Shown here: one piece after another, positions 1 to 64,000 of the stretch
Layout of the letters: the number at the start of each line of letters is the position of its first letter
Numbering within the stretch: position 1 is the first letter of the stretch
Assembly (NCBI GenBank): GCA_963697775.1
Contig: CAVOPH010000003.1
Span: forward strand, 151,844-215,843
Direction: 5' to 3'
DNA from: an uncultured Acidobacteriota bacterium
Lineage (GTDB): Bacteria > Acidobacteriota > Vicinamibacteria > Vicinamibacterales > 2-12-FULL-66-21
Length of the DNA: 64,000 bases
Made by a program: the position numbers and the translations under genes
Notes under the pieces: generated by a model
Seen by the model: only the letters and a program-made list of their open reading frames with translations
What the model was told of the DNA's origin: nothing
The model's database searches: none

Positions 1-1
1 T

Positions 2-1522
2 GTGTCTGCCGACGACCGAACCGCCGCGCACATTTCGAGCCCGCAATGGCAGAGCTTCGAGATGCGCATGCGCGCGCGTCGCGCCGAGCGGTGCTTGCAG
101 CGTGCTGCCGGCGCGATTGAGAACGGAACCCCCGCGGATGCCCGCGAAGCGCTCGACGAAGTCCGGATTCTGAATCCGGCCGATCCTCGCGTCCCCGACT
201 TGGAGACGCGTCTCGCCGAACTCGATCGTCGGGTCGCCGCTTCGAGCGGGATCGAACTCCGCAGCCCTGAACGTCCTCTTGCGGATGTCTTGACAGCGTC
301 TGCGATCGTTGAGCCCGCGCTTGTCCCTGAACCTGAACTTCCTCTCCTCTTACGCGAGTCGCAACACGCGTCGAACGAACCGGAACTGGTGAGTCCGACG
401 GCATTTGAACCGGTCTTGGATTTCGATCGGATCGGGGCAACACCACTCGAGGGATGGAGCGGCCTGGCGCTCGCACCGCCATCGCGGCAGTGGAGTCGCG
501 TCACCGGCATTCTCGCGTGTAGCGTTCTGGTGTCGGCGCTCATCGGGTGGCAGGCCTGGGCACACAGAGACTTGATTCCAGCGATGCCGAGCGCACAGCC
601 TGACGTCGATGCCCGCACGGGTCTGGCCGCAGGCCCGCCGCGGCTGGCGGGCATCGCGCCGAGTGTTGCGCGCGAGACCACGCCGTCGCCGGAAATCTCA
701 TCGTCGCAGCCGAATCCGCAGTCGGTTGAGCAACCCGTGTCCACATCATCGCCGACCGACGACAATGAAGTCGCTGCCTCCCCGTCCGCTGCCACGGTGA
801 CCGCGAACACTGGTGCTAGCGGTCCAACCGGAACGAAAGGCACGCCCGCGATCATCCCGTCTCAGTCTGCACAGCCGACTGCGCTGGCCGGACGAGAGAC
901 TGCCCCGCCAGCGAACACGGCGAGCCGCATCCCGGCACGGCAACCTGAATCACTGACGGATGCGCCTGCGTCGGAAAACCGTCCGTCAGCCTCTACGACG
1001 GCGCCGGCGTTACCGGTCACCACTCCTCCGCCGCCGATATCGACGCCCCCTGCAGCCGCGGCGCCATCGCCTGCAGCGCGCGAAGAATCGTCCGTCATTG
1101 CTCCAGTGAACACCGTGCCTCCGCGGCCGGAACCCGCGCCGTCGATTCCGTCACCGCCGCCATCTGCCTCGTCCTCGTCGCTCACGTTTGGGGTTCGCGA
1201 TCAAGCGGCAGGAGTCCGGACCGCCCTCAGTCGGTATGAAACCGCCTACAGCAAACTGGACGTCGAGGCGGTTCGCTCGGTATGGCCGTCGCTCGACCAG
1301 CGAGCGCTCACGCGCGCGTTTGAGGGCCTCAGCTCACAGCGTGTGTCGCTCGGAAGCTGCACGGTGGACGTCAACGGAAACGCCGCGCGGGCCGACTGCG
1401 CGGGAACCGCCGCCTGGACACCGAAAGTGGGCGGCGGCGAGCGCACCACGTCTCGCAAGTGGACGTTCGATCTCACCGAATCGGACGGCACCTGGCGCAT
1501 CGTCCGCGCGCAAGCCCGCTGA
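2..1522 (+). CDS. hypothetical membrane-anchored protein with a Pro/Ser/Ala/Thr-rich linker (N-terminus at or beyond the window edge)
   Basis: 506-aa ORF. It has one hydrophobic helix (VTGILACSVLVSALIGWQAWA), a low-complexity P/S/A/T linker of about 230 aa, and a compact C-terminal domain (RTALSRYETAYSKLDVEAV...DGTWRIVRAQAR). No family recognised. Confidence 0.55.
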   Translation: MSADDRTAAHISSPQWQSFEMRMRARRAERCLQRAAGAIENGTPADAREALDEVRILNPADPRVPDLETRLAELDRRVAASSGIELRSPERPLADVLTASAIVEPALVPEPELPLLLRESQHASNEPELVSPTAFEPVLDFDRIGATPLEGWSGLALAPPSRQWSRVTGILACSVLVSALIGWQAWAHRDLIPAMPSAQPDVDARTGLAAGPPRLAGIAPSVARETTPSPEISSSQPNPQSVEQPVSTSSPTDDNEVAASPSAATVTANTGASGPTGTKGTPAIIPSQSAQPTALAGRETAPPANTASRIPARQPESLTDAPASENRPSASTTAPALPVTTPPPPISTPPAAAAPSPAAREESSVIAPVNTVPPRPEPAPSIPSPPPSASSSSLTFGVRDQAAGVRTALSRYETAYSKLDVEAVRSVWPSLDQRALTRAFEGLSSQRVSLGSCTVDVNGNAARADCAGTAAWTPKVGGGERTTSRKWTFDLTESDGTWRIVRAQAR

Positions 1523-1538
1523 CGCCGCAGAAGGAACC

Positions 1539-1720
1539 GGCCACAGGCCACAGAAGAACACGGACAAACAAGCCACAGAAGAACACAGACAGACACTGCT
1601 GGCGAATCTGAGTCCCGTCCCACCTGACACCTGACAGGCCTTCGTTCCTCGACACCCAGTGGCTTGCTCTTCTATAGCTGTGTTCTTCTGTGTTTTTCTG
1701 TGGCGCGTTTGTCTGTGGCC
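1539..1720. repeat. composite inverted repeat filling a convergent intergenic region (CACAGAAGAACACAG-type units)
   Basis: Left arm: ggccacaggccacagaagaacacggacaaacaagccacagaagaacacagaca. Right arm: tgtgttcttctgtgtttttctgtggcgcgtttgtctgtggcc. The arms are imperfect reverse complements with termini GGCCACAG...CTGTGGCC. The element is AT-richer than its flanks and lies between the stop codons at 1522 and 1720. Confidence 0.6.
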
Positions 1721-2892
1721 TAGAAGGCGTACTCGAAGGTCAGCGTCGGCGTCAGTGGCGCCGTGAGTCCGACGTGCGTCAGCGACCAGTTCAAATGCCC
1801 GCCGATGACGACCGTATGGGCGACGTTCCATTTTGCGCCGGCCACGGCGACGGCGAGCGTTTGAGGTCCCAACCCGGGGGCGAGACGGAAGGTGTCAACT
1901 CCCACGAGCGTCGGGTGCGGCGCCGCGACCAGATCGAGCGCATGCAACTCGGTGATCCGTCGCACCAGCGTTTCCCCGGAGAGCGTCACTCGGGGATGGG
2001 GCGCAACCGACACCGCGCCGCCGAAGTCGAGTTCGGACGAGATCCCGCCCGTCAGCATCGACGCGTTCCCATGAAACGACACGGGACCACTCTCGACCGA
2101 ACCGATCCCCATGATGCGGTAAGAGGTCTTACCCGTGCCCAGCAGATTGCTTGCATCACCGGTCGGCAAACGCACCTCGCCGGCCACCGCCACTCCACCC
2201 GATCGGGTCGCGACCAGGTTGACCTTTCCGCGAATCGCGAAATCCGCGAGCCCGCTCGCGGTCGCGTTGCCCGTCGCCTGGATGAGTGTGGCACTACGGT
2301 AGACGTTGACGCGCTGACCCTCGAGGGTGAGTTTCACGAACGGCATCGCCGCACCGATCTCGATCCGACTGCCGATGCCAACGCTGCCAAATACAGTCAT
2401 GGTGCTGCTGCGGATTTTCAGGATCAGCGATTCGGTATCGAAAGGCGCCGGTTCATCGCGGAACTTGTTGGCAATCGTGACGAGAGCGCCGTCTTCCAGG
2501 CTCCGCCCGTCAAGTTGATCGAACGCGGACGTGGTGGTGGACACGCCAAACGACACATGGCCAGAGCCCGGCGTCAAGGCTCGTTCGATGAAGAACGCGC
2601 CAAAGCTGTCGGTCGCGCGCTCAACCGTGCCGAGTTGAGGATTCAGACGATAGAGAAATCCACTCGAGGCCGTCGCGAGCGGAACCGACGTCAGATCGAT
2701 GAGGAGCGCTCGGGTAATTGTCTCTCGCGCCGCTTGTGCCGCCTGCTGATCCTTCTGAAAGTCTGCAGTCGGCACTGCCTGATTCGTCACGAGGAAGCCC
2801 ACCACGTCGTCCACGGTACCCTGCGCGGCCGCAACGCTCGCGAATGACAGATCGAGGGCGACGATGACAGCCAGGGCGAACGCGCGGATCAT
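1720..2892 (-). CDS. outer-membrane beta-barrel protein (family unknown)
   Basis: The ATG at 2892 overlaps the upstream stop codon (ATGA). Signal peptide MIRAFALAVIVALDLSFASVAAAQG. The protein has alternating beta-strand-like sequence and ends in the OMP-type C-terminus TFEYAF. The listed 594-aa ORF extends further upstream only by overlapping the neighbouring gene. Confidence 0.7.
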   Translation of the reverse strand: MIRAFALAVIVALDLSFASVAAAQGTVDDVVGFLVTNQAVPTADFQKDQQAAQAARETITRALLIDLTSVPLATASSGFLYRLNPQLGTVERATDSFGAFFIERALTPGSGHVSFGVSTTTSAFDQLDGRSLEDGALVTIANKFRDEPAPFDTESLILKIRSSTMTVFGSVGIGSRIEIGAAMPFVKLTLEGQRVNVYRSATLIQATGNATASGLADFAIRGKVNLVATRSGGVAVAGEVRLPTGDASNLLGTGKTSYRIMGIGSVESGPVSFHGNASMLTGGISSELDFGGAVSVAPHPRVTLSGETLVRRITELHALDLVAAPHPTLVGVDTFRLAPGLGPQTLAVAVAGAKWNVAHTVVIGGHLNWSLTHVGLTAPLTPTLTFEYAF

Positions 2893-3893
2893 TTCTTTGT
2901 CACGACGTCGGCGCGTACACGCTGATCCGACATCTCCCAGCCTGAAACTGACACTTCGGTTCCCTTGTCGATTCGATCGCACGACGTCCTCCTGAATTCG
3001 GTCGAAGCCGTGGTGTAGATGTCGCGATCCTTCATCTGGAATGCGATGCTCGGACAACGGCCGGAGATGGCTCCGGCCTTCCCCGAGAGTTCGATTTGCC
3101 TGACCGGTACGGGCGCCGCCGGCGGAGCCGGCGCCGGAGTTGGCGGCGCCGGTGGCGCCGGCGGTGACGGAGCCGGCGGCGCTGGCGCTGGCGGTGACGG
3201 AGCCGGCGGCGCTGGCGCTGGCGGAGTTGGCGTGGGTGCCGGTGGCGGAGCTGACGCGGCACTCTGCGTCGCCGTCACGGTTGAGCCAGCAACTGCCACT
3301 GAAAGCGCGCGCGCTGGACCAGCGTTTGCCGAAACGACGATCCGCAGCGTCGCGTCTCCGCGTCCCGTCTCTGACGAAACCGTCGCCCACGCCACGTCGC
3401 TCTTCGCCGACCACGAGCATGCAGAGTGCGCGTGAACGGTGATCGTCAACTCTCCACCTGCGGATTGAACCGTGTTCGCGCTTTGCGTCACCTCGTACCG
3501 GCATGGCGCGGCTTCCTGCGCGACCGTGACCTGATGGTCGCTGACCATAAGCACGCCGTCACGGTTCACTGGATCCGCATTCGCCGACACACGGAATCCA
3601 ACGGTCCCATCGCCTTGTCCGTTTGCCGCGGACGTGATGGCAATCCATGAGGACTGCGATGTCGCGTTCCAGGTGCAGTCCCGATCCACCGTCACGGAAA
3701 CGCTGCCGACGCCGCCGTTCGAGGCAAACCTCGGAGCCGACGAGGAAACATTCGCCTGACATCGGGCTGGAGTGGTGGTGGAGGGCGCAGCGACGCTGGT
3801 TGATGTCGAACTGCCGCAGCCGAGCATTGACGCGCCGGCGGCAATAAGCGCCAGGGCAAAAGTAACAGGTCGGGGAGCCGCGGCCTTGTTCAC
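2889..3893 (-). CDS. lipoprotein with three BACON/Ig-like repeats, a PAPAPP linker and a small C-terminal beta domain
   Basis: GTG start at 3893 gives VNKAAAPRPVTFALALIAAGASMLGC, a lipobox signal. Three repeats of about 75 aa follow (C.W.A.S...W..V/I......G.G..T..V.V.AN). Then comes a (PAPxPP)n tract and the C-terminal segment VRQIELSGKAG...VVTKK. Confidence 0.65.
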   Translation of the reverse strand: MNKAAAPRPVTFALALIAAGASMLGCGSSTSTSVAAPSTTTPARCQANVSSSAPRFASNGGVGSVSVTVDRDCTWNATSQSSWIAITSAANGQGDGTVGFRVSANADPVNRDGVLMVSDHQVTVAQEAAPCRYEVTQSANTVQSAGGELTITVHAHSACSWSAKSDVAWATVSSETGRGDATLRIVVSANAGPARALSVAVAGSTVTATQSAASAPPPAPTPTPPAPAPPAPSPPAPAPPAPSPPAPPAPPTPAPAPPAAPVPVRQIELSGKAGAISGRCPSIAFQMKDRDIYTTASTEFRRTSCDRIDKGTEVSVSGWEMSDQRVRADVVTKK

Positions 3894-4005
3894 GCCAGGT
3901 GTTCGCGGCAGAGCTACAAGGAACACGCCTCTTCCGTCTTGCAGGAAAGTCGCCACTTTCGCGATCCGCGTCGTGCTATAATCAAGGCACTCCAGCGGAA
4001 CAAGT

Positions 4006-5061
4006 TTGATTAGGTCAATTCTCTCCGGCCGGTTCGGCCGGAGTTTGTATCCCCTTCTCTTCCTCTTATTGGTCGGCGGCGCCTCACCTGCGTGTGTCGC
4101 CAGCACCTCTATCGTCTCTCGCACCACAGCCGAGCTTCTCGTTGCGCCAGAGCCGTCGGTCGCGTGGTTCGGTCCCGACGATCGCGGAGACAGCGTTTCG
4201 CTCACCCGTTGGCGGGGCAGCGTCGGGCCGCCGGTGACGCCGACAACCGAGTTCAATGCCCGGCCTCACGACGCGATCACCATCGTGAGCTGGAACACCG
4301 CCGTGGGCGAAGCGGATGTCGTTGGGTTCGTTCGAAGCCTGCCGGTTACAGATCGCCCCCTCGTGCTTTTGCTTCAGGAGGTCTATCGCGGAGGATCGGC
4401 CGTGCCGGGCCGGCTGGATCACGACGCCGCTTTTGCCGGTCGTCTGGGCGGCGACACCGGCGACGATCCTGGCTCGCGTCAGATTGAGGCGATCGGCCGC
4501 CAGCTCGGCCTGGCAGTGTATTACGTGCCGTCGATGCGCAACGGCGGTTCCACGTCGGACGAGGACCGCGGCAACGCGATCCTGTCGAGCCTTCCCCTCA
4601 CGGATTTGCAGGCGATGGAACTGCCCTTCGAACGACAGCGCCGCGTCGCGATCGCTGCAACCCTGACGGGACAGGCTTCGAATGGTGAGCCCTGGCGCAT
4701 CCGAGTCGTGTCCGCACATCTCGACAACATGGCGGGCATCAAACGCGGCTGGATTGGCGCCGAATACGGGCGCGCCAGGCAGGCTCGCAGCCTCGCGTCG
4801 CTGCTCAAAGACGACGAACCAACGATTCTCGCGGGCGACTTCAATACCTGGTTCGGGTTCTGCGATCAGGCCTACGTCGAAACCGCGCGAGCGTTTCCGG
4901 AAACGCGGGTCACGGATCGCCGTCCCACTTTCCGCGGTCTACTCCGCCTCGATCACGTCTTCTATCGACTGGCCCCCGGTTGGCGGGTCGAATTCCGGCG
5001 CGCGTCATCTCGATATGGCTCAGATCACTATCCGCTCGTCGGCTTGCTCAGCTTCCATTGA
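4006..5061 (+). CDS. endonuclease/exonuclease/phosphatase (EEP) family protein, secreted or lipoprotein
   Basis: EEP motifs are present: ITIVSWNT, LLLQEV, VVSAHLDN, LAGDFNTW and GSDHYPLVGLL. There is a hydrophobic N-terminal signal ending SPAC. Confidence 0.8.
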   Translation: MIRSILSGRFGRSLYPLLFLLLVGGASPACVASTSIVSRTTAELLVAPEPSVAWFGPDDRGDSVSLTRWRGSVGPPVTPTTEFNARPHDAITIVSWNTAVGEADVVGFVRSLPVTDRPLVLLLQEVYRGGSAVPGRLDHDAAFAGRLGGDTGDDPGSRQIEAIGRQLGLAVYYVPSMRNGGSTSDEDRGNAILSSLPLTDLQAMELPFERQRRVAIAATLTGQASNGEPWRIRVVSAHLDNMAGIKRGWIGAEYGRARQARSLASLLKDDEPTILAGDFNTWFGFCDQAYVETARAFPETRVTDRRPTFRGLLRLDHVFYRLAPGWRVEFRRASSRYGSDHYPLVGLLSFH

Positions 5062-5079
5062 TATAATCGCTGTCTTTCC

Positions 5080-8000
5080 ATGACCTTTGCCGAGGGGGCA
5101 CGTGTCGGCCCGTACGAGATCGTCAGCCAGCTCGGTGTCGGCGGCATGGGAGAGGTCTATCGCGCCCAGGACTCTCGTCTCGGACGCGACATCGCACTGA
5201 AAGTCATCCGGCGCGTACTCGTCGCCGATCAGAACTCGCAGGACGACGCCCTCGAGCGACTTCTGCGAGAAGCGACGCTTGCCTCGGCGCTCAACCATCC
5301 AAACATCGTGACGATCTACGAGACCGGCGTCGTCGGAAACGATCGCTACATCGCGATGGAACTGGTCGAAGGCCGAACGCTGCGTGAACTCGCCAGCGAG
5401 GATCTTCCGCTCGAGCGGTCGATGGGCATCGCGCGGCAGATCGCCGAGGCGCTGGCCGTCGCGCACGGGGCGCAAATCGTTCACCGCGACATCAAGCCCG
5501 ACAACGTCATGGTACGGCCCGATGGCTACATCAAGCTGCTCGACTTCGGCCTCGCGCGGCTGCACCACGCCGCCATCACCGCCGGCTCGACGGGGATGGG
5601 GACCGAACCGGGATTCATCATCGGGACCGTCGGCTACATGTCGCCCGAGCAGGCGCGTGGCGAGACGGTCGGCCCTGAGTCCGACGTCTTTGCGTTCGGG
5701 ACGATGCTCTACGAGATGACGACAGGACGGCATCCATTCATGGCGGCCTCGCAGCTCGGCACGCTGCACGCGCTCATGTGGGAAACGCCGGAGCCACCGT
5801 CACTCGTCAACCCGGAAGTTCCGAGGGCGCTCGATCAGCTGATCTGCGAAACGCTGCAGAAAGACTCCCGCCTGCGACCCGGCGCCGGGGAAGTGCTCTA
5901 TCGATTGGGGCTGACGCATGACGCCTCCATCGCCACGGCATTGTCCGCGGTCACGGTCGCACACCGGACGCAGCGATCCGCGCGCGCGGTAGTCGGCCGC
6001 GATCTGGAAATGGACGCGTTGCTCCACGAGTTCGAGCGTGCCGAACGGGGCCAGGGGCGAATGGTGCTGCTGTCGGCGGAAGCTGGCCTCGGGAAAACAA
6101 CGATGCTCGATGCGTTCATCAAGCTGCTCGAGGATCGCGGCGAAGTGGTGCGGGTCGGGCGAGGTCGCTGCTCGGAACGGCTGGCAGGAGCGGAGGCGTA
6201 TCTCCCCGTCCTCGAAGTGCTCGACAGCCTCCAGCACAGCGAAAAACACGGCAGCCTCTCGCGGCTGCTGCGCGCGCTCGCACCCAGCTGGTACGTGCAG
6301 ATTACGCCGCTTCCGGAGAACGACTCATCGGCCGCGCGTCTGGCCGCCGACGTGGCGATCGGCTCGCAGGAGCGTCTCAAACGGGAAATCGGCGCGCTGC
6401 TCGAGGAGATCACGCGCATCCATCCGGTCGTGCTGTGTTTTGACGACGTGCACTGGGCGGACCCCTCGACGACCGATCTCATCGGATATCTTGCGCGGCG
6501 AATCGACACGATGCGGCTGCTGATCATCGCCACGTGCCGGCCGTCCGAGCTCGCGCAGACAAAGCACTCGTTCCTGCCGCTCAAGCTCGACCTCGTTTCG
6601 CGCGGCGCCTGCCGGGAAATCTCGCCCGGATATTTCGACGAGGCCGCGATCAATCGCTATCTCGCGCTGCAGTTCGCGGATCATACGTTCCCGCGCGGAT
6701 TCGCCGGCCTCATCCAACAGCGCACCGAAGGCCACCCGCTCTTCGTCGTCGATCTGCTGCGCGACCTCCGCCGGCGGCAGGTGCTCAAGCAGCAGGATGG
6801 CACGTGGATCGTCAGCGAGGATCTGTCGTCGTTGAGCCGGGAACTGCCGGAGTCGGTTCGAAGTCTCGTGCAGCGCAAGATCGATGCGCTCGACGATAAC
6901 GATCGACGCCTGCTCGGTACGGCAGCCGTCCAGGGCGTCGACTTCGATACGGCGCTCTTGTCGGCGGTGCTCGAGCGGACCGAAGAGGATATCGAGGACG
7001 CGCTCGAACGGCTCGAACGCGAGCACGCGCTGGTGCGTTTCGTTGACGAGCACGAGACCGACAACCGTCAGCTGACGCTGCGCTACCGGTTCGCGCATCA
7101 CATCTATCACAACGCCTTCGATGCGTCGCTGCGCGCGACCCGGCGGGCCGTGCTCAGCCGCGCAATTGCGCAGCAACTCATCGCCCGGCTCGGCGGACAA
7201 CCGTGCGCGTGCGCCGCCCAAGTCGCCCTGCTGTTCGAATCGGCGCGCGACAATGTTCGCGCCGCCGAGTACTGGAATCAGGCCGCGCAGGCGGCGGCCC
7301 GGCTCTACGCGCACGACGAAACCGAGCGCCTGGCGCGCCGCGGCCTCACGCTGCTTGAAAGCGAGCCCGATTCGCCCTCGAAGGCGGCCGCCGAACTCGG
7401 TCTTCAGATGACCTACGGCTTGTGCATCAAGACCAGCCGCGGCTACGCCGTCGCCGAGGTGGGTCAGGCCTACGCGCGTGCCCGCGAGCTGTGCCACCAG
7501 ATCGACGATCCGGCACGAGTCGTCCCCGTGCTGATCGGGATGTCGGCGCATCACGTCGTCGCGGGCGAAATCACGACGGCCCGCGACGTCGCACTGGAGA
7601 TGCTCGACTTGTTCAATCGCCTGGGCGATGCGAACCTGCAGATGATTGGCCAGTGGTCGCTGGGCGCGGCTCTCTTCCACCTCGGCGAGCTCGAGGTCGG
7701 GCATGAACATCTGGCGCGCGCGCTCGAATTGTATCAATCCGTCGTTTCACAAGCCCCGGGTCTGGGAAACGGGAATCGATCCAGGCATCTTCTGTCGTTG
7801 CGAGCTGGCACGCACGCTGACGATGAGAGGGTTTCCGGATCAGGGACTGCAGTACGTGCGGACCGCCGTCAGCGAGGCGAGGGCGCTGGAACATCCGCAG
7901 CCGCTCGCGTTTGCGCTGCTGTTCAGCACGATCATCCATCTCGCCCGCCGCGAGCCGGCGGAAGTCTGTCGCGTGTTCGACGAGCTGGCCGGGCTTTGCC

Positions 8001-8539
8001 GCGCGCACGGTATTGCGCAGGAGCTGCAGTGGGGCGCGCCGCTTCGCGGCCGTGCCCTCATCGAGCTCGGACAGATCGAGCAGGGCATGGAGGAACTGAA
8101 GGCGGGCCTCGCCAATCACACCGTCACCCGCTCGGGCCTCCTGCGTCCCTACTACCTGGTTCTGCTTGCCGGCGGCTTGCTGCGCGCAAACCAGCTGGAG
8201 GAGGCGCTCGCGGCGATCAAGGAGTCCCGCGCATTTGCGGACCGGTCCAGCCAGCATTCGTACGACGCGGAGAACCGTCGTCTCCTGGCAGAAATCCTGC
8301 TGGCAATGGGCGACCACGAGGGCACCGAACGCGCTTATCTCGAGTCATTGGAGATCGCACGCACGCAGGGAGGCCAGTGGTACACGCTTCGGTCATCACG
8401 CGGCTACGCGAGCTTCCTGATCAGGGTCGGCCGCACCGACGAAGCGCGCAAGATCCTCGCGCCCGTTTGCGACTCCGTCGTCGAAGGACGCGACACCTAC
8501 GACTTCGTCTCCGCCGACGCGTTGCTGAAGACCATCTGA
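5080..8539 (+). CDS. Ser/Thr protein kinase fused to an AAA/STAND ATPase and TPR-like repeats; reading frame interrupted near 7725-7745
   Basis: Kinase motifs: GVGGMGEVYRA, HRDIKPDN, DFGLA and MSPEQ. P-loop: SAEAGLGKTT. The C-terminal helical repeats continue in frame 2 (ORF 7646..8539: PSFHKPRVWETGIDPGIFC...ALLKTI). The frame-1 ORF becomes Arg/Pro-rich nonsense after ARALELYQS. Confidence 0.8.
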
Positions 8540-8540
8540 C

Positions 8541-8589
8541 GCGATTCGCGATTCGCAATTCGCAATTCGCAATTCGCGGTTCGCGGTTC
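8541..8589 (+). repeat. heptamer tandem repeat (GCGATTC)2(GCAATTC)3(GCGGTTC)2
   Basis: Seven contiguous 7-nt units start 2 nt after the kinase stop codon (TGA at 8537-8539). Confidence 0.9.
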
Positions 8590-8611
8590 GCCCGCCTTCG
8601 GCTAGGCCGGC

Positions 8612-9791
8612 TTATTTCAGCTGAATGCTTCGCATCTCGCCTGCCTGCAGGTCGAGGGTACCGGACCCCGACTTTGGGACTCGGCTTATAAGCGTCGTCG
8701 AGCGACAGCACGCGGCCGATCTCGACGCGACACCGGCCTGGATTGGACTTCGACGGATAACAGACGAAGCCGATGTCGGTAGCCCGGCGCGAGCCGGGGA
8801 TCGCGATGCGGACCCATCCGTTCCGATCCACCGCGAGGTCCTTGACACCGCGGTCCGACGACCGCCATGTTCCGTCTTCTCCTCGCGCGATCGCGGCGAC
8901 CGCGGCGTCGGTCAGCGTCAGCTTCGCATCGACGTACAGGTACTCACGGACATCGCCGTAAACAGCCGTCTTCCCTTCTTCCTGCAGCTCGTCGGCCATT
9001 CGGCGGTAGACCCAGGGAGCGCCGTCCATGACGGACTCGCGCGTGGCCGACTCCAGGTTGACGGCCGTCGGCACCATCGTCACGCGCACGGCGGTGCGGC
9101 CGCGATCGAGAAACACGTTGTTCAGCGTGGCATCGACCAGAACCGGGTGGTCGTTCTGCCTTGTGCCTGCGTATTCGAGCACGTGATGATCGGGCGCCTG
9201 GTACCGCGCCGCCACCATGCGTCCACCTTTCCACTCTTCTTCGTACGCCATCTCGATGTCGGTCGTGCGCCCCCACCGTGCGAGCAGCGCTGGCGTGGCC
9301 GTGCCGCCGTCCTCGTTCGAGAAGATGAAGCTGTATCGAAGCACGCCGGTCCCGTCCACCCGCAGGTCCTCGGCATAGAGCACCAGCGGGAGGTCCGTCG
9401 AGGTCCCGATCGTATCGGCCCGCAGCCACAGCGCTGGCGCATGGGAGACGACGACTGACTCAGACGCCACCGATGCGGTGAGCGCCGGCGCAGCCGCTCC
9501 CGCCGGCCAGGTCCAGTAGGGTGATGGCTGTGCGCCGATCTCGTGACGGCCTGCGGGCAGCGTGTGCAAGAGCGCGGTGTACGGCGGATGCCCGATCTTG
9601 CCGAAGACGAGCACGGTCGCCTTCACTTCGCCGTCGACGGTGAGGTCGAGCGCCGTCACCGCAGGAAGGCCGGAATCGCTGATCGTGAGAGTCACGACCG
9701 CATCGCCTGCCTTCGGCATCACGATCGAGGTCGAGGCGACGGCGGGCGGGGTTGTTGGGAACAACGCCAGCGCGAGCAGCATGTGCACCAT
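8612..9791 (-). CDS. hypothetical secreted protein; 3' end probably frameshifted near 8660-8690
   Basis: N-terminal signal MVHMLLALALFPTTPPAVAS. The sequence is globular over about 370 aa. The listed ORF (to 8421) then reads through the heptamer repeat and the kinase 3' end as Arg-rich sequence. An adjacent frame instead gives ...SGSGTLDLQAGEMRSIQLK and stops at 8612. Confidence 0.5.
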
Positions 9792-9816
9792 GCGCTCATG
9801 CTACTGCACTGCCTGT

Positions 9817-9865
9817 ACTTTTGACTTTTGACTTTTGACTTTTAACTTTTAACTTTTAACTTTCA
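9817..9865 (-). repeat. heptamer tandem repeat; read on the minus strand (TGAAAGT)(TAAAAGT)3(CAAAAGT)3
   Basis: On the plus strand there are seven contiguous units: ACTTTTG x3, ACTTTTA x3 and ACTTTCA. The array includes the pruA stop codon (9863-9865) and runs toward the next minus-strand start at 9791. Confidence 0.9.
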
Positions 9866-11570
9866 CTTCTCGCCCATGAACGGGTACTTGAAGTCCCGCG
9901 GCGGCACGAACGTCTCTTTCACCGTGCGCGCGCTGACCCAGCGCACCAGATTCAGCATCGAACCAGCCTTGTCGTTCGTGCCTGAACCACGAGCGCCGCC
10001 GAAAGGCTGTTGCCCGACAACGGCACCGGTCGGCTTGTCGTTGACATAGAAGTTGCCGGCGGAATTCCGCAGCGCGCTCATCGCTTCCCTGACCGCCGCG
10101 CGGTCGCGGCTGAACACCGCGCCGGTCAGCGCGTACGGAGAAGTGCGATCGACGACCTCGAGCGTCTCGCGCCACTGGTTGTCCGGATAGACGTGCGCGG
10201 TGACGACCGGGCCGAAGATTTCCTCGCACAACAGCCGATACCCTGGATCCGAGGTTTCGATCAACGTGGGATCGATGAAGTACCCCTCGTCACCCTTCGC
10301 GGTTCCACCCGCCAGAATCTTCGCATTCCGCTTCGCATCATCCAGGTAGCCACTGATCTTGGTGAACGCCTTCTGATCGATGACCGCCCCCATGAAGTTC
10401 CGGAAATCGGTCACGTCGCCGACCTTGATCTCCTTCATCATCGCGATCGCGCAATCGCGAATATCGTTCCACAGCGAGCGGGGGGCATAGACGCGGCTCG
10501 CTGCCGAGCACTTCTGCCCCTGATACTCGAATCCCCCGCGGACGATGGCGACAGCGGCCTCGACCGGGTCGGCGGAGGGATGAATGACGATGAAGTCCTT
10601 GCCGCCGGTTTCGCCGACCAGGCGCGGATAGCCGCGATAGCGGCCGACGTTTTCGCCGATCTTCTTCCACATCCCGTTGAACACGTCCGTGCTGCCGGTG
10701 AAGTGCACGCCGGCAAGCTCCGGCGAGTCGAGCAACTGCGTGCTGATCTCGCGCGCATCGCCGGGGATGAAGTTGATGACGCCCGGCGGCAGGCCTGCGG
10801 CTTCCAGCACCCTGAGGGTGTAATAGCCGCTCAGAATCGCGCTCGAGGCGGGCTTCCACACGACGGTGTTTCCCATCAGCGCCGGCGCGGTGGTCAGGTT
10901 GCCGCCGATGGCGGTGAAATTGAACGGCGAAATCGCGTAGATGAATCCTTCGAGCGGCCGGTACTCCATCTGGTTCCAGACGCCCGGCCCGCTGATCGGC
11001 TGTTCGCTGTACAGTTCCTGCGCGAAGTAGGCGTTGAAGCGCCAGAAGTCGATCATCTCCGACGCCGCATCGATCTCGGCCTGAAATGCCGTCTTCGACT
11101 GCCCCAGCATCGTCGCCGCGTTGACCGTGGAGCGCCATGTCGTCGCCAGCAACTCCGCGGCTCTGAGCAGCACCGCCGCGCGATCCTCCCAGGGCCAGCT
11201 TCCCCACTCGCGCCGCGCCTCGGCTGCCGCGGCAATCGCCTGCTGCACCTGATCCGGTCCGGCGAGGTGGTAATCGCCGAGCACGTGCTTGTGATTGTGC
11301 GGCATCACGGACTGCGCCGTTCGGCCGGTTCGCACTTCCTTGCCGCCAATCACGAGCGGAATATCGAGCTTCTCCGCTGCCATCGCGCTCAACCGCGCCT
11401 TAAGGTCAGCGCGCTCTGGCGTACCGGGGGCGTACCGATCGATTGGGATCGTTTACCGGCTGCGGCACGCGCCTGACGCCGTTGAAGGCCGCCACGGTCG
11501 CGTGGCTCGCGGATGTGGAGCCTGGAGTGCTCGTGACGGGAGATGGAATTGTCGATGTCGGTGTAGACAT
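9863..11570 (-). CDS. pruA: L-glutamate gamma-semialdehyde (1-pyrroline-5-carboxylate) dehydrogenase; frame interrupted near 11430-11440
   Basis: The ALDH fold is present throughout: EKLDIPLVIGGKEVRTG, FTGSTDVF and the catalytic region EYQGQKCSA. The conserved N-terminal segment YAPGTPERADLKARL is in frame but has no start. The preceding MSTPTS...FNGVRRVPQPVNDPNRS lies in another frame and starts with an ATG at 11570 behind GGGGGA. Confidence 0.9.
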
Positions 11571-11660
11571 TCCCCCATTGTATGTCCATGGAAACGCGAT
11601 CGGGGAATGGGGGCAGCAGGCGACAGCCGAACCCGCGCTCAGGGCCTCGGGCCGCGGAGA

Positions 11661-11876
11661 TCAGCGTGCCGTTTCTTTGATTGAGACCGTGGTCCCGTGC
11701 GACCACTTCGAGTAGCAGCCACCGCACATCAGGGCGCTGAACGAGGCCTGCTCAGGCTTGCTCATCGAGAACACGCGCGACCCAGAGTCTTCGGACGGTA
11801 CGAACTGCGCGCCGCACACGGCGCAGGGCTGATCGCGGTCCGACGCCACGTGTTTCACCGAGAGGGTAACCGGCAT
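11661..11876 (-). CDS. small zinc-ribbon-like protein (hypothetical)
   Basis: 71-aa ORF with two CxxC pairs (CAVC and CGGC). It sits upstream of pruA on the same strand. Confidence 0.5.
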   Translation of the reverse strand: MPVTLSVKHVASDRDQPCAVCGAQFVPSEDSGSRVFSMSKPEQASFSALMCGGCYSKWSHGTTVSIKETAR

Positions 11877-11992
11877 GCGAGGATTGTATCGTGTTGCGGT
11901 GCGCTCGTGGCGTCAGCTGGGAGCCGTCGAGCTTTGTGCTAGAATTTCATGTTCGCGCGTGCCGTTCGCACACGACGATCACACGCCTTCGA

Positions 11993-12068
11993 GCCGGCGT
12001 AGCTCAGTTGGTAGAGCAGCTGATTCGTAATCAGCAGGTCCTCGGTTCAAGTCCGAGCGCCGGCTCCA
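11993..12068 (+). tRNA. tRNA-Thr (anticodon CGT)
   Basis: The cloverleaf can be read directly: acceptor GCCGGCG/CGCCGGC, D arm GCTCAGTTGGTAGAGC, anticodon stem-loop GCTGA-TTCGTAA-TCAGC, T arm CTCGG-TTCAAGT-CCGAG, and an encoded CCA. Confidence 0.93.
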
Positions 12069-12337
12069 TAATCTTCAGCAAAAACCCTCGCTACAACCCC
12101 TGCGTCCCCCGGTCTCCGACCGCTGGGCAACCTATGGGTAACATGCACGTTGAGACGAACCGTCTCGATCATCGGGCGATGCGGTCACGTCGTTCTGCGC
12201 TGTCCCTGGTTTGTACCGCGTTCACATTTTTCCCCTCGGGTGGCAGCCTCACGAACGCGGTCTAAGAACCCTGTCGGTGATCGTGGGAATGCCGAACGGA
12301 GTTCGCGCATTCGCGTGGGTGAAAGGCGGTGGTCCGT

Positions 12338-14533
12338 TCACGGCGTGTGACCGACGCGCGTGAGCAGATCGCGGAACCGGTCGTCGCCGCGCAGCGAATC
12401 GAACGTCGGATCGATCTTGAGCCAGAGTGCCAGCCACCCGCTGCGGTCTTCGTAGGCTTTCTCGAGCCAGGCCATCGCCCCGGTGCGGTCACCGAGTCCC
12501 GCGGAGGCGGTGGCCAGGTCATAGGGCGAGACGTACTTGCGCTTCGCGTACTCGAGGAGCAAGGTCATCGTGGCCTGCGCCTCGACGCGGCGACCGGCGG
12601 CGGCCTGCGCGTGCACAAGCGCCGCGACGACCTGCGGCGTGTCGAGCAGCCCCCGGGTCAGTTCGAGCGCCTTGATGGCGTCGTCCACATGGCCCTGACG
12701 TTCGTACGCCCAGCCGAGCGAGAGGTGCGCCCAATACGATCGCGGCTCCACCGCGATGGCCCGGCGATACTGCTCGATGGCTGCTTCGTATTGGCCCGCG
12801 AAATAAAACGAGAGACCCAGGCTCCAGAGGTTGATCTCGCTCGGGACCTCGTCGACGGCGCGCTGCATGTCGGCCTGCGCTTCGGGCAGTCGTCCCTCCG
12901 CCATCCGCAGCCAGCCGCGCAGGACTCGCCCGATGGTCTCGTCCGGCTCGAGCGTCATCGCCCGCGCGAACTCCCGGTCGGCGCCGGCGAAGTCCCAGTC
13001 GTACTGCAACTTGATCACACCCAGCGAAACGTGGGCGTAGGGCCACGCGTCGTCGCGCCGCAACACTTCCTCCGCCGCCGCCCGGGCGCGCGGCATGGCG
13101 TCGCGCGGCGAGGCGTGCAGGTCGGAGAGAGCGATCCACGCCGCTGCCAGGCCGCTGTAGGCGCCGATCGCGTTCGGGTCGAGTGCAATGGCGCGGTTGT
13201 AGTAGTCGATCGCCTTGCGGATCTCGGCCTCGCCCCACTTTGACCGGTTGAAGTCGCCCTTGAGCAGCAGCTCGCGCACCGCTGGGCTGTTGCGCGCGAC
13301 GTAGAGCCAGGGACTGCCCGCGCGTTGCCAGACCCACGTCACGAGGCCGGCTAACGCGACGGCGAGCACTCCCGCGATGAGCCGCCCGCGCCAGGACTGC
13401 GTGAACGCGCGCGCGGCGATCGGTGGGATGCCCTCGTCGAGCTCGATCAGCGCGTCCGCGATGTCGTGCAGCCGCTTGCGTGGATCCTTTCGCAGGCATC
13501 GTGCGATCAGCGTGCGGACAGACGCCGGCGTAGCGGCGGGCAGTGCGGTCCAATCGGGTTCGTGCTCCAGAATGCTGACGAGGGTGTCGGAGATCGTGTC
13601 GCCGTCAAACGCGCGGCGGCCCGACAGCATCTCGTACAGCACGCAGCCGAACGCCCAGATGTCCGTTCGCTTGTCGACCGCCTGCCCCCGCGCCTGCTCG
13701 GGACTCATGTAGGCCGGCGTCCCGAGAATCCGCCCCACAGCCGTGCCGTCGAGCGAGCCCGATGGATGCTGGGTCAGGTCACCCTCCAGACCGACCGCGC
13801 TCGTCTTCGCCAGCCCGAAGTCCAGCACTTTGGCGCGTGCGTCACCGGACGGGACGCCTGCCGCATTCGTCGCGCTCTGCAGCACGATGTTGGCCGGCTT
13901 CAGATCGCGATGGACGATGCCCTTCTCGTGGGCGACGTCGATCGCCCCGGCGATTTGGCGAGCAATCGCGAGCGCCTCACTGACCGGCAGCGGCCCGCGC
14001 GACAGACGATCAGCGAGCGTGGGGCCTTCCACGAGCTCGAGGACCAGCGCGGTGATGCCATCGGTTTCTTCCAGTCCGTAGATGGCGCCGATGTGGGGAT
14101 GGTTGAGCGTGGCCAGCAGGCGGGCTTCCCGGGCGAAGCGGGAACGACGCTCGGAGTCCGACGTGAAGGCCGACGGCAGGATCTTGATGGCGACGTCGCG
14201 CCCGAGCCTGCTGTCGCGCGCGCGATAGACTTCCCCCATGCCGCCGGCGCCAAGAGGTGCCAGGAACGTGTACGGTCCGAGCTGACGGCCCACCATCTGG
14301 GGTCTATCGGGCGCACCGCGGAGGGCGCCCGCGATCCCTTCCACCGCCGGTGTTTCGAGCAACCGTATCGAGGCGGACTCGTAGCCGAGCAGCGACTCGA
14401 TCTCCTGCCGGAGGCCCTCATCGCCACCACACGCCTCCATCAAGAAGGCCGTGCGCTCCCCGGCCGGACGCGCCAGCGCTGCATGATAGAGGTCCGAGAT
14501 CGGGTTGCGCCGGTCAGGCACCACGGGCTTCAT
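12338..14533 (-). CDS. Ser/Thr protein kinase with a transmembrane helix and C-terminal TPR repeats
   Basis: N-terminal region DLYHAALARPAGERTAFLMEACGGDEGLRQEIESLL. Kinase motifs GAGGMGEVYRA, HRDLKPANI, DFGLAK and MSPEQ. Transmembrane helix LIAGVLAVALAGLVTWVW, followed by TPR-like repeats. Confidence 0.88.
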   Translation of the reverse strand: MKPVVPDRRNPISDLYHAALARPAGERTAFLMEACGGDEGLRQEIESLLGYESASIRLLETPAVEGIAGALRGAPDRPQMVGRQLGPYTFLAPLGAGGMGEVYRARDSRLGRDVAIKILPSAFTSDSERRSRFAREARLLATLNHPHIGAIYGLEETDGITALVLELVEGPTLADRLSRGPLPVSEALAIARQIAGAIDVAHEKGIVHRDLKPANIVLQSATNAAGVPSGDARAKVLDFGLAKTSAVGLEGDLTQHPSGSLDGTAVGRILGTPAYMSPEQARGQAVDKRTDIWAFGCVLYEMLSGRRAFDGDTISDTLVSILEHEPDWTALPAATPASVRTLIARCLRKDPRKRLHDIADALIELDEGIPPIAARAFTQSWRGRLIAGVLAVALAGLVTWVWQRAGSPWLYVARNSPAVRELLLKGDFNRSKWGEAEIRKAIDYYNRAIALDPNAIGAYSGLAAAWIALSDLHASPRDAMPRARAAAEEVLRRDDAWPYAHVSLGVIKLQYDWDFAGADREFARAMTLEPDETIGRVLRGWLRMAEGRLPEAQADMQRAVDEVPSEINLWSLGLSFYFAGQYEAAIEQYRRAIAVEPRSYWAHLSLGWAYERQGHVDDAIKALELTRGLLDTPQVVAALVHAQAAAGRRVEAQATMTLLLEYAKRKYVSPYDLATASAGLGDRTGAMAWLEKAYEDRSGWLALWLKIDPTFDSLRGDDRFRDLLTRVGHTP

Positions 14534-14609
14534 CGGGCAACGTTTCTGCTCGCCACGTCAGAAGGGGCACAGATTCCCGCGCAGGTGTCAGCGTCCGCCA
14601 TATGTGCCG

Positions 14610-14735
14610 CTACGCGAGCCGGCGCAGCCCGTGATGCACGAGCGGGAGCTGCTTCTCGATGGCCCCGTGGTCGCCGCCTCCCCATTCGATCAGCAGGGCT
14701 GTCACGCCGTGGGCTCGGACGTCCGGCCCGCCCGC
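14610..14735 (-). pseudogene. remnant of an ECF sigma-70 factor gene (N-terminal ~40 codons only)
   Basis: It translates to [39 protein letters not shown] followed by TAG. This matches the characteristic N-terminus of kinase-associated ECF sigma factors (DVT.LL..W..GD..A...L.PLVY.ELRRLA). No region 2 or region 4 follows in any frame before the kinase start. Confidence 0.45.
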
Positions 14736-15148
14736 TCATTCTACGCCCGTCGCAAGACAGGGCTCGTATCGGTTTGCGCCTCCCCAGCAGTCAGCTTCGG
14801 GCTGCAGGGACGGACGACGTGAGAGTCCGGTTGTCAGCGCTTTCTGTGCTCTTCTACCTGGACCCCGTGCTCGGGGGTCTTAAGGGCACTGCATAACCGG
14901 CGCTGGAGCCGTCGCGCCCAGCGGTCAGGTGCGATTCTGTCGGCGGCGGCGCGCGGCTCAGCGCCGGTCGTTAGGCTGACGAGCAGTATGGTGCCTGTGG
15001 TCGGCGGTGTTCGGCGCGGTGACCGGAGGGTGGCATCTGACTGACTGGTCGAAACGTCGTAGCCGGTCCTGGCAGGACATGACCGGCCACGGTACCGGCA
15101 GATGCCACAACCGACGAAAACACTGAGGAGGATCGATCGTACGATCCC

Positions 15149-15189
15149 GATTCGTAGTCAGCAGGTCGTCGGTTCAAGTCCGAGCGCCG
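15149..15189 (+). repeat. direct repeat of the 3' half of tRNA-Thr (att-like tRNA fragment)
   Basis: GATTCGTAGTCAGCAGGTCGTCGGTTCAAGTCCGAGCGCCG matches tRNA positions 12022-12062 at 39 of 41 nt. There is no D arm and no 5' acceptor strand upstream. Confidence 0.7.
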
Positions 15190-15291
15190 TCGCGGGGCCC
15201 CTTTCGCCCCGCTCCGTTCGCGTGGCTCGCTCGCTTCGCGTCGCTCGCGGCATTGCTTCGATCGGCCTCGGATGCGTGTCCGGCACCCCCG

Positions 15292-17733
15292 CTACTCTGC
15301 TCTCAGCGCGCAGACCACGTCCACCCGCGAGGCGCGCGCCGCCGGCGTCAGCGACGCGACGATCGCGGCGACGACGAGGACCAACGCTGCGCCGGCGATT
15401 GCTGCGATCCCGGGCATCTGCACGTCGGGCACGAAGCTGCCGACGATCCGCGAGAGCAGCACCCCGCCGATCGCGCCCGCGGCGATGCCGCCGATCCCGA
15501 TCGCGGCGCCCTCGCCGAGGACCCGCACCAGCAGGTGCGTCGGCGTCGAGCCGACCGCGAGCCGCACCCCGAACTCGCGCGTCCGCGCGCTGACCGAGAA
15601 CGCCAGCACGCCCGCGACGCCGACGACCGCGATGAGCAGCGCCACCCCGGCAAACCCGCCGAACACCAGCGCGTTGACCCGCGTCGGCGCCAGCACGTCG
15701 GCGCGAATGTCGTCGAGCGTCGCCGCGCGCTCCACCGGCTGATCGTTCGCCAGGTCGCGGATCACCTTCGTCACCGGCGGCACGAGCGCATACGGATCCA
15801 TCTTCGCGTGGATGAAGAGCCGGCCGCCGCTCATCTCCTGCTCGATCGGGTGATACACCGTCATCGTCGGCTCGGGCACCAGGTGCTCGTCGTCCACGTC
15901 GGCGACCACGCCGACGATGCGCCGGGGATCGGTGCTGACGCCGATGAACTTGGTGACCGGATCCGTCCACATCATCCGGCGATTCACGGCGTCCAGGCTC
16001 GGCAGCATCCGCCGCGCGAGGGTCTCGCTGATGATGACGACCTTCTCGCCGTCCGCGCGATCGCCGTCGTTGAAGTCGCGGCCGGCGATGAGCTTCACGC
16101 CGAGCGCGCTGAAGAAGCCCGGCGACACGGTCCGGAACTGCGCGCGTGGATCCTCTTCCCCATTCGCCTTGCGGTAGCCTTCCACCGTGAACTGTGCGGC
16201 GAAGAAGCCCGGATCGCGCCACGGCACGACCGTCCCGAGCGCCACGCGCTCGACGCCAGGCAGCTCCGAGATCCGGCGGATCGCTTCCTGGTAGAACCGC
16301 GCGACGTCCGCGGGCTTCCGCGTGTAGGACACGACCGGAACATTCACCGCCAGCAGGTTCCCGCGGAAACCGGTCTGCTGGCGCTGCAGCGCGAAGAGCG
16401 TCGTGATCAGCATCCCGGCGCCCGCGACGAGCACGAACGACGCGCCGATCTGGGTGACCGCGAACACGCGCAACCGGCGGTTCGTGCCCGACGTCAGCCG
16501 GACACCGCGCCCGGTCAGACCCATGCCGTTGGCGGCGTCCGCCGACGGCAGCCGCGGCACGAACGCCAGCAGCACCGCGGCGGCGATCGCGAGTCCGCCG
16601 CCAACCCAGAGCAAGCTCGAATCGACGGTGACGTCGTGCGCGCGCACCGAGAAGCGTGCCGCATAGAGGGACAGAACCGCGACCATCGGCCGCGCGATCG
16701 CGACCGCCAGCACCGCGCCGGTCGCACAGAGGAGCACGCTTTCGGCGAGCAACGTCCGCCGCAGCGCGCCCGTGCCGGCGCCGAGCGCGGCGCGAATCGC
16801 CAGCTCTCCTTCGCGCCGGACCGACCGTGCGAGGATCAGGTTCGCGACGTTCGAGCACGCGACGATGAAGACGAGCCCGGACGCCGCCAGCAGCACCAGC
16901 AGGATCGTCCGCGCCGGCGAGATGATCTCGTCGCGCAACCCCTTTGCGTCGATGCGGAAGTCGGCCTGCTTCTCGTAGGCCTCGGGGTGTGCTTTCACCA
17001 TCGCCGCATGCGCCACGCGCAGCTCCGCCCGCGCGGCGTCGAGCGTCGCGCCCGGCGCCAGACGGCCGAAGAGCTCCGTCATCCGGTGCACGCGTCCGTC
17101 GACCATCGTGGCGTCGAGGTGATGCGGGCTCGTGACGACGTTGGCGATGATCTCGGTCTCTTGCGGATACGGCACCGACGGCTCGAGCACGCCGACGATC
17201 GTCGCCGGCCGATCGCTCAGCCGCACCTGCCGGCCGATCACGTTCGGATCGCTCTTGAAGGCGCTCGTCCAGAACCGGTAGGTCAGCACCGCCGCGCCGT
17301 CAGCCTTCGGCCCATCGTCGGACGGTCCGAGCAGCCGGCCCATCACCGGCTGCAGGCCCATCACTTCGAAGTACGAGCCGCCGACCACACCCGCGCGAAC
17401 GGTCCGCGGATCGCCGAGGCCGACCATCGTGAACTCGATCGTCGAGAAATCGCCAAACGCGCTGAGCGACTTCACCGACTCCCGCAGATCTTTCAGCTCC
17501 GGCACCGAAAAATTCGCGTTCGCCATGCCGATGCCAGACGCGCTCTGACGGATGTAGATGAGGCGGTCGGCACCGCGGTTGACTAGCGGCCTCAGCAGCA
17601 CACCGCGCACGACACTGAAGATCGCCGCGTTGGCGCCAATCCCCAGCGCCAGCGTGAGGACTACGGTAATGGCCAGGCCCTTGGCTCGGGCGAGCGACCG
17701 AAGGGCGATTCGAAGATCGGTGATCCAGCTCAT
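15292..17733 (-). CDS. ADOP-family duplicated FtsX/MacB-like ABC transporter permease
   Basis: 813 aa. N-terminus: MSWITDLRIALRSLARAKGLAITVVLTLALGIGANAAIFSVVRGVLLRPL. It contains two FtsX-type 4-TM modules, each preceded by a large periplasmic domain. Confidence 0.88.
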   Translation of the reverse strand: MSWITDLRIALRSLARAKGLAITVVLTLALGIGANAAIFSVVRGVLLRPLVNRGADRLIYIRQSASGIGMANANFSVPELKDLRESVKSLSAFGDFSTIEFTMVGLGDPRTVRAGVVGGSYFEVMGLQPVMGRLLGPSDDGPKADGAAVLTYRFWTSAFKSDPNVIGRQVRLSDRPATIVGVLEPSVPYPQETEIIANVVTSPHHLDATMVDGRVHRMTELFGRLAPGATLDAARAELRVAHAAMVKAHPEAYEKQADFRIDAKGLRDEIISPARTILLVLLAASGLVFIVACSNVANLILARSVRREGELAIRAALGAGTGALRRTLLAESVLLCATGAVLAVAIARPMVAVLSLYAARFSVRAHDVTVDSSLLWVGGGLAIAAAVLLAFVPRLPSADAANGMGLTGRGVRLTSGTNRRLRVFAVTQIGASFVLVAGAGMLITTLFALQRQQTGFRGNLLAVNVPVVSYTRKPADVARFYQEAIRRISELPGVERVALGTVVPWRDPGFFAAQFTVEGYRKANGEEDPRAQFRTVSPGFFSALGVKLIAGRDFNDGDRADGEKVVIISETLARRMLPSLDAVNRRMMWTDPVTKFIGVSTDPRRIVGVVADVDDEHLVPEPTMTVYHPIEQEMSGGRLFIHAKMDPYALVPPVTKVIRDLANDQPVERAATLDDIRADVLAPTRVNALVFGGFAGVALLIAVVGVAGVLAFSVSARTREFGVRLAVGSTPTHLLVRVLGEGAAIGIGGIAAGAIGGVLLSRIVGSFVPDVQMPGIAAIAGAALVLVVAAIVASLTPAARASRVDVVCALRAE

Positions 17734-17927
17734 AGCGCTCGTGCCGGGCCCGCAATGGGCCCGCGCATTCCCTTTCAGGCAATAGTCGAAGCAGCCGCCG
17801 GGATTTCGACAGTGCCTCCCGCTGGCCCCGTGCTATCTTTCGATCGGGCGTATCTTACTGAAAAACGAATGGTTCTTCAGTCTTTCGAGCGGTCCGCCGC
17901 ACCGCCAGTGTGAGTAGCCCTTCCCAA

Positions 17928-18389
17928 CTAGCTTTCACAGTCGATCCGGTACGTGACGTGTAGTCTGAATGTTGCGTCGAGTGCCGGGTCACCCGCGACT
18001 TCCACCCTGTAGGTCTTGCCGCGCCAGCCGTCCACTTGCATCTCCCGTACGCCAGGCGGCCACGGCTGGGGCACCGGAGATGGTCCACCTGGCCCGAACG
18101 GTGGTGTGACGGTGCTCTTCGAGCACCCAGTATCGCCGCCGCAGTCGGTGATCGTGGCTCGCAGTCCCAGAGTTGCGGCGGTCTCGGACCATGTGAGTCG
18201 CATCACCAGGTTCGATGATTTGGGCGAGACGACCGAATAGGCCGCGACGCCGCCGGCAGGCACCAGAGCCTCCATCGTGAAGACCTCGCCGGTCTCGTCA
18301 CGGCAACTCGGCCCAACCAGCCCACAGCCGACGTCACCGACGACGCCGAGTACCACGAGGAGCATGCACACGGTCCGGTTCACGACCAC
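17928..18389 (-). CDS. hypothetical small secreted protein or lipoprotein
   Basis: 153-aa ORF with a hydrophobic N-terminus ending in GC (MLLVVLGVVGDVGCG). Several Cys pairs are present. No family recognised. Confidence 0.5.
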   Translation of the reverse strand: MVVNRTVCMLLVVLGVVGDVGCGLVGPSCRDETGEVFTMEALVPAGGVAAYSVVSPKSSNLVMRLTWSETAATLGLRATITDCGGDTGCSKSTVTPPFGPGGPSPVPQPWPPGVREMQVDGWRGKTYRVEVAGDPALDATFRLHVTYRIDCES

Positions 18390-18542
18390 CTCCAGGTGAA
18401 GACACGGTCTGGTCTCCTGGCCGGAAGGCGTCGAACGCGTAGCAAACGGCTCACGACTAGATGGACGCCCACGGTCAGCCCAGGCGCCGCGGCATGCTCG
18501 CGGACTCTTTTGTTTAGGGGGACTTCCCGGGAGAATCTTGGC

Positions 18543-18713
18543 TCAGCTCGATTGCCGGCGTCGAATCGTCGCTGCGAAGATCCCGAACACGACGGCGAGC
18601 GCGAGCGATCCGGCGCGCGTAGTTGGTTGTTGCCAGGCGGCCAACAAGAACAGCAGGCAGGTGATCAGCCACAAACGCCACGCCCATCGGTTATGGCTGG
18701 CTGGCTCAGTCAT
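18543..18713 (-). CDS. small two-TM membrane protein (56 aa), translationally coupled to the upstream gene
   Basis: ATG at 18713 lies inside AATGACTGA, which overlaps the stop codon of the 98-aa gene. The product is MTEPASHNRWAWRLWLITCLLFLLAAWQQPTTRAGSLALAVVFGIFAATIRRRQSS. It is below the ORF-track length cutoff. Confidence 0.45.
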   Translation of the reverse strand: MTEPASHNRWAWRLWLITCLLFLLAAWQQPTTRAGSLALAVVFGIFAATIRRRQSS

Positions 18714-19002
18714 TTTTGGCACGGGCCGCGGACGAGGAACCCTGCCATCCCTTCTCGATCATTTGCGCTTTCCATTCCTCGCCAGTCGTCAACACCTCGT
18801 CCCGTGTGCGGCACACCTTCGTCTGCAGGAAGTCACGATTCAGTCCGACCTGCAGGCACAACTCCCATCCGAATTGATGACTGCGAAGCACACACCGCGC
18901 TTCGACCTGGTTCTTGCGCACCATGAACAGTTCACCGAGATGTACGGGCGAACCATGCCAATCCGGCCGTTGCAGGACGTCCATTGCTTCCGATTTTAGC
19001 AT
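18706..19002 (-). CDS. hypothetical protein (98 aa)
   Basis: The ORF has a plausible globular composition (VEARCVLRSHQFGWELCLQVG...EEWKAQMIEKGW). The long plus-strand ORF opposite it looks like a shadow ORF. Confidence 0.5.
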   Translation of the reverse strand: MLKSEAMDVLQRPDWHGSPVHLGELFMVRKNQVEARCVLRSHQFGWELCLQVGLNRDFLQTKVCRTRDEVLTTGEEWKAQMIEKGWQGSSSAARAKND

Positions 19003-19073
19003 CCTGTCGCAAATGCTTCGCGACCGGACTTAAAATCAGAATCGGTACGGCCAACTGCGGCGCACAGGGCCAG

Positions 19074-19778
19074 CTATAACTCCCTGATTCGGATGTTGCG
19101 GAACTCGACCCGGGCGCCGTGGCCGAGAAACCCGATATGCCCCTTCGTGTTGGCGATGCCGCGTGAGCCCTCCGGTTTGCTGAGATCGCGGTGGGTCTTG
19201 AGCATCTCCTCGTCCTTCACGTCGTCCAGGTTCGCGTCCACGATCGTCGTGCCATTGAGCTTGATCGTGATCTGCCGTCCCTTGGCCGTGATTTCCTCCG
19301 AGTTCCATTCGCCAACCGGTTTCTGAAATCCCCGCTTCGGCGCAACCATGCCGTAGATCGAGCCATGGTACTGGTACGGCCGCAGGCTGGTGTATTGCGA
19401 GCCGCCATCGTCCAGGACCTGGATCTCTATGCCGACGTAGGCGGCGTCGCCTTCGAGCGGCGCGCGGATGCCGATCCCGTTGTTGGCGTTCTCGGTCAGG
19501 CGGACGTCGAAGCGCAGCACGAAATCCGAGTACTCCTTGACGGTGTACAGGTTTCCACCGTCTTCTTTCGTGGAATAGATGGTGCCGTTCTCGACCTGAT
19601 ACCCCTGGCCCGACTTGTTCTCGGCGGTTCCACGCCGCCCGTAGGCCCATCCCGTCAGGTCCTTCCCGTTAAAGAGGGATGTGAATCCCGGTTCCGCGTT
19701 CTGGGTGGTCATCGCGGCGGCCGGAAGCAGGATGAGACTCGCAACGGTCAGACAGGACAGCGCATGGCGTGAGGTCAT
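19074..19778 (-). CDS. DUF1080 (3-keto-disaccharide hydrolase-like) domain protein, secreted
   Basis: Signal peptide MTSRHALSCLTVASLILLPAAA. Family hallmarks: FTSLFNGKDLTGW, NNGIGIRAP, EIQVLDD, HGSIYG, GEWNSEEI and GHIGFLGHGARVEFRNIRIREL. Confidence 0.85.
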   Translation of the reverse strand: MTSRHALSCLTVASLILLPAAAMTTQNAEPGFTSLFNGKDLTGWAYGRRGTAENKSGQGYQVENGTIYSTKEDGGNLYTVKEYSDFVLRFDVRLTENANNGIGIRAPLEGDAAYVGIEIQVLDDGGSQYTSLRPYQYHGSIYGMVAPKRGFQKPVGEWNSEEITAKGRQITIKLNGTTIVDANLDDVKDEEMLKTHRDLSKPEGSRGIANTKGHIGFLGHGARVEFRNIRIREL

Positions 19779-19928
19779 TGCAGTTCCCTCTTTGAATTCA
19801 TGGATGACAGCACCCGGCACTCGTGGCGCAATTCTGCCATGTTATGCGGGCCCCGAGTTCGAGCAATGCGGCGATGGAAATCGAGAGCAGGATGGCGATC
19901 GCGAGCACTTAGATAGTATGGTCCTCAA

Positions 19929-20288
19929 ATGCCCAAGCAGCGGATTGCCTTCGTCCTCGTATCGGAGCCCTGGTGGTCAAGCGTCGCGCCCTTACTGGCG
20001 CCGAGTCCACGCCCTGCCACAGCTCCTCTGGTCAGGTTGCTCGGGCCGCTGGTGAATCAGGATGCGGCTGGCATCTGGCTCGGCGAAGTCCCAGCCAACC
20101 TCACGCGGGCAAAAGGTGGGTCGCACGTGATGATGTCCCTCTTGATTCCGTGGGACCAGATCATCGCTATGGGCGCTCTCGAGGAATCGAGCGGGTTGAA
20201 GCCCGGTTTCGCCGCCATGTCTGTGGAGACTGTCTCGGATCCGCCCTCGGCGGGGCGCGTTGAGCCACGCCCGCCGATCCCGCGATGA
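19929..20288 (+). CDS. hypothetical protein (119 aa)
   Basis: This is the only ORF with high GC3 that fits the 480-bp gap. It is convergent with mreB. No family recognised. Confidence 0.35.
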   Translation: MPKQRIAFVLVSEPWWSSVAPLLAPSPRPATAPLVRLLGPLVNQDAAGIWLGEVPANLTRAKGGSHVMMSLLIPWDQIIAMGALEESSGLKPGFAAMSVETVSDPPSAGRVEPRPPIPR

Positions 20289-20301
20289 ACTTGCGCCTGG
20301 C

Positions 20302-21309
20302 TTAGTTCGCAGACAGCTTCATCAAGAGCTCGCGATCGTTGAGCAGCTTGCCGGCGCCGATGACGACGGTGGCCAGCGGATCGTCGGCGACGATGATGGG
20401 AAGACCGGTCTCGTCGCGCAGGCGCTGACTCACGTTGCGGAGCAGCGCGCCGCCGCCCGTGAGTACGATGCCGCGCTCGTAGATGTCGCCGCACAGTTCC
20501 GGAGGCACGGACTCGAGCGCTTCACGAATCGCCTTGACGATGGCGCGGACTGTCTCCCCCAGCGCCTCTCGTATCTCAGCGTCATTAACCGTAACGGTAC
20601 GCGGAACGCCCTCGGACAGATGGCGGCCCTTCACGTCGGTCCGGAGCGGCGTCTCGAGCGCCATCGCCGATCCGATCTCGCACTTGATCCGCTCGGCCGT
20701 CGGCTCGCCGATGAGCAGGTTGTGCTTGCGCTTCATGTGCTGGATGATGGCATTGTCCATGTCACCGCCCGCGACGCGCAGCGAACGGCCGTAGACGACG
20801 CCCGACAACGACACCACGGCGATGTCTGTGGTTCCTCCTCCGATGTCGACGATCATGTTGCCGGTCGGTTCGGTCACCGGCAGGCCCGCACCGAGTGCCG
20901 CGGCCATCGGCTCGTCGACGAGCCGCACTTCGCTGACCTTCAGCCGCTTCGCGCTTTCTTTCACCGCCCGTCGTTCCACCGGCGTGCTGGCCGGCGGCAC
21001 GCAGATGATCAGCCGCGGCCGCGAGTAGCTGTGTCCCTTCGCCTTCGCGACAAAATACGCGAGCATCTTTTCCACCGCCTCGAAATCGGCGATCACGCCG
21101 TTTCGCATCGGCCACACGGGTTTGATGTTCGCCGGGGTTCGTCCAAGCATGTCGCGGGCATCCGTCCCGATGGCTTCGACGCTGCCACGCAGGACGTTGA
21201 ACGCGACAACCGAGGGTTCGCTCAGCGCGACGGCGCCGCGCGTGTATATCGAGGTGTTGACCGTCCCCAAATCGAGGGCAATGTCAGAGTCGGTCCCGAA
21301 GAGACCCAT
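20302..21309 (-). CDS. mreB: rod-shape-determining actin homologue MreB
   Basis: Start MGLFGTDSDIALDLGTVNTSIY. Further motifs: EPSVVA, MRNGVIADF, LVDEPMAAALGAGLP, MIVDIGGGTTD and IVLTGGGALL. Confidence 0.92.
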   Translation of the reverse strand: MGLFGTDSDIALDLGTVNTSIYTRGAVALSEPSVVAFNVLRGSVEAIGTDARDMLGRTPANIKPVWPMRNGVIADFEAVEKMLAYFVAKAKGHSYSRPRLIICVPPASTPVERRAVKESAKRLKVSEVRLVDEPMAAALGAGLPVTEPTGNMIVDIGGGTTDIAVVSLSGVVYGRSLRVAGGDMDNAIIQHMKRKHNLLIGEPTAERIKCEIGSAMALETPLRTDVKGRHLSEGVPRTVTVNDAEIREALGETVRAIVKAIREALESVPPELCGDIYERGIVLTGGGALLRNVSQRLRDETGLPIIVADDPLATVVIGAGKLLNDRELLMKLSAN

Positions 21310-21570
21310 GCACGAAGCGTGAATCAAGTTCGGTTCCCGCGCTCGGCGCGCCCACCGACGCCAAAAACACACGGATTTTTTGATCGTGACGCAAGCAGCT
21401 CCCCGAAGGCCCGCCCGGGCAGCTACGGATTGGGCCGCTGAATCACCATTCTGAACGTCATGCGTCCTAGCGGCGCTGACTACAGAAGAGCTTCATCGTA
21501 GAGGATAGCCCGCTGACCTCCGCACGTCCCACTTGGGCGTCGCGGCGCACCCGACACGAGGACGACGGCC

Positions 21571-22143
21571 CTACTTACGAGCACCGGGAGGCGTAAATGG
21601 CTTGATGTCGCCGCAATTCGCACCGAGCCACTTCGCGTGCACCATGCGCGTCGACGTGTTCGTCTTGCCCATCACCATCGCCGTCGTCGTCGATTTGACC
21701 CGGTAGCTCTCCGGGCTGTTGAACACGACCTCGCCATCCGTTTCGGACTTGAGTGACGTACAGCTCGAATGCCATTTCCAGGTCGCACCCGACAGCGTGG
21801 AGTATTTGGTCGTGCAGCCCGCTTCGGACGCCATCGCCTGCCACTGGCCCGCTTCGAACGTTTCCTTCGTGAAGCACGCCTTGGTCGCGCCATTGGCATC
21901 AGGCATCGAGAGGCCGCGTGCCTTCATCGCCTCGGCCATTTTTTCTCTGACCTCGGGTGGCATTTTGGATAGTGCCGCCTGTTCCGGAGGGGCTATTTCA
22001 TGGCCGTCGGCGTCAAGCGCAGACATTTTGGTTTCCCAGAGCCCTGCCTTGACGGGTGGCACCGGCACCTGCCCGGCGACGGCGGCGAGCGCGAGGCACG
22101 AAAGAAGGGACGAAGCCGCAAGACGGATCGGGATCAGGCGCAT
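21571..22143 (-). CDS. DUF3617-like secreted protein
   Basis: Signal peptide MRLIPIRLAASSLLSCLALAAVA. GLWE motif (VKAGLWETKMS). Conserved Cys residues (KACFTKE, AGCTTKY, HSSCTS). Confidence 0.65.
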   Translation of the reverse strand: MRLIPIRLAASSLLSCLALAAVAGQVPVPPVKAGLWETKMSALDADGHEIAPPEQAALSKMPPEVREKMAEAMKARGLSMPDANGATKACFTKETFEAGQWQAMASEAGCTTKYSTLSGATWKWHSSCTSLKSETDGEVVFNSPESYRVKSTTTAMVMGKTNTSTRMVHAKWLGANCGDIKPFTPPGARK

Positions 22144-22333
22144 GAAGTGGTCCTCCCTGCTGTTGAGTACAGGCAACGCTTGTGCGGAGCGAACTCAGTA
22201 TACGGTCGGGCGGCGGCCAGCACACTGATTTGAAACCAGACGCAATCGGCGAATGTTGAATGGCACTGGTCGAATGCGATAATCGGCCTTCGCAGCCACC
22301 GACTTCTTGGTTAGTGGCTGATGGTGTCTGCTC

Positions 22334-22810
22334 ATGGACGAGCGTGCACTCGGGGAGCTCGCGCGGATCACGGCGCGGCTTTCGGCGACCCTCTTCGTCG
22401 CTGCGCTCTTTGCCTTTGCCGTACGCCAGCGAGTCTCGACGCAGGTTGCGGTGCGCCTTTTCGCCGCGTTCGTCGGCGCACACGCGATCCACTTCTCGAT
22501 CGTCTTCCTGCTAGCCTACGCGACGGGTGGCGCGAACTTGCGAGCGCGCGGCGGGTATTCTCTGACGATCGCAGTGGGTTTGCTCTTCGCCGCGGCCGCG
22601 GTGGCTGCGATCCTCAGGCTTCGAGCCAGTGACCCGACGCGCCGTCTGCGTCTCGCGGGCGGTCTGGGGATCGGGTTCATCTGGTTTGCGTTCACAGAGG
22701 CCTACGCGAGTCGCACACTCGTCTCGCCGATCTTCGCGATCCCGACCCTCCTTCTGATCGCGGCGTTCCTCGCGTTTCTAACCACGTCACGGCGTAGCGC
22801 GACGGGTTAG
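22334..22810 (+). CDS. hypothetical integral membrane protein
   Basis: 158 aa with 4-5 predicted hydrophobic helices (LSATLFVAALFAFAV, LFAAFVGAHAIHFSIVFLLAY, and others). Confidence 0.55.
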   Translation: MDERALGELARITARLSATLFVAALFAFAVRQRVSTQVAVRLFAAFVGAHAIHFSIVFLLAYATGGANLRARGGYSLTIAVGLLFAAAAVAAILRLRASDPTRRLRLAGGLGIGFIWFAFTEAYASRTLVSPIFAIPTLLLIAAFLAFLTTSRRSATG

Positions 22811-22926
22811 ACCCCGAGGCGGACCACGCAACCAGACTCCCGCTTCGTGTAGCGAGGCAGAAAACGCACTTCAGGCGGCCTGAGTCCACCTCGGACGAGA
22901 TGACAAAATGGCCGTCTGCCAAGAAG

Positions 22927-23253
22927 TCAGAAGGCGCGACGAGTGCGGCTGGATGTTGGAGCGATGAACGACCCAACGAGCCAGCCGACCGCCGCCGCCA
23001 CGGCGAGGTAAGGCGCACACGCGGACAACAGGTAGTGGCCAGCTGGGACGCCGTGTCTCCAGATGTCGTACCACTCAACACGCCAGAGCCAGTAGCCGAT
23101 TGAGACGGCAAACCCTGTGGCAATCAAGCAACGTGAAGCGATCCGGCCCAGACGGTTTCGAGCAAGCCACACGATCACAATCAGCGGAGCGTTGTAGACG
23201 AACCCCGTGAGCAGCAAGAACGAGAAGAACGGCACTGCCGCGAGCCATCGCAT
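22927..23253 (-). CDS. hypothetical integral membrane protein
   Basis: The internal ATG at 23253 gives MRWLAAVPFFSFLLLTGFVYNAPLIVIVWLA... with 3-4 hydrophobic helices. Confidence 0.45.
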   Translation of the reverse strand: MRWLAAVPFFSFLLLTGFVYNAPLIVIVWLARNRLGRIASRCLIATGFAVSIGYWLWRVEWYDIWRHGVPAGHYLLSACAPYLAVAAAVGWLVGSFIAPTSSRTRRAF

Positions 23254-23464
23254 GGCTATCTCAGTGAAAAGCAGCATACACCAAGGCGAGGCGTCGATGG
23301 CGCAGTGGAACGGCCACACCTGCCACAGTCCTCTCCTTGACTTCGTTGGAGACGACGTTGACATAATGACAATGTATTGTCATATTCGAGTATGGAAATA
23401 TGCGGCTCACACTGACGCCTGTGACGAATGATGGGTCGGCCTGGCTGCATCGGAAAGGCGGTCT

Positions 23465-24709
23465 ATGTCGTTGACGCGATCGCACAGAGTTTTGGTCCTG
23501 CCGATCGGCATGCTTCTGCTGACGGCAGTCTCGGGAGCGCACGGAACCGGCGCGGCCGATGCGATCGAAGTGCTGGCGCCGACAGGGCCCTACGCCGTGG
23601 GCCGCCTGACGCTTCGATGGGTGGACGAGGCTCGCGAAGAATCGATCACACCGCAACCTACAGACCATCGGCGGGTCGTTGTCCACGTTTGGTACCCGGC
23701 GGCTGCCGATCGGGCCCGACTGTCCGAGTACGTGCCAGATCTGACTGCCCTTCGACGCGTCATTCGTGGACCCGAGGCTGGCGCGTGGAACCGCGTCCAG
23801 CCGCACGTTATCGACAACGCACCGGTGACGGCCTCGAAGGAACGCTTTCCGGTTGTCCTGTTCTCTCCCGGAAATCAAATGTTGAGCGCGTTGTACAGCT
23901 ATTTGCTGGAGGAGATCGCCAGCCATGGCTACATCGTTATCGGAATCGATCATCCGTTCGATGTTCGCGCCGTCCTGGTCGAGAGTGACTCGGTGGTTTC
24001 GTTCGCCGACCGAGCCTGGCCCAAGTTGGAGATGCCGACTGGTCCTGTGCCGGATCCCGAATCACCCTACGCAAGGTTCTACAAAGACCGGGTTGCGGTC
24101 CGGGTCGCGGACGCGCGCTTCGTCGCTGCGCAACTCGCCAAGCCAGGTGCGCTGGGCGCCTTGAGCGGACATGTCGATGCCTCACGACTGGCGATTGTCG
24201 GACATTCGATTGGCGGCGTCGCCGCCGGCGAAGCGTGCCGCGCCGACAGGATCTTCGCCGCGTGCGTGAACCTGGATGGCGCGACCGGGGAAGGCCCGTT
24301 TTATCTGGATGGTGACGTTCAGCACTTCGACGGAGCATTTGTGATGCTGACCAAGCCCTTCCGTCCCTCTGATGAACGACTGGCATCGTGGAAGCTCTCG
24401 CGTGAGGAGTGGGCACGCCGACGACGTGAGAATGACCGAAGGTATTTCGAAGTTCCCGCAGGCGGAAGTTACCGGTTCGTGATCGATGGCGCGACTCACG
24501 AAACGTTCTCAGACGACCCAATCGTCATCGCCGCTCTGCAAGTCGGTACCGCGACGAGCGAACGGCAACTTGCTGCCACAGTCCGACGACTGACGCTGGC
24601 CGTCGTGGACGCCACTCTTGGAAACGGCAGTATCGAGCGCTTGTCACAAATTCAGCGCGAGCAACCAGGCATCGCCATCGAACGGTGGAATGGCCGTGAG
24701 TCGAGATGA
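23465..24709 (+). CDS. alpha/beta hydrolase, PAF-acetylhydrolase/lipase-like, secreted
   Basis: Signal peptide present. FPVVLFSPGNQ and SHGYIVIGIDHP motifs. Nucleophile elbow IVGHSIGG. Confidence 0.75.
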   Translation: MSLTRSHRVLVLPIGMLLLTAVSGAHGTGAADAIEVLAPTGPYAVGRLTLRWVDEAREESITPQPTDHRRVVVHVWYPAAADRARLSEYVPDLTALRRVIRGPEAGAWNRVQPHVIDNAPVTASKERFPVVLFSPGNQMLSALYSYLLEEIASHGYIVIGIDHPFDVRAVLVESDSVVSFADRAWPKLEMPTGPVPDPESPYARFYKDRVAVRVADARFVAAQLAKPGALGALSGHVDASRLAIVGHSIGGVAAGEACRADRIFAACVNLDGATGEGPFYLDGDVQHFDGAFVMLTKPFRPSDERLASWKLSREEWARRRRENDRRYFEVPAGGSYRFVIDGATHETFSDDPIVIAALQVGTATSERQLAATVRRLTLAVVDATLGNGSIERLSQIQREQPGIAIERWNGRESR

Positions 24710-24730
24710 GTCCGTGGCGTCGTCAATTCG

Positions 24731-25261
24731 TCAGCGACGTGCCCTGGCTTTTGGCGCCGTCTTCTTGTTCTTGAGCAGTGGCAGAACATCCGGATCGTCA
24801 AACATCGCATTGACCCGATGCACGACATCAGATGCCATCGCCAGAGAACGGTTGGAAACTGTGAGCGGCAGCAACGATCGCAATCGGGCTTCGGTTGCCA
24901 CGATGTAGCGCACGGCGGCGTGGCCACGTGTCGTCAAGCCGATCAGATCGGATCGTTGGTGGAAGGGGTTCTTCTTTCGTTCGAGCAACCCCTCCGCAAT
25001 GAGGGCATTGACGAGCAGTTGCAAGCGTTGCCGCGACTGTGCGCGCGAAGACGCGAGTCGAGCCACGGTTTGCGGTTCAGCGCGCGCAAAGGCGAGGAGA
25101 ATCGTTCGACGCGGGCCTGAAAGAGGTCCCCGGCCGTAGATAGCGCTCGCGGCGCGGGTGAGCCGCCAATAGAGACCGACCGTTTCCTCAAAGAGACGGG
25201 CGAGTTCCAACCGTGATTCTGGCTTGCGGCGCGTAGGCTCACGTCGAGGTGACATCCACAT
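24731..25261 (-). CDS. MarR-family transcriptional regulator
   Basis: Winged-helix segment LSGPRRTILLAFARAEPQTVARLASSRAQSRQRLQLLVNALIAEGLLERKKNPFHQRSDLIGLTTRG. Confidence 0.8.
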   Translation of the reverse strand: MWMSPRREPTRRKPESRLELARLFEETVGLYWRLTRAASAIYGRGPLSGPRRTILLAFARAEPQTVARLASSRAQSRQRLQLLVNALIAEGLLERKKNPFHQRSDLIGLTTRGHAAVRYIVATEARLRSLLPLTVSNRSLAMASDVVHRVNAMFDDPDVLPLLKNKKTAPKARARR

Positions 25262-25323
25262 AATTTGCCACGAGCGGCGGCCGGCGCGCGACGAGGGACA
25301 CCGGGATACACTTATGTCTCGAG

Positions 25324-25611
25324 GTGCTGATGAGCAGCGAAGGCGTCGCGTTGGTCTCGCGCGTGGCGCTCGTGGCCGTCCTGATCGTGGTGACGGCCGT
25401 TATGCGCACGGTGGTCGGGCCAAGTAGGCGGCGCGGGTTTTACATGGGTCTTGGAACGCTCGGCGGCATAGCGATGGGTCTCGCTGGGGCTTCTCTGATG
25501 TCCCACTGGACCGGCAGAGACGTTTCGGTGATTCTCGCCTGTCTCGGAGTCTTTGCCGGTTGGGCGGTCGCCTGGATCTTCGCCCGCCGCATTCCTCGCG
25601 AAGCGAACTGA
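25324..25611 (+). CDS. small membrane protein (3 TM), divergent from the MarR gene
   Basis: 95-aa ORF: VALVSRVALVAVLIVVTAV, LGTLGGIAMGLAGASLM, ILACLGVFAGWAVAWIF. Confidence 0.5.
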   Translation: MLMSSEGVALVSRVALVAVLIVVTAVMRTVVGPSRRRGFYMGLGTLGGIAMGLAGASLMSHWTGRDVSVILACLGVFAGWAVAWIFARRIPREAN

Positions 25612-25649
25612 CCCGCGACGGCGGCCCGCACGCAGAAGGCGGTTCCGGT

Positions 25650-26318
25650 CTACTGTTTCAGCGTCTTATTCGGCAACCACTCGACCTTCCCGCTATCGAG
25701 TGAGTACACCGCGCCGGCAACCGTCAGTGCACCGCGATCGACCAGGCCCGCCAAAATCGGTTTGGAGCCGCGGAGCTGGCGCACGACGTTTTCCACATTG
25801 ATCCGAACCGCATTGCCGATCAGATCTCCGGGCTGTTTCCGGGCGCTCTCGACGGCGGGACGGATCATCGCGACCAGTGACGGCAGGTGTCCCTCGGGCT
25901 CCTGGGCCTCCGCCGCGGCGGTCACGGCCCCGCACATCTGGTGGCCCATCACGACGAGCAAAGGGGTGTGCAGGTGAGCGGCCGCATACTCGATGCTCGC
26001 GACCTCGGTGTCTCCGGCGACGTTGCCCGCGACCCGAACGTCGAAGAGATCGCCAAGACCCTGGTCGAAGATGATCTCCGGCGCTACACGGGAATCGGCG
26101 CAGCTCAACACGATCGCGTGGGGATGTTGCCCCGACGCAAGTTCGCGCTGCCGGGCCGCGGTCTGATGGGGATGTTGATAGCGTTTTCCCGCGTGATGGG
26201 CGTTGCCCTGCTTCAGCTCGGTCAGCGCCGTGTCAGCTGACGGGGGCGTCTCCTGCGCAAGAGCGACGACGCTGTAGACCGCAATTCCGCCAAGAACTCG
26301 CATCAGCGCAGACGTCAT
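25650..26318 (-). CDS. beta-class carbonic anhydrase with a signal peptide
   Basis: Zinc ligand motifs SCADSRV and GHQMCGAV. Also LKQGNAHHA and DLFDVRVAGN. Confidence 0.88.
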   Translation of the reverse strand: MTSALMRVLGGIAVYSVVALAQETPPSADTALTELKQGNAHHAGKRYQHPHQTAARQRELASGQHPHAIVLSCADSRVAPEIIFDQGLGDLFDVRVAGNVAGDTEVASIEYAAAHLHTPLLVVMGHQMCGAVTAAAEAQEPEGHLPSLVAMIRPAVESARKQPGDLIGNAVRINVENVVRQLRGSKPILAGLVDRGALTVAGAVYSLDSGKVEWLPNKTLKQ

Positions 26319-26355
26319 GAATCCACCTTCCTGAGCGATTCCATGTTACGTCACG

Positions 26356-28437
26356 CTACGGCTTCACGACGAATCGCATGGCGCGGCCAGTAGCGCGGCT
26401 GCCCATCGTCGTCTCGACTCTGAGCAGGTACTCACCCGGCGCGAGCGTCGTCAGCGGCAGCGTGACGTAGTAGTCGGCAGCTCGCCCCGTCGTGAACTGG
26501 CCCGCGTCCATCGTCTTCGTCTCGCTTGCCACGACCGCGCCCTGGGCATCGACGATGGCCGACCGCACCTGGACGGACGCCAGGGGATCCTGCCTGGCGG
26601 TCCCCTGGTAGATCCGGAAAAACGCGACCAGGCGATCGCTGCGCGCGAACTCGCGCCGCGCCGTTGGCACGATCGGCAGCAGCGGCGCGAGAAAGTCCTT
26701 CGGAGCCGTCAGCGTCCCGGCCGTGGCCCCGGTGACGATGTTGGAGAGCGATAACGGAGCAGAGTCGAATGCGGGAACCGTCAGGTACGAGAAGACGCTC
26801 GCCGTGCGCTCCGCACCGGACACGGCGACGCGGACTTCGTACTCCCCCGGCGTGAGATCGAGTCGCGACAGCGCATCGAAACGACGCTCGCCGGTCGCCG
26901 CGGACGCAGGCCATGAAAGCTCGAGCGACTGGCGCGTCATGGCTGTCGGACGGCCGCCAGGATCGAACGCCGTGGCCACGATCTCGAGCGGGCTGCCGCG
27001 TTGTGCGCCGGACCCGTCCGAACGCACGGCCGCAAACCCGGCCACGCCGACGGTCAGCACGACGGCCACTTTCCTCGTGCCGGCGACCGCAAACGTCGCC
27101 GTGTTGAGATCGACGGACGTTGCGGCTTCTGGCAACAGGCCGGTCAACGCTTCCCTGACCGGCTCCGACAGGGACCCATTCGCTGCCGCCAAGTTGGCGG
27201 GATTGACGGAAGCCGACGCCGTGTAACCGCTCCGTGCTCGCACGTCGAGTCCTCGTCGAGTGGTCTTCACGGTGATTTGATGAAACTTCCCGTTGGCGCT
27301 CGGATCGGAGGAACGAAACCCAATCAAATAGTACGAATCACTCTCGCGAAAGATCTCGGGAACGACGAGATCGGCTCCGTTGGTGTTCATCACGGCGCGC
27401 CCGCCGGTCCGATCCGGCAGGACCTGCAGATTGCCCTGGCGCCGGAGATTCTCGCCGGTCGAGGCGGTCACCGCCGCAGCCCCGAAGGGTCCGCTCCCCG
27501 GCCGCAGTGTGGAGCTGGCCCGGGTTGTCGGACTGACGTTCGCGAGCCCAGACGGATCGAGCGAGTGAATCGTCAAGTTGGCGCGATCCACCGCGGTGAA
27601 CATCGTCGCGCGGGCATCTTTCAGTCGCTTCTGACAGCCGACGTCGTTGGCCGGATCTCCGGGTGCGTCGGCCGCCTGCAGCAGCAGATCGCTCCCAATG
27701 AAAAACAGAACTTTCCGCCGGCGTGACGGTCCCTGGACGGCGTCCGCGACGTGTGTAATCGTCTCGAGCACGCACAGGCCGCACTGGCAGCGTCCGTCGT
27801 TGAGCGTGCTCCAGGTGCGCCCGGTCAGGGCGAAGACCGCGGCCTCGATTTCCCTGGCTTCGTCTGAAATGTCGGTGCTGAGATCGGTCTCGCTGATCGC
27901 ACGCAGCAGCCGCGTCCGATCCGACGTCAGGTTCTGCACGGCGCCATTGCTGGTGGACACGACCGCGGCAAGATCGCCGGGACCGATCTGGTTGATTGCG
28001 GCGGCGGCAATCCGCCTGGCAGCTATCGTCGGTTCACCGACTGGGATGGTGCGGTCGAGCAGAATGATTACGAGGCGGCCCTCATGCTCGACAGCCTGGT
28101 TCGTCGCCACATCGCTCGGCACGTCGCGCGTCCACGATGCATCGCGAGATTGCAGGCGATCGGGAAGGTCAACCTCGCTGAAGGCCTGGATCTCACGCGG
28201 CTGGCCGTCCTCGAAGATCGTGAAGTCCCCGGCCGTCAATCCCCGGACCGGATGGCGTTTTCCGTCGAGTACCGAAACGTCAACCTGCACGAGATCGGTC
28301 CCGCCCCGGAACGTTGCTTGCGGCGCCGGCGTCTGCGCGCCTGCCCTGAGCGGACCAACCTGCAGTCGAGTCGAAGGGTCGGGATGCAGCGCGACCGACA
28401 CGATCGCGAGGAGAAGAACGCCGGCGACTCGAGTCAT
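26356..28437 (-). CDS. VWA-domain protein of the acidobacterial VWFA-related type
   Basis: Signal peptide present. Characteristic N-terminal beta domain: FRGGTDLVQVDVSVLDGKRHPVRGLTAGDFTIFEDGQPREIQAFSEV. A VWA-like core follows (IILLDRT...FFIGSD). Confidence 0.8.
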   Translation of the reverse strand: MTRVAGVLLLAIVSVALHPDPSTRLQVGPLRAGAQTPAPQATFRGGTDLVQVDVSVLDGKRHPVRGLTAGDFTIFEDGQPREIQAFSEVDLPDRLQSRDASWTRDVPSDVATNQAVEHEGRLVIILLDRTIPVGEPTIAARRIAAAAINQIGPGDLAAVVSTSNGAVQNLTSDRTRLLRAISETDLSTDISDEAREIEAAVFALTGRTWSTLNDGRCQCGLCVLETITHVADAVQGPSRRRKVLFFIGSDLLLQAADAPGDPANDVGCQKRLKDARATMFTAVDRANLTIHSLDPSGLANVSPTTRASSTLRPGSGPFGAAAVTASTGENLRRQGNLQVLPDRTGGRAVMNTNGADLVVPEIFRESDSYYLIGFRSSDPSANGKFHQITVKTTRRGLDVRARSGYTASASVNPANLAAANGSLSEPVREALTGLLPEAATSVDLNTATFAVAGTRKVAVVLTVGVAGFAAVRSDGSGAQRGSPLEIVATAFDPGGRPTAMTRQSLELSWPASAATGERRFDALSRLDLTPGEYEVRVAVSGAERTASVFSYLTVPAFDSAPLSLSNIVTGATAGTLTAPKDFLAPLLPIVPTARREFARSDRLVAFFRIYQGTARQDPLASVQVRSAIVDAQGAVVASETKTMDAGQFTTGRAADYYVTLPLTTLAPGEYLLRVETTMGSRATGRAMRFVVKP

Positions 28438-28500
28438 CTGGTTATCCGCAACTGGGGCAGCGTCAGTGCATTTTACTCTCCGTCATCGTTTGAGACACCT

Positions 28501-28550
28501 GCACCCGGCCGTTCACGCGAAGTGAACAGCCGGGTGCTTTTTCCCTTTTC
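28501..28550. terminator. strong hairpin with a T-tract between amt and the VWA gene
   Basis: GCACCCGGCcGTTCACgcgaaGTGAACaGCCGGGTGC is followed by TTTTTCCCTTTTC on the plus strand. On the minus strand, downstream of the amt stop at 28563, the same hairpin is preceded by an A-tract. Orientation and function are uncertain. Confidence 0.4.
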
Positions 28551-28562
28551 GCTTTCCCTTGC

Positions 28563-29855
28563 CTAGGACGCCGGGGAGACGACCGGCGACTTACGCGGCG
28601 CCGGTGCGAACACGTCCGCTTCGACCGGCGTGAGCGTATCCATGCCGCCAATGTGCATGTATGCCTCTTCGCCGTGGAGCGGGATGTCCAGACCAGTCGA
28701 TTCTTCCTCGCTGGTCGCGCGAAGCTCCATGACCAGGCCGATCGCCTTCAGGAGAACAAAGCTCATGACGCCGCTGTAGACAATCGCCGCGAGCACCGCC
28801 GTCCCCTGAATCAGGAACTGCTTTGGGTTGCCGAAGAGCACGCCGTCAGCGACGCCGTTGAGCGCCTTCTGCGCAAAAACGCCGGTCAGAAGCGCCCCTA
28901 CGGTGCCGCCCACGCCGTGCGCCGCAATGACGTCGAGCGAGTCGTCCAGCGACGTCTTGGCGCGAATCTGGATAGCGAAGTAGCTGGGGAACGCGGCGAT
29001 CGCTCCGAGCGCGATCGCGCTCATCGGACCGATGAAGCCGGCGGCCGGGGTCACGGCGACCAGGCCGACGACGATGGCGGTGGCGGCGCCAACGCTGGTG
29101 GGCTTGCCGGTCCGCGCCACGTCAATCAACGTCCACGCCACCAGTGTCGCCGCCGGCGCCAGCATCGTCGTGACGAACGCGAGGCTGGCGATCGGGCCCG
29201 CCGCCAAGGCGCTGCCCGCGTTGAACCCGAACCAGCCGAACCACAGGAGCCCGGCGCCCAGCAGCACGAACGGCACGTTGTGCGGCAGGATCGACGCCTT
29301 CTTATAGTCGGAGCGCTGGCCGACGACGACAGCTGCCGCGAGCGCGGCGACGGCGGCATTCACGTGCACGACCGTGCCGCCCGCGAAGTCGAGCGCACCC
29401 ATCTTGGCGAGCCACCCGCCGCCCCAGACCCAGTGCGCAATCGGGCTGTAGACGAGAACGGCCCACAGCGAGATGAAGGTGACGTAGGCCGAGAAGCGCA
29501 TCCGCTCGACAATCGCGCCCGAGATCAGCGCCGCGGTGATGATCGCAAACGTTCCCTGGTAGGACATGAACAGCGCGTGGGGGATGGTCGTGGCCGGACG
29601 GATGTCCAGGCCGACGCCTCTCAGGAACGCGTTGGACAGGTCGCCGATCCAGTCGTTGCCGGTCGAAAATGCCAGGGAATAGCCGACGAACGCCCAGAGC
29701 ACCCCGACGAACCCCAACGAGATGAAACTCATCATCATCGTGTTGAGCGCGTTCTTCGAACGGACCAGTCCTCCGTAGAAGAACGCCAGCGCCGGGGTCA
29801 TCAGGAGCACGAGGGCCGTCGAGACCAACATCCATGCGGTGTCAGCTTGATTCAT
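28563..29855 (-). CDS. amt: ammonium transporter (Amt family)
   Basis: The ATG at 29855 gives MNQADTAWMLVSTALVLLMTPALAFFYGGLVRSKN. Also DFAGGTVVHVNAAVAAL and VIAAHGVGGTVGALLTG. There is an acidic C-terminal tail of about 50 aa. Confidence 0.92.
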   Translation of the reverse strand: MNQADTAWMLVSTALVLLMTPALAFFYGGLVRSKNALNTMMMSFISLGFVGVLWAFVGYSLAFSTGNDWIGDLSNAFLRGVGLDIRPATTIPHALFMSYQGTFAIITAALISGAIVERMRFSAYVTFISLWAVLVYSPIAHWVWGGGWLAKMGALDFAGGTVVHVNAAVAALAAAVVVGQRSDYKKASILPHNVPFVLLGAGLLWFGWFGFNAGSALAAGPIASLAFVTTMLAPAATLVAWTLIDVARTGKPTSVGAATAIVVGLVAVTPAAGFIGPMSAIALGAIAAFPSYFAIQIRAKTSLDDSLDVIAAHGVGGTVGALLTGVFAQKALNGVADGVLFGNPKQFLIQGTAVLAAIVYSGVMSFVLLKAIGLVMELRATSEEESTGLDIPLHGEEAYMHIGGMDTLTPVEADVFAPAPRKSPVVSPAS

Positions 29856-30197
29856 GTGTGAGACCTCAGTTGAAGGTGTGCCGTGACCATCGCGAACGAT
29901 GGAACCTCGTTTCGACGGAACACCAAGAACCGCGCCAACGGCGGCCAAGGCTCGTGCGCATGATTTCTTAGCAAAAACGACAATTTTGGCCGGATTGGCA
30001 GACTACTTTGCGGAGTTTTTTCGACAATCTTGCGTTCACTGGTTTTGTGAAGCGCCAAAAATGTCGGCTTCAGGCAGATGCCCTTCTTACGAATGCCAAG
30101 GGGGTCGGCACCCGGAGTTGCGTCGAGGGGGACACTGCGCCACAAGAATGTCGGGAGGGCGGTGAAGCCGACATATTTGTGTCCATCACCGCCGCTG

Positions 30198-30992
30198 TCA
30201 CCTCACCACGAGCGCCCGCAGCGAACGAACGTAGATGTTGCGAAAGGCCACCGGGCCGTGATCGCCTTGAAGCATCAGTGGAAGTTGGCCCGATTCGGAG
30301 ACCTCTCTGGCCGCGCGTGTGGGGCCGGCAACATCGACATCCTTCTGCACCAGTTGACCGTTGAAAAGTACGCGCAGAAAGCGGGCCGGCTCGGTCTTCT
30401 TGCCGGAGCCATCGAAACGCGGCGCGCGGAACCAGATCTGGTACGACTGCCACTCGCCCGGCCGACGGGACGCGTTGACGAGCGGGGCGGAACCGCCGAC
30501 GCCGCGCTCGTCGATCCACTGGTGATACACGGCGCCGGCATCCGAGGTACTCATCGCGTCGGTCGAGCCCCAACTATCGAAAATCTGAATCTCGTACAAG
30601 CCCTGGAGATAGACACCCGAGTTCGAACCTTTGGCCAACATGAACTCGAGGTACAGTTCGGCGTCGCCGAACGCGCGGTCGGTGCACAGGTTCGCCGTGC
30701 GGCCGGTCGAACCATTCACGATCGTGCCGCCGGGGCCCGATCGACCGTGCAACTGGGTTGGTCCGAGAATACGCTCGAAGCGCACGGCAGTCGCGGTGAA
30801 CCATTCACTCTTCGCGGTGGCATCGCACGCCTTCCACCCCGACACGTCTTTGCCATTCAAGAGGGGGTCCCAGCCGTCCTCGAGCAGATACGGCGGGTCA
30901 CCATGGGGGTCGCCGTCCTGAATCGCTGAGTAGCCGCGCTGCGGCTGCGGCAGGAGCGAAATCACTGCGACCAGAGACAGGAACACTCGCAT
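30198..30992 (-). CDS. DUF1080 (3-keto-disaccharide hydrolase-like) domain protein, secreted
   Basis: Signal peptide MRVFLSLVAVISLLP. Motifs GWDPLLNGKDVSGW, SNSGVYLQGLYEIQIFDS, GEWQSYQIWF and LMLQGDHGPVAFRNIYVRSL. Confidence 0.85.
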   Translation of the reverse strand: MRVFLSLVAVISLLPQPQRGYSAIQDGDPHGDPPYLLEDGWDPLLNGKDVSGWKACDATAKSEWFTATAVRFERILGPTQLHGRSGPGGTIVNGSTGRTANLCTDRAFGDAELYLEFMLAKGSNSGVYLQGLYEIQIFDSWGSTDAMSTSDAGAVYHQWIDERGVGGSAPLVNASRRPGEWQSYQIWFRAPRFDGSGKKTEPARFLRVLFNGQLVQKDVDVAGPTRAAREVSESGQLPLMLQGDHGPVAFRNIYVRSLRALVVR

Positions 30993-31090
30993 CGCGCGTA
31001 ACTATACTTCCAGGGACGACCTGGGAATAACTCAGTCCATCGGGCGTGGATTGTCGTCTAACATCGGGTACACCAGGAAGGAGATAGCCA

Positions 31091-31441
31091 ATGAACGCAC
31101 TGGTCGGACTGTTTGTGGGCCTTCTGGCCGCGGATATCTCTGGCGCGTGGAAGTTGACGCTCGAGAAAGACCTCAGTGGCCATCCGGCCAGCCATGAATG
31201 CACATTTCAGCAGCAGGGGGAAAAGCTCACCGTGACGTGCGACGGCGGCGGAAAGCTCACCGGCAGCGTGAAGGACACCAAGGTCACGCTCGAGAACACC
31301 ACCGGCAAAAACAACGACATCGTCGTCCGCTACACCGGCGCCGTAAACCGGGAAGGCACGTTCATGAAAGGCGTGTGGCAATACGTCGATCCGGGCACGA
31401 AGCAGGAGAAGACGGGCAGGTTCTCTTTTGAGAAGCACTAG
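31091..31441 (+). CDS. hypothetical small secreted protein
   Basis: 116-aa ORF preceded by AGGAGA. It has an N-terminal hydrophobic segment and beta-rich sequence. It overlaps the convergent uvrA-like stop codon by 4 nt. Confidence 0.6.
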
Positions 31442-34411
31442 CCCGCGGCCAAATGCGCCTTGAGGAACCGTCCCGTGTGCGATGCCTTGCAGCGCGCGAT
31501 GGCTTCCGGGGTGCCCGTGGCGACCACTTCTCCGCCGGCGTGGCCACCCTCCGGCCCGAGATCGATCACGTAGTCGGCCGTCTTGATGACGTCGAGGTGG
31601 TGCTCGATGAGCAACACCGTATGACCTGCATCGACGAGGCGGTTGAGCGACTCGAGCAGGCGCTCGACGTCGGCCAGGTGCAGGCCCGTCGTCGGCTCAT
31701 CCAGGATGTAGACGGTGTGCTTCGACCGCTGCAGCGTGGACAACTCGGTCGCGATCTTGATCCGCTGCGCCTCGCCACCTGAAAGGGTCGTTGCCGACTG
31801 GCCCAGCGTCAGATAACCGAGACCGAGATCCGCGAGCACCTGGACCTTTCTGCCGATCGCCGGCTCCGAGGCGAAAAAGCCGACCCCCTCCTCCACCGAC
31901 ATGTTCAGCACATCGTCGATCGTCTTGCCCCGGAGGGTCACCTCGAGCGTCTCGCTGTTGAATCGTGCGCCCTTGCACGTCGCGCAGGTCACTTCGACGT
32001 CAGGCATGAAGTAGAGCTGCGTCGTGATCACCCCTTCGCCCTGACATTCCTCGCAACGGCCACCCTTCACGTTGAAGCTGAAGCGTCCCGGTTTGTAATC
32101 GCGTTCGACTGACAGGGGTGCCTGCGTGAAGAGATCGCGGATATTGTCGTAAAAGCCGATGTAGGTCGCAGGATTCGATCGGCTGTTCCGTCCGATCGGC
32201 GCCTGATCGATGTTTACGACTTTCTGCACGTGCTCGATTCCGTCCACGCCGCCGTGCGCGCCTGGAAGCGTGCGCGTGTCGACCAGCCGCTTCCACAGCG
32301 CCTTGTAGAGGATCTCGCTGACGAGCGTGCTCTTGCCCGACCCCGACGCGCCGGTGATCGCCACGAGCAGGCCAAGAGGGAACGTGACATCCACGGCCTT
32401 GAGGTTGTTTTCCCGCGCGCCGCGGACGACGAGCGCCCGGCCGCTACCCGCGCGCCGCTTTCGAGGCGTCGGGATGCTGCGCGTGCCCGACAGGTACTGC
32501 CCCGTCGGTGACGCCTTGCACTTGAGCACATGGTCAATCGTCCCCTGCACGACCACCTGCCCTCCGTGGACGCCAGGGCCGGGGCCCATCTCGACGATGT
32601 GATCGGCGGCGCGAATGGTGTCCTCGTCGTGCTCGACGACCAGGACGGTGTTGCCGATGTCGCGGAGCCGTTCCATGGTCGCGATCATCTTGACGTTGTC
32701 CTTCGGATGCAGGCCGATGCTCGGTTCGTCCAGCACGTAGAGCATGCCCATCAGCCCGGAGCCGATTTGGGTGGAGAGACGGATCCGTTGCGATTCGCCG
32801 CCAGACAATGTCCCTGAGCGACGGTTGAAGCTCAGATAATCGAGGCCGATCCCCAGCAGCAGTTCGAGCCGTCCGCGGATCTCCTTCAAGACCTGGCGCC
32901 CCGCGTCGGCGCCACGGCCGGACGGTTTGACGGTGCCGAGAAACTCGTGCAGCTCGTCGAAGTGCAGCTGGCCGAGGTCGTAGATGCTGCGGCCGTGAAT
33001 CGTGAACAGCAGCCTGGTCGGACGAACTCGCGCACCGTTGCAGTCCGGGCACGTGCGTTCGACCATGACTTTGTCGAGCCACGCCTCCATGCGCGAGTTC
33101 GCTTCACCACGCTGTCGATAGTGCCGGTACCATCGCTCGATCCGACGGGCAATGCCGTGGAAACCGATTTCCCGTCCCTCCTGATCGGCGCGCCGTACCT
33201 TCGCATCGGGCGGGCGTCATGATCGGGATCTTGTTCGTGCCGATGCCGTAGAGAATGGCCTGACGAGCCTCGTCCGGAAGGTCTTTCCACGCCGAGTCGA
33301 GCGGAAATTTCAGCGCGTTTGCCAGACTGAACATCATCCGGCCATTCCAGGTGTCCGGGTTGTAGTTGAACGCCTCTCGGACGAAACAACCACCGAGAAT
33401 GCTGCGCTGCGGATCGGGCACGAGCAGCTCGGGATGCGTGAGCTTGTCAACCCCAAGCCCGCCGCACGTGCGGCATGCGCTTTCCGGGTTGTTGAACATG
33501 AAGTATTCGGGCCCGATATCTCCGTAGATGAAGTGATGGGTGGCGCTGGACGACTCCTTGTAGAAGCGTTGCGCGTCCGCCTTGCTCGCGCCTTTGACAA
33601 TGTGCACCTGCATCAGGCCGTCGCCGACGAGGAGTGTCGCCGCAATCCCTGCCTTGATCGCTTTCTCGTGCTTCCGGCCGACGATGAAGCGGTCGACGAC
33701 CGCCTCCATCTGCGCGTTGACGGGCGCCGCATCGCTACTGTCCGGGCTGCGCGCACCATCTTCCGCAGGCTCGGGCTCGGCGCGATCCGCAAGGTCGAGC
33801 GGTTTCCCGTCGATGAACATGCGGCGACAGCCCTTTTTCCGCACCTCGGCGAAGAGCACCTCGATATCCTCGCCGTAAATTGGAAAGACAGGGGCTCTCA
33901 GTTCAATCTCGGTGCCTTCCGGCAGCGACAGGATGGATTCGAGAATCTGGCTCGACGACCGGCTTGGCGTCGGTTCACCGGTGCGCGGGCAGTGCGGCTG
34001 CCCGATCGTCGCAAAGAGGAGATTCAGGTAACTCGCGATGTCGGTCATCGTTCCGACCGTCGACCGCGGGTTGTTGGTCAGCGTCTTCTGCTCGATCGAG
34101 ATCACCGGCGACAGGCCGAACACGTAATCGACGTCCGGCTTGGTCACCTGCGCGATGAAGCGCTTGGCAAAACTCGACAGCGATTCCATGTAACGACGCT
34201 GTCCTTCGGCGTAGATCGTGTCGAAAGCGAGGCTGGATTTTCCGGAACCGGAGAGACCGGTGACGACCGTCATCCGATCGCGCGGAATCTCGACAGAGAT
34301 GTTCTTCAGATTGTGGACGCGCGCCCCCTGCACGGCAATTGTCGTGCGCGCTGGAGCGGCGGCTTTCTTGGGGGCCGCTCGCCGGTTGGCCTGGCGGAGA
34401 GGTGACGTCAT
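31438..34411 (-). CDS. UvrA-like excinuclease ABC subunit A paralog; frame interrupted near 33205-33216
   Basis: N-terminal half from the ATG at 34411: [44 protein letters not shown]-terminal half (ORF 31438..33090): [44 protein letters not shown] and [10 protein letters not shown]. The halves join through IPIMTPP / [30 protein letters not shown] in adjacent frames. The first zinc module looks degenerate (QPHCPRTG). Confidence 0.85.
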
Positions 34412-35335
34412 CGGCGGATTGGCTCGCTCAGATAGAAGAAGGCCAGTTCCTGGACCTCGACCGTACTCTTCTTCGTCAGGCGGACCGGCAGCGACGCCTT
34501 GCCAATCATCTGTTGATCGGCGAGGTACTCGCATGCCGTCGTCACGTGGCTGACGTTCATGTGCCTGGAGAAGTAGTCGTCGATTTCTCTCGACGAACGT
34601 GCTTCGCCTACCTCCCGCAGGTGTTCGATGATCAATGCAAACAGCGCTGGCGCGCGATCGGCGATGTAGCGATCGATGGCCTCGAGCGCGTCCTGAACGG
34701 TCTTGCGCGTTTTCCTGGTATTGAGCAGCTCGGTATAGATCGTCTTGAAGAAATCCGGGTTCAGCTTCATTGCCTGCGGGATCACCTCGCGGTCGGCGAT
34801 GAGCCGATGGGACACGACCTCGATCTGGGCCAGCCCGGTCGCGGCATAGAGAATCCACAGCGCCGTGTAGTCGAGATCGCCGCGCGTAATGAACCACTTG
34901 TGCGCCTTGTAGATTGAGGGCAGCGCATGGGTCGCGGCACGAAGGAGCTGTAGCTGGGTGTCGCGTGCACCGACCTTCTGAGCCTGAACGCACAGATCGC
35001 CGATCGTTTCGTCGTGGGTGTACAGGAGCCGGCGCCTTCGCCAGAAGGGCACGAACGAAAGAATTGTCGAATGAGCCCTCGATGACCCGTCGAAACTCTC
35101 CTCGCGGGATCAGGTTGACATGAACGTTCACGCCGTCGGCATACAACGGCAGGTCCGAGCTCTCGACCTTCTTGTCGTCGATGGTCACCAGCATCAAGTC
35201 GATGTCGGACTTCTCCCAGACGACGTCGTGCGACAGGCTGCCGCACAGAATGGCGGCGAGGATCGACCGATCCTTCTTGATTTGTTCGACGAGCGCGTCG
35301 AGCGCAACCGTAAACCGCTGCTGGACGGCATCCAT
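34408..35335 (-). CDS. nucleotidyltransferase-domain protein with helical and winged-helix-like C-terminal regions; frame interrupted near 35025-35045
   Basis: Start MDAVQQRF. The NTase core is [22 protein letters not shown]. It continues in ORF 34408..35052 ([13 protein letters not shown]...[10 protein letters not shown]). Its stop codon overlaps the uvrA-like ATG (ATGA). Confidence 0.65.
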
Positions 35336-35623
35336 GGGGTGATGTTCCCCAAACACTATATCCACGGCGGGGCCTCCGGTCATCACCTCCAGTCGTGTCG
35401 CCTGCTCGTGACATCGGGAACACGAGGAGAGGACACGCTTCCTCGAAATCGCTCACAAATTCGCCACACTTCTGTCGCAGACAGGCAGTCTCCGCGAACG
35501 CGCGCCGATCGCGTTCGCGCTTGCCCATGTTCGAGTTTGCGAGCTCGATGCCTTCTCGCCCCGTTGTCACACATTTCGCTGGCGAACAATTTGCTCCGCC
35601 GTCGTTCGACAAAGGAGAGCCAT

Positions 35624-36028
35624 TTGAAAACGAAACGGCGCTGGGCGCTGCTCCTCGGACTCGTACTGTTGCCTGCGGCGTTGGAACTCTGGGGGTGTGG
35701 CGGCAGCGCATCGTCTCCAACCGCACCGTCGAGCTCGATTACGGTGTCGGATCCAGCATCGGCAACCTCGCTGACCTACGCCGCGAACATCGCACCAATC
35801 CTCGCCAGCGATTGCACCTACTGCCACAACTCGTCCAACCGCAATGGCAATGTCGATCTCACGTCATACGCGGGCGTGCTGCGGACGCTGACGCCTGGGA
35901 ATGCCAACTCCTTGATCATTCAGGTCACCCGGCCTGGTGGATTGATGTATTCCAACTTCCGATCGACGCCGGCCGAGAAGGCCGCGACCATCCGGAAATG
36001 GATTGTCGACTTCGACGCTACCCAATAG
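35624..36028 (+). CDS. lipoprotein with a c-type cytochrome (planctomycete cytochrome c-like) domain
   Basis: TTG start 7 nt after AAAGGAGAG. Signal and lipobox WALLLGLVLLPAALELWGC. Haem motif in IAPILASDCTYCHNSSNRNGNVDLTSYAG. Confidence 0.65.
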   Translation: MKTKRRWALLLGLVLLPAALELWGCGGSASSPTAPSSSITVSDPASATSLTYAANIAPILASDCTYCHNSSNRNGNVDLTSYAGVLRTLTPGNANSLIIQVTRPGGLMYSNFRSTPAEKAATIRKWIVDFDATQ

Positions 36029-36047
36029 GGCCTTCAGAGGATCGCCA

Positions 36048-36695
36048 ATGATCAGACCGCAACTCATGGTGCCTGTGCTTCTTCTCATGGCGTCAGCAAC
36101 CGCGTCCGCTTCACCGGCTGGCGCCGACGAACTGTTCGGTGACCGGCCGTCCCGGGCGTGGCGGATCGACTGGACCGCACCGGCTGTCGCCCCCACACCC
36201 TTTCACGATGCCGTCGTCACTGCCTTCGACGTGCGTGACGATCAGTCGTCGCCGCCGCCGGTCGTCGCCACCGAGTACAGCCACGCCTATCAGGTCAGGG
36301 CGAAGATTCACAAATACGCGAGTTTTGCGACACTGCCGCTGTTCGCAACCGAAATCGCGCTCGGGCAGTCGCTGTACAACGAACCCGGCGGCAGCAAGAA
36401 AACCGCGCATGCCGTCGTCGGCGCCGGCATCGGCAGCCTCTTCGCCGTCAACAGCGTTACCGGCGCGATGAACCTCTGGGAAGCGCGAAAGGATTCCGTC
36501 GGCCGCACGCGCCGACTGACGCACGGGCTCCTGATGATGGCAGCCGACGCTGGTTTCTTCGCGACCTTTCTTGCAGCGCCTGACGGCGAACACGGCGATT
36601 TCACGGACGGGCGAAGCACCCATCGGAACATCGCGATCACGTCGATTGGGCTCGCGACGGCAGGGTACCTGACGATGCTTTTCGGAGGCAAGTAG
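36048..36695 (+). CDS. hypothetical membrane protein (signal peptide plus C-terminal TM helices)
   Basis: MIRPQLMVPVLLLMASATASA. The C-terminal half has 3-4 hydrophobic helices. It is in the same operon as the cytochrome c and Rieske genes. Confidence 0.55.
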   Translation: MIRPQLMVPVLLLMASATASASPAGADELFGDRPSRAWRIDWTAPAVAPTPFHDAVVTAFDVRDDQSSPPPVVATEYSHAYQVRAKIHKYASFATLPLFATEIALGQSLYNEPGGSKKTAHAVVGAGIGSLFAVNSVTGAMNLWEARKDSVGRTRRLTHGLLMMAADAGFFATFLAAPDGEHGDFTDGRSTHRNIAITSIGLATAGYLTMLFGGK

Positions 36696-36698
36696 GAC

Positions 36699-37175
36699 AT
36701 GTGGGGATCACACATCATTGAGACGTGGACGTCGGTCTATGCCAACTCGAGCACGATTCGCACGCTGCTCGGATTCGCTCACGTGGCCGGATTGATTATC
36801 GGCGGAGGCTCGGCCATCGCCGCCGACCGCGGCGTGCTCCGCGCCGTTCGCCGCGCCCCATCAGAGCTCTCCGCTCATTTGACCACGATCCGCAACGCGC
36901 ACTCGATCGTCATCGCGAGCCTCGCGGTTGTAATGACGAGCGGCCTGCTGCTCGCGGCCGCCGACACCGAGACCTTTCTTCACTCGACGCTGTTCTGGCT
37001 GAAGATGGGACTCGTGGCGCTGCTCATCGTCAACGGCGCGTTCATGCGCCACGCCGAACGGGCCGCGAGCGGCGCACGACCGCTATGGACGCCGCTCGCG
37101 ATTGCCTCGGGTGCGAGCCTCGCGTTGTGGCTGCTGACGACGCTGGCGGGGGCGGCGCTGCCCAATGTCCACTGA
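36699..37175 (+). CDS. hypothetical 4-TM membrane protein
   Basis: 158 aa. The ATG lies 3 nt after the upstream stop codon and behind AGGA. Helices: LLGFAHVAGLIIGGGSAIAA, IVIASLAVVMTSGLLLAAA, LKMGLVALLIVNGAF, LAIASGASLALWLLTTLAGAAL. Confidence 0.55.
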   Translation: MWGSHIIETWTSVYANSSTIRTLLGFAHVAGLIIGGGSAIAADRGVLRAVRRAPSELSAHLTTIRNAHSIVIASLAVVMTSGLLLAAADTETFLHSTLFWLKMGLVALLIVNGAFMRHAERAASGARPLWTPLAIASGASLALWLLTTLAGAALPNVH

Positions 37176-37641
37176 CGACTGCCATCGCTGCCCGCTCCAC
37201 GACGGCACGAGCCGCCGGGTCTTCCTGCAGGAAGCCGGCGGCGGTCTGGTTGCGGCGTTTCTGGTCGCGATCACGGCGACGAACGCGACCGCGGGATCGG
37301 CCGAGAAACGCTATCCGATTCCTGCGAGCGATGGCGCCACGGTTGATCGAGACTCGCAAGTGATTCTCGTCCGCTACCAGAATCGCGTCGTCGCGCTGGC
37401 CCTGGCGTGCCCTCACCAGAACGCCGCCGTCAAGTGGCTGCCGAGCGACGGGCGGTTCCAGTGCTCCAAGCATGATTCGCGCTACACGCCTGACGGCGTG
37501 CACACGGCTGGCCGCGCCACGCGCAACATGGATCGGTTTCCGATTTCTCGCGACGGCGCGTCGGTGGTCGTCGACGTCAGCCGTGTCTTCCGATCGGATC
37601 AGGATGCCCCCGGATGGGTGGGGGCGGCCATCACAGTCTAG
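37165..37641 (+). CDS. Tat-exported Rieske [2Fe-2S] domain protein
   Basis: Twin-arginine signal TSRRVFLQEAGGGLVAAFLVAI. Rieske ligands CPHQ and CSKHDSRY. It overlaps the upstream gene by 11 nt. Confidence 0.8.
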   Translation: MSTDDCHRCPLHDGTSRRVFLQEAGGGLVAAFLVAITATNATAGSAEKRYPIPASDGATVDRDSQVILVRYQNRVVALALACPHQNAAVKWLPSDGRFQCSKHDSRYTPDGVHTAGRATRNMDRFPISRDGASVVVDVSRVFRSDQDAPGWVGAAITV

Positions 37642-37750
37642 GTTCTGCTGGGTTCTGCCACGTTCTACGGGGTTCGTTCTGGTTCTGCCAGGTTCTACGG
37701 GTTCGTGCGGCTTCGAACCTTGTAGAACCCAGCAGAACCCAGTAGAACCT
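37641..37750. repeat. 10-bp-phased GGTTCTRC repeat array with an inverted distal arm
   Basis: Forward copies start at 37641, 37651, 37661, 37671, 37681, 37691 and 37700. The centre is CTTCGAAC. Inverted copies GTAGAACC, GCAGAACC and GTAGAACC follow. The array begins inside the Rieske stop codon (TAGGTTCTGC). Confidence 0.9.
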
Positions 37751-37755
37751 AATTC

Positions 37756-38634
37756 GTGCAGACCTTCGTCATCGTCATCCGGATCCTCGCCAACCCGATC
37801 TCCAATCTCTTTCAGAAGCAACTCGCCGAACGATCGGCCCGTCCAATTTTCATCATCGGCGTGGTGCACCTGTGCCTGGCCCTGGTGTGCGCGCCGGTGC
37901 TGCTGATTCTTAGCGTCCCCGCAATCTCGGCCGATGTCTGGATCAATATGGTTGTCGCGGCGATGCTCGCCGTCGCCGGTAATACGGTCCTCGTTCATGC
38001 GCTCCGTTCAAGCGATCTGTCGATCCTCGGACCGGTCAATGCGTACAAGTCAGTGATCGGCCTCGTGCTGGCAATCTTCCTGATTGGGGAGTATCCGTCG
38101 GTGGTTGGGATGACCGGCGTGGTGCTGATCGTGGCGGGCAGCTATCTCGTCGTCGATCGAGAGGCCGGGCAACCCCGCCGCAATGCGTTCATCCTGTTCT
38201 TCCGCGAGCGCGGAGTCCAGTTGCGATTCGCTGCACTCATTCTGGCGGCTGCGGAGGCGGTCTTCCTGAAGCGGGCGATTCTCGTGTCGTCGCCATGGAT
38301 CGTGTTCGCTCTCTGGTCAATCCTCGGAGTTCCGGTAGCTGGAGCTGCGTTTGTGCTCGATGCTGCCAGTCTGAACGAGCAAGCGTTGAACCTTCGTCAC
38401 CTCTGGCGCACGTATCTGGCTCTGGTAGTTGCAACGGGCCTGATGCAACTGGCCACCGTCCTCACCTTCGGCCGGATGCAGGTGGGATACTCGCTGGCGC
38501 TCTTTCAGCTTTCCACCATCGTCAGCGTCCTGCTCGGACATCGCTATTTCCAGGAGAAGAACATTCGAAAGCGTCTCGCCGGATCGATCGTGATGACCGC
38601 GGGTGCGATCATGGTTGTCGCGTTCGGATCCTGA
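37756..38634 (+). CDS. EamA/DMT-superfamily transporter
   Basis: 292 aa, about 10 TM helices in two halves (NTVLVHALRSSDLSILGPVNAYKSVIGLVLAIFLIGE). Confidence 0.7.
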   Translation: MQTFVIVIRILANPISNLFQKQLAERSARPIFIIGVVHLCLALVCAPVLLILSVPAISADVWINMVVAAMLAVAGNTVLVHALRSSDLSILGPVNAYKSVIGLVLAIFLIGEYPSVVGMTGVVLIVAGSYLVVDREAGQPRRNAFILFFRERGVQLRFAALILAAAEAVFLKRAILVSSPWIVFALWSILGVPVAGAAFVLDAASLNEQALNLRHLWRTYLALVVATGLMQLATVLTFGRMQVGYSLALFQLSTIVSVLLGHRYFQEKNIRKRLAGSIVMTAGAIMVVAFGS

Positions 38635-38942
38635 TCGTCGAGCGGCGTTCTGCCCCTCGATGTGTTCAAAGTGTGGCGGGATGGAACACGCCCTTGTGCT
38701 GTTTCGGATCACGTCGCCGGATTAACGTTGGGAATTCCTCGAAATTTCACCGATATAAGCTCGGCACTACTCTTGTAACCCCTCCTCCACGAAAAGCGCT
38801 GCAGGACACTTGGCCGGTTACGGTTGCCCGCGGGGGAGTCTGGGGACACCACACAACGTACGGTTCTGCGAGAGCGCGCGTTATGACCGGTATGGATGTC
38901 ATCAGATTCGACAGCCCGCGAGCTTCTCAGAGGACGCTCTTT

Positions 38943-39182
38943 ATGGCAGATGACTGTTCGCATTGTCGTGAGGAACTCGCACGGTTGACCGAAGAGAACG
39001 CTGCGCTTCGGCGTGCGGCGCAGGCCTTTGGCAGCCTTGCGGAGCGCCTGAACCTTGCGCTCCAGGAAGAGCGGCGAGCGCGCCAGCGCTCAGCCAATGC
39101 ACCGCGCGAGACGACGGAGGCCGTCAGCCATGCGCCGACTACGGTCAGGCGCATTCGATCGCAGCACGGAGCTCAGGGATAG
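38943..39182 (+). CDS. hypothetical small coiled-coil protein
   Basis: MADDCSHCREELARLTEENAALRRAAQAFGSLAERLNLALQEERRARQ.... The upstream 300 bp are noticeably AT-richer. The start is uncertain; the ORF is open from 38295. Confidence 0.35.
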   Translation: MADDCSHCREELARLTEENAALRRAAQAFGSLAERLNLALQEERRARQRSANAPRETTEAVSHAPTTVRRIRSQHGAQG

Positions 39183-39272
39183 CGAAGGCATCCGCTTGAT
39201 GTCAGGACCCATGACCCGGAGGATTTGAGGCGACCAGCAGTACGATCCCGCGGATACGATAGACGCCAGCAG

Positions 39273-40274
39273 ATGGCGATCCGCACAATTCTCAGCGACC
39301 GCGGCGACGCGGGCCAGCGGTTGGATCTCGTGCTCCGTAGACATCTTGCGGATCTCGAATCGGCAACCCGCACTCGCGTGCAGACGTGGATCGATGGAGG
39401 AACCGTCAGCATCAATGGTCAAGCCGTTCGCCGCGTCGCGACGCGAGTCGCGAGCGGCGACGTGCTAACGGTAGACATTCCCGACGCCGCTCTCCCGCCC
39501 CCTCGACCCGTCGAGCCAGACTCCTCTCCCCTCGACATTCTTTTCGAAGACAACGACCTTCTGGCGGTCAACAAGCCGGCCGGCATGGTTGTTCATCCGA
39601 CTCACGCGCACCCCGACGGAACGCTGTTTAACCTTCTCGTGGGCCACGCCCGACCGTGGCCGGCCGCGACGAGACCGTCGCTCGTCGGCCGCCTGGACAA
39701 GCTGACGTCTGGCATCGTCCTCGTCGCCAAGACGCCTGCCGTTCACGCAGCCCTGCAACGGACGATGGCCCGTGGTGAAACTGAGAAGGACTATCTCGCG
39801 CTCGTTTACGGCCGAGTTCCCGCCGCTGCGACGGACATCGCGTTGCGGCTCAGACGCGACGATATCGATCGACGTCGAATGGCGACGTCACCTTCGATTG
39901 GCGCCCCCAGCCTCACGCGTGTCGCCCGCCTGGCGCAGATCGCTGCGCCAGGGGTCGGCCTCGCACTGCTTCGTTGCCGCCTCGTCACCGGCCGCACCCA
40001 TCAGATCCGCGCGCACCTTTCGGCGCGTGGATGGCCGATTGTCGGGGATCCCACTTACGGTGAACCGCGCTGGATGGGAGTGGCCAATGTGGATCTCGCT
40101 GATGCGCTTCGCGCGTTTCCTCGGCAGGCGCTGCACGCGTGGCAGCTGTCGTTCAGACATCCCGTCACGTCGGCGCTCGTGAACGTGGAAGCGCCGATAC
40201 CCGAGGACATACGCGACTTACTGAACAGAACTGGGTTCTGCAAGGTTCTTCAAGGTTCGGCAGGGTTCTACTAG
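39273..40274 (+). CDS. RluA-family 23S rRNA pseudouridine synthase (RluD-like)
   Basis: S4-like N-terminus (RLDLVLRRHL...VSINGQAV). Motifs LAVNKPAGMVVHP, GRLDKLTSGIVLVAKT and TGRTHQIRAHL. The last ~13 codons are encoded by the GGTTCTRC repeat array. Confidence 0.88.
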   Translation: MAIRTILSDRGDAGQRLDLVLRRHLADLESATRTRVQTWIDGGTVSINGQAVRRVATRVASGDVLTVDIPDAALPPPRPVEPDSSPLDILFEDNDLLAVNKPAGMVVHPTHAHPDGTLFNLLVGHARPWPAATRPSLVGRLDKLTSGIVLVAKTPAVHAALQRTMARGETEKDYLALVYGRVPAAATDIALRLRRDDIDRRRMATSPSIGAPSLTRVARLAQIAAPGVGLALLRCRLVTGRTHQIRAHLSARGWPIVGDPTYGEPRWMGVANVDLADALRAFPRQALHAWQLSFRHPVTSALVNVEAPIPEDIRDLLNRTGFCKVLQGSAGFY

Positions 40275-40360
40275 GTTCGTTCACGTTCTGCGAGGTTCCA
40301 CCAGGTTCGCTGAACGAACCCAGCAGAACCCAGTAGAACCCAGCCGAACCCTGTAGAACC
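40234..40360. repeat. 10-bp-phased GGTTCTRC repeat array: 8 forward and 5 inverted copies
   Basis: GGTTC or CGTTC cores occur at 40234, 40244, 40254, 40264, 40274, 40284, 40294 and 40304. Inverted GAACC cores end at 40320, 40330, 40340, 40350 and 40360. The array spans the whole gap between the convergent stop codons at 40274 and 40364. Confidence 0.9.
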
Positions 40361-40363
40361 TGA

Positions 40364-41425
40364 TCAGCGTATTCGGACCCGAACCGAGTACTGGTCCGGC
40401 ACCGTCGCGGAACTGTTCGGCACCCGGATCGGCGGCAACTCGAACGACAGCACATCGTCCGGCCCCGGCATTGGATTTCGAGTTGTGCTGCTCCCGCTGG
40501 CACCGCTCGTCGCATCGCGATTCGGGCCGGTTGAGGAGTACCAGACCCTGCGTATTGTTGTGAAAACCAACTGCGGAGAGCCCTCGTCGGCCGTCAGCCG
40601 CAACAATCCTCTAATTTGAACATTGAGAGGTCCCGCTGCGGTGTCGACCGTGAAGGGCGAAAAGGCAAAGCCGGCGGTGTCAACCTCCCGCAATATGAGA
40701 CCTTGCAGGTTGTACTCAGGATTTTCTGGATGAGCCTTGTCGGTCCTCACCAGAAAGAGCTCGAATGTTCTCGAACTCACACCAACCATGCTGTCTGTCT
40801 TTGGCATGTGAACCAGTCGACCACCACCGCCGCCACTGCTCGCGCCTGCTCCGACGCCCGATCCTGAGCCTGAGCTTGCGCCGCCGCCAGAGGTGCCGCT
40901 CCGCATGATCGTGACCGCCGGTGATTCAGTCAGTGGTCCGGCGGGTCCGACCATCCACCCGGGTCGAGGCTCGTACCTGGCCTCGAAGCTCACTGTCCTG
41001 GCGCCGCAACCAGCGGTTGGATCCGGTGTCGCAGAATCGAGCGGTACTCGATCGCCGGGATGAAGCGTCAGTTGAATCGACGCGCCCGGTGCCGTTGTGG
41101 CCACCCCCGCACTTCGAATGCGCTGCCAGTCGACTCGGACCACCGCCTCATCGCCGGTCATCCTCTCGACCTTGCCTGAAATTCGCCAGGCATCGGTCGC
41201 TGAATCAGGAACGGGCCGGTTTCCTCCACCGATCATGCAGCCTGCAATGTACTGACGTGATTCGGTCGCAAGTGTCGTCTCGTAGGCGGCAGCTTGTGAC
41301 TTGCCATCCGGTCCATACGAAAAGACGCCGACCTGCAGCACCGGAGTGTCCGGCGATTTCGACGGGGCACCACCGGTCGCCTGCGCCGCAAGAATGAGCA
41401 GAGCGATTGAAATCGTCATTGTCAT
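40364..41425 (-). CDS. hypothetical secreted protein with a Gly/Ser-rich linker (third gene of the ECF operon)
   Basis: Signal peptide MTMTISIALLILAAQA. There are two globular halves separated by SGTSGGGASSGSGSGVGAGASSGGGGG. The start overlaps the anti-sigma stop codon (ATGA). Confidence 0.6.
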   Translation of the reverse strand: MTMTISIALLILAAQATGGAPSKSPDTPVLQVGVFSYGPDGKSQAAAYETTLATESRQYIAGCMIGGGNRPVPDSATDAWRISGKVERMTGDEAVVRVDWQRIRSAGVATTAPGASIQLTLHPGDRVPLDSATPDPTAGCGARTVSFEARYEPRPGWMVGPAGPLTESPAVTIMRSGTSGGGASSGSGSGVGAGASSGGGGGRLVHMPKTDSMVGVSSRTFELFLVRTDKAHPENPEYNLQGLILREVDTAGFAFSPFTVDTAAGPLNVQIRGLLRLTADEGSPQLVFTTIRRVWYSSTGPNRDATSGASGSSTTRNPMPGPDDVLSFELPPIRVPNSSATVPDQYSVRVRIR

Positions 41426-41859
41426 TGCCCTTCAACTTTCTCCGTCCAATTCACGCCAGGGCGAAGCGGCACTATGCGCGTTGGTCTTGGCGCCGCGCCA
41501 CTTCCGCTGAAGTCCAAAACTGTTTCCACGCTCGGCGCTGGCGCCGCCTGCACCGTTCGCTGCCCCGCCACGTATCCAGCCGTGAGGCTGACGATGATGG
41601 CCGCAGCGGCGGCCATCCACCCGAAACGGGATAGAACCGAGCGGCGCTCGCACCACTGCACCGGCGTCAGCTCTGAGAGCGTGCCTACGGACTGCCTCAG
41701 GCCGATCAGGTCGACGAGATACTCGCGCACCGCCGGGTCATCGAGGGCAGCCTTCAAAGTCGCAGGATCGACTGGCTCGCCGTCGGCGAGTGCCGCCACG
41801 GCGAGGTACGAGTACTGGTTCGGCTCGGCGCTGTCCCGCTCGCCACCATTGGTCATCAC
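41422..41859 (-). CDS. putative anti-sigma factor (single-pass membrane protein)
   Basis: 145 aa with a central TM helix (FGWMAAAAAIIVSLTAGYVAG). Its start overlaps the ECF sigma stop codon by 4 nt. The call rests on position only. Confidence 0.55.
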   Translation of the reverse strand: MMTNGGERDSAEPNQYSYLAVAALADGEPVDPATLKAALDDPAVREYLVDLIGLRQSVGTLSELTPVQWCERRSVLSRFGWMAAAAAIIVSLTAGYVAGQRTVQAAPAPSVETVLDFSGSGAAPRPTRIVPLRPGVNWTEKVEGQ

Positions 41860-42377
41860 ATCTCTCCAGGGCGGATTGGCCGCCCGTCCGATCTCCCTCT
41901 GAGCACGGATCGCAGCTGCAATCGCGCGCGGTGCAGACGCGATCTCACGGCGTCAGGCGTCAGCTGACAGGCAAATGAAATTTCTTCGTAGCTGAGGCCG
42001 CCGGCTTCGCGCATCAGGAACACATCGCGATCGACGGGGCTCAACTGATCGAGCGCCTCACGAAGCGCCATTGCCAGCGGTTGTGTGGGCGGTACCGCCG
42101 GGTCAACGGCCATCTCGACCGTCTCGCCCCGTCGTCGATCGTCTCGCACGTGGTTCAGCGCGAGATTGCGTGCGATGCGAAAGAGCCACGCGCGACGGCC
42201 CCCTTCATCGGTCTCGGGAGTCCCCGAGCGCGTGACGCGGAGAAACACTTCCTGCGTCAGCTCGCGCGCATCCTCGCTGCCGACGATGCGGCACAGATAG
42301 CGGAATATGCCGTCTCGATGCGCGATGAAGAGAACGTCGGCGTCGGCCACCAAAGGGACTCTACTCAATAAGGACAC
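41856..42377 (-). CDS. ECF-subfamily RNA polymerase sigma-70 factor
   Basis: Region 2: ARELTQEVFLRV...WLFRIARNLALNHVRD. Region 4: LSPVDRDVFLMREAGGLSYEEISFACQLTPDAVRSRLHRARLQLR. Confidence 0.88.
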   Translation of the reverse strand: MSLLSRVPLVADADVLFIAHRDGIFRYLCRIVGSEDARELTQEVFLRVTRSGTPETDEGGRRAWLFRIARNLALNHVRDDRRRGETVEMAVDPAVPPTQPLAMALREALDQLSPVDRDVFLMREAGGLSYEEISFACQLTPDAVRSRLHRARLQLRSVLRGRSDGRPIRPGEM

Positions 42378-42461
42378 CGGGCAGGGGGGATCCTCTCACG
42401 GACGTCGCGCGCTGCCTTAGCAGCGCGTCACAGTCGCTGGCCGCGGGGCTGAAGCGCCGCG

Positions 42462-44426
42462 CTACGGGCGTCCCGCGGCGAGCGCCCATGTCGGAAAGTA
42501 GGCGTGATAGAGCCGGTAGTCGAGCATGGCCGTCCCGAAGAACACGCCGTTGACGGCTCCAGCCGGCCAGGATCCATCAGGGGCCTGGAGGGATTCGAGA
42601 AGAATTCGGCCGCGGCGCATAGCGTCGCAGTCAGGGTCCCCGTACGCGAGCGCCAGGACGGCCCAGCTGGTCATCACGGGCTGTGGCTGCGTGTGCGGAA
42701 CATACCTGCCGGTGAGACAGCTGGAGTAATGCTCACCCCACCCACCGTCCTCTCGTTGCAGCGCCTTGAGCCAATTCAGCGCTCGACGAATCGCCGGATC
42801 CTGACGATCGACGCCGGCAGCACGCAGTGCCTTGACGACGTGAAAGAGGCTGTAGGTGAAACAGACACCCCACGCCGCAGGAAAACGTCCGTCTGGCAGT
42901 TGACTGCGCCGAAGGAAGGCGACCGCGGAGTTCAGAGCCGCGGCGACGCGCTGATCTCGCACGTCCGGATGCGTCCGGCGCACGGTGGCAAGGGCTTCGA
43001 TCGCTGACGCCGTGCACTCGACGTACGAATGCTCCGTCATGCAGTCGCGAAACATTTCGGACGGGTTCAGGCGATCGAGCCAGGCAGGACCGCGGCTCCG
43101 TTCGTAGGTGCTGAAGCCACCGTCGTCATTCTGTCGGGCAAGCAGAAACTCGATCGCCTGGGTCACGCGCTCGACACTCAAGTGGTCGGTATCCGGGATG
43201 AGCCCCGGTACGCGTTGCATGTCGAGGATGGCCGTCAACGCTTCGGCAGTGCAGTCGCTGACCGGCCATTGATGACGACCGTCCGAGAAGCACCACCCGC
43301 CCAGAATGGGCTCGCGGTCGTGCGCCACCTCCGCCGGCAACTCGTCACGCATCTGAGCACCTGCCAGATACGAGTGCGCGCGGCGGAGACTCGCGCACGC
43401 TGCATTCAGCGTCGGCGTCGATGTGGCGTCGGCGGGCGCAACGGTCACATCTTCGAGCAAGGCGCGCGCGGCGAACGCCGTATCCCACACCTGTGACCGC
43501 GCGCCGGCGTACCGAACACCGGCTGCGGCGTCACGCCATTGCCAGTTTTCGATTCCCTCGAGGCTGGGACCGAGATCCCGGTGCGATCGATCGCGGGACA
43601 GAATGGCCAGGCAGTTCAACAAGGCATTGACCGGCGAGAGACCTTGATATCGCGACGCATGCTGTTCGTGCAGAACTTGCTCGAAGCAAGCAGCGAGCGC
43701 CCGCTGACGCAGCCTCCGCGGCATCCACGTCAACACGACGGTCAGCGCACCGCGGAAGATCGGGAGGAGAGGAGACGGCCGGGCGTATAAATCGACGTCC
43801 GACACCTCGTCGCGATGGGCGGCAAAATCGATGCGGTCGAATTGCTCCTCGTACAACTCCGTGCGAAGCGCATCCCGCAGCGCGCCGAGGTCGGCGGTGA
43901 ATTGGCAACCATACAGATATGCCATTCCCAGATAGATGTAGCGCGTGTGGCAGTACCAGTGCCTGGGGTGAAACGGCAGCCACCGCGGCAGAAGAAACAA
44001 CTCCGGCGGCACACTTCCAACACCCTTGAAGTCATACAAGCCGACGAGTGCGAGCCAGAACTTGCCCCATGTCGGAATCGCGAGGACGCCGCCGGGCTGA
44101 CGACGGAGCCACTGCCGCGCGGGCGCGGCCAACTGATCCTCCGGCGCCACACCGAGGAGCCGCAGTGCGACGTATGCCAGCGTCGTCGTGAAGATCTGTG
44201 GCGGTCCTTCGGGATGAAGTCCCCACCCACCCTCAGCGGTCTGCGTCACCGTATAGTGCTGGCGGATCTGCGCGCGATCTCTTTCATCCAGCTCTCGTCC
44301 GGTTGCATGCCGAACGATGACGTACTGCGAGAGGATCATCGTGCACCACACGACTTCTCCTTCCCACGAGCCGTCCTCGCGCTGCAGCGAACGAAGATGC
44401 TCAATCGCGAGCTCGCCCGGATTCAA
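42462..44426 (-). CDS. oxidosqualene cyclase (lanosterol/cycloartenol synthase-type triterpene cyclase)
   Basis: Multiple QW repeats: QREDGSWEG, AEGGWGL, QNDDGGFS, QLPDGRFP, QREDGGWGE, QAPDGSWP. The catalytic motif HQWPVSDCTAEAL (Asp codon 43254-43256) is the OSC type, not the SHC DxDD type. SQVWDTAF is present. The start is uncertain: the TTG at 44426 overlaps the upstream stop codon, and the ORF is open to 44654. Confidence 0.85.
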   Translation of the reverse strand: MNPGELAIEHLRSLQREDGSWEGEVVWCTMILSQYVIVRHATGRELDERDRAQIRQHYTVTQTAEGGWGLHPEGPPQIFTTTLAYVALRLLGVAPEDQLAAPARQWLRRQPGGVLAIPTWGKFWLALVGLYDFKGVGSVPPELFLLPRWLPFHPRHWYCHTRYIYLGMAYLYGCQFTADLGALRDALRTELYEEQFDRIDFAAHRDEVSDVDLYARPSPLLPIFRGALTVVLTWMPRRLRQRALAACFEQVLHEQHASRYQGLSPVNALLNCLAILSRDRSHRDLGPSLEGIENWQWRDAAAGVRYAGARSQVWDTAFAARALLEDVTVAPADATSTPTLNAACASLRRAHSYLAGAQMRDELPAEVAHDREPILGGWCFSDGRHQWPVSDCTAEALTAILDMQRVPGLIPDTDHLSVERVTQAIEFLLARQNDDGGFSTYERSRGPAWLDRLNPSEMFRDCMTEHSYVECTASAIEALATVRRTHPDVRDQRVAAALNSAVAFLRRSQLPDGRFPAAWGVCFTYSLFHVVKALRAAGVDRQDPAIRRALNWLKALQREDGGWGEHYSSCLTGRYVPHTQPQPVMTSWAVLALAYGDPDCDAMRRGRILLESLQAPDGSWPAGAVNGVFFGTAMLDYRLYHAYFPTWALAAGRP

Positions 44427-45655
44427 TAGAGTCCCGGCACGATGCGCCAGCGGACCTTCTGGCAATACGCCTCCCAATCCTGACCGTACTTGTCCAGGCA
44501 CATCCGATGGTCGCGACGTTCGCGATGGAGCAGCAGGATCAGGAAGTAGACGATATAGAAATAGGTCAACGGATGTGAGAACCCGGTCGGCAGGCACCAC
44601 GCCAGGCCCATCAGCAGGTCGCCGAAGTAGTTCAAGTGCCTCGAGACGCCCCACCAGCCCGACGTCAGCAGGAGCGCGCCGCTTCCCGTGCGAATGTAAA
44701 CCGGCGGCCGGCCCCAGACCGGACGCGTCGGGTCGCGCCGGAACCGGTGCTTCTGAATGTTCGCGCCGCGAAAGATCAGGTACCCGGCCATGTTCAAGAG
44801 GACGATTCCAGTTGTCGCGATGAAGGACAGTTCATGCGGGTGGGTCACGAGATAGTAGGCCTGCACGGTATACATGAACGGAACCCACACCAGATCGCCC
44901 CAGCACAACATCCATCCAAACCGCTCGTGCTTGATGTCCCAGGCGGTGACGATGGCTTCCTCGTGAAAGAAGTAATCAGCGACGTACAGAAACTGAAAGG
45001 CATTCACGAGAATCATCGGCGTCGTGACGAAGCCTTGGAGCTCATACTGCTTCGCCGCACAGGAAGCATCGAGAAGCACCCAGAGCATCAGGCCGGGGCG
45101 CGCCTCACAGAAGAATTTCAGATCGAGGTGTCCAATCCGCGGGTTGAGCGACACCCCAAACACATAGCCGACGATTCCACCTTTCGCCCGCGCGGCAGTC
45201 GATCGCTCCCTCTGTGACCAGAAAACGGCCGCCGCGATCGCGAATGCGGCAATGTTTGCGGTGACCAGGAGCGGACCGAATTCGTCGTATGCGATCGAGC
45301 CGCGCACCCTGCCAGACCACACGGCCACCAGCACGATCCCGATCGTGCAGACGAACGACAGCAGCCCATTCATTCGATACTCGAGCCGCGATCCGTCGGA
45401 TAGGGGCATCCCGGTCGCGGATCGGCCGGGGACGACGAAATAGAGCGCGACCTGCAGGATCAGCCACGACACGTAAAGAAGAGTCGCCGCGACGGTGGGC
45501 CGCGGCAGGTACTGATGGAGGCCGTCGCGGATCTGCGGCGCAAGCGGAGAAACCAGCGCTCCATCGAAAAACGTCAGACACAGCCAGGAGTACCAGGCAA
45601 AGACGGGAAGACCAATCAGCATCGCCGCAGCGGACAGGCGACGATCTGCAGTCAT
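44423..45655 (-). CDS. ERG4/ERG24-family sterol reductase (C-14 / C-7 / C-24(28) type; specificity not assignable)
   Basis: About 9 TM helices. The C-terminal signature LNYFGDLLMGLAWCL...LLLHRERRDHRMCLDKYGQDWEAYC matches the sterol reductase family signature (LLHRxxRDxxxCxxKYG). ATG at 45655 (MTADRRLSAAAMLIGLPVF). Confidence 0.85.
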   Translation of the reverse strand: MTADRRLSAAAMLIGLPVFAWYSWLCLTFFDGALVSPLAPQIRDGLHQYLPRPTVAATLLYVSWLILQVALYFVVPGRSATGMPLSDGSRLEYRMNGLLSFVCTIGIVLVAVWSGRVRGSIAYDEFGPLLVTANIAAFAIAAAVFWSQRERSTAARAKGGIVGYVFGVSLNPRIGHLDLKFFCEARPGLMLWVLLDASCAAKQYELQGFVTTPMILVNAFQFLYVADYFFHEEAIVTAWDIKHERFGWMLCWGDLVWVPFMYTVQAYYLVTHPHELSFIATTGIVLLNMAGYLIFRGANIQKHRFRRDPTRPVWGRPPVYIRTGSGALLLTSGWWGVSRHLNYFGDLLMGLAWCLPTGFSHPLTYFYIVYFLILLLHRERRDHRMCLDKYGQDWEAYCQKVRWRIVPGLY

Positions 45656-45713
45656 CGGCGTCGAGATTAGCGAAGTCGTGTTTCGGTGTAAACTGCGGGC
45701 TCTCCGAGGCCCG

Positions 45714-46754
45714 ATGGCTCCCTCCGCTACCCTCGTTACCGGCGCGACCGGACACCTGGGCGCAAACCTCGTCCGGCGGCTACTGCACGAAGGCGTACGC
45801 GTCCGGGTCCTGCTGCGGCCGACGCACGACCCGCGCGCGGTTGAGGGACTCGATGTCGAGCGCGCGCCTGGCGACATCTGCGACCGCGCCTCGATCGAAG
45901 CGGCGATGGAGGGCTGCGCACGGGTTTTTCACTGCGCCGCGAAGATCTCAATCACCGCCGGCGGTGAGCGCGAGATCTACGACACTAATGTGCTCGGCAC
46001 GCGCAACGTCCTCGCGGCGGCGGCACGCGCCGGCGTCGTGCGCACGGTGGTCACCGGATCGTTCAGCGCGGTGGGCCATCATCCCGATCGCCCGAGCGAC
46101 GAGCGGGATCCGTTCAACCCGTTCGCGAAAGCACTGCCGTACGAGCGGTCCAAGGCCGCCGTTGAACACGAGTGCCTGAAGGCGGCGGTGGAAGGACAGG
46201 ATGTCGTGATCGCGATCTCGTGTGCGATCGTCGGCCCTCACGACTTCAAGCCATCGCGGATGGGCCGGGTCGTGTGCGACTTCGCGAACGCCCGAATGCC
46301 CGCGTACATTCCTGGAGGGTTCGAGTTCGTTGCCGCCCGCGACATCGTGACCGGCCATCTGCTGGCGATGGAGCGTGGACGTTCGGGTCAGCGCTACATC
46401 TTCAGCACCGAATTCGTCACCGTCGATACCTTGATGCAGTGGCTGGAAGAGATCACCGGCCAACCGCGGCCGCGGCTGCGCCTGCCGCCTGCCGTGATGG
46501 CCGCGATCGCTGAAGTGGCGAGTCCGCTGCTCACGATCCTTGCGCCACATCGTCCGCAGCGCCTGACACCTGCCGCCGTTCACCTGCTCCGAATGGGCCG
46601 GCGCGCGGACTGCTCGAAGGCGAAACAGGAACTTGGCTATCAGCCCACGTCGGTCAAGGATGCCGTGCGCGACGCGTATGAATGGTTCGTCGCCAACGGA
46701 GACATCCGAAAGGTGGCGAATCCAGCGTCAGTCACCGAGACACGGAGAGTCTGA
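45714..46754 (+). CDS. extended-SDR NAD(P)-dependent 3-beta-hydroxysteroid dehydrogenase/reductase-like enzyme (SdmB/ERG26-type candidate)
   Basis: Rossmann motif VTGATGHLGANLVRRLL. Catalytic YxxxK in PYERSKAAVE. It is the first gene of the operon that includes CYP51 and the Rieske oxygenase. Confidence 0.7.
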   Translation: MAPSATLVTGATGHLGANLVRRLLHEGVRVRVLLRPTHDPRAVEGLDVERAPGDICDRASIEAAMEGCARVFHCAAKISITAGGEREIYDTNVLGTRNVLAAAARAGVVRTVVTGSFSAVGHHPDRPSDERDPFNPFAKALPYERSKAAVEHECLKAAVEGQDVVIAISCAIVGPHDFKPSRMGRVVCDFANARMPAYIPGGFEFVAARDIVTGHLLAMERGRSGQRYIFSTEFVTVDTLMQWLEEITGQPRPRLRLPPAVMAAIAEVASPLLTILAPHRPQRLTPAAVHLLRMGRRADCSKAKQELGYQPTSVKDAVRDAYEWFVANGDIRKVANPASVTETRRV

Positions 46755-48106
46755 TGACCGATTCCCCGTCGGCGACGCTGCCTCCTCTCTTGCCCGGCGG
46801 CCTTCCCTACCTTGGACACGCGTTCGAGTTCTGGAGCCGGCCAGTCGATCTGCTTCAGGCAGGTCAACGCAGGTTCGGCAGCGTCTGGAGCTTCGTGCTG
46901 GCAGGCCAGCGTGCCACCGTGCTGACAGGGCCGGAAGGGAACGAGGCCTTTTTCCGCGCGCCGGACGATGTACTCAGCGCGCGCGACTGCTACAAGTTCA
47001 CCATTCCCGTGTTCGGACCGGGTGTGGCGTACGACGTGCCGCCCGCGGAGATGGATCGCCAGCTCGCGTTCGTCCACCCGGCGCTCAGCGACAAGCGGCT
47101 GCGCAAGTACGTCGAGGTGATGGTCGAGGAGGCTGAACAATATCTGACCACCTGGGGCGACGCCGGCGAGCGGGATCTGTTCTCGACGACGCAGGACATC
47201 ACGCTCTTCATTGCCACTCGCTGCCTCCTCGGCGACGAGGTCCGCCGCCATTGCAGCACGCGGTTCGCTCAGCTCTACCACGATCTCGACGGCGGAATGT
47301 CGATCCTCGCCTACTTCTTTCCGCATGCGCCGCTGCCAGCGTTCCGGCGCCGCGATCGCGCGCGTGATGCGGTCTATGCGCTGCTGTCGGACATCATGGC
47401 GCAGAGACGACGGAATGGAGCCGCGGCGCACGAGGATTTCCTCAGCACGCTGATGGCGTTTCGCGACGAGCATGGTGCACCCCTGTCCGACAACGTCGTT
47501 GTCGGTCTGTTGCTGACGCTCATCTTTGCCGGGCAGCATACGAGCGCGGTGCTGGCGGCGTGGACCGGCATCCTGCTGCATCAGCATCCGCACTATCTGC
47601 CGCCGATTCTGGAAGAGCAGGTTCGTGAGCTTGCCGGCAACGATCTCACCACCGAGTCGCTGAAACGGCTGGTCGTGCTCGAGCGCGCGATCAAGGAAGC
47701 CGAACGGTTACGGCCGCCGCTGGTCATGCTGATGCGATCGGTTCAGCAGCCGCTTCGCGTCAACGGCTACGAGCTGCCGGTCGGTTCGCTCGCGCTTGCC
47801 TCGCCGGCGGTCTCTCACCGCCTGCCGGCGATCTACACCGAACCCGATCGTTTCGATCCCGAGCGATTCGGCCCGGGCCGGGAGGAGGATCGCCGAGCCT
47901 CGTACTCGCTGATAGGCTTCGGCGGCGGCAAGCATCGCTGTATCGGAATGGTGTTCGCCTACCAGCAGATCAAGATCATCTGGACCAGCATCCTGCGACG
48001 ATATGACATCGAGCTCGTCGAGCGCGAGTATCGGCCCGACTACCGTACGCTCGTGGTCGGCCCCTGCCAGCCGTGCCGCATCAGATACAGAAGGAGAGCT
48101 GCGTGA
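46754..48106 (+). CDS. cyp51: sterol 14-alpha-demethylase, cytochrome P450 family 51
   Basis: CYP51 signatures: YKFTIPVFGPGVAYD (B' helix and B-C loop), LTLIFAGQHTSAV (helix I) and the haem loop FGGGKHRCIGMVFAYQQIKIIW. The overall order resembles mycobacterial CYP51. The ATG overlaps the upstream TGA (TGATG). Confidence 0.9.
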   Translation: MTDSPSATLPPLLPGGLPYLGHAFEFWSRPVDLLQAGQRRFGSVWSFVLAGQRATVLTGPEGNEAFFRAPDDVLSARDCYKFTIPVFGPGVAYDVPPAEMDRQLAFVHPALSDKRLRKYVEVMVEEAEQYLTTWGDAGERDLFSTTQDITLFIATRCLLGDEVRRHCSTRFAQLYHDLDGGMSILAYFFPHAPLPAFRRRDRARDAVYALLSDIMAQRRRNGAAAHEDFLSTLMAFRDEHGAPLSDNVVVGLLLTLIFAGQHTSAVLAAWTGILLHQHPHYLPPILEEQVRELAGNDLTTESLKRLVVLERAIKEAERLRPPLVMLMRSVQQPLRVNGYELPVGSLALASPAVSHRLPAIYTEPDRFDPERFGPGREEDRRASYSLIGFGGGKHRCIGMVFAYQQIKIIWTSILRRYDIELVEREYRPDYRTLVVGPCQPCRIRYRRRAA

Positions 48107-49209
48107 CGCCCCCGACGTTCGAACAGGCACACAATCATCGCCAGCGAGTACGCGCCGCCGGCCTCAGCCCGGACCACTGGTACCCGGTCGAATGGGAGCG
48201 GAACGTCAAGCCCGGGCAGGTCATCGACACGACGTTCTGGAACCAATCAATCGCGGTCTTCCGCGGAAAGAATGGATCGCTCTATGCGGTTGAAAACCGC
48301 TGCGCGCATCGCCAGCTGAAACTCTCGCTGGGTGAGGTCGGCGACTGCACGATCACGTGCGGATACCACGGGTGGATGTACGACGGCGAGGGGCGATGCA
48401 CGCAGATGTTCCACGATCTCTTCGGTCACACGTTTCCGCGGCTGAAGATCGCGTCGTTTCCGGTCCAGGCGCGGCACGGGCTCGTCTGGATCTTTCCCGG
48501 GAACCCGGCGCTGAAAGACGAGCGGCGTATCCCGGACATTCCTGAACTGGAACAGGCTCGACCGTGGGGATCCATCGCGATCGATTTCACGTGGCGCGCG
48601 CACCACTCGATGATCATCGACAACGTCAGCGACTTCACCCACGCCTACCTGCATCGCAAGAGCAAGCCGTTCACCGATGCGAAGCTCACGATGATGGAGC
48701 CGCAGGCCGACCGCGTGCTGCTCGCGTACGACACGAAAGTCGGCCAGGGACGAATCTCAGGATTGTTCGTCGATCGAAAGCGGACGAACACGAATGCGAT
48801 GACGCTCGCCTACGAGTATCCGTATCAGTGGTCCAACACCGACGACAAGATCAAGCACTGGTGCTTCGTGCTGCCGATCGACGGCGAGACCACGCGGGTG
48901 TTCTTCATCTTCTATTTCAGCCATGAAATGCTGAAGGTGCCGCTGATTCCGCTGCGAATGCCGCGGCCGCTCATCCGCGCAATCATGGCCGCGTCAAAAC
49001 GGCTGCTGGTCAAACCGCTGCTCGAAGAGGACGGCGTCGCGGTCGAAGCCGAACAGGAAGCGTGGCGAAAGCATTACGAACAGCCGATCGCAGAACTGAA
49101 CCCTGCAGTCCATCAATTTCAGCAGCTGACCATCCGCAAGTGGGAGGAGCACCTGGCGCGATCGGTGAAGCCGAGGGCCGCTACTTCCGCTCCAGCTCTC
49201 TCCGGCTGA
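48103..49209 (+). CDS. Rieske non-haem iron oxygenase, SdmA-like (candidate sterol C-4 methyl oxidase)
   Basis: GTG start overlaps the CYP51 stop codon (GTGA), 6 nt after AAGGAGAG. Rieske motif CAHRQLKLSLGEVGDCTITCGYHGW. Mononuclear iron motif DNVSDFTHAYLH. Confidence 0.75.
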   Translation: MTPPTFEQAHNHRQRVRAAGLSPDHWYPVEWERNVKPGQVIDTTFWNQSIAVFRGKNGSLYAVENRCAHRQLKLSLGEVGDCTITCGYHGWMYDGEGRCTQMFHDLFGHTFPRLKIASFPVQARHGLVWIFPGNPALKDERRIPDIPELEQARPWGSIAIDFTWRAHHSMIIDNVSDFTHAYLHRKSKPFTDAKLTMMEPQADRVLLAYDTKVGQGRISGLFVDRKRTNTNAMTLAYEYPYQWSNTDDKIKHWCFVLPIDGETTRVFFIFYFSHEMLKVPLIPLRMPRPLIRAIMAASKRLLVKPLLEEDGVAVEAEQEAWRKHYEQPIAELNPAVHQFQQLTIRKWEEHLARSVKPRAATSAPALSG

Positions 49210-50018
49210 AGTCCTCCTCCTTCAAGCCAATGTTGTAGTGGACGTTGGTCATCGACAGCTCGGTGTGCGTCCGGGCACTCACGTCGGTCATGACGATCTC
49301 TGACAGCGTCCAGATCGATTGCACCAGATCCAGCCGCTTCACCTCGTAGACCTTTTCCTTCTCGTTGCGCCGATTGTAGATGTCCGCGTGCACGACGACG
49401 AAAGTGTCCTTCCGCACCGTCGAGACGACGCGTGGAAATCGCGCCTGCACATTTTTTGCGCGGGATTCGATTCGGTACACCGGTACCGTCTTGCCGTCAG
49501 GCCCGGCCCACGTGCCGTTCGGTTCAACCATGGTGTAGGTGTAGTCGTCGAGTTCGCGACCGCTGATGTCTTCGTAGGTAAAGTCGCTGCCGACGAAATT
49601 ATCCTGAGCTTCCGCGCCGGTAATCCTCCGCACCCGTCCCAGCGCCGGGCAGATAGAGGAACCGCTCGTCCTCCGAATCGGGGTGCTCCCACACCAGGAA
49701 CGCGGTGCCCTTGATGTCGTTCGGGTAGGTGAAACGAATCAGGATTCGATCGCCGGCATCGGTACCTTTGGCGGCTCCTCTGGCCTGCGGTCTCATCGTC
49801 TGAATCGACAATTCTCGTTCGCGGACCCGCTGCTGCCGATCGAACAGTCGCATCTTCAACTCGAAGCGGCCGTCTTTCCCGATGTCGCGATTGTCGGCCT
49901 GCCGGGCCACCCATTCCGCCGTTTCCGGTTGTGGCACCCTGGACACGGCATCTACGTAATACAACGGCAGCAGGCATGGAATCATCGCCAGGGCGAAACG
50001 TGCGCGGCACGTGACCAT
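49181..50018 (-). CDS. LolA-like outer-membrane lipoprotein-sorting family protein; frame interrupted near 49640-49650
   Basis: ILIRFTYPNDIKGTAFLVWEHPDSEDERFLYLP is followed in the adjacent frame by LGRVRRITGAEAQDNFVGSDFTYEDI...VKRLDLVQSIWTLSEIVMTD. This is the family's YLPalkrvrRI core. N-terminal signal MVTCRARFALAMIPCLLPL. Confidence 0.75.
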
Positions 50019-50094
50019 GGCCGGCGATCTTCGCCTCCCGCAAGGGAAAAGGCAAAGGGCAAAATTAAAAATCAGGCCGAAGGATATTGGCGTT

Positions 50095-51462
50095 ATGCTC
50101 AAAGCCAGTCCCGCCGTGGATGTCGAGTACGACATCGCAATCGTCGGTGCCGGCTTTACCGGCGCATTTGCCGCCGCCGCGCTTGCCGACGGCTATCGCC
50201 GCATCCTCGTACTGGACGCGCATCCCGAAGGCCGACCGCAGTTCGGCGGTGAACTGATCCACGCCGCCGGCGTGGACATCCTGATCAACCTCAAACTCTG
50301 GCCGATTCTTCAGCACGCGTCCGGCGAGCGCATTGACGGGTTCCACGTCAGCTCCGACGCCGGCGACCCGCCGGTCAGGCTTCCCTACCGCGACGTGCCG
50401 GCGCTGCGTCCCGGCGGCCTCGCGATCGAGCACCGTCAGATCGTCTCACGCGCTCGCGAGCATCTCGGGAGCCGACCGGGCGTGGACGTTCGCACGGGGC
50501 AGCGAGTCATCGACGTCATCTGGCGTAACGGTCGCGTCGCCGGCATAAAGACGGCGTCCGGCGAGCAGATCGGCGCCACGTTGACGCTGATCGCGGACGG
50601 AAGACACTCTCGCACGAGACGGGCGATCGGGATTCGGGCCCGGAAGCGCACCGTGTCGCTGAGCGCGATCATCACTGCCGAACACCAGTCCCTGCCGGAA
50701 CCGCGCTACGCCTGTATCTGTCTGGGCGCACCCGGCCCCAGCCTGGCCTACGGACTGCGCAATCGGGATGTCCGGTTCTGCATCGACGTGCCGATCACCG
50801 ACAATGTCACACGCGAGCACGTCGCCTCGCGACTTCGCAAGGAATATGCACCGCGACTCCCCAATCCGCTCCGGGCGCAGCTGCTGAGCGCGCTCGATGC
50901 GGGGCCGGTGGAGCTCTGCGGCAACGACATCGTCCAGACAGATCGGTGTACCGTCCCCGGCGCAGCCCTCATCGGCGACTCCGCCGGCTGTTCCCATCCG
51001 CTGACGGCGAGCGGGATGACCAACAGCCTCAATGACATTCGCATTCTGTCCGACGAGTTGCGCGCCGGTTCCACGCTCGATGAAGCGCTGGCCCGATACG
51101 AGGTGCGACGCTATCGATTCGTTCGGATCCGCGAGATTCTTGCGGAGGAGCTGTACCAAGCGTTCAGGGCAGAAGGCGCCGGCGAGCGCGCAATCCGCAC
51201 GGGGATCTTCCGCTACTGGCGCACGAGCGCGCATGGCCGCGCGGCGACCGTCGCGCTGCTCTCGGGCGACGATGCGCGTCTCAGTACCTTCGTCGGCGAG
51301 TACCTGCGCGTGATGCGCGAGTCGATCCACGGTACAGTGCTGCGTCCGAAGAGCGATTCGTCCCTGCGTGGTCGCGCACACTCGCTGGCAGGGCTGCTCA
51401 AGGAGTCGCTGGATCTGCTGAATCGCGTCAGCGCCGGCGTCTACACCGGCACCGTGAGATAA
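50095..51462 (+). CDS. squalene monooxygenase (squalene epoxidase)
   Basis: FAD fingerprint DIAIVGAGFTGAFAA. Motifs FGGELIHAAG and LIGDSAGCSHPLTASGMTNSLNDI, the latter corresponding to the epoxidase motif hPLTGGGMTV. Confidence 0.8.
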   Translation: MLKASPAVDVEYDIAIVGAGFTGAFAAAALADGYRRILVLDAHPEGRPQFGGELIHAAGVDILINLKLWPILQHASGERIDGFHVSSDAGDPPVRLPYRDVPALRPGGLAIEHRQIVSRAREHLGSRPGVDVRTGQRVIDVIWRNGRVAGIKTASGEQIGATLTLIADGRHSRTRRAIGIRARKRTVSLSAIITAEHQSLPEPRYACICLGAPGPSLAYGLRNRDVRFCIDVPITDNVTREHVASRLRKEYAPRLPNPLRAQLLSALDAGPVELCGNDIVQTDRCTVPGAALIGDSAGCSHPLTASGMTNSLNDIRILSDELRAGSTLDEALARYEVRRYRFVRIREILAEELYQAFRAEGAGERAIRTGIFRYWRTSAHGRAATVALLSGDDARLSTFVGEYLRVMRESIHGTVLRPKSDSSLRGRAHSLAGLLKESLDLLNRVSAGVYTGTVR

Positions 51463-51497
51463 ACAAAAGTTAAAAGTTAAAAGTTAGAAGTTAAAAG
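51463..51497 (+). repeat. heptamer tandem repeat (AAAGTTA)n immediately after a stop codon
   Basis: aaacaAAAGTTAAAAGTTAAAAGTTAGAAGTTAAAAGACC begins directly after the squalene epoxidase TAA (51460-51462). The unit is the same as in the 9817-9865 array read on its gene's sense strand. Confidence 0.9.
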
Positions 51498-51517
51498 ACC
51501 TGCGGGGTCTTCACCTA

Positions 51518-52672
51518 TCACTTCCCCCGGGCCCTACCTTCTCCCGATACAGACGACGTGGTCAGCGCCGACCCTATTGCCCAGGTTGCAATGCGGCGAA
51601 GGCGCGGGCGCTCGTAGATGCGACCGATCGCGTCGAGCACCCCGACTCTCACGGCACCGCGAAACGCATGTCCCATCAGGAACCCCGGGACAAATGCGCC
51701 CCGGCAGCGCTTGGAATACCCCTGCCATGCGTTCGACTCATCCACTCCGCCCTGAACGACTTGCGCGAGCGTCTCGGCGGCGAGCACTCCGCAGCGCATC
51801 GCCTGATAAATCCCTTCACCCGTCGCGGCGTTGGTGAGCCGCGCGGATTCGCCGACATACAGAATCCCCGGAGCCGCCACCGCCTGTGGCCAAACCGAGT
51901 GCGCAATCGGGTGTCCGGACCATCGGCCAATCGTTCGCGCCGGCCGGAGGCGATCACTGTAGTGGCGCTGAAGAAACGATTCGAAGACGGGACGCAGGCT
52001 TCCCAAATCACCGCCGCTTCCTGCGCGCCTCCCGTCCACGACGATGCCGATGTTGACGCGTGACGGAGTCTCGGGAAACATCCAGCCGTACAGCGGGCAC
52101 AGCGCTCGATCGAAGATCATCTCGAGCGTGCCTGGCTCGAATTCGAACCCCTCCCACCAGCCCATGATCGTGGCCAGCGCCTGTTTCGGCCGCGAGTCTT
52201 GCGAAAATCGCGAATGGGCGCCGTCTGCGCAGATGACGTAGTCGGCCGCGATGACTTCATCGCCGGCGCGTACGCCCGCAACCCGGCCGCGGTCATGAAC
52301 CAGCGCGGTGACCTGTACGCCATCACGAAACTGGACACCGAGCGTCCGCGCGCGATCGACGAGAAGTTGATCGAAGTCTCTGCGCAGCAGCACAACCGCC
52401 GCCTCGCCGCCAGAGAGACGCAACGTGCGCCCGCCTGGAGTCGTCAGGAGCAACGAGTGGATGGTGTAGGCCCGTGCCCGGATCGCGTCCTCGACAGCCA
52501 GGTCGGCGAGGACCCGCAATCCGAGCGGGGAGATCGCCGAGCCGCAGGTTTTCTCTCTCGGGAAACGCGCGCGATCAAGAAGGATGACGTGCTGAAACCC
52601 GCGTCGGGCAAGCGCGATTGCGGCGGCACACCCGCCAGGTCCGGCGCCGACGATGACAATCCGGTCAGCCAC
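51518..52672 (-). CDS. geranylgeranyl-reductase-family FAD-dependent oxidoreductase
   Basis: GTG start. Dinucleotide fold IVIVGAGPGGCAAAIALARRG...LLDRARFPREKTCGSAISP. The ~380 aa length is typical of the family. Confidence 0.75.
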   Translation of the reverse strand: MADRIVIVGAGPGGCAAAIALARRGFQHVILLDRARFPREKTCGSAISPLGLRVLADLAVEDAIRARAYTIHSLLLTTPGGRTLRLSGGEAAVVLLRRDFDQLLVDRARTLGVQFRDGVQVTALVHDRGRVAGVRAGDEVIAADYVICADGAHSRFSQDSRPKQALATIMGWWEGFEFEPGTLEMIFDRALCPLYGWMFPETPSRVNIGIVVDGRRAGSGGDLGSLRPVFESFLQRHYSDRLRPARTIGRWSGHPIAHSVWPQAVAAPGILYVGESARLTNAATGEGIYQAMRCGVLAAETLAQVVQGGVDESNAWQGYSKRCRGAFVPGFLMGHAFRGAVRVGVLDAIGRIYERPRLRRIATWAIGSALTTSSVSGEGRARGK

Positions 52673-52733
52673 GATGTTGGCGCTCGCGAGTCCGCGGTCT
52701 CCAGGATCCAGAGCGGAGCGCTATAGTATCGCC

Positions 52734-55517
52734 GTGCAGGGCCTCGTCCAACGACTTCTCCTCTGGAGCGTCAGGCGTCCAGCCGCCGGGGCGCTGCTCT
52801 ACATCGCCCTGACCGTGGGGTTGACGTCAGCGATCCCGCGACTCCAGATCGACGCCTCCAACGAAGGCTTCATGCTCGAGCGCGACCCTGCCCGTCAGTA
52901 CTACGAGCAGGTCAAGGGTACGTTCGGCAGCGACGAGCTCACGGTCGTCATGATCACGGCAGGCGATGTCTTTACGCCTGCGGCGCTGAAGACGATCGAG
53001 CGGCTATCCGACGCATTGCAGCGTGTCGAAGGGGTCGCTCGCGTAGACAGTCTCGCCACCGTGGACAACATCGGCGCCACCGACGAAGGAGTTGAAATCG
53101 CGCCGCTGCTCCGCGGCGGCATCCCGGAGGATCCGGCCGGACTGGCGGTGCTCAAGCGGAAAGCGCTCGCCAATGACATCTTCACGGGCAATCTCGTCTC
53201 GCCGGATGCCCGCGCGGCAGGCATCTTCGTCTACACCCAGGCGAGCGACGGCGACAAGACATTCAACGCGAGATTCTCGTCGCGGGTCGAAGATCTCATC
53301 CGCGAGAACCAATCCGCCGGTGTCGTGGTCGAGCAGATTGGCGGGCCGCTCATCAAGGCGACGGTGGCGGACTTCGTCCGCCGCGATCAGCTCACGTTGA
53401 TCCCGTTCTCGGTGGCCACGCTGTTCGTCGTGCTCATGCTCGGGTTCCGGACGCCGCAGGGCGTGATCGCGCCGCTCTTCACCGGGTTGTCGAGCGCGCT
53501 CTGGGGCGTGGGCCTGATGGCGCTTTTCCACATTCCCTTGAATGTGGTCACCGTGGCGGTTCCCTCGCTGGTGCTCGTGGTCGGATTCGCCGAAGCGGTG
53601 CACATCATCTCGGCGTATCACGCGTGCCTGCGCGCCGGCCGCGACAAGATACACGCGCTGACCGAAGCGGTTGAAGAGGCCGCGCTGCCGGTGCTCGTCA
53701 CCACGGCCACGACGATTCTTGGATTCGCGACGCTGATCTTTTCCGACATCACGATCCTCATCCAGTTCGGGTACGCCGCAACGCTGGCGTTGACGGCGAA
53801 TTTCATCGCCACGCTGCTCGGGATCCCGTTGCTGCTGCGGCTGTGGCCGCAGCCGAAGAGATTTGCGGCCACCGTGCTGGCAGAGTCGACGCCGGGTAAC
53901 GCCGTCGATCGGCGAATCGCCTCGGGCTGCGCGTTCGTGCTCCGGTATCGTGTGCCGATCGCGGCGCTCTTCATCGTGCTGGCGATTGCCTCCCTGTGGG
54001 GCTGGTACACGCTCAAGGTGGACACCGATTTCGTCAGCTACTTTCCGCGGAATTCGCCCGTCCGTCAGCGCATGCACGACGTCGATCAGGCCCTGAACGG
54101 CGCCTCGGCCTTCTTCGTCGTCGTCGAAACCGGCCGCGAGAACGGCGCCACCGATCCCGGCGTCCTGAGACAGGTGGCGGAGCTGCAGACGTTTCTGGAA
54201 GGCGTCCCCGGCATCGGGAAGACGGTGTCGATCGTGGACTACATCTCGCAGCTGAATACGACGCTCAGCGGAGTTCGCGTCGGCGCCCGCGCGGTGCCCG
54301 ACTCTTCGGAGCTGATTGCGCAGGATCTGCTGCTGATGGATCGCACGCAGATCGCACGGTTCATCGATCTGCCCGCGACCTCAGCGAACATTCTCGTCCG
54401 TCACAGCCTGACCGGTTCGTGGGAGCTGTCACAGGCGCTCCGTCAACTCGATGCCTACGTGGCGGGGCACGTTCGCGGCGTCGCGGTGCAGGCGTCGGGG
54501 CAGTCGGTGCTGACCAACCGCGCCGCCGACTACATGGCCGTCAACGAGGTCACGAGCTTCGTCTACACGCTGGCGATCATCGGGCTGATTCACTCGGCGC
54601 TGTTCCTGTCGGTGAAAGCCGGACTGCTGTCGCTCGTGCCGAACGTCATTCCCGTGATCTACAGCTTCGGCCTCATGGGGCTGCTCGACATTCCGCTGAG
54701 CACGGGCACGGCCATGGTGGCGACGATTGCGATAGGCATCGCGGTGGATGACACGGTCCACAACATGGTGACCTACAGCCGTCAGCTGAACCAACACGCT
54801 GACGAGCGGACCGCGGTGGTCCGGACCATGGCGATTCAGTTCAGGCCGATCGTGTTCGTTTCGATGGCATTGGCGAGCGGCTTTGCCGTGCTTGCATTCT
54901 CCCGTTTTGTCCCAACCGTCCATCTCGGCCTGCTGTCCGCTTTCGTGATGGTCGCGGCGATGATCTCGGAGCTCGTGCTGTCGCCGATCCTGATGGCATC
55001 GACGCGGCTGGTGACGGTCTGGGACATGCTGCTCGTGCGCATGAATCCAGACCTCGTGCGCCGGGCGCCGCTCTTCGAAGGCCTGTCGCGCTGGGAAGCG
55101 CGAAAGGTTGTCCTCACAGGAATGCTCCAATCGCTGGCGGCTGGACAGTACGCGATTCAGCGCGGCGACCAGGGACGGCATCTCTACATGGTCGTCGCCG
55201 GCCGTCTGATCGTGGTCGATTCGGATCTCGACGGCCGCGAACGCACGTTGTCTGTCGTCGGCCCAGGCGGCGTGTTCGGTGAAACGGGATTGTTGACCGA
55301 TGGCTATCGAATGTTTTCGGCCCGGGCCGAGACGGCAGCGGAGGTCCTGCGGATGGATTTCGACACACTCGATCGGTTGCGACGCCGGTTCCCCTTCACC
55401 GCGGCCAAAGTCTTCAGGAACCTCGCGCGCATCCTCGGCGAGCGGCTTCAGGACACCACGTCAGCGATGCTGTATCTCACGAGCGACACCGCACCGCGCG
55501 TCGAGCAGCAAAAGTAA
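52734..55517 (+). CDS. COG1033/MMPL (HpnN-like) RND-superfamily exporter fused to a C-terminal cyclic-nucleotide-binding domain
   Basis: There are two 6-TM bundles with periplasmic loops (IDASNEGFML...DSLATVDNI; second half VDTDFVSYFP...). The C-terminal ~125 aa (about 55060-55450) carry FEGLS...LYMVVAGRLIVV...GPGGVFGETGLL...ARAETAAEVL. The start is uncertain: GTG at 52734 or ATG at 52674. Confidence 0.8.
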   Translation: MQGLVQRLLLWSVRRPAAGALLYIALTVGLTSAIPRLQIDASNEGFMLERDPARQYYEQVKGTFGSDELTVVMITAGDVFTPAALKTIERLSDALQRVEGVARVDSLATVDNIGATDEGVEIAPLLRGGIPEDPAGLAVLKRKALANDIFTGNLVSPDARAAGIFVYTQASDGDKTFNARFSSRVEDLIRENQSAGVVVEQIGGPLIKATVADFVRRDQLTLIPFSVATLFVVLMLGFRTPQGVIAPLFTGLSSALWGVGLMALFHIPLNVVTVAVPSLVLVVGFAEAVHIISAYHACLRAGRDKIHALTEAVEEAALPVLVTTATTILGFATLIFSDITILIQFGYAATLALTANFIATLLGIPLLLRLWPQPKRFAATVLAESTPGNAVDRRIASGCAFVLRYRVPIAALFIVLAIASLWGWYTLKVDTDFVSYFPRNSPVRQRMHDVDQALNGASAFFVVVETGRENGATDPGVLRQVAELQTFLEGVPGIGKTVSIVDYISQLNTTLSGVRVGARAVPDSSELIAQDLLLMDRTQIARFIDLPATSANILVRHSLTGSWELSQALRQLDAYVAGHVRGVAVQASGQSVLTNRAADYMAVNEVTSFVYTLAIIGLIHSALFLSVKAGLLSLVPNVIPVIYSFGLMGLLDIPLSTGTAMVATIAIGIAVDDTVHNMVTYSRQLNQHADERTAVVRTMAIQFRPIVFVSMALASGFAVLAFSRFVPTVHLGLLSAFVMVAAMISELVLSPILMASTRLVTVWDMLLVRMNPDLVRRAPLFEGLSRWEARKVVLTGMLQSLAAGQYAIQRGDQGRHLYMVVAGRLIVVDSDLDGRERTLSVVGPGGVFGETGLLTDGYRMFSARAETAAEVLRMDFDTLDRLRRRFPFTAAKVFRNLARILGERLQDTTSAMLYLTSDTAPRVEQQK

Positions 55518-55518
55518 G

Positions 55519-55540
55519 AAGTTCAAAGTTCAAAGATTCA
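55519..55540 (+). repeat. short heptamer repeat AAGTTCA AAGTTCA AAGATTCA after a stop codon
   Basis: It starts 2 nt after the exporter TAA (55515-55517) and overlaps the convergent stop codon at 55538. Confidence 0.7.
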
Positions 55541-55924
55541 TCGAGTCCCTTTATCGTTCGCGCGAATGGCGTAACGGATGCCCTCGATGAGCGCATCGGG
55601 ACTCGCGCGCATGTCGCCGTTCATTTCGACCACCGGCACGTGCTCGGGTGCCTCGAGCCGAATCCGGGAGGCGGCTTCGGGCTCGGCGACGACGACATCC
55701 GGACGAAGGCCGGACATCACGCGCAGCGCTTCGTCTACCGTCGCGCTCGTCGTCACGGCAAACTTCAGACGCGCCAGCACGGCCTCGGACTGCGCCATCG
55801 CCGTTTCGCCGTGTCCCACCACCAGCACGAGCGGGGCAAAACCCGGCACATCGCCAGCACGACGGCCGCCGCGCGGCAACCTTCTCCGATCTGGTCCCTG
55901 TCGATTCTCGGACGCGTCCGTCAT
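55538..55924 (-). CDS. receiver-like (pseudo-receiver) domain protein
   Basis: REC-like layout with a degenerate acidic pocket. Beta-1 is LVLVVGHGE instead of DD. Beta-3 is PDVVVAE, so Glu sits at the phospho-acceptor position. An Arg-rich N-terminal tail is present. Confidence 0.5.
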   Translation of the reverse strand: MTDASENRQGPDRRRLPRGGRRAGDVPGFAPLVLVVGHGETAMAQSEAVLARLKFAVTTSATVDEALRVMSGLRPDVVVAEPEAASRIRLEAPEHVPVVEMNGDMRASPDALIEGIRYAIRANDKGTR

Positions 55925-56260
55925 TCTGACTCCCTTGGGTTCTTCAACCCTGCAGAACTGAGCGCGAGCTGAGCTGTGCGCGGCACGCGGAATGCAGCTT
56001 ACACACTCGTGACATTTGTCGAACGTAGAAAGGGCGACGGCTACCGTACCTTGGATCGCCGCCGCACTTACATCGACGTTCTCGAGCGTGTGCTGGGCAC
56101 TTCGCTTCCGTCTGAAGCCACCAGGTCGGCGAGGCGGTTCGTGCGTTTCGCCGTCGGCCAGCTCGTGATCGGCTCGACCGTATCCGAAGTTCAGGTCTGT
56201 CTCTTCGGCGATTTCGTCAACTACACTCCCGGAAACTGAACCTCCCGGATCACCTCTGCC

Positions 56261-57865
56261 TTACTTCCGCGCCGGCTGCCCGTTCATCACGAACGCCCAC
56301 AACGTATCTCCCGCGCCGACGATCACGTACTGATTCCCATCGAGCTCGTACGTGATCGGCCCGTTGCTGACTGAGGCGTTGAGTCCCGCGTGCCACAGCG
56401 CTTCGCCGGTCGCCGCATTCAGGGCGACGAGATCGCCCGAGGCGCCGCCGCTGAAGAGCAGATTGCCGGCGGTGCTGAGCAGACCGGCGCGCGTCCCCCA
56501 CCTTCCCACGGGTGGCTCCATTTCACCTTGCCGGTCTTGTAGTCGATCGCCTGAAGCATCGATTCACCCCAGCCGCCGCGATCGGTGCCGCCCCAGCCCT
56601 GCGGATTGTCTCCGGGGTCGTAGATGTAATACACGCTGAACGCGCGCGTGGCGTTGACGTAGAAGAGACCAGTCTGCGGACTGAACGTCGGCGGCGGCCA
56701 GTTGGCGGCGCCTCCCTGGTTCGGGGTCACGAGCGCGCCGTCGATCTGCGGATGCTTCTTCGGATCGGGCACCGGCTGACCCTTTTCGTCGTAGCCCGAC
56801 GCCCAGTTCGTCTTCACGTATTCCGACGAGATGATCGCGGTACCGTTGGTGCGATCGAGCACGAAGAAGTGGCCGTTGCGCGCCGCCTGTGCGACGAGCT
56901 TGCGCGTCTGACCGTTGACCTGACCGTCGAACAGGACCGCCGTCTGCGTGGAATCCCAGTCGTGCGTGTCGTGCGGCGATGACTGGAAATACCAGTTCAT
57001 CTTGCCGGTGTCCGGATTGAGCGAGACGATTGACGCCGTGAACAGATTTGCGCCGGTACGATTGACGTGTGCGATCACCGGCTGCGGATTGCCGGTGGTG
57101 ACATACATCTGATTCAGCTCGGGATCGTAAGTGAACGGCTGCCAGGTCATGCCGCCACCGTGCTTCATCGCGTCTTCGTTCGGCCACGTGTCGGACCCGG
57201 GCTCTCCCTTTTTTTGCGGTACCACATACCACCGCCAGATCATTTCGCCGGTCTCCAGGTTGTGCGCCTGGGCGTACCCGGGAACGTCCAGGTCGTCACC
57301 GCTCACGCCGACCATGACTTTGTCCTTCACGATAATCGGCGCGACCGAACCGTAGTAGAACTGGTCGAGATCGCAGATCTGTTTGTGCCAGCGTTCGCGT
57401 TCCGTCCTTGATGTTCAGCGAGACGAGATTGCAGTCCGGGGTTTCGAAATACAGCCAGTCGCGATAGATTGCCGGGCCGCGATTGCCGATGTGAATCCCG
57501 CCTTTCGACTGCCAGATGTGGTGCCAGATCTCGCGCCCGGTCCGCGCGTCGAGCGCCCACACGTGATCCGGTGCGGTGAGATAGATCACGCCGTTGACCT
57601 GGAGCGGCGTCCCCTTGATCGCGCCAGGATTGCCGCCCCCGCCAGGATTCATTCGGTAGACCCAGCCGAGGCTCAGCGCGCCGATGTTGCCGTCGTTGAT
57701 CTTCGTCAGCGTGCTGAACCGGCGGCCGGTGTAGTCGCCGTTGTAGCTCGGCCACGAGTCCGTGCCGGGATTGAGAAGCTTCGCGGGATCGAGGCCCGTC
57801 TGCGCCGTCGTCAACATGACCGCGGCACAGACAAAACTGGACGCAGCGAATATGGCGCGTTTCAT
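56261..57865 (-). CDS. PQQ-dependent (quinoprotein) dehydrogenase; two frame interruptions (56495-56499 and about 57398-57408)
   Basis: Signal peptide MKRAIFAASSFVCAAVMLTTAQ. Beta-propeller repeats: LSLGWVYRM, PLQVNGVIYLTAPDHVWALDARTGREIW, VSLNPDTGKMNWYFQ, LQAIDYKTGKVKW, LVALNAATGEALW. Three ORFs (57296.., 56419..57330, 56261..56521) join colinearly. One junction lies in a C5/G5 homopolymer. Confidence 0.85.
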
Positions 57866-58783
57866 TTCAGCGTCTCCAGATAGGCAACCACGTCGTGAAT
57901 GTTCTTGTCGGTGATCGTTTCGAGCAACGCGTGATGGGCAGCAAGCGGATCGTCCTTGACGACCTTGACGCCGGGCCCGCGCTTGAACGTCCGGTAGACG
58001 CCGGAGCTGTCGCGCAGCGACACGTTGAAATCGTCCATCTGCAGCAGGACGCCGGTGACCGCCTCTCCATTCGACGGGGTCACGGTGACTTTCACTGAGC
58101 TCGTCGGCGGAGGACCGCCTCGACCGCGACCGCCGCGCGCCGCCTCCGGGAAAGAGAAAGCGCTGCTGCAAATCAATCGGCTCATACCGGCCGCCAATCC
58201 CCGCGAGGTTCAGGGTGGTCGCCGTATGACACGTCGCGCACTTCCCGGCCCCGTTGAAATACTCGGTTCCGGCCTTCGCGTCCCCGGTCAGCACGTTCTG
58301 CGGCTGGAAGAGCGGCGAGCCGCGGAACGAGTCATTGACGCGCTGCCGCAGAAAGTGGGCAAGGTTGACGATCTGATCGTCGGTCAGCGTCGATGCCGAC
58401 CCGCCGCTCTGCATCTTGTGTCCGCGCTTCAGAAAGGGCCCGAGCTCGTTGCCATATCGATCGCGCAGGACGACGAGCGAGCGCGTCAGGTTCGGTCCAT
58501 TGTCGGTGCCGCGCGCCTGGGTGCCGTGACAATTGATGCACTCGGCCGCCCACACGGTGCGTCCCCGGTCCGCCAGCGCGGCTTCGACAAACGGCGCATC
58601 CGCCGGCCCCGCGCCCATGACGCCGCCGCGGGCACGTCCGCCTCCCGCCGGGGGCGGCGTCTGCTGGCCGCCGCGTCCTCCGGCCGGAGGCTGCGGCGCC
58701 TGAGCGCTGATGATGGTCACCGTTGCCGACAAGCCGAACACGGCCATTCCAATCCAGACTCGAGAAGTACAGGCGCTGCGCAT
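57862..58783 (-). CDS. dihaem c-type cytochrome (partner of the PQQ dehydrogenase); frame interrupted about 58105-58150
   Basis: Haem motifs CINCH and CATCH. The C-terminal domain continues in ORF 57862..58197 (VKVTVTPSNGEAVTGVLLQMDDFNVSL...VAYLETLK). Its stop codon overlaps the dehydrogenase ATG (ATGA). Confidence 0.8.
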
Positions 58784-58822
58784 GGGTATCGTCTCCGGTC
58801 GCGCCATCATACCTTCAATAAA

Positions 58823-58903
58823 GGTTCTACTGGGTTCTGCAGGGTTCTACCAGGTTCTGCTGGGTTCGTTCAGGGTTCTGCAGGGCTCGTTCAGGGTTCT
58901 ACG
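58823..58903 (+). repeat. 10/11-bp-phased GGTTCTRC repeat array (8 forward copies)
   Basis: Cores occur at 58823, 58833, 58843, 58853, 58863, 58874, 58884 (GGCTC) and 58895. The array lies between the cytochrome c start and the HAD stop codon (58899-58901). Confidence 0.9.
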
Positions 58904-59577
58904 AAGTTTTTGCGAGAGCCTGCGGGCTGAGATCGATGTCGAGCAGATCGCCGATGCGATCGACGGTGATGTCGGCGGGCGGATAGCGGTGGAGCACGTC
59001 GGGGTCGCGTGCGTAGTGGCCCTGACGCGGAAAGACGGTGGTGACGTGGCTTCCCCACACGGTTTTGATCGCGTCGAGCAGTCGAAGCTTGTCGTCCACG
59101 ATCACGTAGTGTTCGGCTGGAAACCGCCGCTCCACGTCTTCAAGCTCCAGCTTCCTTGTGCACGTAAATCAGCACGTTGCCGTCAACGGCTTCATAGAGC
59201 CCGGATCGCTCGATCTTTCGCGGCTGAAAGACCACGTCGCCGTCGGTGAGAATCACGGCCGGCCCCCACGCTTTCACGCGATCGATCACGTCAAGCGAGT
59301 TCGGAAACAGCCGGTTCGCAAATGGGTAATTAATGAGATACGACGACGCTTTGAGGACGTTCAGATCGTGCGGGCATTCGGTGCGGTATTGCTGCAGCGC
59401 GCCAAGGTAATCGGCATACCCCAGTTCCGAGCGAAGACGCTCGAAGATCACCCAGTATCGCCGCGCCGGCTCCTCCCCGACGGACCTCTCGAGGTGCCGC
59501 ATCAAATCGGCAACAACACGGTCGTTGTCGAGCAGGGTGTTGTCGACATCGAGCAAGTAGACAATCGACGAACGCAT
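58899..59577 (-). CDS. HAD-superfamily hydrolase; frame interrupted about 59140-59160
   Basis: Motif I is YLLDVDNTLLDN. ORFs 59140..59577 and 58899..59135 join as ...VLIYVHKE / LELEDVERRFPAEHYVIVDDKLRLL (motif IV, DD). Confidence 0.75.
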
Positions 59578-59586
59578 GGAGATGGA

Positions 59587-61173
59587 TCAGTCGAAACGAA
59601 CCAGATTGCGGACCACCGCGGCCAGTGTGCTCGGAGACAGCGGCCGGCCCACCTGCGCGTGAAACCCGGCCGCCAGTACTCGTCGTTTCACCTGCGGGCT
59701 GTCGTAGGCGGTCACGGCGACCACGGGAATGGCGCCGCCGCGCGCGGCCGTCCGCCTGCCGAGCGCCGAGCCGAGCGCCAGTGCAGCATCATCGGCTTCC
59801 GGGACGTCGGCGACGATCGCGTGAGGAAGATCCAATCGCGACGTCGCGTCCAGCATGGCCAGGGCTTCCGAGGCGGTCGCGACGGCCGTCACCGTTGCCC
59901 CGTGCTGTTCCAGCGCCACGGTGAGCATCTCGCGCCCGTCGGCGCCCTCGTCAACCACGAGGATGCGCAAACCGGCAAGCTCGATCGACGAGGTGTCGAC
60001 GATCCCCTCTGCCGGGAACTCCGGGCGAGCGGGCAGCGTCACGGTAAAAACCGAACCGCCGCCGAGCTCGCTGTTCACGACGATGCGCCCACCGTGCAGT
60101 TCGACCAGCTGGCGCACCAGAGAGAGACCGATGCCGAGCCCACCGTGGCGGCGCGTCGCTGACGGATCGGCCTGTCGAAAACGCTCAAACACCACGGGCA
60201 GGAATTCCGGCGCAATGCCTTCGCCGGTGTCGGCCACCGTCAAGACCAGGTTGCCGTCGCTCGCCGTAACCGTGACCGTCACCTGGCCGCCGGGCGGCGT
60301 GAACTTCACGGCATTCGCCAGGAGATTCCAGACAATCTGCTGCAGGCGATCGGGATCGCCGCGCATCATCCACGGCTCGGTGCCGATCTCGGACCGCATC
60401 GTCACGCTCTTCGCGGCGGCGGTGGGCTGCACCACATCAATTGCGGCCAGAACCGCGCGGGACAAATCGACGGGTTGAGCGTCCAGCCGCAGCTTTCCGC
60501 TCATGATCCGCGCGGTATCGAGCAGGTCGTCGATGAGCCGAACCTGCGCCAGCGCATTTCGATCGATGATCTCGAGCGCCCGGGCGAGCATCTCGGGTGT
60601 CGCTGGACGCGCGAGAAGAATCCTCGTCCACCCGAGAACCGCATTGAGCGGCGTGCGGATCTCGTGCGACAGGGTCGTCAGGAATTCGTCCCTGGCGCGC
60701 ACCGCCTCCTCCGCCAGCGCCCGCGCCCGATCGGACGCTTCGATCTGCGCCCGCAGTTCGCGCTCGCTGCGGAGGCGCTCGGTCACATCCTCGATGACGC
60801 AGATGGTGCCGACGATCGTATCGCCGACGGTGAGCGGCCCGATGCGGCCACTCTGTCGAATACTTCGTCCGTCCGCGCCCGCCACGGGAATAACGTATCG
60901 ATGGAGTCCGTGCGCCAGCACCGTCGTCTGGCCGAGGAGCGCCGCGTCGAAATACTCACGAAACCCGCGGCTCTCGAGATCCGGGAGCGCATCGAAGACG
61001 GAGTGGCCGATCACCTCGCCGGCGTCGTAACCGGTATTCAGTTCGAGCCAAAGATTCCAGCTGCGGATGGTGTGATCGCGATCCGTCGTGAAGACGCCCT
61101 GCATCGACAGCGTGTCGAGCCACTGCAACAGGGCGGCGCCGAGAACGTCATCGTACGCGGAGGATGCGCACAT
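59587..61173 (-). CDS. PAS-sensor hybrid histidine kinase (PAS-HisKA-HATPase-REC)
   Basis: PAS domain: FTTDRDHTIRSWNLWLELNTGYDAGEVIG. H-box: LSHEIRTPLNAVLGW. Also N box LLANAVKFT, G box DTGEGI and GGLGIGLSLV. C-terminal receiver: ILVVDEG...AIVADV. The ATG overlaps the CheC-like stop codon. Confidence 0.88.
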   Translation of the reverse strand: MCASSAYDDVLGAALLQWLDTLSMQGVFTTDRDHTIRSWNLWLELNTGYDAGEVIGHSVFDALPDLESRGFREYFDAALLGQTTVLAHGLHRYVIPVAGADGRSIRQSGRIGPLTVGDTIVGTICVIEDVTERLRSERELRAQIEASDRARALAEEAVRARDEFLTTLSHEIRTPLNAVLGWTRILLARPATPEMLARALEIIDRNALAQVRLIDDLLDTARIMSGKLRLDAQPVDLSRAVLAAIDVVQPTAAAKSVTMRSEIGTEPWMMRGDPDRLQQIVWNLLANAVKFTPPGGQVTVTVTASDGNLVLTVADTGEGIAPEFLPVVFERFRQADPSATRRHGGLGIGLSLVRQLVELHGGRIVVNSELGGGSVFTVTLPARPEFPAEGIVDTSSIELAGLRILVVDEGADGREMLTVALEQHGATVTAVATASEALAMLDATSRLDLPHAIVADVPEADDAALALGSALGRRTAARGGAIPVVAVTAYDSPQVKRRVLAAGFHAQVGRPLSPSTLAAVVRNLVRFD

Positions 61174-61788
61174 CAACTCTGCCCGTGTTCCCACGCTTCG
61201 ACGCTTCGGATCAACCGGTCCAGGGACGCGACACTCAGCACGATGACGAGATAGCCGGTGACTTCCGCGTCTCGCAGGCGGAAGCCGGCATGAACGACAA
61301 GCCCATACCGGAGTCCTTCGCGGTTGACCATCAACGATCGGAGAATCTCACTGAGGGAGTCCAGGTTGAGTTGCGGAACGGAGAACGAGACTTGCACCTG
61401 CAACAGATTGCCAAACGTGCCCAGGCAGGCGTTCAACAGGATGTTCCCGACCTCGGTGAGCACTTCACGGGCGGAGGCGTCGAGCGGTAGCGGAAGCGGA
61501 GCCTCGTCGGTGAGCAACTCCTTCAGCATCCCGGCGGCTTTGTAGTCGAGGATCAACAGGGCGTCGCCGGCGACCGGCCCGGAGAAAATCTGGTGGACGC
61601 TGGCGACCTCATCGCTCACCACCGCCCGCAACGCCGAATCAAGAGCCGAAATGGGATGCACCGATACCTGCGGCACCTCCAGACACGACTCGGTGCCCCG
61701 TCAGCTGCGAGAGTGAGGCCGCCGCGCGGCCGAAGCCAATACTCAGCAGCTCGATGAGCGCATCCTGCTGAAGCTCGGTCAGCTCCAC
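61173..61788 (-). CDS. CheC/CheX-family CheY-P phosphatase-like protein; frame interrupted about 61677-61690
   Basis: The N-terminus from the GTG at 61788 is VELTELQQDALIELLSIGFGRAAASLSQLTGHRVV, and the protein then continues as LEVPQVSVHPIS.... One intact active-site motif ExxN-x22-P is present (EVGNILLNACLGTFGNLLQVQVSFSVP). Confidence 0.7.
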
Positions 61789-62156
61789 GAGTCACCTCGC
61801 TCGACGGCCCGCGCCACGACGTCGAGCATCTGCTGTTCATCCGCAGGCTTGTTCAGAAAGCCCGAGGCGCCCGCCGCCTGGACCATCTCTCGCGATGACG
61901 TCTGAATGTCCGCCGACAGCACGACGACGCGGGCGTCAGGATCCATTTCTCGAAGCTTGGCCAGAACCTCCAGACCGTACATACCCTTCATGACGAGGTC
62001 GAGCAACACGACGTCAGGCTTCTCGACAAAATATTGCTCGATCGCCGCCATCCCATCTTCGGCTTCCACGACCACGTACCCGGCTCGTTCGAGTATTCTC
62101 CGGGCACTCCGCCGCGCGAGACCCGAGTCGTCCACGAGCAGGACCTTGGGCGTCAT
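61779..62156 (-). CDS. cheY: CheY-like single-domain response regulator
   Basis: MTPKVLLVDDSGLARR...PDVVLLDLVMKGMYG...VVVLSAD...FLNKP. The ATG overlaps the cheB stop codon (ATGA). Confidence 0.88.
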   Translation of the reverse strand: MTPKVLLVDDSGLARRSARRILERAGYVVVEAEDGMAAIEQYFVEKPDVVLLDLVMKGMYGLEVLAKLREMDPDARVVVLSADIQTSSREMVQAAGASGFLNKPADEQQMLDVVARAVERGDSWS

Positions 62157-63220
62157 ATGCGTTCCATTATCGCCTTCGCCATCAGTTCCAAGGGAAAAAC
62201 TCCATCGCTCAATCCCGCTTCCACGACCGACCGCGGCATGCCGTACACCACGCAACTCTCTTCGGATTCGGTGAGAATCTCTCCACCTCGGGCTTTGATC
62301 CACGCCGACCCTTCGCGGCCGTCGTTGCCCATCCCGGTCATGACCACCCCCAGGACGCGTTTGTCGAAGACCTCAGCGGCTGATTGAAACAGGACATCAA
62401 CCGACGGACGATGCGGCGTGTTCAGGGGCTGAACGTTGAGGCGACTCTCGACGGAACTGCCGCGACGATGAAAGGTGAGGTGTCTCCCCGCGGGTGCCAA
62501 ATAAACGACGCCGGCCCTTAGCTCTTCGGTCCTTTGCACCTCTATGACGGAAAGTGGGGAAAGCTGATCGAGGGTCTTAGCATACATCTCGGTGTACCCG
62601 AGCGGCATATGCATCACGATGGCAACGGGGACCGGAAAATCCGACGGAAACTGTGGAATCACGACCTTCAGGCCTTGCGGCCCTCCCGTCGAGATACCCA
62701 TGACCACAATGTCGACGCGGCCGGCAGCCTTCGCTGCGATCGGCGGCATGGGTTCCGTCACGTGAGCGAGCGCGGGCCGGCGCATCGGGGCACGGGCGGC
62801 GACCTTGACCTTCTCGATGAGCTCGTCGGACATCTCCAGCAGCTTGTCGGTCGCCAGGGTCGTCGGCTTCTGCACGAAATCGATCGCTCCGGCCTCGAGC
62901 GCGCTGAGCACCTGCGCCCCGGCGCCGGCGGCGATGCTGATAATGATGATCGGCAGAGGACGCCGGGCCATCTGGGCCGAGACAAATCCGACGCCGTCCA
63001 TTAACGGCATGTTGAGATCGCAGGTGACGACGTCTGGCTGCAGCTCCTCGACCAGCTCGAGTGCTTCGACCCCGTTTCGTGCGATCCCGACCACGTCGAT
63101 GAACGGGCTTCGAGACAGCATCTGACCGACAACCTTGCGAACGTACGCCGAGTCGTCCACCACCAGGACACGTACTAACTCAGACAAAGAGTTCCTTTCA
63201 CTGCGGCCGGCGTTTGACAT
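62153..63220 (-). CDS. cheB: chemotaxis response regulator protein-glutamate methylesterase
   Basis: Receiver domain: VRVLVVDDSAYVRK...PDVVTCDLNMPLMDG. Esterase domain: VVMGISTGGPQGL, HMPLGYT and VMTGMGNDGREG. Start is the ATG at 63220 or the TTG at 63187. Confidence 0.9.
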   Translation of the reverse strand: MSNAGRSERNSLSELVRVLVVDDSAYVRKVVGQMLSRSPFIDVVGIARNGVEALELVEELQPDVVTCDLNMPLMDGVGFVSAQMARRPLPIIIISIAAGAGAQVLSALEAGAIDFVQKPTTLATDKLLEMSDELIEKVKVAARAPMRRPALAHVTEPMPPIAAKAAGRVDIVVMGISTGGPQGLKVVIPQFPSDFPVPVAIVMHMPLGYTEMYAKTLDQLSPLSVIEVQRTEELRAGVVYLAPAGRHLTFHRRGSSVESRLNVQPLNTPHRPSVDVLFQSAAEVFDKRVLGVVMTGMGNDGREGSAWIKARGGEILTESEESCVVYGMPRSVVEAGLSDGVFPLELMAKAIMERI

Positions 63221-64000
63221 AGATGAACGCGCCGTTGATCTCCTCGAGGGAGAAGCGCGAGTTGAACCGCAACAGCGACTCCGACGCGCCGACACACAAG
63301 TACCCGGGTGACGGCATCCAGTCGCCAAGCCGATCGACGACGGTACCGAATGCCAGCTTCCGTGAAATAGATGAACAGGTTTCGACAGAACACGACGTCC
63401 GCGCACGCCAGAGGTGCGGCCTGTTCCGGGGTCATCAGGTTGACCACCGACCACGACGTCACGCGTGACCACAGTCGGCGGTCGAGTTTCCAGGTGTCTC
63501 CGTCGCGGTGGAAGTATCGTTCGCGCAGCGCGGCGGGAAGACTGCGCAGGGCACGCTCGCGGTAGCGCGCCTCCTGCGCCCGCGCGATCGCCGCCGGGCT
63601 CGCATCGCTCGCGTGAATCTCGATCGGGACACGTTCGAACCAGCCTGCCTGATCGAGCATCATCGCGATCGTCAGCGGCTCCTCCCCTCCCGCGCAGGGG
63701 ATGCTCCAAATCCGCAAGCGGCCGGCCGGCGAGGGTTCCGACAAGGGAAGGCACGATGACGTCCACGAGTGCACGAATCTGATCGATTTCGCGCCAGAAA
63801 TAGCTCTCGGGCACCGCCAGTGCATCCATCACCCGTGGCCATTCCTCGACCGCGGCCTCGTCGTATTTCAACAGGTAGTAATAGTCGAGGAACGACTCGA
63901 AGCCACGATCGATGACCAGAGGGGCCAGCCGGTCCGCCAGCATATCGATGTGAGACTCTTCGAAATAGATTCCGGTCCGTTCGTGGACCAGATTGCGCAG
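63198..64000 (-). CDS. cheR: chemotaxis protein methyltransferase (5' end outside the window); two frame interruptions (about 63350-63365 and 63745-63752)
   Basis: N-terminal domain: LRNLVHERTGIYFEESHIDMLADRLAPLV...ESYFWRE. SAM-binding core in ORF 63175..63825: RLRIWSIPCAGGEEPLTIAMML...VVFCRNLFIYF. C-terminal part in a third frame: KLAFGTVVDRLGDWMPSPGYLCVGASESLL...FIYVKRRPQ. Confidence 0.85.

Follow-up and report, generated by a model that had tools for sequence, protein, structure and literature searches.

The gap between a Rieske [2Fe-2S] gene and an EamA transporter gene is filled by an array of 10-bp units (locus 1). With moderate confidence, we assign this array to a family of non-coding repeats that are dispersed in intergenic gaps, specific to the lineage and, it appears, not described before; the family is REP/BIME-, BOX- or foldback-like and probably spread by recombination. 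Judging from the genomes compared, the family appears to be at home across the soil Vicinamibacterales (Acidobacteriota), which are among the most abundant soil bacteria and have been little studied genetically.

Three arrays in the window

Locus 1 (37641-37749 of the window, the whole 64,000-nucleotide stretch analysed) was delimited by direct reading and by listing the motif positions, and consists of 10-bp units arranged in a forward and an inverted arm. The forward arm (37641-37709) comprises the seven units GGTTCTGC, GGTTCTGC, cGTTCTAC, GGTTCGTT, GGTTCTGC, GGTTCTAC and GGTTCGTG. GGTTC cores are located at 37641, 37651, 37671, 37681, 37691 and 37700; the unit at 37661 has CGTTC, which differs by one base. 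The preliminary description had reported seven forward copies at exact 10-bp steps; their number stands, but the last step is 9 bp, all others being exactly 10 bp, and one unit is the CGTTC variant. Between the arms lies a short loop (37710-37714; GGCTTCGAACC corresponds to 37708-37718), in which the strict palindrome is limited to TTCGAA (37712-37717) and does not include the whole of CTTCGAAC, as had been proposed. The inverted arm (37715-37749) reads tTCGAACC, GTAGAACC, GCAGAACC, GTAGAACC. The three inverted copies counted earlier correspond to its full GYAGAACC units, but its GAACC cores number four (37715, 37725, 37735 and 37745).

As originally noted, the array begins in the stop codon of the Rieske gene (37165-37641, plus strand), where the G of the TAG at 37639-37641 is its first base, and fills the gap to the EamA/DMT transporter gene directly downstream (37756-38634, plus strand). 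The GTG start of the latter at 37756 lies 6 nt past the last unit and is backed by homologues of 290-299 aa; the sequence following the stem is UAAUUCGUG. The Rieske gene itself is part of a three-gene block (about 36048-37641).

The recurrence of the motif at two further sites was confirmed. Locus 2 (40234-40360) has eight forward units (40234-40310) and five inverted units (40311-40360). An RluD-like pseudouridine synthase gene (39225-40274, plus strand), with S4 and PseudoU_synth_2 domains, extends 41 nt into this array and ends at a TAG (40272-40274) inside it. The last 13 codons of the gene and its stop thus come from the array; about the last 15 codons show no conservation, and the alignment of the protein to its relatives ends at residue 334 of 349. 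On the right flank, 3 nt separate the inverted arm from the stop codon of a convergent gene with no Pfam match (40364-41425, minus strand). Locus 3 (58823-58902) is a single-arm array of eight forward units. A cytochrome c and PQQ-dehydrogenase ORF (57296-58810, minus strand) starts 12 nt from it and, read along the minus-strand genes, the array consists of GYRGAACC units, the last of them 12 nt before the cytochrome c/PQQ ATG.

The phased motif family is real: GGTTC-N5-GGTTC-N5-GGTTC, with at most one mismatch, matched 18 times in the window against 0.01 expected from shuffles, and all 18 matches fell within the three loci. The arrays are hard to assemble, because short-read contigs break there; a separate ENA assembly record, L117 (620 bp), ends inside locus 1, and L057 starts inside an array. 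However, L117 is 100% identical to window positions 37102-37721, dozens of contigs from a wide range of samples, some of them Mb-scale, show the same architecture, and orthologous sites are occupied in several genomes. An assembly artefact, raised in the preliminary description, is therefore very unlikely, and the probability of chance clustering or artefact as a whole is negligible.

Repeat unit and phasing

The units are contiguous, without spacers, and follow the decamer consensus GGTTC-Y-R-C-N-R. Across 328 units, Y was present at position 6 in 94%, R at position 7 in 95%, C at position 8 in 98% and R at position 10 in 95%; these four positions were left free by the search pattern, and the conservation of GGTTC is partly an ascertainment effect of that pattern. 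Within the family, 328 of 504 steps between units were 10 bp long, with steps of 5, 7, 8, 9, 11 and 15 bp also present. At a higher level, about four regular units are followed by one GGTTCGTTC unit. The resulting five-unit module is common to all three loci of the window and to L002, L005, L007, L044, L054, L080, L093 and L118. Arrays of 7-bp units (heptamers) occupy equivalent places in the window (8540-8591, 9817-9863, 51465-51497 and 55519-55540).

A coding role was rejected, as the period of 10 is no multiple of 3 and array translations amount to frame-shifting filler. Likenesses of the unit to the tRNA T-loop/B-box (GGTTCGAA) and to an ECF sigma -35 element (GGAAC) were seen by eye only, fitted unsystematically and were set aside.

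The 10-bp phasing is the length of the repeat unit. It had been taken as a sign of cooperative binding along one face of the DNA, an argument we do not follow, because such spacing is automatic for a tandem 10-bp unit and gives no independent evidence for it. Steps other than 10 bp, the 7-bp arrays and modest curvature also speak against it. We consider it possible, although unlikely, that the arrays are a DNA-level platform along which a protein recognising GGTTCYRC would polymerise, serving chromosome organisation, supercoil management or insulation; the protein could be nucleoid-associated, of the gyrase or condensin type, or a domesticated transposase. With units spaced by one turn of the helix, the same DNA face would be presented each time. 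DNA, however, turns once per about 10.5 bp, so that seven units at a strict 10-bp period fall out of phase by about a third of a turn, and spacings of 5, 7, 8, 9 and 15 bp are common within arrays.

Predicted intrinsic curvature was ordinary. In a Bolshoy-Trifonov wedge model, the arrays reached only the 87th-96th percentile of window curvature, and an idealised (GGTTCTACAG)12 had an end-to-end to contour ratio of 0.94 against 0.33 for an A-tract control; strong static DNA bending was accordingly rejected. On the other side, eight of the ten unit positions are strongly conserved between arrays and genomes that are 59-78% identical in flanking proteins, to which slippage alone is a poor fit, although the ascertainment of GGTTC accounts for part of this conservation. 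Single-arm arrays retain the same units without a hairpin, and genome-specific unit subtypes would be expected if the units co-evolved with a protein that binds them. Gyrase and IHF binding by the REP/BIMEs of E. coli also counts for a platform.

Predicted folding

Folded as RNA, locus 1 (-69.8 kcal/mol, z -10.4) and locus 2 (-68.6 kcal/mol, z -7.9) gave long hairpins, in line with the long imperfect hairpin first proposed for locus 1. Locus 3 (-16.7 kcal/mol, z -2.1) gave none, and arrays in relatives ranged from -38 to -216 kcal/mol. The arms of loci 1 and 2 are 78-89% complementary over 19-50 nt, as terminal inverted repeats, which does not hold for single-arm copies such as locus 3. Pairing occurs only between whole arms, the decamer GGTTCYRCNR itself being non-palindromic. 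The usual form of the element is thus two inverted arms around a short loop ("foldback"), alongside single-arm forms.

When both strands of 22 two-armed arrays were folded, the sense strand had no advantage. The antisense strand folded better in six of seven tandem-gene contexts, and selection at the RNA level is therefore unsupported; the lack of a strand bias fits a DNA-level platform. The earlier suggestion of a REP-like RNA terminator or stabiliser placed the element in the right neighbourhood with "REP-like", but the terminator reading is unsupported, as no U-tract is present, and it is untenable for the single-arm locus 3 and for relatives whose array lies between divergent genes (L213 and L216). 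No terminator-like site was found in or at the arrays within 37000-41000.

Rfam at the gathering threshold returned a single match in the window, a tRNA at 11993-12065, and none at the arrays; scanning 37500-40500 by E-value added no more than a snoRNA match attributable to chance (E = 0.21). Literature searches on repeats of Vicinamibacter and Luteitalea, on REP/RAYT systems in Acidobacteria, on hairpins of tandem decamers and on the motif itself returned no description of the family, so the initial failure to match it to a described element was borne out.

Distribution and genomic placement

A scan with the pattern GGTTC(N5)x4 over one genome per species (185,579 species) yielded at least 116 stretches. 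Among the matches listed, about 45 (~40%) came from roughly a dozen Vicinamibacterales/Acidobacteriota MAGs, and most of the listed stretches from this group had forward and inverted matches 40-200 bp apart. Arrays of the same kind are embedded in Mb-scale MAG contigs, with many loci from a single MAG. Seven arrays were present in about 150 kb not selected for arrays, roughly one per 20 kb. If true genome-wide, this density would amount to the order of hundreds of arrays per genome, and they would rank among the main structural features of the gaps between genes.

All of the roughly 40 arrays examined are intergenic, most with ends 0-12 nt from an ORF stop or start, and the median intergenic gap is 226 nt with an array vs 74 nt without. 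Polarity was the same in all 22 two-armed arrays, GGTTC units leading into the loop and GAACC units out of it, and never the reverse, which fits copies of one defined element. The units fall into genome-specific subtypes (TAC/TGC, CAC/CGC, CAG/TCG).

Gene orientation around 27 arrays was tandem in 16, convergent in 8 and divergent in 3, against 105, 44 and 35 in a background of 184 gaps taken from the same loci with heuristic gene calls (all p > 0.45). A preference for gene 3' ends was therefore not significant against this same-loci background. The arrays of L213 and L216 are flanked by divergent genes and so occupy promoter or 5' regions; some members of the family can therefore not act purely at 3' ends. 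Single-arm arrays occur in both orientations relative to transcription.

No associated gene emerged when 552 ORFs from array-bearing loci were clustered all-against-all. The clusters found were all paralogue families widespread in Acidobacteria, namely the MacB/FtsX permeases, PadR, ECF sigma, SDR, FAD-halogenase and radical SAM families. A DNA-level platform thus has no candidate protein among the neighbours, where only large paralogue families (MacB/FtsX, PadR, ECF sigma) are found.

Persistence and turnover at orthologous sites

Three orthologous sites keep their arrays: one precedes EamA, one the cytochrome c/PQQ operon, and the third is a radical-SAM/halogenase gap. Of five relatives with 71-95% aa identity in EamA, four carry decamer arrays ahead of its start codon. 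At this site the window has 7 forward and 4 inverted units, L118 (78% aa identity) 2 and 4, and L213/L214 (71%) 1 and 6, while L210/L211 (95%) retain a degenerate inverted arm only. In L212 a heptamer array takes the same place, and EamA orthologues that are further removed (59-65% identity) lack an array. The inverted arm of locus 1 is the conserved part, being found in L118, L210/L211 and L213/L214. L118 carries its array directly before EamA although the three-gene block with the Rieske gene is missing, and the element is therefore not Rieske-specific. At the cytochrome c/PQQ site, 8 units are present in the window, 7 in L216 and 2 in L217. The radical-SAM/halogenase gap is filled in three genomes whose flanks are 78-80% identical in nucleotides, by arrays of 171, 245 and 197 bp with genome-specific inner units.

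The conserved position before two genes could indicate a 5'-leader, promoter or translation-initiation module, in which GYRGAACC units before starts would tune expression and copy number would set a spacer in helical-turn steps. We hold this to be highly doubtful. The units end 5-12 nt before the start of EamA in four lineages, with no Shine-Dalgarno sequence between, and likewise before the start of the cytochrome c/PQQ operon in three. The arrays of L213 and L216, lying between divergent genes, must overlap promoter or leader DNA, and the heptamer array before EamA in L212 recalls the TAACTGA repeats of Beggiatoaceae (PMC4679880). However, because the polarity is fixed, GYRGAACC lies upstream of any gene that starts beside a two-armed array, and three of about ten single-arm arrays (L040, L078 and L093) are oppositely oriented. 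Arrays between convergent genes (locus 2; 8 of 27) have no start codon to serve, no sigma-70-like promoter was found in or beside the arrays, and the EamA orthologues of 59-65% identity do without an array.

The array downstream of RluD is present in the window only. At the corresponding place two short, unrelated hairpins are found in L118, one small hairpin in L213 and none in L212, and locus 2 appears from this comparison to be a gain in this lineage. Since the relatives have different hairpins or none at this site, and their ORFs end differently, the boundaries of the site are imprecise; at locus 2 both neighbouring ORFs have altered ends. The locus 1 forward arm likewise sits between TAG and CTTCGA with ragged boundaries. 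Taken together, the elements fill whole gaps, persist at orthologous sites over long divergence while gaining and losing units and arms, and conform to a genome-specific consensus; now and then one arises at a new site, as locus 2 appears to have done.

Spread of the family

We favour a spread and homogenisation in which copies exchange sequence by recombination, gene conversion or template switching, with replication slippage within arrays in addition; cut-and-paste transposition is the less likely route. Conversion or template switching is inferred from two observations, the lack of target-site duplications and the ragged boundaries. No target-site duplication was found at the 44 ends of the 22 two-armed arrays, nor at the gain of the locus 1 forward arm relative to L210.

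An active non-autonomous transposon of the MITE, REPIN or foldback type, whose arms would be reiterated binding sites for a transposase encoded elsewhere in the genome, is rather improbable. The invariant polarity of the arms (22 of 22), the shared five-unit module and the terminal motif (A/T)GATCA|GGTTCTAC, present at about a quarter of ends, would suit such an element, as would dispersal over many unrelated loci, the gain at the RluD site in this lineage only and genome-specific subfamilies of the kind described for REPINs (PMC3116915, PMC3337134). Against it, target-site duplications are absent, both datable events (the locus 1 forward arm and locus 2) have ragged boundaries, and sites do not turn over but stay occupied across long divergence. 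In about 300 kb of acidobacterial loci, none of the arrays has a transposase next to it, and no gene is enclosed by a forward/inverted arm pair. No RAYT (Y1/HUH transposase) flanked by repeats was seen in the array-bearing loci retrieved, and none of the 12 matches of a viral-contig scan belonged to the family. GTAG-type REPs and REP-flanked RAYTs are, moreover, unreported in Acidobacteria (PMC3733652).

Possible roles and implications

For the recombinationally spread repeat that we prefer, transcription of both arms would give a 40-60-bp imperfect stem acting like a REP/BIME or BOX element. Such a stem could keep neighbouring genes insulated as a structured spacer, stopping 3'-exonucleases and preventing read-through, and the array is probably no dedicated regulator of the Rieske or EamA genes. 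Against a stem role, single-arm arrays such as locus 3 cannot form one.

The core consensus is maintained across genomes with only 59% EamA identity, which makes neutral slippage alone a poor explanation and hints at a trans-acting factor. The arrays could, tentatively, be a hitherto unrecognised class of bacterial "foldback satellite" of Vicinamibacteria, possibly also of Thermoanaerobaculia, kept uniform by a dedicated trans-acting protein that reads GGTTCYRC once per helical turn, either in a partnership like that of REPINs and RAYTs or as a nucleoid or transcription-insulation system; we think this possible but not probable. As a sub-variant, the 10-nt period and the YG step in most units might make each transcribed unit a G(-10) Y(-1) G(+1) elemental pause core and the array a series of pause sites.

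Arrays of this kind break short-read assemblies and rewrite flanking gene ends (13 array-encoded codons in RluD), and may influence mRNA stability, read-through or chromosome structure. They offer a tractable system for asking how dispersed repeats stay uniform without an obvious transposase, and the unit consensus can be used as a clade marker and as a flag for misassembly or mis-called gene ends.

Comparison with known systems

We found no described bacterial counterpart for an element that combines tandem decamers in inverted arms with long-term occupation of orthologous sites and homogenisation within each genome. CRISPR arrays were rejected, as the units are contiguous 10-bp repeats and not 23-50-bp repeats with unique spacers. 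Integron attC sites were rejected too: the ends GGTTCYRC ... GYRGAACC have the opposite polarity to RYYYAAC ... GTTRRRY, GTTCYRC does not fit GTTRRRY, the flanks are housekeeping genes in mixed orientations, and no integrase was found in the Pfam-scanned part of the window. Intrinsic terminators share a GC-rich stem-loop just past stop codons, also between convergent genes (locus 2), but here the stem is a 40-60 bp imperfect one built of repeats, with no U-tract, and arrays also lie directly before starts and between divergent genes.

Drosophila Foldback (FB) elements have inverted terminal repeats of 10-, 20- and 31-bp tandem units, with 10-bp units outside and longer composites centrally. 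The long inverted arms of short tandem repeats and their variable length are alike, an analogy that we counted for transposition. FB elements are, however, eukaryotic and kb-sized, make 9-bp target-site duplications and in some copies carry ORFs, none of which applies here.

The heptamer repeats of cyanobacteria (STRR) and Beggiatoaceae (TAACTGA, just upstream of start codons; PMC4679880) are similarly abundant, short, direct intergenic repeats, often only a few nucleotides from a start or stop, with no known mechanism of spread. The present family differs in its unit of 10 rather than 7 bp, its hierarchical module, its inverted arms and its host phylum.

REPs are intergenic and clustered, mainly between tandem and convergent genes (PMC3733652). 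Like REP/BIMEs, the arrays are high-copy and non-coding, lie strictly between genes, are often found in clusters and can fold into stem-loops as RNA or ssDNA; they persist vertically in lineage-specific subfamilies, and many decamer units contain GTAG (GTAGAACC). A REP unit, however, is a 20-40-nt imperfect palindrome with an unpaired GTAG at one end, whereas here the unit is a head-to-tail, non-palindromic decamer, the stem arises from whole arrays of 4-15 units per arm, and GTAG is one GYRG variant (the A-variant), internal to the unit. RAYTs, absent from the array-bearing loci retrieved, are a further difference, as is the host phylum, in which GTAG REPs are unreported.

The pneumococcal BOX element (boxA - boxB(n) - boxC) is modular and intergenic, with a variable number of tandem units and complementary outer parts that form a stable structure; no transposase or target-site duplication is known for it. 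In all of these respects the arrays are similar: a modular, foldable intergenic repeat with variable internal units and no known transposase or target-site duplication. The two differ in construction, BOX modules being 45-59 bp long and of unrelated sequence, whereas the arms described here are built of 10-bp units and single-arm forms are common.

Three decamer arrays in the window

The first array, locus 1 (37641-37749), reads TAGGTTCTGCTG GGTTCTGCCA cGTTCTACGG GGTTCGTTCT GGTTCTGCCA GGTTCTACG GGTTCGTGCG GCTTCGAACC TTGTAGAACC CAGCAGAACC CAGTAGAACC. Forward GGTTC cores lie at 37641, 37651, 37671, 37681, 37691 and 37700, 37661 carries the variant CGTTC, and inverted GAACC cores follow at 37715, 37725, 37735 and 37745. 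The preliminary description gave seven forward copies every 10 bp, a palindromic center and three inverted copies. The seven units are present, but one is the variant and the last step is 9 bp; the palindrome does not extend beyond TTCGAA, and the inverted arm has four cores. The array was correctly placed: it opens on the G that closes the stop codon of the upstream Rieske gene (ORF 37165-37641, Pfam Rieske), and the GTG start of the EamA-family gene at 37756, confirmed by homologues of 290-299 aa, follows 6 nt past the last unit. Direct reading also bore out the proposed recurrence at 40234-40360 and 58823-58903: locus 2 (40234-40360) combines an eight-unit forward arm with a five-unit inverted one, and locus 3 (58823-58902) consists of eight forward units alone. 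A three-unit phased pattern allowing at most one mismatch matched 18 times in the window, always within these three loci (0.01 expected).

As had been anticipated, locus 1 is predicted to fold into a long imperfect hairpin (-69.8 kcal/mol, z -10.4). The same holds for locus 2 (-68.6 kcal/mol, z -7.9), and no hairpin was predicted for locus 3 (z -2.1). That the arrays are assembly artefacts, which would have undone the initial reading, is extremely improbable: L117, a separate 620-bp ENA assembly record, reproduces 37102-37721 exactly and terminates within the locus 1 array.

A family of foldback and single-arm arrays

We scanned one genome per species (185,579 species) for four consecutive GGTTC-N5 units, and at least 116 stretches matched. 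Of the 116 matches listed, about 45 belong to around a dozen MAGs carrying the label Vicinamibacterales or Acidobacteriota; the others, spread over diverse taxa, are simple repeats with no relation to them. Among the matches listed, the acidobacterial loci repeat the architecture of the window, a forward run, a short loop and an inverted run spanning 80-290 bp overall; as RNA, their stems are predicted at -38 to -216 kcal/mol. Single-arm arrays are likewise present there. GGTTC units precede GAACC units in all 22 two-armed arrays listed.

The 328 units at 10-bp spacing (of 504 steps) gave the consensus GGTTC-Y-R-C-N-R, in which positions 6, 7, 8 and 10, none fixed by the search pattern, are conserved at 94-98%. 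The other steps (5, 7, 8, 9, 11 and 15 bp) fall mostly within composite inner units such as GGTTCGGTTCTTG. The conservation of eight unit positions across genomes is the strongest argument for a sequence-specific DNA-binding platform, which we regard as a minority possibility. The 10-bp phasing, previously taken as a sign of protein binding along one face of the helix, does not by itself support it: the period equals the length of the tandem unit, 7-bp arrays occupy equivalent positions in the window, and the curvature predicted by a wedge model is modest, so spacing alone is no evidence of face-specific binding. 

The three window loci and contig loci L002, L005, L007, L044, L054, L080, L093 and L118 from other assemblies have in common a higher-order module in which GGTTCGTTC follows about four regular units. 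This shared module shows the arrays to be copies of one defined arm, not products of independent slippage. The unit subtype differs by genome: TAC/TGC, CAC/CGC, CAG/TCG, or inner GGTTCGGTTCTTG units in Bin.028.

Among the matches listed, the family is specific to Vicinamibacterales, with related GGTTCCTCGG foldbacks in Thermoanaerobaculia, another acidobacterial class. There, this 9-10-bp unit forms foldback and single arrays of the same architecture (L061, 4194-4283; L091, 1622-1732 and 5188-5231; L113, 306-415). Ferrovibrio MAGs (Alphaproteobacteria; L048, L068, L072 and L096) carry intergenic arrays with a single arm, in which GGTTCGTTNN, similar to the inner GGTTCGTTC unit, is repeated 8-12 times; these may reflect independent origin or transfer.

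Genomic placement and tests of mechanism

With ORFs called heuristically (long ORFs, high GC3), most of about 40 cases among the matches listed had array ends 0-12 nt away from a neighbouring stop or start codon, and none of these arrays was convincingly within a gene. Intergenic gaps that hold an array have a median length of 226 nt, compared with 74 nt for those lacking one. Flanking genes were tandem, convergent or divergent in 16, 8 and 3 cases, not significantly different from the same-loci background (105, 44 and 35), so a REP-like preference for 3' ends is not demonstrated. In about 150 kb not chosen for arrays (the window, L118, L212, L213 and L215-L217) there are seven, or about one per 20 kb.

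The proposal of a REP-like RNA structure or terminator stood in part: the predicted stems are very stable, but the arrays within 37000-41000 have no U-tract. The sense strand has no folding advantage, and no sigma-70-like promoter was found in the arrays. Single-arm copies cannot fold.

We consider it rather unlikely that the family is an active MITE- or REPIN-type transposon, given that we found no target-site duplication at array ends, neither a transposase nor any other special gene recurring beside the arrays, no forward/inverted arm pair enclosing a gene among the matches listed, and no copy on viral contigs.

At two conserved sites (EamA and cytochrome c/PQQ), GYRGAACC units lie 5-12 nt 5' of start codons, a placement suggestive of a 5'-leader or promoter module. 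However, it is partly automatic because array polarity is fixed, and it conflicts with the opposite orientation of three single-arm arrays and with arrays lying between convergent genes; we find this role improbable.

Turnover at orthologous sites

The site before EamA, with 7 forward and 4 inverted units in the window, was compared among relatives. L210/L211 (EamA 95% identical in amino acids, same Rieske upstream) lack the 69-nt forward arm and show no duplication at the junction; all they have there is CTTCGA and an inverted arm that is degenerate. L118 (78%) has 2 + 4 units, and L213/L214 (71%) have 1 + 6 ending 5 nt short of the GTG, with a divergent upstream gene. In L212 (74%) a heptamer array, (CTTTTGA)n, replaces the decamers, and L215-L217 (59-65%) have no array. 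A three-gene block (36048-37641) encodes a 230-aa protein without Pfam match, DUF6644 and Rieske. Both the window (36030-37640) and L210 have it, and the syntenic relative L118 (3421-3429) lacks it. Its right boundary is the GGTTC array of locus 1; such arrays may be markers of junctions left by indels or recombination.

Before the cytochrome c/PQQ operon there are 8 units in the window, 7 in L216 and 2 in L217, with GYRGAACC units directly 5' of the conserved start ATGATG..CG.CCGGAGA in all three. The radical-SAM/FAD-halogenase gap holds an array in three genomes with flanks 78-80% identical in nucleotides; the arrays measure 171, 245 and 197 bp, and the inner units of each match its own genome type.

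Downstream of the RluD-like gene, the window alone has a GGTTC array (compared with L118, L212 and L213). The window RluD ORF extends 41 nt into locus 2, where a TAG within the array terminates it; similarity to relatives ends at residue 334 of 349. Our reading of both sequences puts the convergent gene roughly four codons short of its L118 counterpart. Two short hairpins of unrelated sequence, CTTCCGCC-N4-GGCGGAAG, fill the L118 gap (5993-6056), against a single small one in L213 and none in L212. The L118 hairpins, CTTCCGCCTAGAGGCGGAAG and CTTCCGCCTTTAGGCGGAAG, are perfect and absent from the window, and the first loop contains the TAG at which the RluD ORF of L118 stops; by appearance these hairpins belong to another REP-like family, distinct from the GGTTC arrays.

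Across these sites, arrays are long-lived, with fast change in unit and arm number and homogenisation toward a genome-specific consensus, that is, site persistence with concerted evolution inside each genome; now and then they emerge at new sites with ragged boundaries.

The arrays are almost certainly a family of hierarchical decamer repeats, dispersed, intergenic and foldback in form. Our preferred explanation as a whole, held with slightly better than even confidence, is that this family would spread and be homogenised through slippage together with recombination, gene conversion or template switching. Physiologically, it would act as a structured spacer of the REP/BIME or BOX kind, a mode of action of which we are much less sure. 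A "foldback satellite" maintained by a dedicated trans-acting factor is a further candidate, again a minority possibility; as a speculative extension, each unit might, through its 10-nt period, reproduce the RNA polymerase pause core G(-10)Y(-1)G(+1).

Other repeats and unusual genes

Four heptamer arrays lie in the window: 8540-8591, (CGCGATT)x7; 9817-9863, (ACTTTTR)x6.7; 51465-51497, (AAAAGTT)x4.7; and 55519-55540, (RAAGTTC)x3. Three start 1-3 nt from a stop codon. The second and third share the unit TAAAAGT in equal orientation relative to the upstream gene, and this family also lies directly 5' of the EamA start in L212 (3991-4016). A second, unrelated foldback (1539-1720; -87.1 kcal/mol, z -5.2), in which CCACAGAAGAACAC(A/G)GACA, about two copies, faces inverted CTGTGTTCTTCTGTG units, sits just past the stop codon of ORF 1720-3558 (minus strand). 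That ORF contains a GC-rich tandem repeat (3115-3251; periods 6, 15, 24 and 30 bp) probably encoding a low-complexity region.

At 20080-20318, 14747-14795 and 20427-20526, L216 (Acidobacteriota MAG MFD02199) carries a 20-bp tandem repeat, CGGCGGGGTCAGACCCCAGA, in 12.4 copies with a small hairpin in each unit, and further heptamer arrays. In general, genomes of this kind seem to hold many short tandem repeats between genes. In L217 (~15540-15700), 5' of the cytochrome c gene, a direct repeat, CGTTATGAAACCGTTATCTCTGACTT x2, and an inverted pair, ACGGAGACGAACGAAG/CTTCGTTCGTCTCCGT, both upstream of the two residual GAACC units, add a further repeat type to this site.

Beside locus 3, adjacent minus-strand ORFs in different frames (58899-59135 and 59140-59577) jointly resemble one HAD-type hydrolase, with a Pfam Hydrolase match on the upstream part, and may be a frameshift or pseudogene. 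ORF 57296-58810 (minus strand, 504 aa) joins a cytochrome c domain to the start of a PQQ-dehydrogenase propeller through an Arg-rich low-complexity stretch. It may be a frameshifted fusion, unlike L216 and L217, where cytochrome c, a small ORF and PQQ are separate genes.

Comparison with known systems

The preliminary description could not assign the arrays to a described element; they match no Rfam family, and we found no description of them in the literature. A catalogue of GTAG REPs covers Proteobacteria, Cyanobacteria, Chloroflexi and PVC bacteria and does not list Acidobacteria (PMC3733652). The decamer unit is non-palindromic, unlike that of REPs; there is no target-site duplication as defines MITEs, no U-tract as in intrinsic terminators and no spacers between units as in CRISPR, and for attC the polarity is wrong and the cassette context absent. 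The family is real and apparently a so far undescribed form of dispersed intergenic repeat. Repeats of this general class are common among bacteria; what is unusual is the array architecture and concerted evolution without a visible transposase, in an ecologically important clade. In how it may work, the family most resembles REP/BIME or pneumococcal BOX elements. In appearance it comes closest to Drosophila Foldback arms in miniature.

Follow-up and report, generated by a model that had tools for sequence, protein, structure and literature searches.

Clustering is usual among bacterial sterol biosynthesis genes, and acidobacteria have been listed among the bacteria that carry genes for C-14 and C-4 demethylation (Lee et al., PMC10202945). 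For instance, in Calothrix sp. NIES-4105 a described 21-kb cluster holds squalene monooxygenase (SQMO), oxidosqualene cyclase (OSC), CYP51 and SdmAB in one locus, and C-4 demethylation by SdmAB has been demonstrated for methanotrophs and Calothrix (PMC10202945). The operon of Methylococcus capsulatus (osc, smo, cyp51, sdmA/sdmB, bstA/bstB/bstC) brings together SQMO, a lanosterol-type OSC, CYP51, a MaSR1-type C-14 reductase and C-4 demethylation by a Rieske/SDR pair, with an RND-based system for transport encoded at the same place (PMC10942540). Additionally, the sterol cluster of Sandaracinus amylolyticus contains Bsr, a geranylgeranyl-reductase (GGR) family flavoprotein for which a YxWxFP motif and an active-site Cys have been named, and C-24 reduction by GGR homologues of this type has been shown biochemically (PMC12004948). 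Most reports of Bsr concern Myxococcota and Cyanobacteriota.

How bacteria transport sterols and regulate them is described as largely unknown by Lee & Welander (2025). RND proteins move hopanoids (HpnN) and sterols (BstA) (PMC10942540). HpnN is an inner-membrane protein, encoded with triterpenoid genes, through which a polycyclic triterpenoid reaches the outer membrane; its proposed partners are HpnM/S/T rather than LolA-like proteins (bioRxiv 10.1101/2025.07.29.667474). In aryl-polyene clusters, a LolA-like protein (ApeL) and an RND protein (ApeM) provide a lipid cluster with its own exporter and a proposed outer-membrane placement, the transport role itself being only proposed (PMC8253772).

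Here, we describe a window (the whole stretch of DNA that was analysed, 64 kb) in which nine genes lie between 42462 and 55517, at or near the positions given by an initial annotation made from the sequence. These genes, preceded in the list by a block that lies directly downstream of the OSC gene on the same strand, are:

40364..42377, minus strand: ECF sigma factor and two unannotated ORFs, with 4-base overlaps
42462..44426, minus strand: OSC, 654 aa
44423..45655, minus strand: sterol C-14 reductase of the ERG24 type, 410 aa
45714..46754, plus strand: SdmB-like extended SDR, decarboxylase/reductase partner in C-4 demethylation, 346 aa
46754..48106, plus strand: CYP51 sterol 14-alpha-demethylase without ferredoxin fusion, 450 aa
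48103..49209, plus strand: SdmA-like Rieske oxygenase, 4-methylsterol monooxygenase, 368 aa
49181-50018, minus strand: LolA-like periplasmic protein ("outer membrane lipoprotein-sorting protein", Pfam LolA_like, PF17131), split
50095..51462, plus strand: SQMO of a divergent bacterial clade, 455 aa
51518..52672, minus strand: GGR-family flavoprotein, Bsr-like
52737..55517, plus strand: RND-superfamily exporter (HAE3/MMPL-like) with a C-terminal cyclic-nucleotide-binding domain (CNBD)

As a whole, the locus is best explained, with good though not full confidence, as a chromosomal sterol biosynthesis cluster of 13 kb with an attached envelope-export module, in an uncultured soil lineage of Acidobacteriota. 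The acidobacterial look ascribed to the genome is upheld by two window proteins that score above cutoff, an ADOP permease at 675 bits and an acidobact_VWFA protein at 166, and the closest species-representative locus belongs to an Acidobacteriota MAG. GC content is uniform along the window, the flanking genes are ordinary chromosomal ones and the flanks are syntenic with those of a relative, L082 (surveyed loci are given here by number). Consequently, recent horizontal acquisition was rejected, as there is no sign of an island. OSC and the ERG24-type reductase are 60-67% identical to their counterparts in relatives, whereas SdmAB and CYP51 are 77-88% identical in the same relatives; as pseudouridine synthase is likewise only 68% identical, this difference looks like rate variation.

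The genes are tightly packed, with overlaps of 1-4 bases. The start of the OSC gene overlaps the stop of the ERG24-type gene by 4 bases (ATGA), and SdmB, CYP51 and SdmA form a single overlapping run in which SdmB is translationally coupled to the other two. The ECF sigma factor downstream of OSC (41856-42377; Sigma70_r2 and r4_2 domains; 62.7 bits against TIGR02937, sigma70-ECF) and its block may be a co-transcribed regulator, although it is uncertain that they belong to the sterol system; the block is missing from L082, where a pseudouridine synthase gene abuts OSC. The three stretches between divergent genes (45656-45713, 50019-50094 and 52673-52736) have no word of 9 bases or more in common, as a shared operator might provide. 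Between 40 and 56.5 kb, a sigma-70 promoter scan returned no promoter-like sites, and terminator-like sites occurred at chance level only. Squalene synthase, HpnCDE and squalene-hopene cyclase (SHC) are absent from the window ORFs that were scanned, short ORFs having been covered in part, and no redox partners for CYP51 or SdmA were found within the window.

The initial annotation had read the locus as a pathway from squalene to a demethylated sterol, and comparisons by family, motif and solved structure support its predictions for all six enzyme classes. The cyclase had been called an OSC and not an SHC, and in fact it scores 825.6 bits against TIGR03463 (osq_cycl), just below the cutoff of 851, versus 249.5 against TIGR01507 (hopene_cyclase), and 406 bits against human lanosterol synthase (LSS, 1W6K) versus 173 against SHC. 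It carries VSDCTAE at residue 389, and the DxDD motif of the SHC type was searched for and is absent. The description of VSDCTAE as eukaryote-type is, however, not sustained: the motif or a one-residue variant is present in every bacterial OSC printed from an 83-sequence alignment and is thus a general OSC motif.

The P450 had been assigned to CYP51 on the strength of three family signatures, all of which are present: AGQHTS in helix I (residue 259), FGGGKHRCIG in the heme Cys loop (residue 389) and, in the B′ helix, YKFTIPVFGPGVAYD, which agrees with Y..P.FG.GV.YD. Its first 56 PDB matches are all CYP51, from 378 bits (M. capsulatus CYP51) down to 214, and the first P450 outside the family (CYP120) scores 145. 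Similarly, the exact family signature claimed for the ERG4/ERG24 reductase was found (sterol reductase signature 2, LLLHRERRDHRMCLDKYG), together with 413.7 bits against Pfam ERG4_ERG24 (PF01222) and 490 bits over residues 11-410 against MaSR1, the delta14-sterol reductase of Methylomicrobium (4QUV); signature 1 has no exact match in this protein. From the similarity to MaSR1 we infer a specificity for C-14, and not for C-7 or C-24(28).

The resemblance of the Rieske/SDR pair to SdmA/SdmB also stands, with the best NCBIfam matches of both proteins falling on these families, though below the equivalog cutoffs (600 in each case). SdmA scores 388 bits against NF052579 (342 of 351 positions), the second-best family reaching 39 bits, and has Pfam Rieske and VanA_C domains, the Rieske 2Fe-2S ligands CAHRQ...CGYH (CxH...CxxH) at residue 67 and the mononuclear iron motif DNVSDFTHAYLH at residue 173. 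It is 55-63% identical to cluster-linked homologues of other phyla. SdmB scores 367.6 bits against NF052578 (326 of 328 positions), with HpnA as runner-up at 288, and contains GATGHLG and YERSK. The squalene epoxidase call is likewise supported, by Pfam SE (PF08491; 108.4 bits, cutoff 20.1), by human SQLE (6C6N) as top solved match (86.6 bits, residues 13-406) and by the flavin motifs GAGFTG and GDSAG. This SQMO is about 30% identical to those that adjoin OSC in other phyla; members of its own clade, at 45-97% identity, are abundant in metagenomes.

For the flavoprotein, the initial annotation had recognised the GGR family but missed the match to Bsr. The protein scores 164.9 bits against TIGR02032 (GG-red-SF; cutoff 158.8) and 75 against MenJ, and its best solved match is the archaeal GGR 3OZ2. 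YGWMFP (YxWxFP) at residue 195 and the active-site Cys in KTCG at residue 41 align with YIWVFP and RCGEG of 3OZ2, and these are the motifs named for Bsr; the protein is thus likely to be a C-24 sterol reductase of the Bsr type (Lee & Welander 2025), as predicted from these motifs. GGR homologues occur in the sterol clusters L003, L043, L058, L060 and L084-L086, with 36-46% identity to the window protein in the first four and 65-93% within its own clade. FAD-binding flavoproteins are similarly placed in L089 and L092, judged by Pfam FAD_binding_3 and position only. In all, at least six lineages have such a gene beside their sterol genes.

From these assignments, a pathway can be proposed in which SQMO would epoxidise squalene supplied from elsewhere in the genome and OSC would cyclise 2,3-oxidosqualene, most likely to lanosterol. 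CYP51 would then remove the 14-alpha-methyl group, the ERG24-type reductase would saturate the resulting delta-14 bond, SdmA and SdmB would take off one or both C-4 methyls and the Bsr-like flavoprotein would saturate the C-24 double bond of the side chain. A C-8 isomerase, a C-5 desaturase and a C-7 reductase are all missing from the cluster, so that the pathway is predicted to end at a delta-8 sterol such as 4-methylzymostenol or zymostenol and not at cholesterol. Finally, the RND protein would take the sterol out of the inner membrane and hand it over, in the periplasm, to the LolA-like carrier for transfer towards the outer membrane, and its cytoplasmic CNBD could link this export with a nucleotide signal. 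All substrates and products, how many C-4 methyls are removed and the transport step in its entirety are what we infer.

The arrangement itself is conserved among relatives. All nine genes follow the same order in L081, which is 96% identical in nucleotides, and in L084, whose proteins are 60-84% identical; the contig of L086 breaks off after seven of them. The recurrence of the gene order in L081, L082, L084 and L086 argues against chance. Measured against L081, dN/dS lies at 0.05-0.24 in every gene compared, a set without OSC, which lies beyond the end of L081. Family assignments, catalytic motifs, the conservation of synteny and purifying selection are in this way supported directly. SQMO, RND and LolA-like proteins have well over 100 homologue clusters, with 60-97% identity.

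The initial annotation considered bacterial sterol genes to be often scattered and a single locus unusual, two statements that fare poorly. Among the best 80 OSC loci from species-representative genomes, surveyed for neighbours within 10 kb, SdmA, SdmB and CYP51 occur together in 24, and all six enzyme classes in 15, from about ten phyla; one of the latter, L043, belongs to an Acidobacteriota MAG and also holds a GGR/Bsr-like gene. Thus, the survey of synteny that had been suggested shows an order conserved in relatives and, at the same time, clusters that are common in uncultured bacteria, in agreement with the literature. Consequently, the cluster is of an already known type, and only the pair formed by the LolA-like and RND-CNBD proteins is a fresh lead. 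Within 10 kb of the same 80 loci, an RND match occurs in 3, a LolA-like match in 4 and both in 2.

Compared with the described systems, the window follows the same enzyme logic as M. capsulatus: the best solved matches of CYP51 and the ERG24-type reductase are methanotroph proteins, and SdmA/B are about 55% identical to those of Methylococcaceae. Unlike that operon, it has an unfused CYP51, a Bsr-like C-24 reductase and no homologue of BstB (a phosphonate-type periplasmic binding protein) or BstC, and its RND protein carries a CNBD and is partnered by a LolA-like protein. SdmA/B of the cyanobacterium Scytonema (L052, L058) are 60-61% identical to those of the window, and a GGR homologue adjoins SdmB in L058. 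The Calothrix cluster differs in having a C-8 isomerase and further tailoring genes, and none of the cyanobacterial sterol loci examined showed a LolA-like/RND-CNBD pair. The placement of a Bsr-like gene inside a sterol cluster is shared with Sandaracinus, although here it is found in a genome of the Acidobacteriota type. HpnN, which resembles the window RND protein in being encoded with triterpenoid genes, has no CNBD. The aryl-polyene system also lacks this domain, serves another lipid class and includes a LolB-like ApeN with no counterpart in the window.

The presence of a LolA-like protein and an RND exporter interleaved with the sterol genes, as first described, is confirmed at the family level; their role in trafficking is a proposal drawn solely from gene neighbourhood, and one of the two genes, that of the LolA-like protein, is broken by a frameshift. 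In this assembly, one extra base (a +1 frameshift) near 49634-49650, an insertion relative to L081, splits the gene in two frames, with positions 3-37 of the LolA_like profile in the ORF 49599-50135 and positions 40-184 (118 bits) in the ORF 49181-49633. Relatives have an intact gene of 278 aa, 94-99% identical in protein; at the break, the intact orthologues read YLPALGRVRRITG and the window reads YLPGAGTGAEDY followed by a stop. The longest ORF of the region (49339-50055, minus strand) is spurious, being Arg-rich, without family match and overlapping both LolA-like fragments. An AlphaFold2 model of an orthologue (P0029, 24-sequence alignment) had a mean pLDDT of 49.3, too poor for a fold search, and a PDB sequence profile search was consequently used, in which the orthologue profile matched the solved LolA-like proteins 9TP6 (146 bits), 3BK5 (98) and 4Z48 (95).

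The RND protein probably starts at the GTG at 52737 and not at the longest-ORF start (52653), as judged from the L081 gene call. It matches the Pfam families MMPL (78.4 bits), Sterol-sensing (28.4) and Patched (27.3), with a membrane region that is sterol-sensing-domain-like, and a cNMP_binding domain (PF00027, 65 bits, residues 826-911) that the initial annotation did not mention. All its NCBIfam scores are below cutoff: HAE3 175, HpnN (TIGR03480) 85 versus 752, BstA (NF045600) 32 versus 1400 and NF052374 19.6. The protein is, then, a member of the RND superfamily that belongs to neither the BstA nor the HpnN family. The best matches of its CNBD to CRP-family, PKA-R and SthK domains score 42.7-55.5 bits, and its phosphate-binding cassette retains FGE...R in FGETGLLTDGYR, the residues after the Arg, MFSA, deviating from the usual R-[ST]-A. 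The fusion is kept in more than 100 homologue clusters, with homologues in Mariprofundus and Syntrophales. In L082, Bsr and the first approximately 720 RND residues are lost and the whole enzyme core is kept; in L085 and L086, which come from two samples, the RND reading frame is broken by a +1 shift at a G5 run.

Different readings of the locus concern its product, its integrity and its exporter. Synthases of cycloartenol, parkeol, isoarborinol and eudoraenol are found among the bacterial OSC clades, and the clade alone does not give the product (PMC12324236); moreover, Ala occupies the position aligned with human T381, being neither the lanosterol-type nor the cycloartenol-type residue. The cyclase could then make a non-sterol or a cycloartenol/arborane-type triterpenol, and the downstream product would not be derived from lanosterol. 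We consider this very doubtful, since the position equivalent to V453 is Val, as in lanosterol synthases, and the product-linked triad (A/H/V) is identical in the OSCs of Methylococcaceae and of three other heterocystous cyanobacteria (Scytonema, Fischerella); lanosterol use is documented for Methylococcus (PMC7947880), the Calothrix OSC yields lanosterol when expressed, and CYP51, a C-14 reductase and SdmAB make sense only on a 14-methyl, 4,4-dimethyl sterol scaffold. The OSC is, from these residues, probably a lanosterol-type synthase. Somewhat less improbable, yet still unlikely, is that the cluster or its trafficking arm is decaying, the frameshift in the LolA-like gene being a real pseudogenising mutation and sterols no longer being exported or made; the independent lesions in the same module of relatives (the L082 deletion and the L085/L086 frameshift) would fit such a decay. 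Nevertheless, the other eight genes of the cluster are all intact, and both LolA-like halves are under purifying selection (dN/dS 0.10 and 0.21 against L081). Moreover, the same window has frameshifts in the housekeeping gene uvrA and two in a PQQ dehydrogenase gene that L081 has intact, a pattern that points to assembly indel errors in a long contig and not to selective decay.

A more serious competitor, which we nonetheless hold to be the lesser possibility, is that the RND-CNBD and LolA-like proteins form a general exporter of envelope lipids or hydrophobes that merely neighbours the sterol genes. The module, together with a third gene, for a secreted protein of about 430 aa, occurs away from sterol genes: in L090 (a Limnocylindrales-type contig), beside TamAB/Mla genes in L091 and near HMG-CoA reductase and ketosynthase genes in L093. 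The homologues in Mariprofundus and Syntrophales, the retention of a whole enzyme core in L082 after loss of the transporter and the scarcity of the pair around the surveyed OSC loci are in line with this reading. By contrast, in the window clade the pair is embedded between sterol genes and not at the cluster edge, and it adjoins sterol genes again in a second lineage (L028, L089 and L092) in spite of a different gene order and an RND protein only about 50% identical to that of the window. The sterol-sensing and Patched matches of the membrane region and the purifying selection on the RND gene (dN/dS 0.13 against L081) also argue for a dedicated role. Weighing these observations, we regard a sterol synthesis cluster with an attached envelope-export module as the probable explanation of the locus as a whole. 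Far more tentatively, the pair might represent, beside BstABC and unrelated to it, a second type of system for sterol trafficking in bacteria, with or without the secreted partner of about 430 aa, a probable third component in other lineages that is missing from the window. In that case, the C-terminal domain, on binding a cyclic nucleotide or some other small ligand, would gate export to the outer membrane from the cytoplasmic side.

The sterol cluster as such leaves current understanding unchanged. Its meaning lies in extending a near-complete, evidently selected sterol pathway, with a probable C-24 reductase of the recently discovered Bsr type, to a soil lineage of Acidobacteriota that is abundant in metagenomes, which bears on the attribution of sterane biomarkers and of soil sterol pools. 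Additionally, the LolA-like carrier and the CNBD-fused RND protein are a concrete candidate for bacterial sterol transport and regulation. If the gated system were real, it would be the first RND lipid exporter with ligand gating, and bacteria would have a counterpart to sterol-sensing-domain proteins.

Between 42462 and 55517, nine genuine genes are arranged as five alternating-strand blocks. Families were assigned with Pfam and NCBIfam profiles, and the assignments were refined by comparison with solved structures.

Genes of the sterol locus, with profile scores in bits
42462-44426, minus strand: oxidosqualene cyclase (OSC; TIGR03463 825.6, hopene cyclase 249.5)
44423-45655, minus strand: ERG4/ERG24 reductase (413.7)
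45714-46754, plus strand: SdmB-like extended SDR (NF052578 367.6, HpnA 288)
46754-48106, plus strand: cytochrome P450 (Pfam p450 195.2)
48103-49209, plus strand: SdmA-like Rieske oxygenase (NF052579 388, next family 39)
49599-50135 and 49181-49633, minus strand: LolA-like gene in two frames (Pfam LolA_like positions 3-37, and positions 40-184 with 118)
50095-51462, plus strand: squalene epoxidase (SQMO; SE domain 108.4)
51518-52672, minus strand: geranylgeranyl reductase (GGR)-family flavoprotein (TIGR02032 164.9, above cutoff)
52653/52737-55517, plus strand: RND-superfamily protein (MMPL, sterol-sensing and Patched profiles; C-terminal cNMP-binding domain)

The enzyme classes proposed in the initial annotation are borne out by the profiles, by the solved-structure scores and by the motifs it had cited, all of which were found (VSDCTAE; the CYP51 B′-helix, GQHTS and heme-loop; sterol-reductase signature 2; the Rieske ligands). 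For instance, its choice of an OSC over a squalene-hopene cyclase agrees with scores of 406 bits against human lanosterol synthase and 173 against squalene-hopene cyclase, and its reading of the P450 as CYP51 with the first 56 structural matches, all of them CYP51 and the best being that of Methylococcus capsulatus (378 bits). Additionally, the ERG4/ERG24 reductase scores 490 bits against the Methylomicrobium delta-14 sterol reductase MaSR1, and the closest solved structures of the squalene epoxidase and the GGR-family flavoprotein are human SQLE and an archaeal geranylgeranyl reductase, respectively. The functional reading of these enzymes, as predicted from sequence comparison, is well supported.

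Identity is uneven across the locus. OSC and ERG24 (42462-45655) are 60-67% identical to their counterparts in L001, L082 and L084 (loci of relatives), and SdmB, CYP51 and SdmA (45714-49209) are 77-88% identical; either differing rates of evolution or a replaced OSC-ERG24 block could account for the greater divergence of the former. With OSC-adjacent SQMOs of other phyla (L002-L080 in our survey), the squalene epoxidase shares only about 30% identity; it belongs to a clade (45-97% identity) that is abundant in metagenomes, with some members annotated as Polyangia by their source records. More than one SQMO lineage may be in use among bacterial sterol clusters.

A GGR homologue of the Sandaracinus sterol cluster, named Bsr, reduces the C-24 double bond in zymosterol and desmosterol, and its conserved catalytic features are YxWxFP and an active-site Cys (Lee & Welander 2025, PMC12004948). 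The window protein carries YGWMFP and KTCG, and it is probably a Bsr-like C-24 reductase. Consequently, what had been listed simply as a GGR-family flavoprotein keeps its family and becomes a likely pathway member rather than a bystander, adding a predicted C-24 reduction step to the cluster. GGR-family homologues were also found within the sterol clusters of several further lineages; the locus extends the predicted range of Bsr to Acidobacteriota.

In the proposed pathway, squalene would be converted to 2,3-oxidosqualene and cyclised to a lanosterol-type product, which would then undergo C-14 demethylation, delta-14 reduction, C-4 demethylation and C-24 reduction. At the three positions commonly used to tell lanosterol from cycloartenol synthases, the OSC has A/H/V, the same triad as the OSCs of Methylococcaceae and three heterocystous cyanobacteria in the analysed alignment; lanosterol is therefore favoured as the probable product, with moderate confidence. 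SdmAB take off one methyl in methanotrophs and two in Calothrix (PMC10202945), and, as the window proteins lie at roughly the same distance from both groups, one or two C-4 methyls may be removed. Since the cluster lacks a C-8 isomerase, a C-5 desaturase and DHCR7, the end product is expected to be a delta-8 sterol of the (4-methyl)zymostenol type. No genes for squalene synthesis or redox partners were found among the window ORFs scanned.

The LolA-like periplasmic protein of the initial annotation exists as a gene, although not as an intact reading frame. Between SdmA and SQMO, the longest ORF (49339-50055, minus strand) was rejected, as it matches no family and gives an Arg-rich junk translation. 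In the true gene, the window translation reads ...FLYLPGAGTGAEDY-stop against ...FLYLPALGRVRRITGAEAQ... in the orthologues (94-99% protein identity), which are single uninterrupted proteins of 278 aa, and alignment with L081, a 96%-identical metagenome contig, places one extra base near 49650. Other genes are also affected: the neighbouring PQQ-dependent dehydrogenase (56419-58810), intact in L081, has +2 and +1 insertions (indels at 56486 and 57399), and the N- and C-terminal parts of the housekeeping gene uvrA (31438-35386) lie in different frames, with the shift near 33100-33220. These lesions, at least four across 64 kb, suggest indel errors in long-contig assembly. Because purifying selection acts on both LolA-like halves (dN/dS 0.10 and 0.21), an assembly indel appears more likely than a true pseudogene.

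Gene order is kept in L081 (96% nucleotide identity), in L084, an NCBI MAG whose proteins are 60-84% identical, and in L086 (65-77%); in L082 the chromosomal flanks are also syntenic. All genes for which a comparison with L081 was possible have dN/dS of 0.05-0.24. GC content is even across the window, and ordinary chromosomal genes flank the locus (mreB, uvrA, amt, Ser/Thr kinases). The description of the genome as Acidobacteriota-like is reasonable, given that two families first defined on Acidobacteria score above cutoff (ADOP permease, 675 bits; acidobact_VWFA, 166 bits) and that, of the species-representative genomes, an Acidobacteriota MAG has the nearest locus (SdmB, CYP51 and SdmA 77-83% identical).

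A single locus of this kind had been considered unusual, and bacterial sterol genes often scattered; neither view is supported. Using the window proteins as queries, we surveyed the best 80 OSC loci, one genome per species, counting genes within 10 kb of the OSC. SQMO was present at 54 of the 80 loci, CYP51 at 46, SdmA with SdmB at 33, these two with CYP51 at 24, and all three with ERG24 at 17. All six enzyme classes occurred at 15, which span Rokuibacteriota, Acidobacteriota, Alpha- and Gammaproteobacteria, Cyanobacteria, Streptomyces, Chloroflexota/Dehalococcoidia, Nitrospirales and Opitutales. Lee et al. (2023, PMC10202945) treat the dispersed Enhygromyxa genes as the exception, other sterol-producing bacteria having clustered genes (21 kb in Calothrix), and count acidobacteria among the bacteria that have genes for C-14 and C-4 demethylation; CYP51 is known in more than 1,000 bacteria of nine phyla (PMC7947880). 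The window locus is another example of already known bacterial sterol clusters.

Within the cluster, only the putative trafficking module has no characterised counterpart. The RND protein, whose most likely start is GTG 52737, as called in L081 (alternative 52653), belongs to neither the BstA nor the HpnN family (32 and 85 bits with the NCBIfam profiles), and its membrane part has no close relative among solved structures. Its C-terminal domain, roughly residues 790-954 of the 954-aa ORF, resembles the cyclic-nucleotide-binding domains (CNBDs) of CRP, PKA-R and the SthK channel, and the fusion of MMPL with cNMP_binding occurs in more than 100 homologue clusters, including some that source records assign to Methylomirabilota, Rokubacteria, Limnocylindrales, Syntrophales, Mariprofundus and Myxococcota. 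In function, its closest analogues are HpnN and BstA, RND proteins that move triterpenoids (PMC10942540), and the aryl-polyene cluster, which has its own RND and LolA-like pair (PMC8253772).

The interleaving of candidate export genes with sterol genes was confirmed: the pair is flanked by sterol genes in the window clade. It recurs in a second lineage (L028, L089, L092), with an RND protein about 50% identical and the order ~430-aa secreted protein, LolA-like, RND-CNBD, ERG2, ERG24, SQMO, GGR-like flavoprotein, OSC, SdmA, CYP51, SdmB, the flavoproteins of L089 and L092 lying at a similar position to the window gene. Across lineages other than that of the window, a conserved secreted protein of ~430-447 aa, for which Pfam has no family, is encoded ahead of the LolA-like and RND-CNBD genes, which suggests a putative three-part envelope system.

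Positions of the ~430-447-aa secreted protein
L089: 7862-9184
L092: 7863-9167
L028: 16857-18104
L090: 7627-8970
L093: 4224-5507

Against this double association with sterol genes, several observations tell against a role in sterols that is specific or essential. More distant RND-CNBD copies (31-43% identical) occur without sterol genes in L090, L091 and L093, and the window has no homologue of the secreted partner. Additionally, in L082 Bsr is gone and the RND protein, having lost its first ~720 residues, is reduced to a 209-aa CNBD ORF (11417-12085), L085 (~3400) and L086 (~6660), which come from two samples, have the same +1 frameshift in the RND gene at a GGGGG run, and the window LolA-like gene is itself frameshifted; the damage to accessory genes in relatives is independent. 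A sterol-trafficking role for the pair is plausible, with the chances about even; a specifically ligand-gated sterol exporter seems rather unlikely.

AT-rich tandem heptamers (AAAAGTT or AAGTTCA, 3-7 copies) directly follow the stop codons of SQMO (51465-51497, where a short hairpin comes after the array), the RND gene (55519-55540) and an aldehyde dehydrogenase (9817-9863), each array reading in the same sense as the gene before it; AAGTTMAAAGTT has 8 matches against 0.06 expected, and the arrays are possibly 3′-end or terminator elements. Intergenic GGTTCTGCAA repeats with a 10-base period lie on both sides of the sterol region (40234-40360, 37641-37749, 58823-58902), followed at two of the three sites by the reverse complement GAACCCAGCA. 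The array that separates the pseudouridine synthase gene from orf353 folds as a long hairpin (-72.7 kcal/mol, z = -7.9), and the repeats could be REP-like elements or bidirectional terminators. Directly downstream of the OSC (40364-42377, minus strand) lies a block that is missing from the syntenic L082, made up of an ECF sigma factor and two ORFs without annotation (145 and 353 aa, 4-base overlaps); the block could be a regulatory module that was inserted here, possibly with an anti-sigma factor. After the RND gene, L086 (8752-11249) and L085 (5491-7988) carry GFO/IDH/MocA and GMC oxidoreductases, absent from the window, that could be extra sterol-tailoring genes.

The remaining interest of the locus lies in the recurrent LolA-like/RND-CNBD module, in the predicted extension of Bsr to Acidobacteriota and in its occurrence in an abundant soil lineage.

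Follow-up and report, generated by a model that had tools for sequence, protein, structure and literature searches.

The minus-strand cyclase gene of this uncultured bacterium probably encodes a functional bacterial group I oxidosqualene cyclase of the Methylococcus type, which would convert (S)-2,3-oxidosqualene mainly to lanosterol. This assignment rests on homology, fold, residue identities, conservation across the clade and gene context. The pairing of His449 with Val453 (human numbering), described in the initial annotation as a mixed lanosterol/cycloartenol signature, is standard among bacterial lanosterol synthases such as that of Methylococcus capsulatus and has been published as such, and the enzyme is probably a new member of that known group and not an unusual one.

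Gene Organization and Start Codon

The window, the whole stretch of 64,000 nucleotides that was analyzed, contains the cyclase as a minus-strand open reading frame ending at 42462, and the 667-amino acid product is 100% identical to a public protein (P0130; NCBI, ENA). A cluster mate of that protein at 90% identity is labeled Gemmatimonadaceae, and on this one label the lineage was taken as probably Gemmatimonadota, for which no experimental account of sterol formation was found. Genes for squalene epoxidase, CYP51, a delta-14 reductase, SdmA and SdmB adjoin the cyclase in an arrangement that is syntenic in the genome loci L081 to L084, and together they apparently form a complete sterol gene cluster of the Methylococcus type, as judged from the following features.

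41856..42377, minus strand, ECF sigma factor, encoded on the cyclase strand 84 bp further downstream (Sigma70_r2 and r4_2 Pfam matches; same position in L081)
42462..44465, minus strand, oxidosqualene cyclase gene, 667-amino acid form including the stop codon (open reading frame; start as in the public gene call)
44424..44426, minus strand, alternative TTG start giving the 654-amino acid form, within a TTGA in which it overlaps the stop codon of the reductase (read from the DNA; called start in L083 and L084, CTG in L082)
44463..44465, minus strand, upstream TTG start preceded, at a distance of 4 nt, by GGGAGG (read from the DNA; called start in L082 and several homologues, CTG in L084)
44423..45655, minus strand, delta-14 sterol reductase (ERG4/ERG24 family), whose gene immediately precedes and overlaps that of the cyclase (PF01222, E = 1.6e-123; PDB code 4QUV, E = 6.3e-146)
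45678..46754, plus strand, SdmB-like NAD-dependent sterol C-4 demethylation protein (NF052578, E = 9.1e-110, below the equivalog cut-off; Epimerase and 3Beta_HSD Pfam matches)
46682..48106, plus strand, CYP51 sterol 14-alpha-demethylase, probable ATG at 46754, no ferredoxin fusion (best PDB matches 7JJ1, 6MI0 and 6MCW, ~1e-112)
48073..49209, plus strand, SdmA-like Rieske 4-methylsterol monooxygenase (NF052579, E = 4e-116; Rieske and VanA_C Pfam matches)
50011..51462, plus strand, squalene epoxidase, predicted to supply 2,3-oxidosqualene (PF08491, E = 5.2e-31)
51518..52672, minus strand, geranylgeranyl-reductase-family flavoprotein (TIGR02032, 164.9 bits, cut-off 158.8; syntenic in L081 and L082)
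52653..55517, plus strand, MMPL/RND transporter carrying a sterol-sensing domain and, at its C terminus, a cyclic-nucleotide-binding domain (domain matches; same architecture in L082)

The delta-14 reductase has a probable ATG at 45655 within a maximal open reading frame that extends to 45877. The PDB entries 6MI0 and 6MCW are Methylococcus capsulatus CYP51 (PMC7947880), and 7JJ1 is likewise taken as that enzyme. The squalene epoxidase gene lies 5.5 kb from the cyclase, and its predicted product supports the availability of substrate. The flavoprotein at 51518..52672 is a possible sterol C-24 reductase (bioRxiv 10.1101/2024.11.01.621555). The M. capsulatus and present clusters both contain CYP51, delta-14 reductase and SdmA/SdmB-type genes. 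They differ in lineage, in the overlap of the present cyclase with the upstream reductase, in the ECF sigma factor that follows it, and in the CYP51, which is not fused to a ferredoxin here.

As first noted, the TTG at 44426-44424 overlaps the stop codon of the reductase (TGA, 44425-44423), and a second in-frame TTG (44465-44463), which is used by the public gene call, lies 13 codons upstream of it. The accompanying concern about a short N terminus in the shorter form does not stand. The bacterial homologues (n = 120) have a median length of 657 amino acids and are all without the eukaryotic N-terminal extension of ~80 residues that is present in human lanosterol synthase and missing from the cyclase, and by this comparison the N terminus is normal for bacterial cyclases. 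The choice of start codon, and with it the 654- or 667-amino acid form, remains ambiguous; among the five loci examined at the DNA level there is no start codon common to all. A conserved ATG start at the -13 codon, where many homologues are written with M, was rejected as the DNA shows TTG there, and the -13 TTG starts of the homologues arise from conserved reductase Tyr-Cys codons (TAT TGC).

Family and Overall Fold

The cyclase aligns over its full length with human lanosterol synthase (PDB code 1W6K) with E = 2.3e-120 in phmmer. It scores 496.6 bits against the squalene/oxidosqualene cyclase model TIGR01787 (cut-off 322.7), and the 654-amino acid form scores 825.6 bits against the 2,3-oxidosqualene cyclase model TIGR03463, just under the curated cut-off of 851. 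The AlphaFold2 model (pLDDT 84.3, pTM 0.87) has the double alpha/alpha-barrel fold of the human enzyme, with 1W6J and 1W6K as the best Foldseek matches (TM 0.92, rmsd 2.5-2.6 Å, both global scores). Sequence identity is 58% to a Gemmataceae cyclase, 55% to the M. capsulatus enzyme, 37% to human lanosterol synthase and 33% to Arabidopsis thaliana cycloartenol synthase CAS1, the last computed with a CAS1 sequence whose motifs match those of family representatives such as P0219 and P0222.

Active Site Residues

Residues were placed by phmmer against 1W6K and by three MAFFT alignments, all of which agree. The positions that bear on catalysis and product specificity are as follows.

43242..43274, minus strand, HQWPVSDCTAE motif with His398 (human C449), Val402 (V453), the catalytic Asp404 (D455) and Cys405 (C456) (alignments)
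43473..43520, minus strand, GVRYAGAR-SQVWDTAF loop with Ala322 at human T381, a one-residue deletion at G383 and Trp327 equivalent to W387 (alignments)
43287..43289, minus strand, Phe393, equivalent to human F444, the position that separates lanosterol (Phe) from parkeol (Leu) (alignment; PMC9236903)
43947..43949, minus strand, His173, equivalent to the deprotonating base H232 of the human enzyme (alignment)
43104..43106, minus strand, Tyr454, equivalent to human Y503, the partner of H232 (alignment)

The catalytic Asp lies in PVSDCTAE (43242-43265), which aligns to IVSDCTAE of the human enzyme and is of the (V/I)xDCTAE type rather than the DxDD type of squalene-hopene cyclases. The catalytic and cation-stabilizing residues of the human enzyme (H232, Y503, D455, C456, C533, W387, F444, W581, F696 and Y704) are all retained together with V453, the H232/Y503 dyad and the C456/C533 pair corresponding to His173, Tyr454, Cys405 and Cys484. 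Relative to the catalytic Asp, the residue at -6 is His (human C449) and the residue at -2 is Val (V453), in agreement with the initial annotation. The loop that reads QG[T/Y]NGSQ in the eukaryotic enzymes reads GAR-SQ in the cyclase (GVRYAGARSQVWDTAF at 43473-43520, minus strand), so that the third specificity position fits neither eukaryotic motif, being Ala and neither Thr nor Tyr in a loop that is one residue shorter. The two residues first reported are correct, as is the remark that the third position does not align cleanly, and judged by the eukaryotic rules the signature is a mixed one.

Tyr319 aligns with human M378, three columns upstream of position 381. Its equivalence to CAS1 Tyr410, as implied by the "Y,H,V" triad that has been described for lanosterol synthases of bacteria only (PMC5101207), was rejected as four independent alignments anchor on Gly380. 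The lanosterol prediction is the same whichever way Tyr319 is aligned, because the M. capsulatus enzyme is identical there.

Further differences from the eukaryotic enzymes are Tyr for W230, Val/Met for Y98 (Val in the comparison with human lanosterol synthase), Cys for I524 and Phe for N697, which, like the shortened 381 loop, are all common to M. capsulatus.

Conservation of the Signature in Bacteria

The combination of Ala381, no residue at 383, His449 and Val453 is present in all of the 120 closest database homologues. Among the matches listed, 78 of the 79 readable genome loci carry it, M. capsulatus being one of them (GLRYVGARSNAWDTAF and HCWPVSDCAAE at locus L016); Phe444 occurs at every genome locus matched, as the motif pattern itself requires it. 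No other signature is as common among the family representatives at 50% identity (n = 45 with it). In that set the short-loop representatives have Val453 in almost all cases and Ile in none, and the Ile453 representatives are all long-loop sequences, nearly all with Tyr381 and His449.

The M. capsulatus lanosterol synthase has reportedly been described by Lamb et al. 2007 and Nakano et al. 2007. The enzyme compared here is that of strain Texas, which may differ from the biochemically characterized one; its full-length identity to the cyclase is 55%. It has the residues of the cyclase at positions 230, 232, 381, 382, 444, 449, 453, 455, 456, 503, 521, 524, 533, 581, 696, 697 and 704 and has the same one-residue deletion at 383; at -5 from the catalytic Asp it has Cys where the present cyclase has Gln. 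An M. capsulatus lanosterol synthase candidate was also picked for the study "Biosynthesis of lanosterol in Escherichia coli" (PMC12146001).

Prediction of the Product

The initial annotation held that the first cyclization product could not be predicted, with lanosterol, cycloartenol, parkeol or a mixture all considered. The clade-wide signature, which includes Methylococcus, and the published rules argue against this. Methylococcus and Gemmata carry His449, a residue also stated for the Gemmata obscuriglobus parkeol synthase (GoPS), and nevertheless make lanosterol; position 453 is the sole indicative one (PMC2817430, Desmond and Gribaldo). In every bacterium tested Val453 accompanied lanosterol and Ile453 cycloartenol, a rule that rests on few cultured bacteria (PMC4919349). 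In sea-cucumber enzymes and the G. obscuriglobus oxidosqualene cyclase, Phe444 leads to lanosterol and Leu444 to parkeol (PMC9236903). The product is predictable because the short-loop set of His449, Val453 and Ala381 is invariant across the bacterial clade, because His449 is found in lanosterol-making bacteria and 453 alone is diagnostic, and because parkeol formation in this bacterial group is tied to Leu444 where the cyclase has Phe. The residues that mark Methylococcus-type lanosterol synthases (Val453, Phe444 and Ala381 with the deletion at 383 and His449) are all present.

Within this assignment there is a small chance that the short loop with Ala381, combined with Tyr230, Cys524 and Phe697, shifts the product profile, for example to substantial parkeol or lanosta-7,24-dienol. 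It is very unlikely that parkeol predominates or forms a large co-product, as in G. obscuriglobus. The cyclase does belong to the same bacterial group I as GoPS, with the 58% identity to a Gemmataceae homologue noted above, and one metagenomic bacterial oxidosqualene cyclase has been reported to give lanosterol plus parkeol (PMC12324236). However, the parkeol specificity of GoPS has been traced to Leu444 (PMC9236903), which is absent from the cyclase, where Phe393 takes its place as Phe does in the M. capsulatus enzyme.

An equally slim prospect is that the remodeled 381 loop and the bacterial substitutions direct formation of another triterpenol, be it of the arborinol type, lanosta-7,24-dienol or a mixture, or else leave the protein inactive. 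The loop has the length found in plant pentacyclic triterpene synthases (PDB code 8J5Z aligns without a gap), W230 and N697 are replaced by Tyr and Phe, and the TIGR03463 score falls just under its cut-off. The arborinol/eudoraenol cyclases of the Eudoraea adriatica type are also bacterial oxidosqualene cyclases, but their signature of S230, Y232, V521 and Y697 (PMC12324236) is absent from the cyclase, which has Y230, H232, F521 and F697 in identity with M. capsulatus. Against an inactive protein or a different triterpenol stand the intact open reading frame, an alignment that covers the full length, the complete set of catalytic residues and the place of the gene within a conserved sterol operon.

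Cycloartenol synthesis, in which the His at -6 would promote cyclopropane closure as in plant CAS1, is the most improbable outcome: although His398 aligns with CAS1 His477 and human C449 and some bacteria produce cycloartenol (PMC4919349), the cyclase has Val402 in place of the Ile453 that tracked cycloartenol in every bacterial case tested (Ile481 in CAS1), it has Ala322 in a shorter loop in place of CAS1 Tyr410 in a full-length QGYNGSQ loop, no short-loop sequence in the 50%-identity set carries Ile, M. capsulatus, a described lanosterol producer, has the same His, and the CYP51, delta-14 reductase and SdmAB set adjoins the cyclase as in the lanosterol-based Methylococcus pathway.

Proposed Mechanism

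For lanosterol formation, a mechanism modeled on that of the human enzyme can be proposed. Asp404, held by Cys405 and Cys484, would protonate the epoxide, and Trp327, Phe393, Trp532 and Phe642 would stabilize the cations formed on the way to and including the protosteryl cation. Hydride and methyl shifts would follow, after which deprotonation by the His173/Tyr454 dyad would yield the delta-8 double bond. Val402 and Phe393 are expected to favor lanosterol over 9,19-cyclopropane closure, giving cycloartenol, or delta-9(11) deprotonation, giving parkeol. The His at -6 is a conserved feature of the lineage and would be no cycloartenol determinant here, because the Tyr with which it would pair (CAS1 Tyr410) is absent, its place being taken by Ala in the shorter loop. 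With squalene epoxidase acting upstream of the cyclase step, lanosterol would enter the Methylococcus-like pathway encoded next door, proceeding through CYP51, delta-14 reductase and C-4 demethylation by SdmA/SdmB, and perhaps a C-24 reductase of the geranylgeranyl-reductase type.

Implications

The cyclase signature alone carries little weight, as the product is predictable from the published Val453 and Phe444 rules. Should the product profile differ from plain lanosterol, the rules derived from eukaryotes and Methylococcus would fail for this uncultured lineage. The finding has modest value in its context, an apparently complete Methylococcus-type sterol cluster in an uncultured bacterium, which adds one more lineage to the likely bacterial sterol producers and bears on the interpretation of sterane biomarkers and on the debated origin of sterol synthesis.

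Fold and family of the cyclase

The cyclase open reading frame, recognized by homology, ends at position 42462 on the minus strand, and its product is an oxidosqualene cyclase (OSC) by sequence match and predicted fold. Human lanosterol synthase (PDB code 1W6K) is matched across the whole catalytic length of the protein (phmmer, E = 2.3e-120), which scores above the cut-off of the general squalene/oxidosqualene cyclase model TIGR01787; with TIGR03463, the model for oxidosqualene cyclases, its score falls slightly below the cut-off (825.6 bits versus 851). The AlphaFold2 model calculated from a 12-sequence alignment (mean pLDDT 84.3, pTM 0.87) is closest to the human OSC structures 1W6J and 1W6K (TM 0.92, rmsd ~2.5 Å), with plant OSC and squalene-hopene cyclases ranking behind them.

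Specificity residues

Both peptides quoted in the initial annotation are present in the window.

43242-43274, minus strand, HQWPVSDCTAE motif
43473-43520, minus strand, loop segment GVRYAGARSQVWDTAF

Residues were placed using four alignments (phmmer; MAFFT, n = 123; L-INS-i, n = 14; MAFFT, n = 154 diverse representatives) and are numbered as in human lanosterol synthase, with residues 85-717 read from the phmmer alignment, residues 1-84 counted on what we take to be the human sequence, and the identities of T381, C449, V453, D455 and H232 serving as a check. His398, Val402 and Asp404 coincide with human C449, V453 and D455 in all four, bearing out the earlier reading of His at -6 and Val at -2 from the catalytic Asp. 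The third segment, previously described as not cleanly alignable, is anchored on a conserved glycine (human G380) and in all four alignments places Ala322 at T381 and Arg323 at N382, leaving G383 without a counterpart and the loop one residue shorter. Ala at position 381 differs both from the Thr of the lanosterol type and from the Tyr of the cycloartenol type, and the initial observation is confirmed. Position 444 is occupied by Phe393 (L-INS-i alignment), and the His232/Tyr503 dyad is intact. In Arabidopsis CAS1, His477 is a second-sphere residue acting via Tyr410; His398 is unable to act in this way because Ala replaces the Tyr410 equivalent.

Distribution of the signature

Among the best 120 matches from 5.8 billion proteins, A381, the missing G383, H449, V453 and D455 are each invariant (120/120), and position 382 is Arg in 118. 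A separate set of 80 genome loci from GTDB species representatives covers Methylococcaceae, Myxococcota/Polyangia, Gemmataceae, Rokubacteria/Methylomirabilota, Acidobacteriota and one Nonomuraea. Among the matches listed, cyclases from named genomes reach 60% identity at most. The His/Val pair with Phe-444, the latter required by the search pattern itself, occurs in 79 of the 80 loci. Of these 79, 77 gave a readable short GAR/GAH loop; the loop pattern search had no match in L035 and L039, where the His/Val motif is present. The sole locus outside the motif pattern, from a Fimbriiglobus MAG (L061), retains Val at -2 and, like yeast lanosterol synthase, has Gln at -6, which shows that the -6 position drifts within the clade. 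In an actinomycete, Nonomuraea monospora (L074), the genome encodes an OSC sharing the signature of the window protein.

Among the homologues found when 1.84 billion representatives of 50%-identity clusters were searched exhaustively with HMMER, the five-residue signature of the window protein is the most frequent (n = 45), followed by the plant-type Y/G/F/H/I (n = 18). Short-loop representatives nearly all have Val-453 and none has Ile-453, whereas those with Ile-453 all have the long loop and nearly all have Tyr-381 and His-449. Seven homologues of 1,090-1,212 amino acids (P0175, P0179, P0190, P0192, P0198, P0199 and P0201) all carry the short-loop His/Val signature, and Pfam scans of P0175, P0192 and P0201 identify these three as natural squalene epoxidase-oxidosqualene cyclase fusions. 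Four short-loop OSC-like proteins, P0185, P0188, P0189 and P0205, lack the His232/Tyr503 dyad (L/F, W/L, Q/F and F/W, respectively) and are candidates for non-sterol products.

N terminus and start codon

The maximal open reading frame (730 amino acids, GTG at 44654) is not credible, as it extends 230 nucleotides into the reductase gene. Two further starts are candidates.

44426, minus strand, TTG forming TTGA with the reductase stop codon, 654 amino acids
44465, minus strand, TTG with GGGAGG 4 nucleotides upstream, 667 amino acids

The longer form is identical to the public protein P0130, and both forms retain the first barrel helix. A comparison of five loci in which the reductase and cyclase genes overlap in this way shows that both TTGs arise incidentally from conserved reductase codons (TAT-TGC and TAT-TGA). 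L084 has CTG in place of the upstream TTG, L082 has CTG in place of the downstream one, and a GTG at -9 codons, found in three other loci, is absent here. No start codon is universal across the five, and the first 13 residues are therefore uncertain. The initial annotation considered the N terminus short if the downstream TTG is used, but 654 residues is normal for bacterial cyclases (median 657, 10th-90th percentile 642-673). Since either form lies within this range and the eukaryotic N-terminal extension (~80 residues) occurs in none of the bacterial homologues examined, the N terminus is not abnormally short.

Sterol gene neighborhood

A delta-14 sterol reductase gene (PF01222, E = 1.6e-123; PDB code 4QUV, E = 6.3e-146) and, downstream of it, the cyclase gene form a pair on the minus strand. 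Three genes divergent from the pair encode an SdmB-like dehydrogenase, CYP51 (best PDB matches 6MI0 and 6MCW, both M. capsulatus CYP51, E ~1e-112) and an SdmA-like Rieske oxygenase, and farther along lie a squalene epoxidase, a flavoprotein and a transporter. This enzyme set is the one that processes lanosterol in Methylococcus, and the neighborhood fits a lanosterol-producing cyclase. Gene order is kept on contigs L081 and L082, whose cyclase homologues are 76% and 60% identical, respectively, and is partly visible on L083 and L084.

40364-41425, minus strand, 353-amino acid Gly/Ser-rich ORF, 3' of the cyclase
41422-41859, minus strand, 145-amino acid ORF, no Pfam match, possible anti-sigma factor
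41856-42377, minus strand, ECF sigma factor, 3' of the cyclase
49339-50055, minus strand, 238-amino acid ORF between the SdmA-like and squalene epoxidase genes, no Pfam match
51518-52672, minus strand, geranylgeranyl-reductase (GGR)-family flavoprotein adjoining the squalene epoxidase, syntenic in L081 and L082
52653-55517, plus strand, MMPL/RND transporter with a sterol-sensing domain and a fused C-terminal cyclic-nucleotide-binding domain

L081 repeats the order of the sigma factor, 145-amino acid and Gly/Ser-rich genes, an indication that regulation of the sterol genes is linked to the sigma factor. Bacterial sterol C-24 reduction was recently shown for a GGR-family protein (bioRxiv 10.1101/2024.11.01.621555), and by analogy the flavoprotein may be the C-24 reductase of the cluster. 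The transporter weakly resembles BstA, a sterol transporter, and its domain fusion recurs in L082. Syntenic genes of the 238-amino acid ORF in L081 and L082 match PF17131 (TP_0789-like), and its product is possibly a carrier of lipids or sterols.

Other features of the window

31438-33090 and 33104-35386, minus strand, ORFs in different frames of a seemingly split UvrA (31438-35386)
5080-8691, plus strand, and 12338-14533, minus strand, two large Ser/Thr protein kinases

One protein of the window falls into a 90%-identity cluster together with a protein labelled Gemmatimonadaceae bacterium, a weak pointer to an uncultured Gemmatimonadota source. The downstream UvrA part has intact UvrA proteins of ~990 amino acids as cluster mates; either a frameshift or a faulty assembly explains the split. 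One kinase is joined to an AAA_16 ATPase domain and the other to TPR repeats, which fits a soil bacterium of complex lifestyle.

Predicted product

The M. capsulatus locus (L016) reads GLRYVGARSNAWDTAF and HCWPVSDCAAE, and its cyclase is the same as the window protein at the 26 active-site positions examined, apart from conservative changes at 98 (Met in M. capsulatus, Val here) and 335 (Ile versus Leu). The initial annotation held the first product to be unpredictable from a mixed signature; the signature is instead that published for bacterial lanosterol synthases, and Val-453, Phe-444, the intact His232/Tyr503 dyad and the gene neighborhood together make lanosterol the probable product. Desmond and Gribaldo (PMC2817430) note His-449 in the lanosterol producers Methylococcus and Gemmata and take position 453 as the sole indicator of the product. 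A 'Y,H,V' lanosterol-synthase triad has been described as 'unique to bacteria' (PMC5101207), the alignment in that study evidently placing the conserved Tyr of the clade (Tyr319 here) at position 381, the same ambiguity as met in the initial annotation.

There is a small chance of a parkeol co-product. Residue 444 decides the product, with Phe giving lanosterol, Leu parkeol and Gln lanostadienol, and the parkeol-forming bacterial group I OSC of Gemmata obscuriglobus has Leu-444 (Thimmappa et al., PMC9236903), where the window protein has Phe393. Some other product is similarly improbable; the bacterial arborinol cyclase signature S230, Y232, V521 and Y697 (PMC12324236) is absent from the window protein, which has Y230, H232, F521 and F697, exactly those of M. 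capsulatus. Cycloartenol is unlikely given Ala in place of CAS1 Tyr410 and Val rather than Ile at 453, V453 giving lanosterol and I453 cycloartenol in every bacterium tested by Wei, Yin and Welander (PMC4919349).

The His/Val/short-loop combination is thus not unusual but the ordinary published signature of bacterial lanosterol synthases. What is new here is the protein, a further uncharacterized and probable member of this known bacterial lanosterol synthase type.
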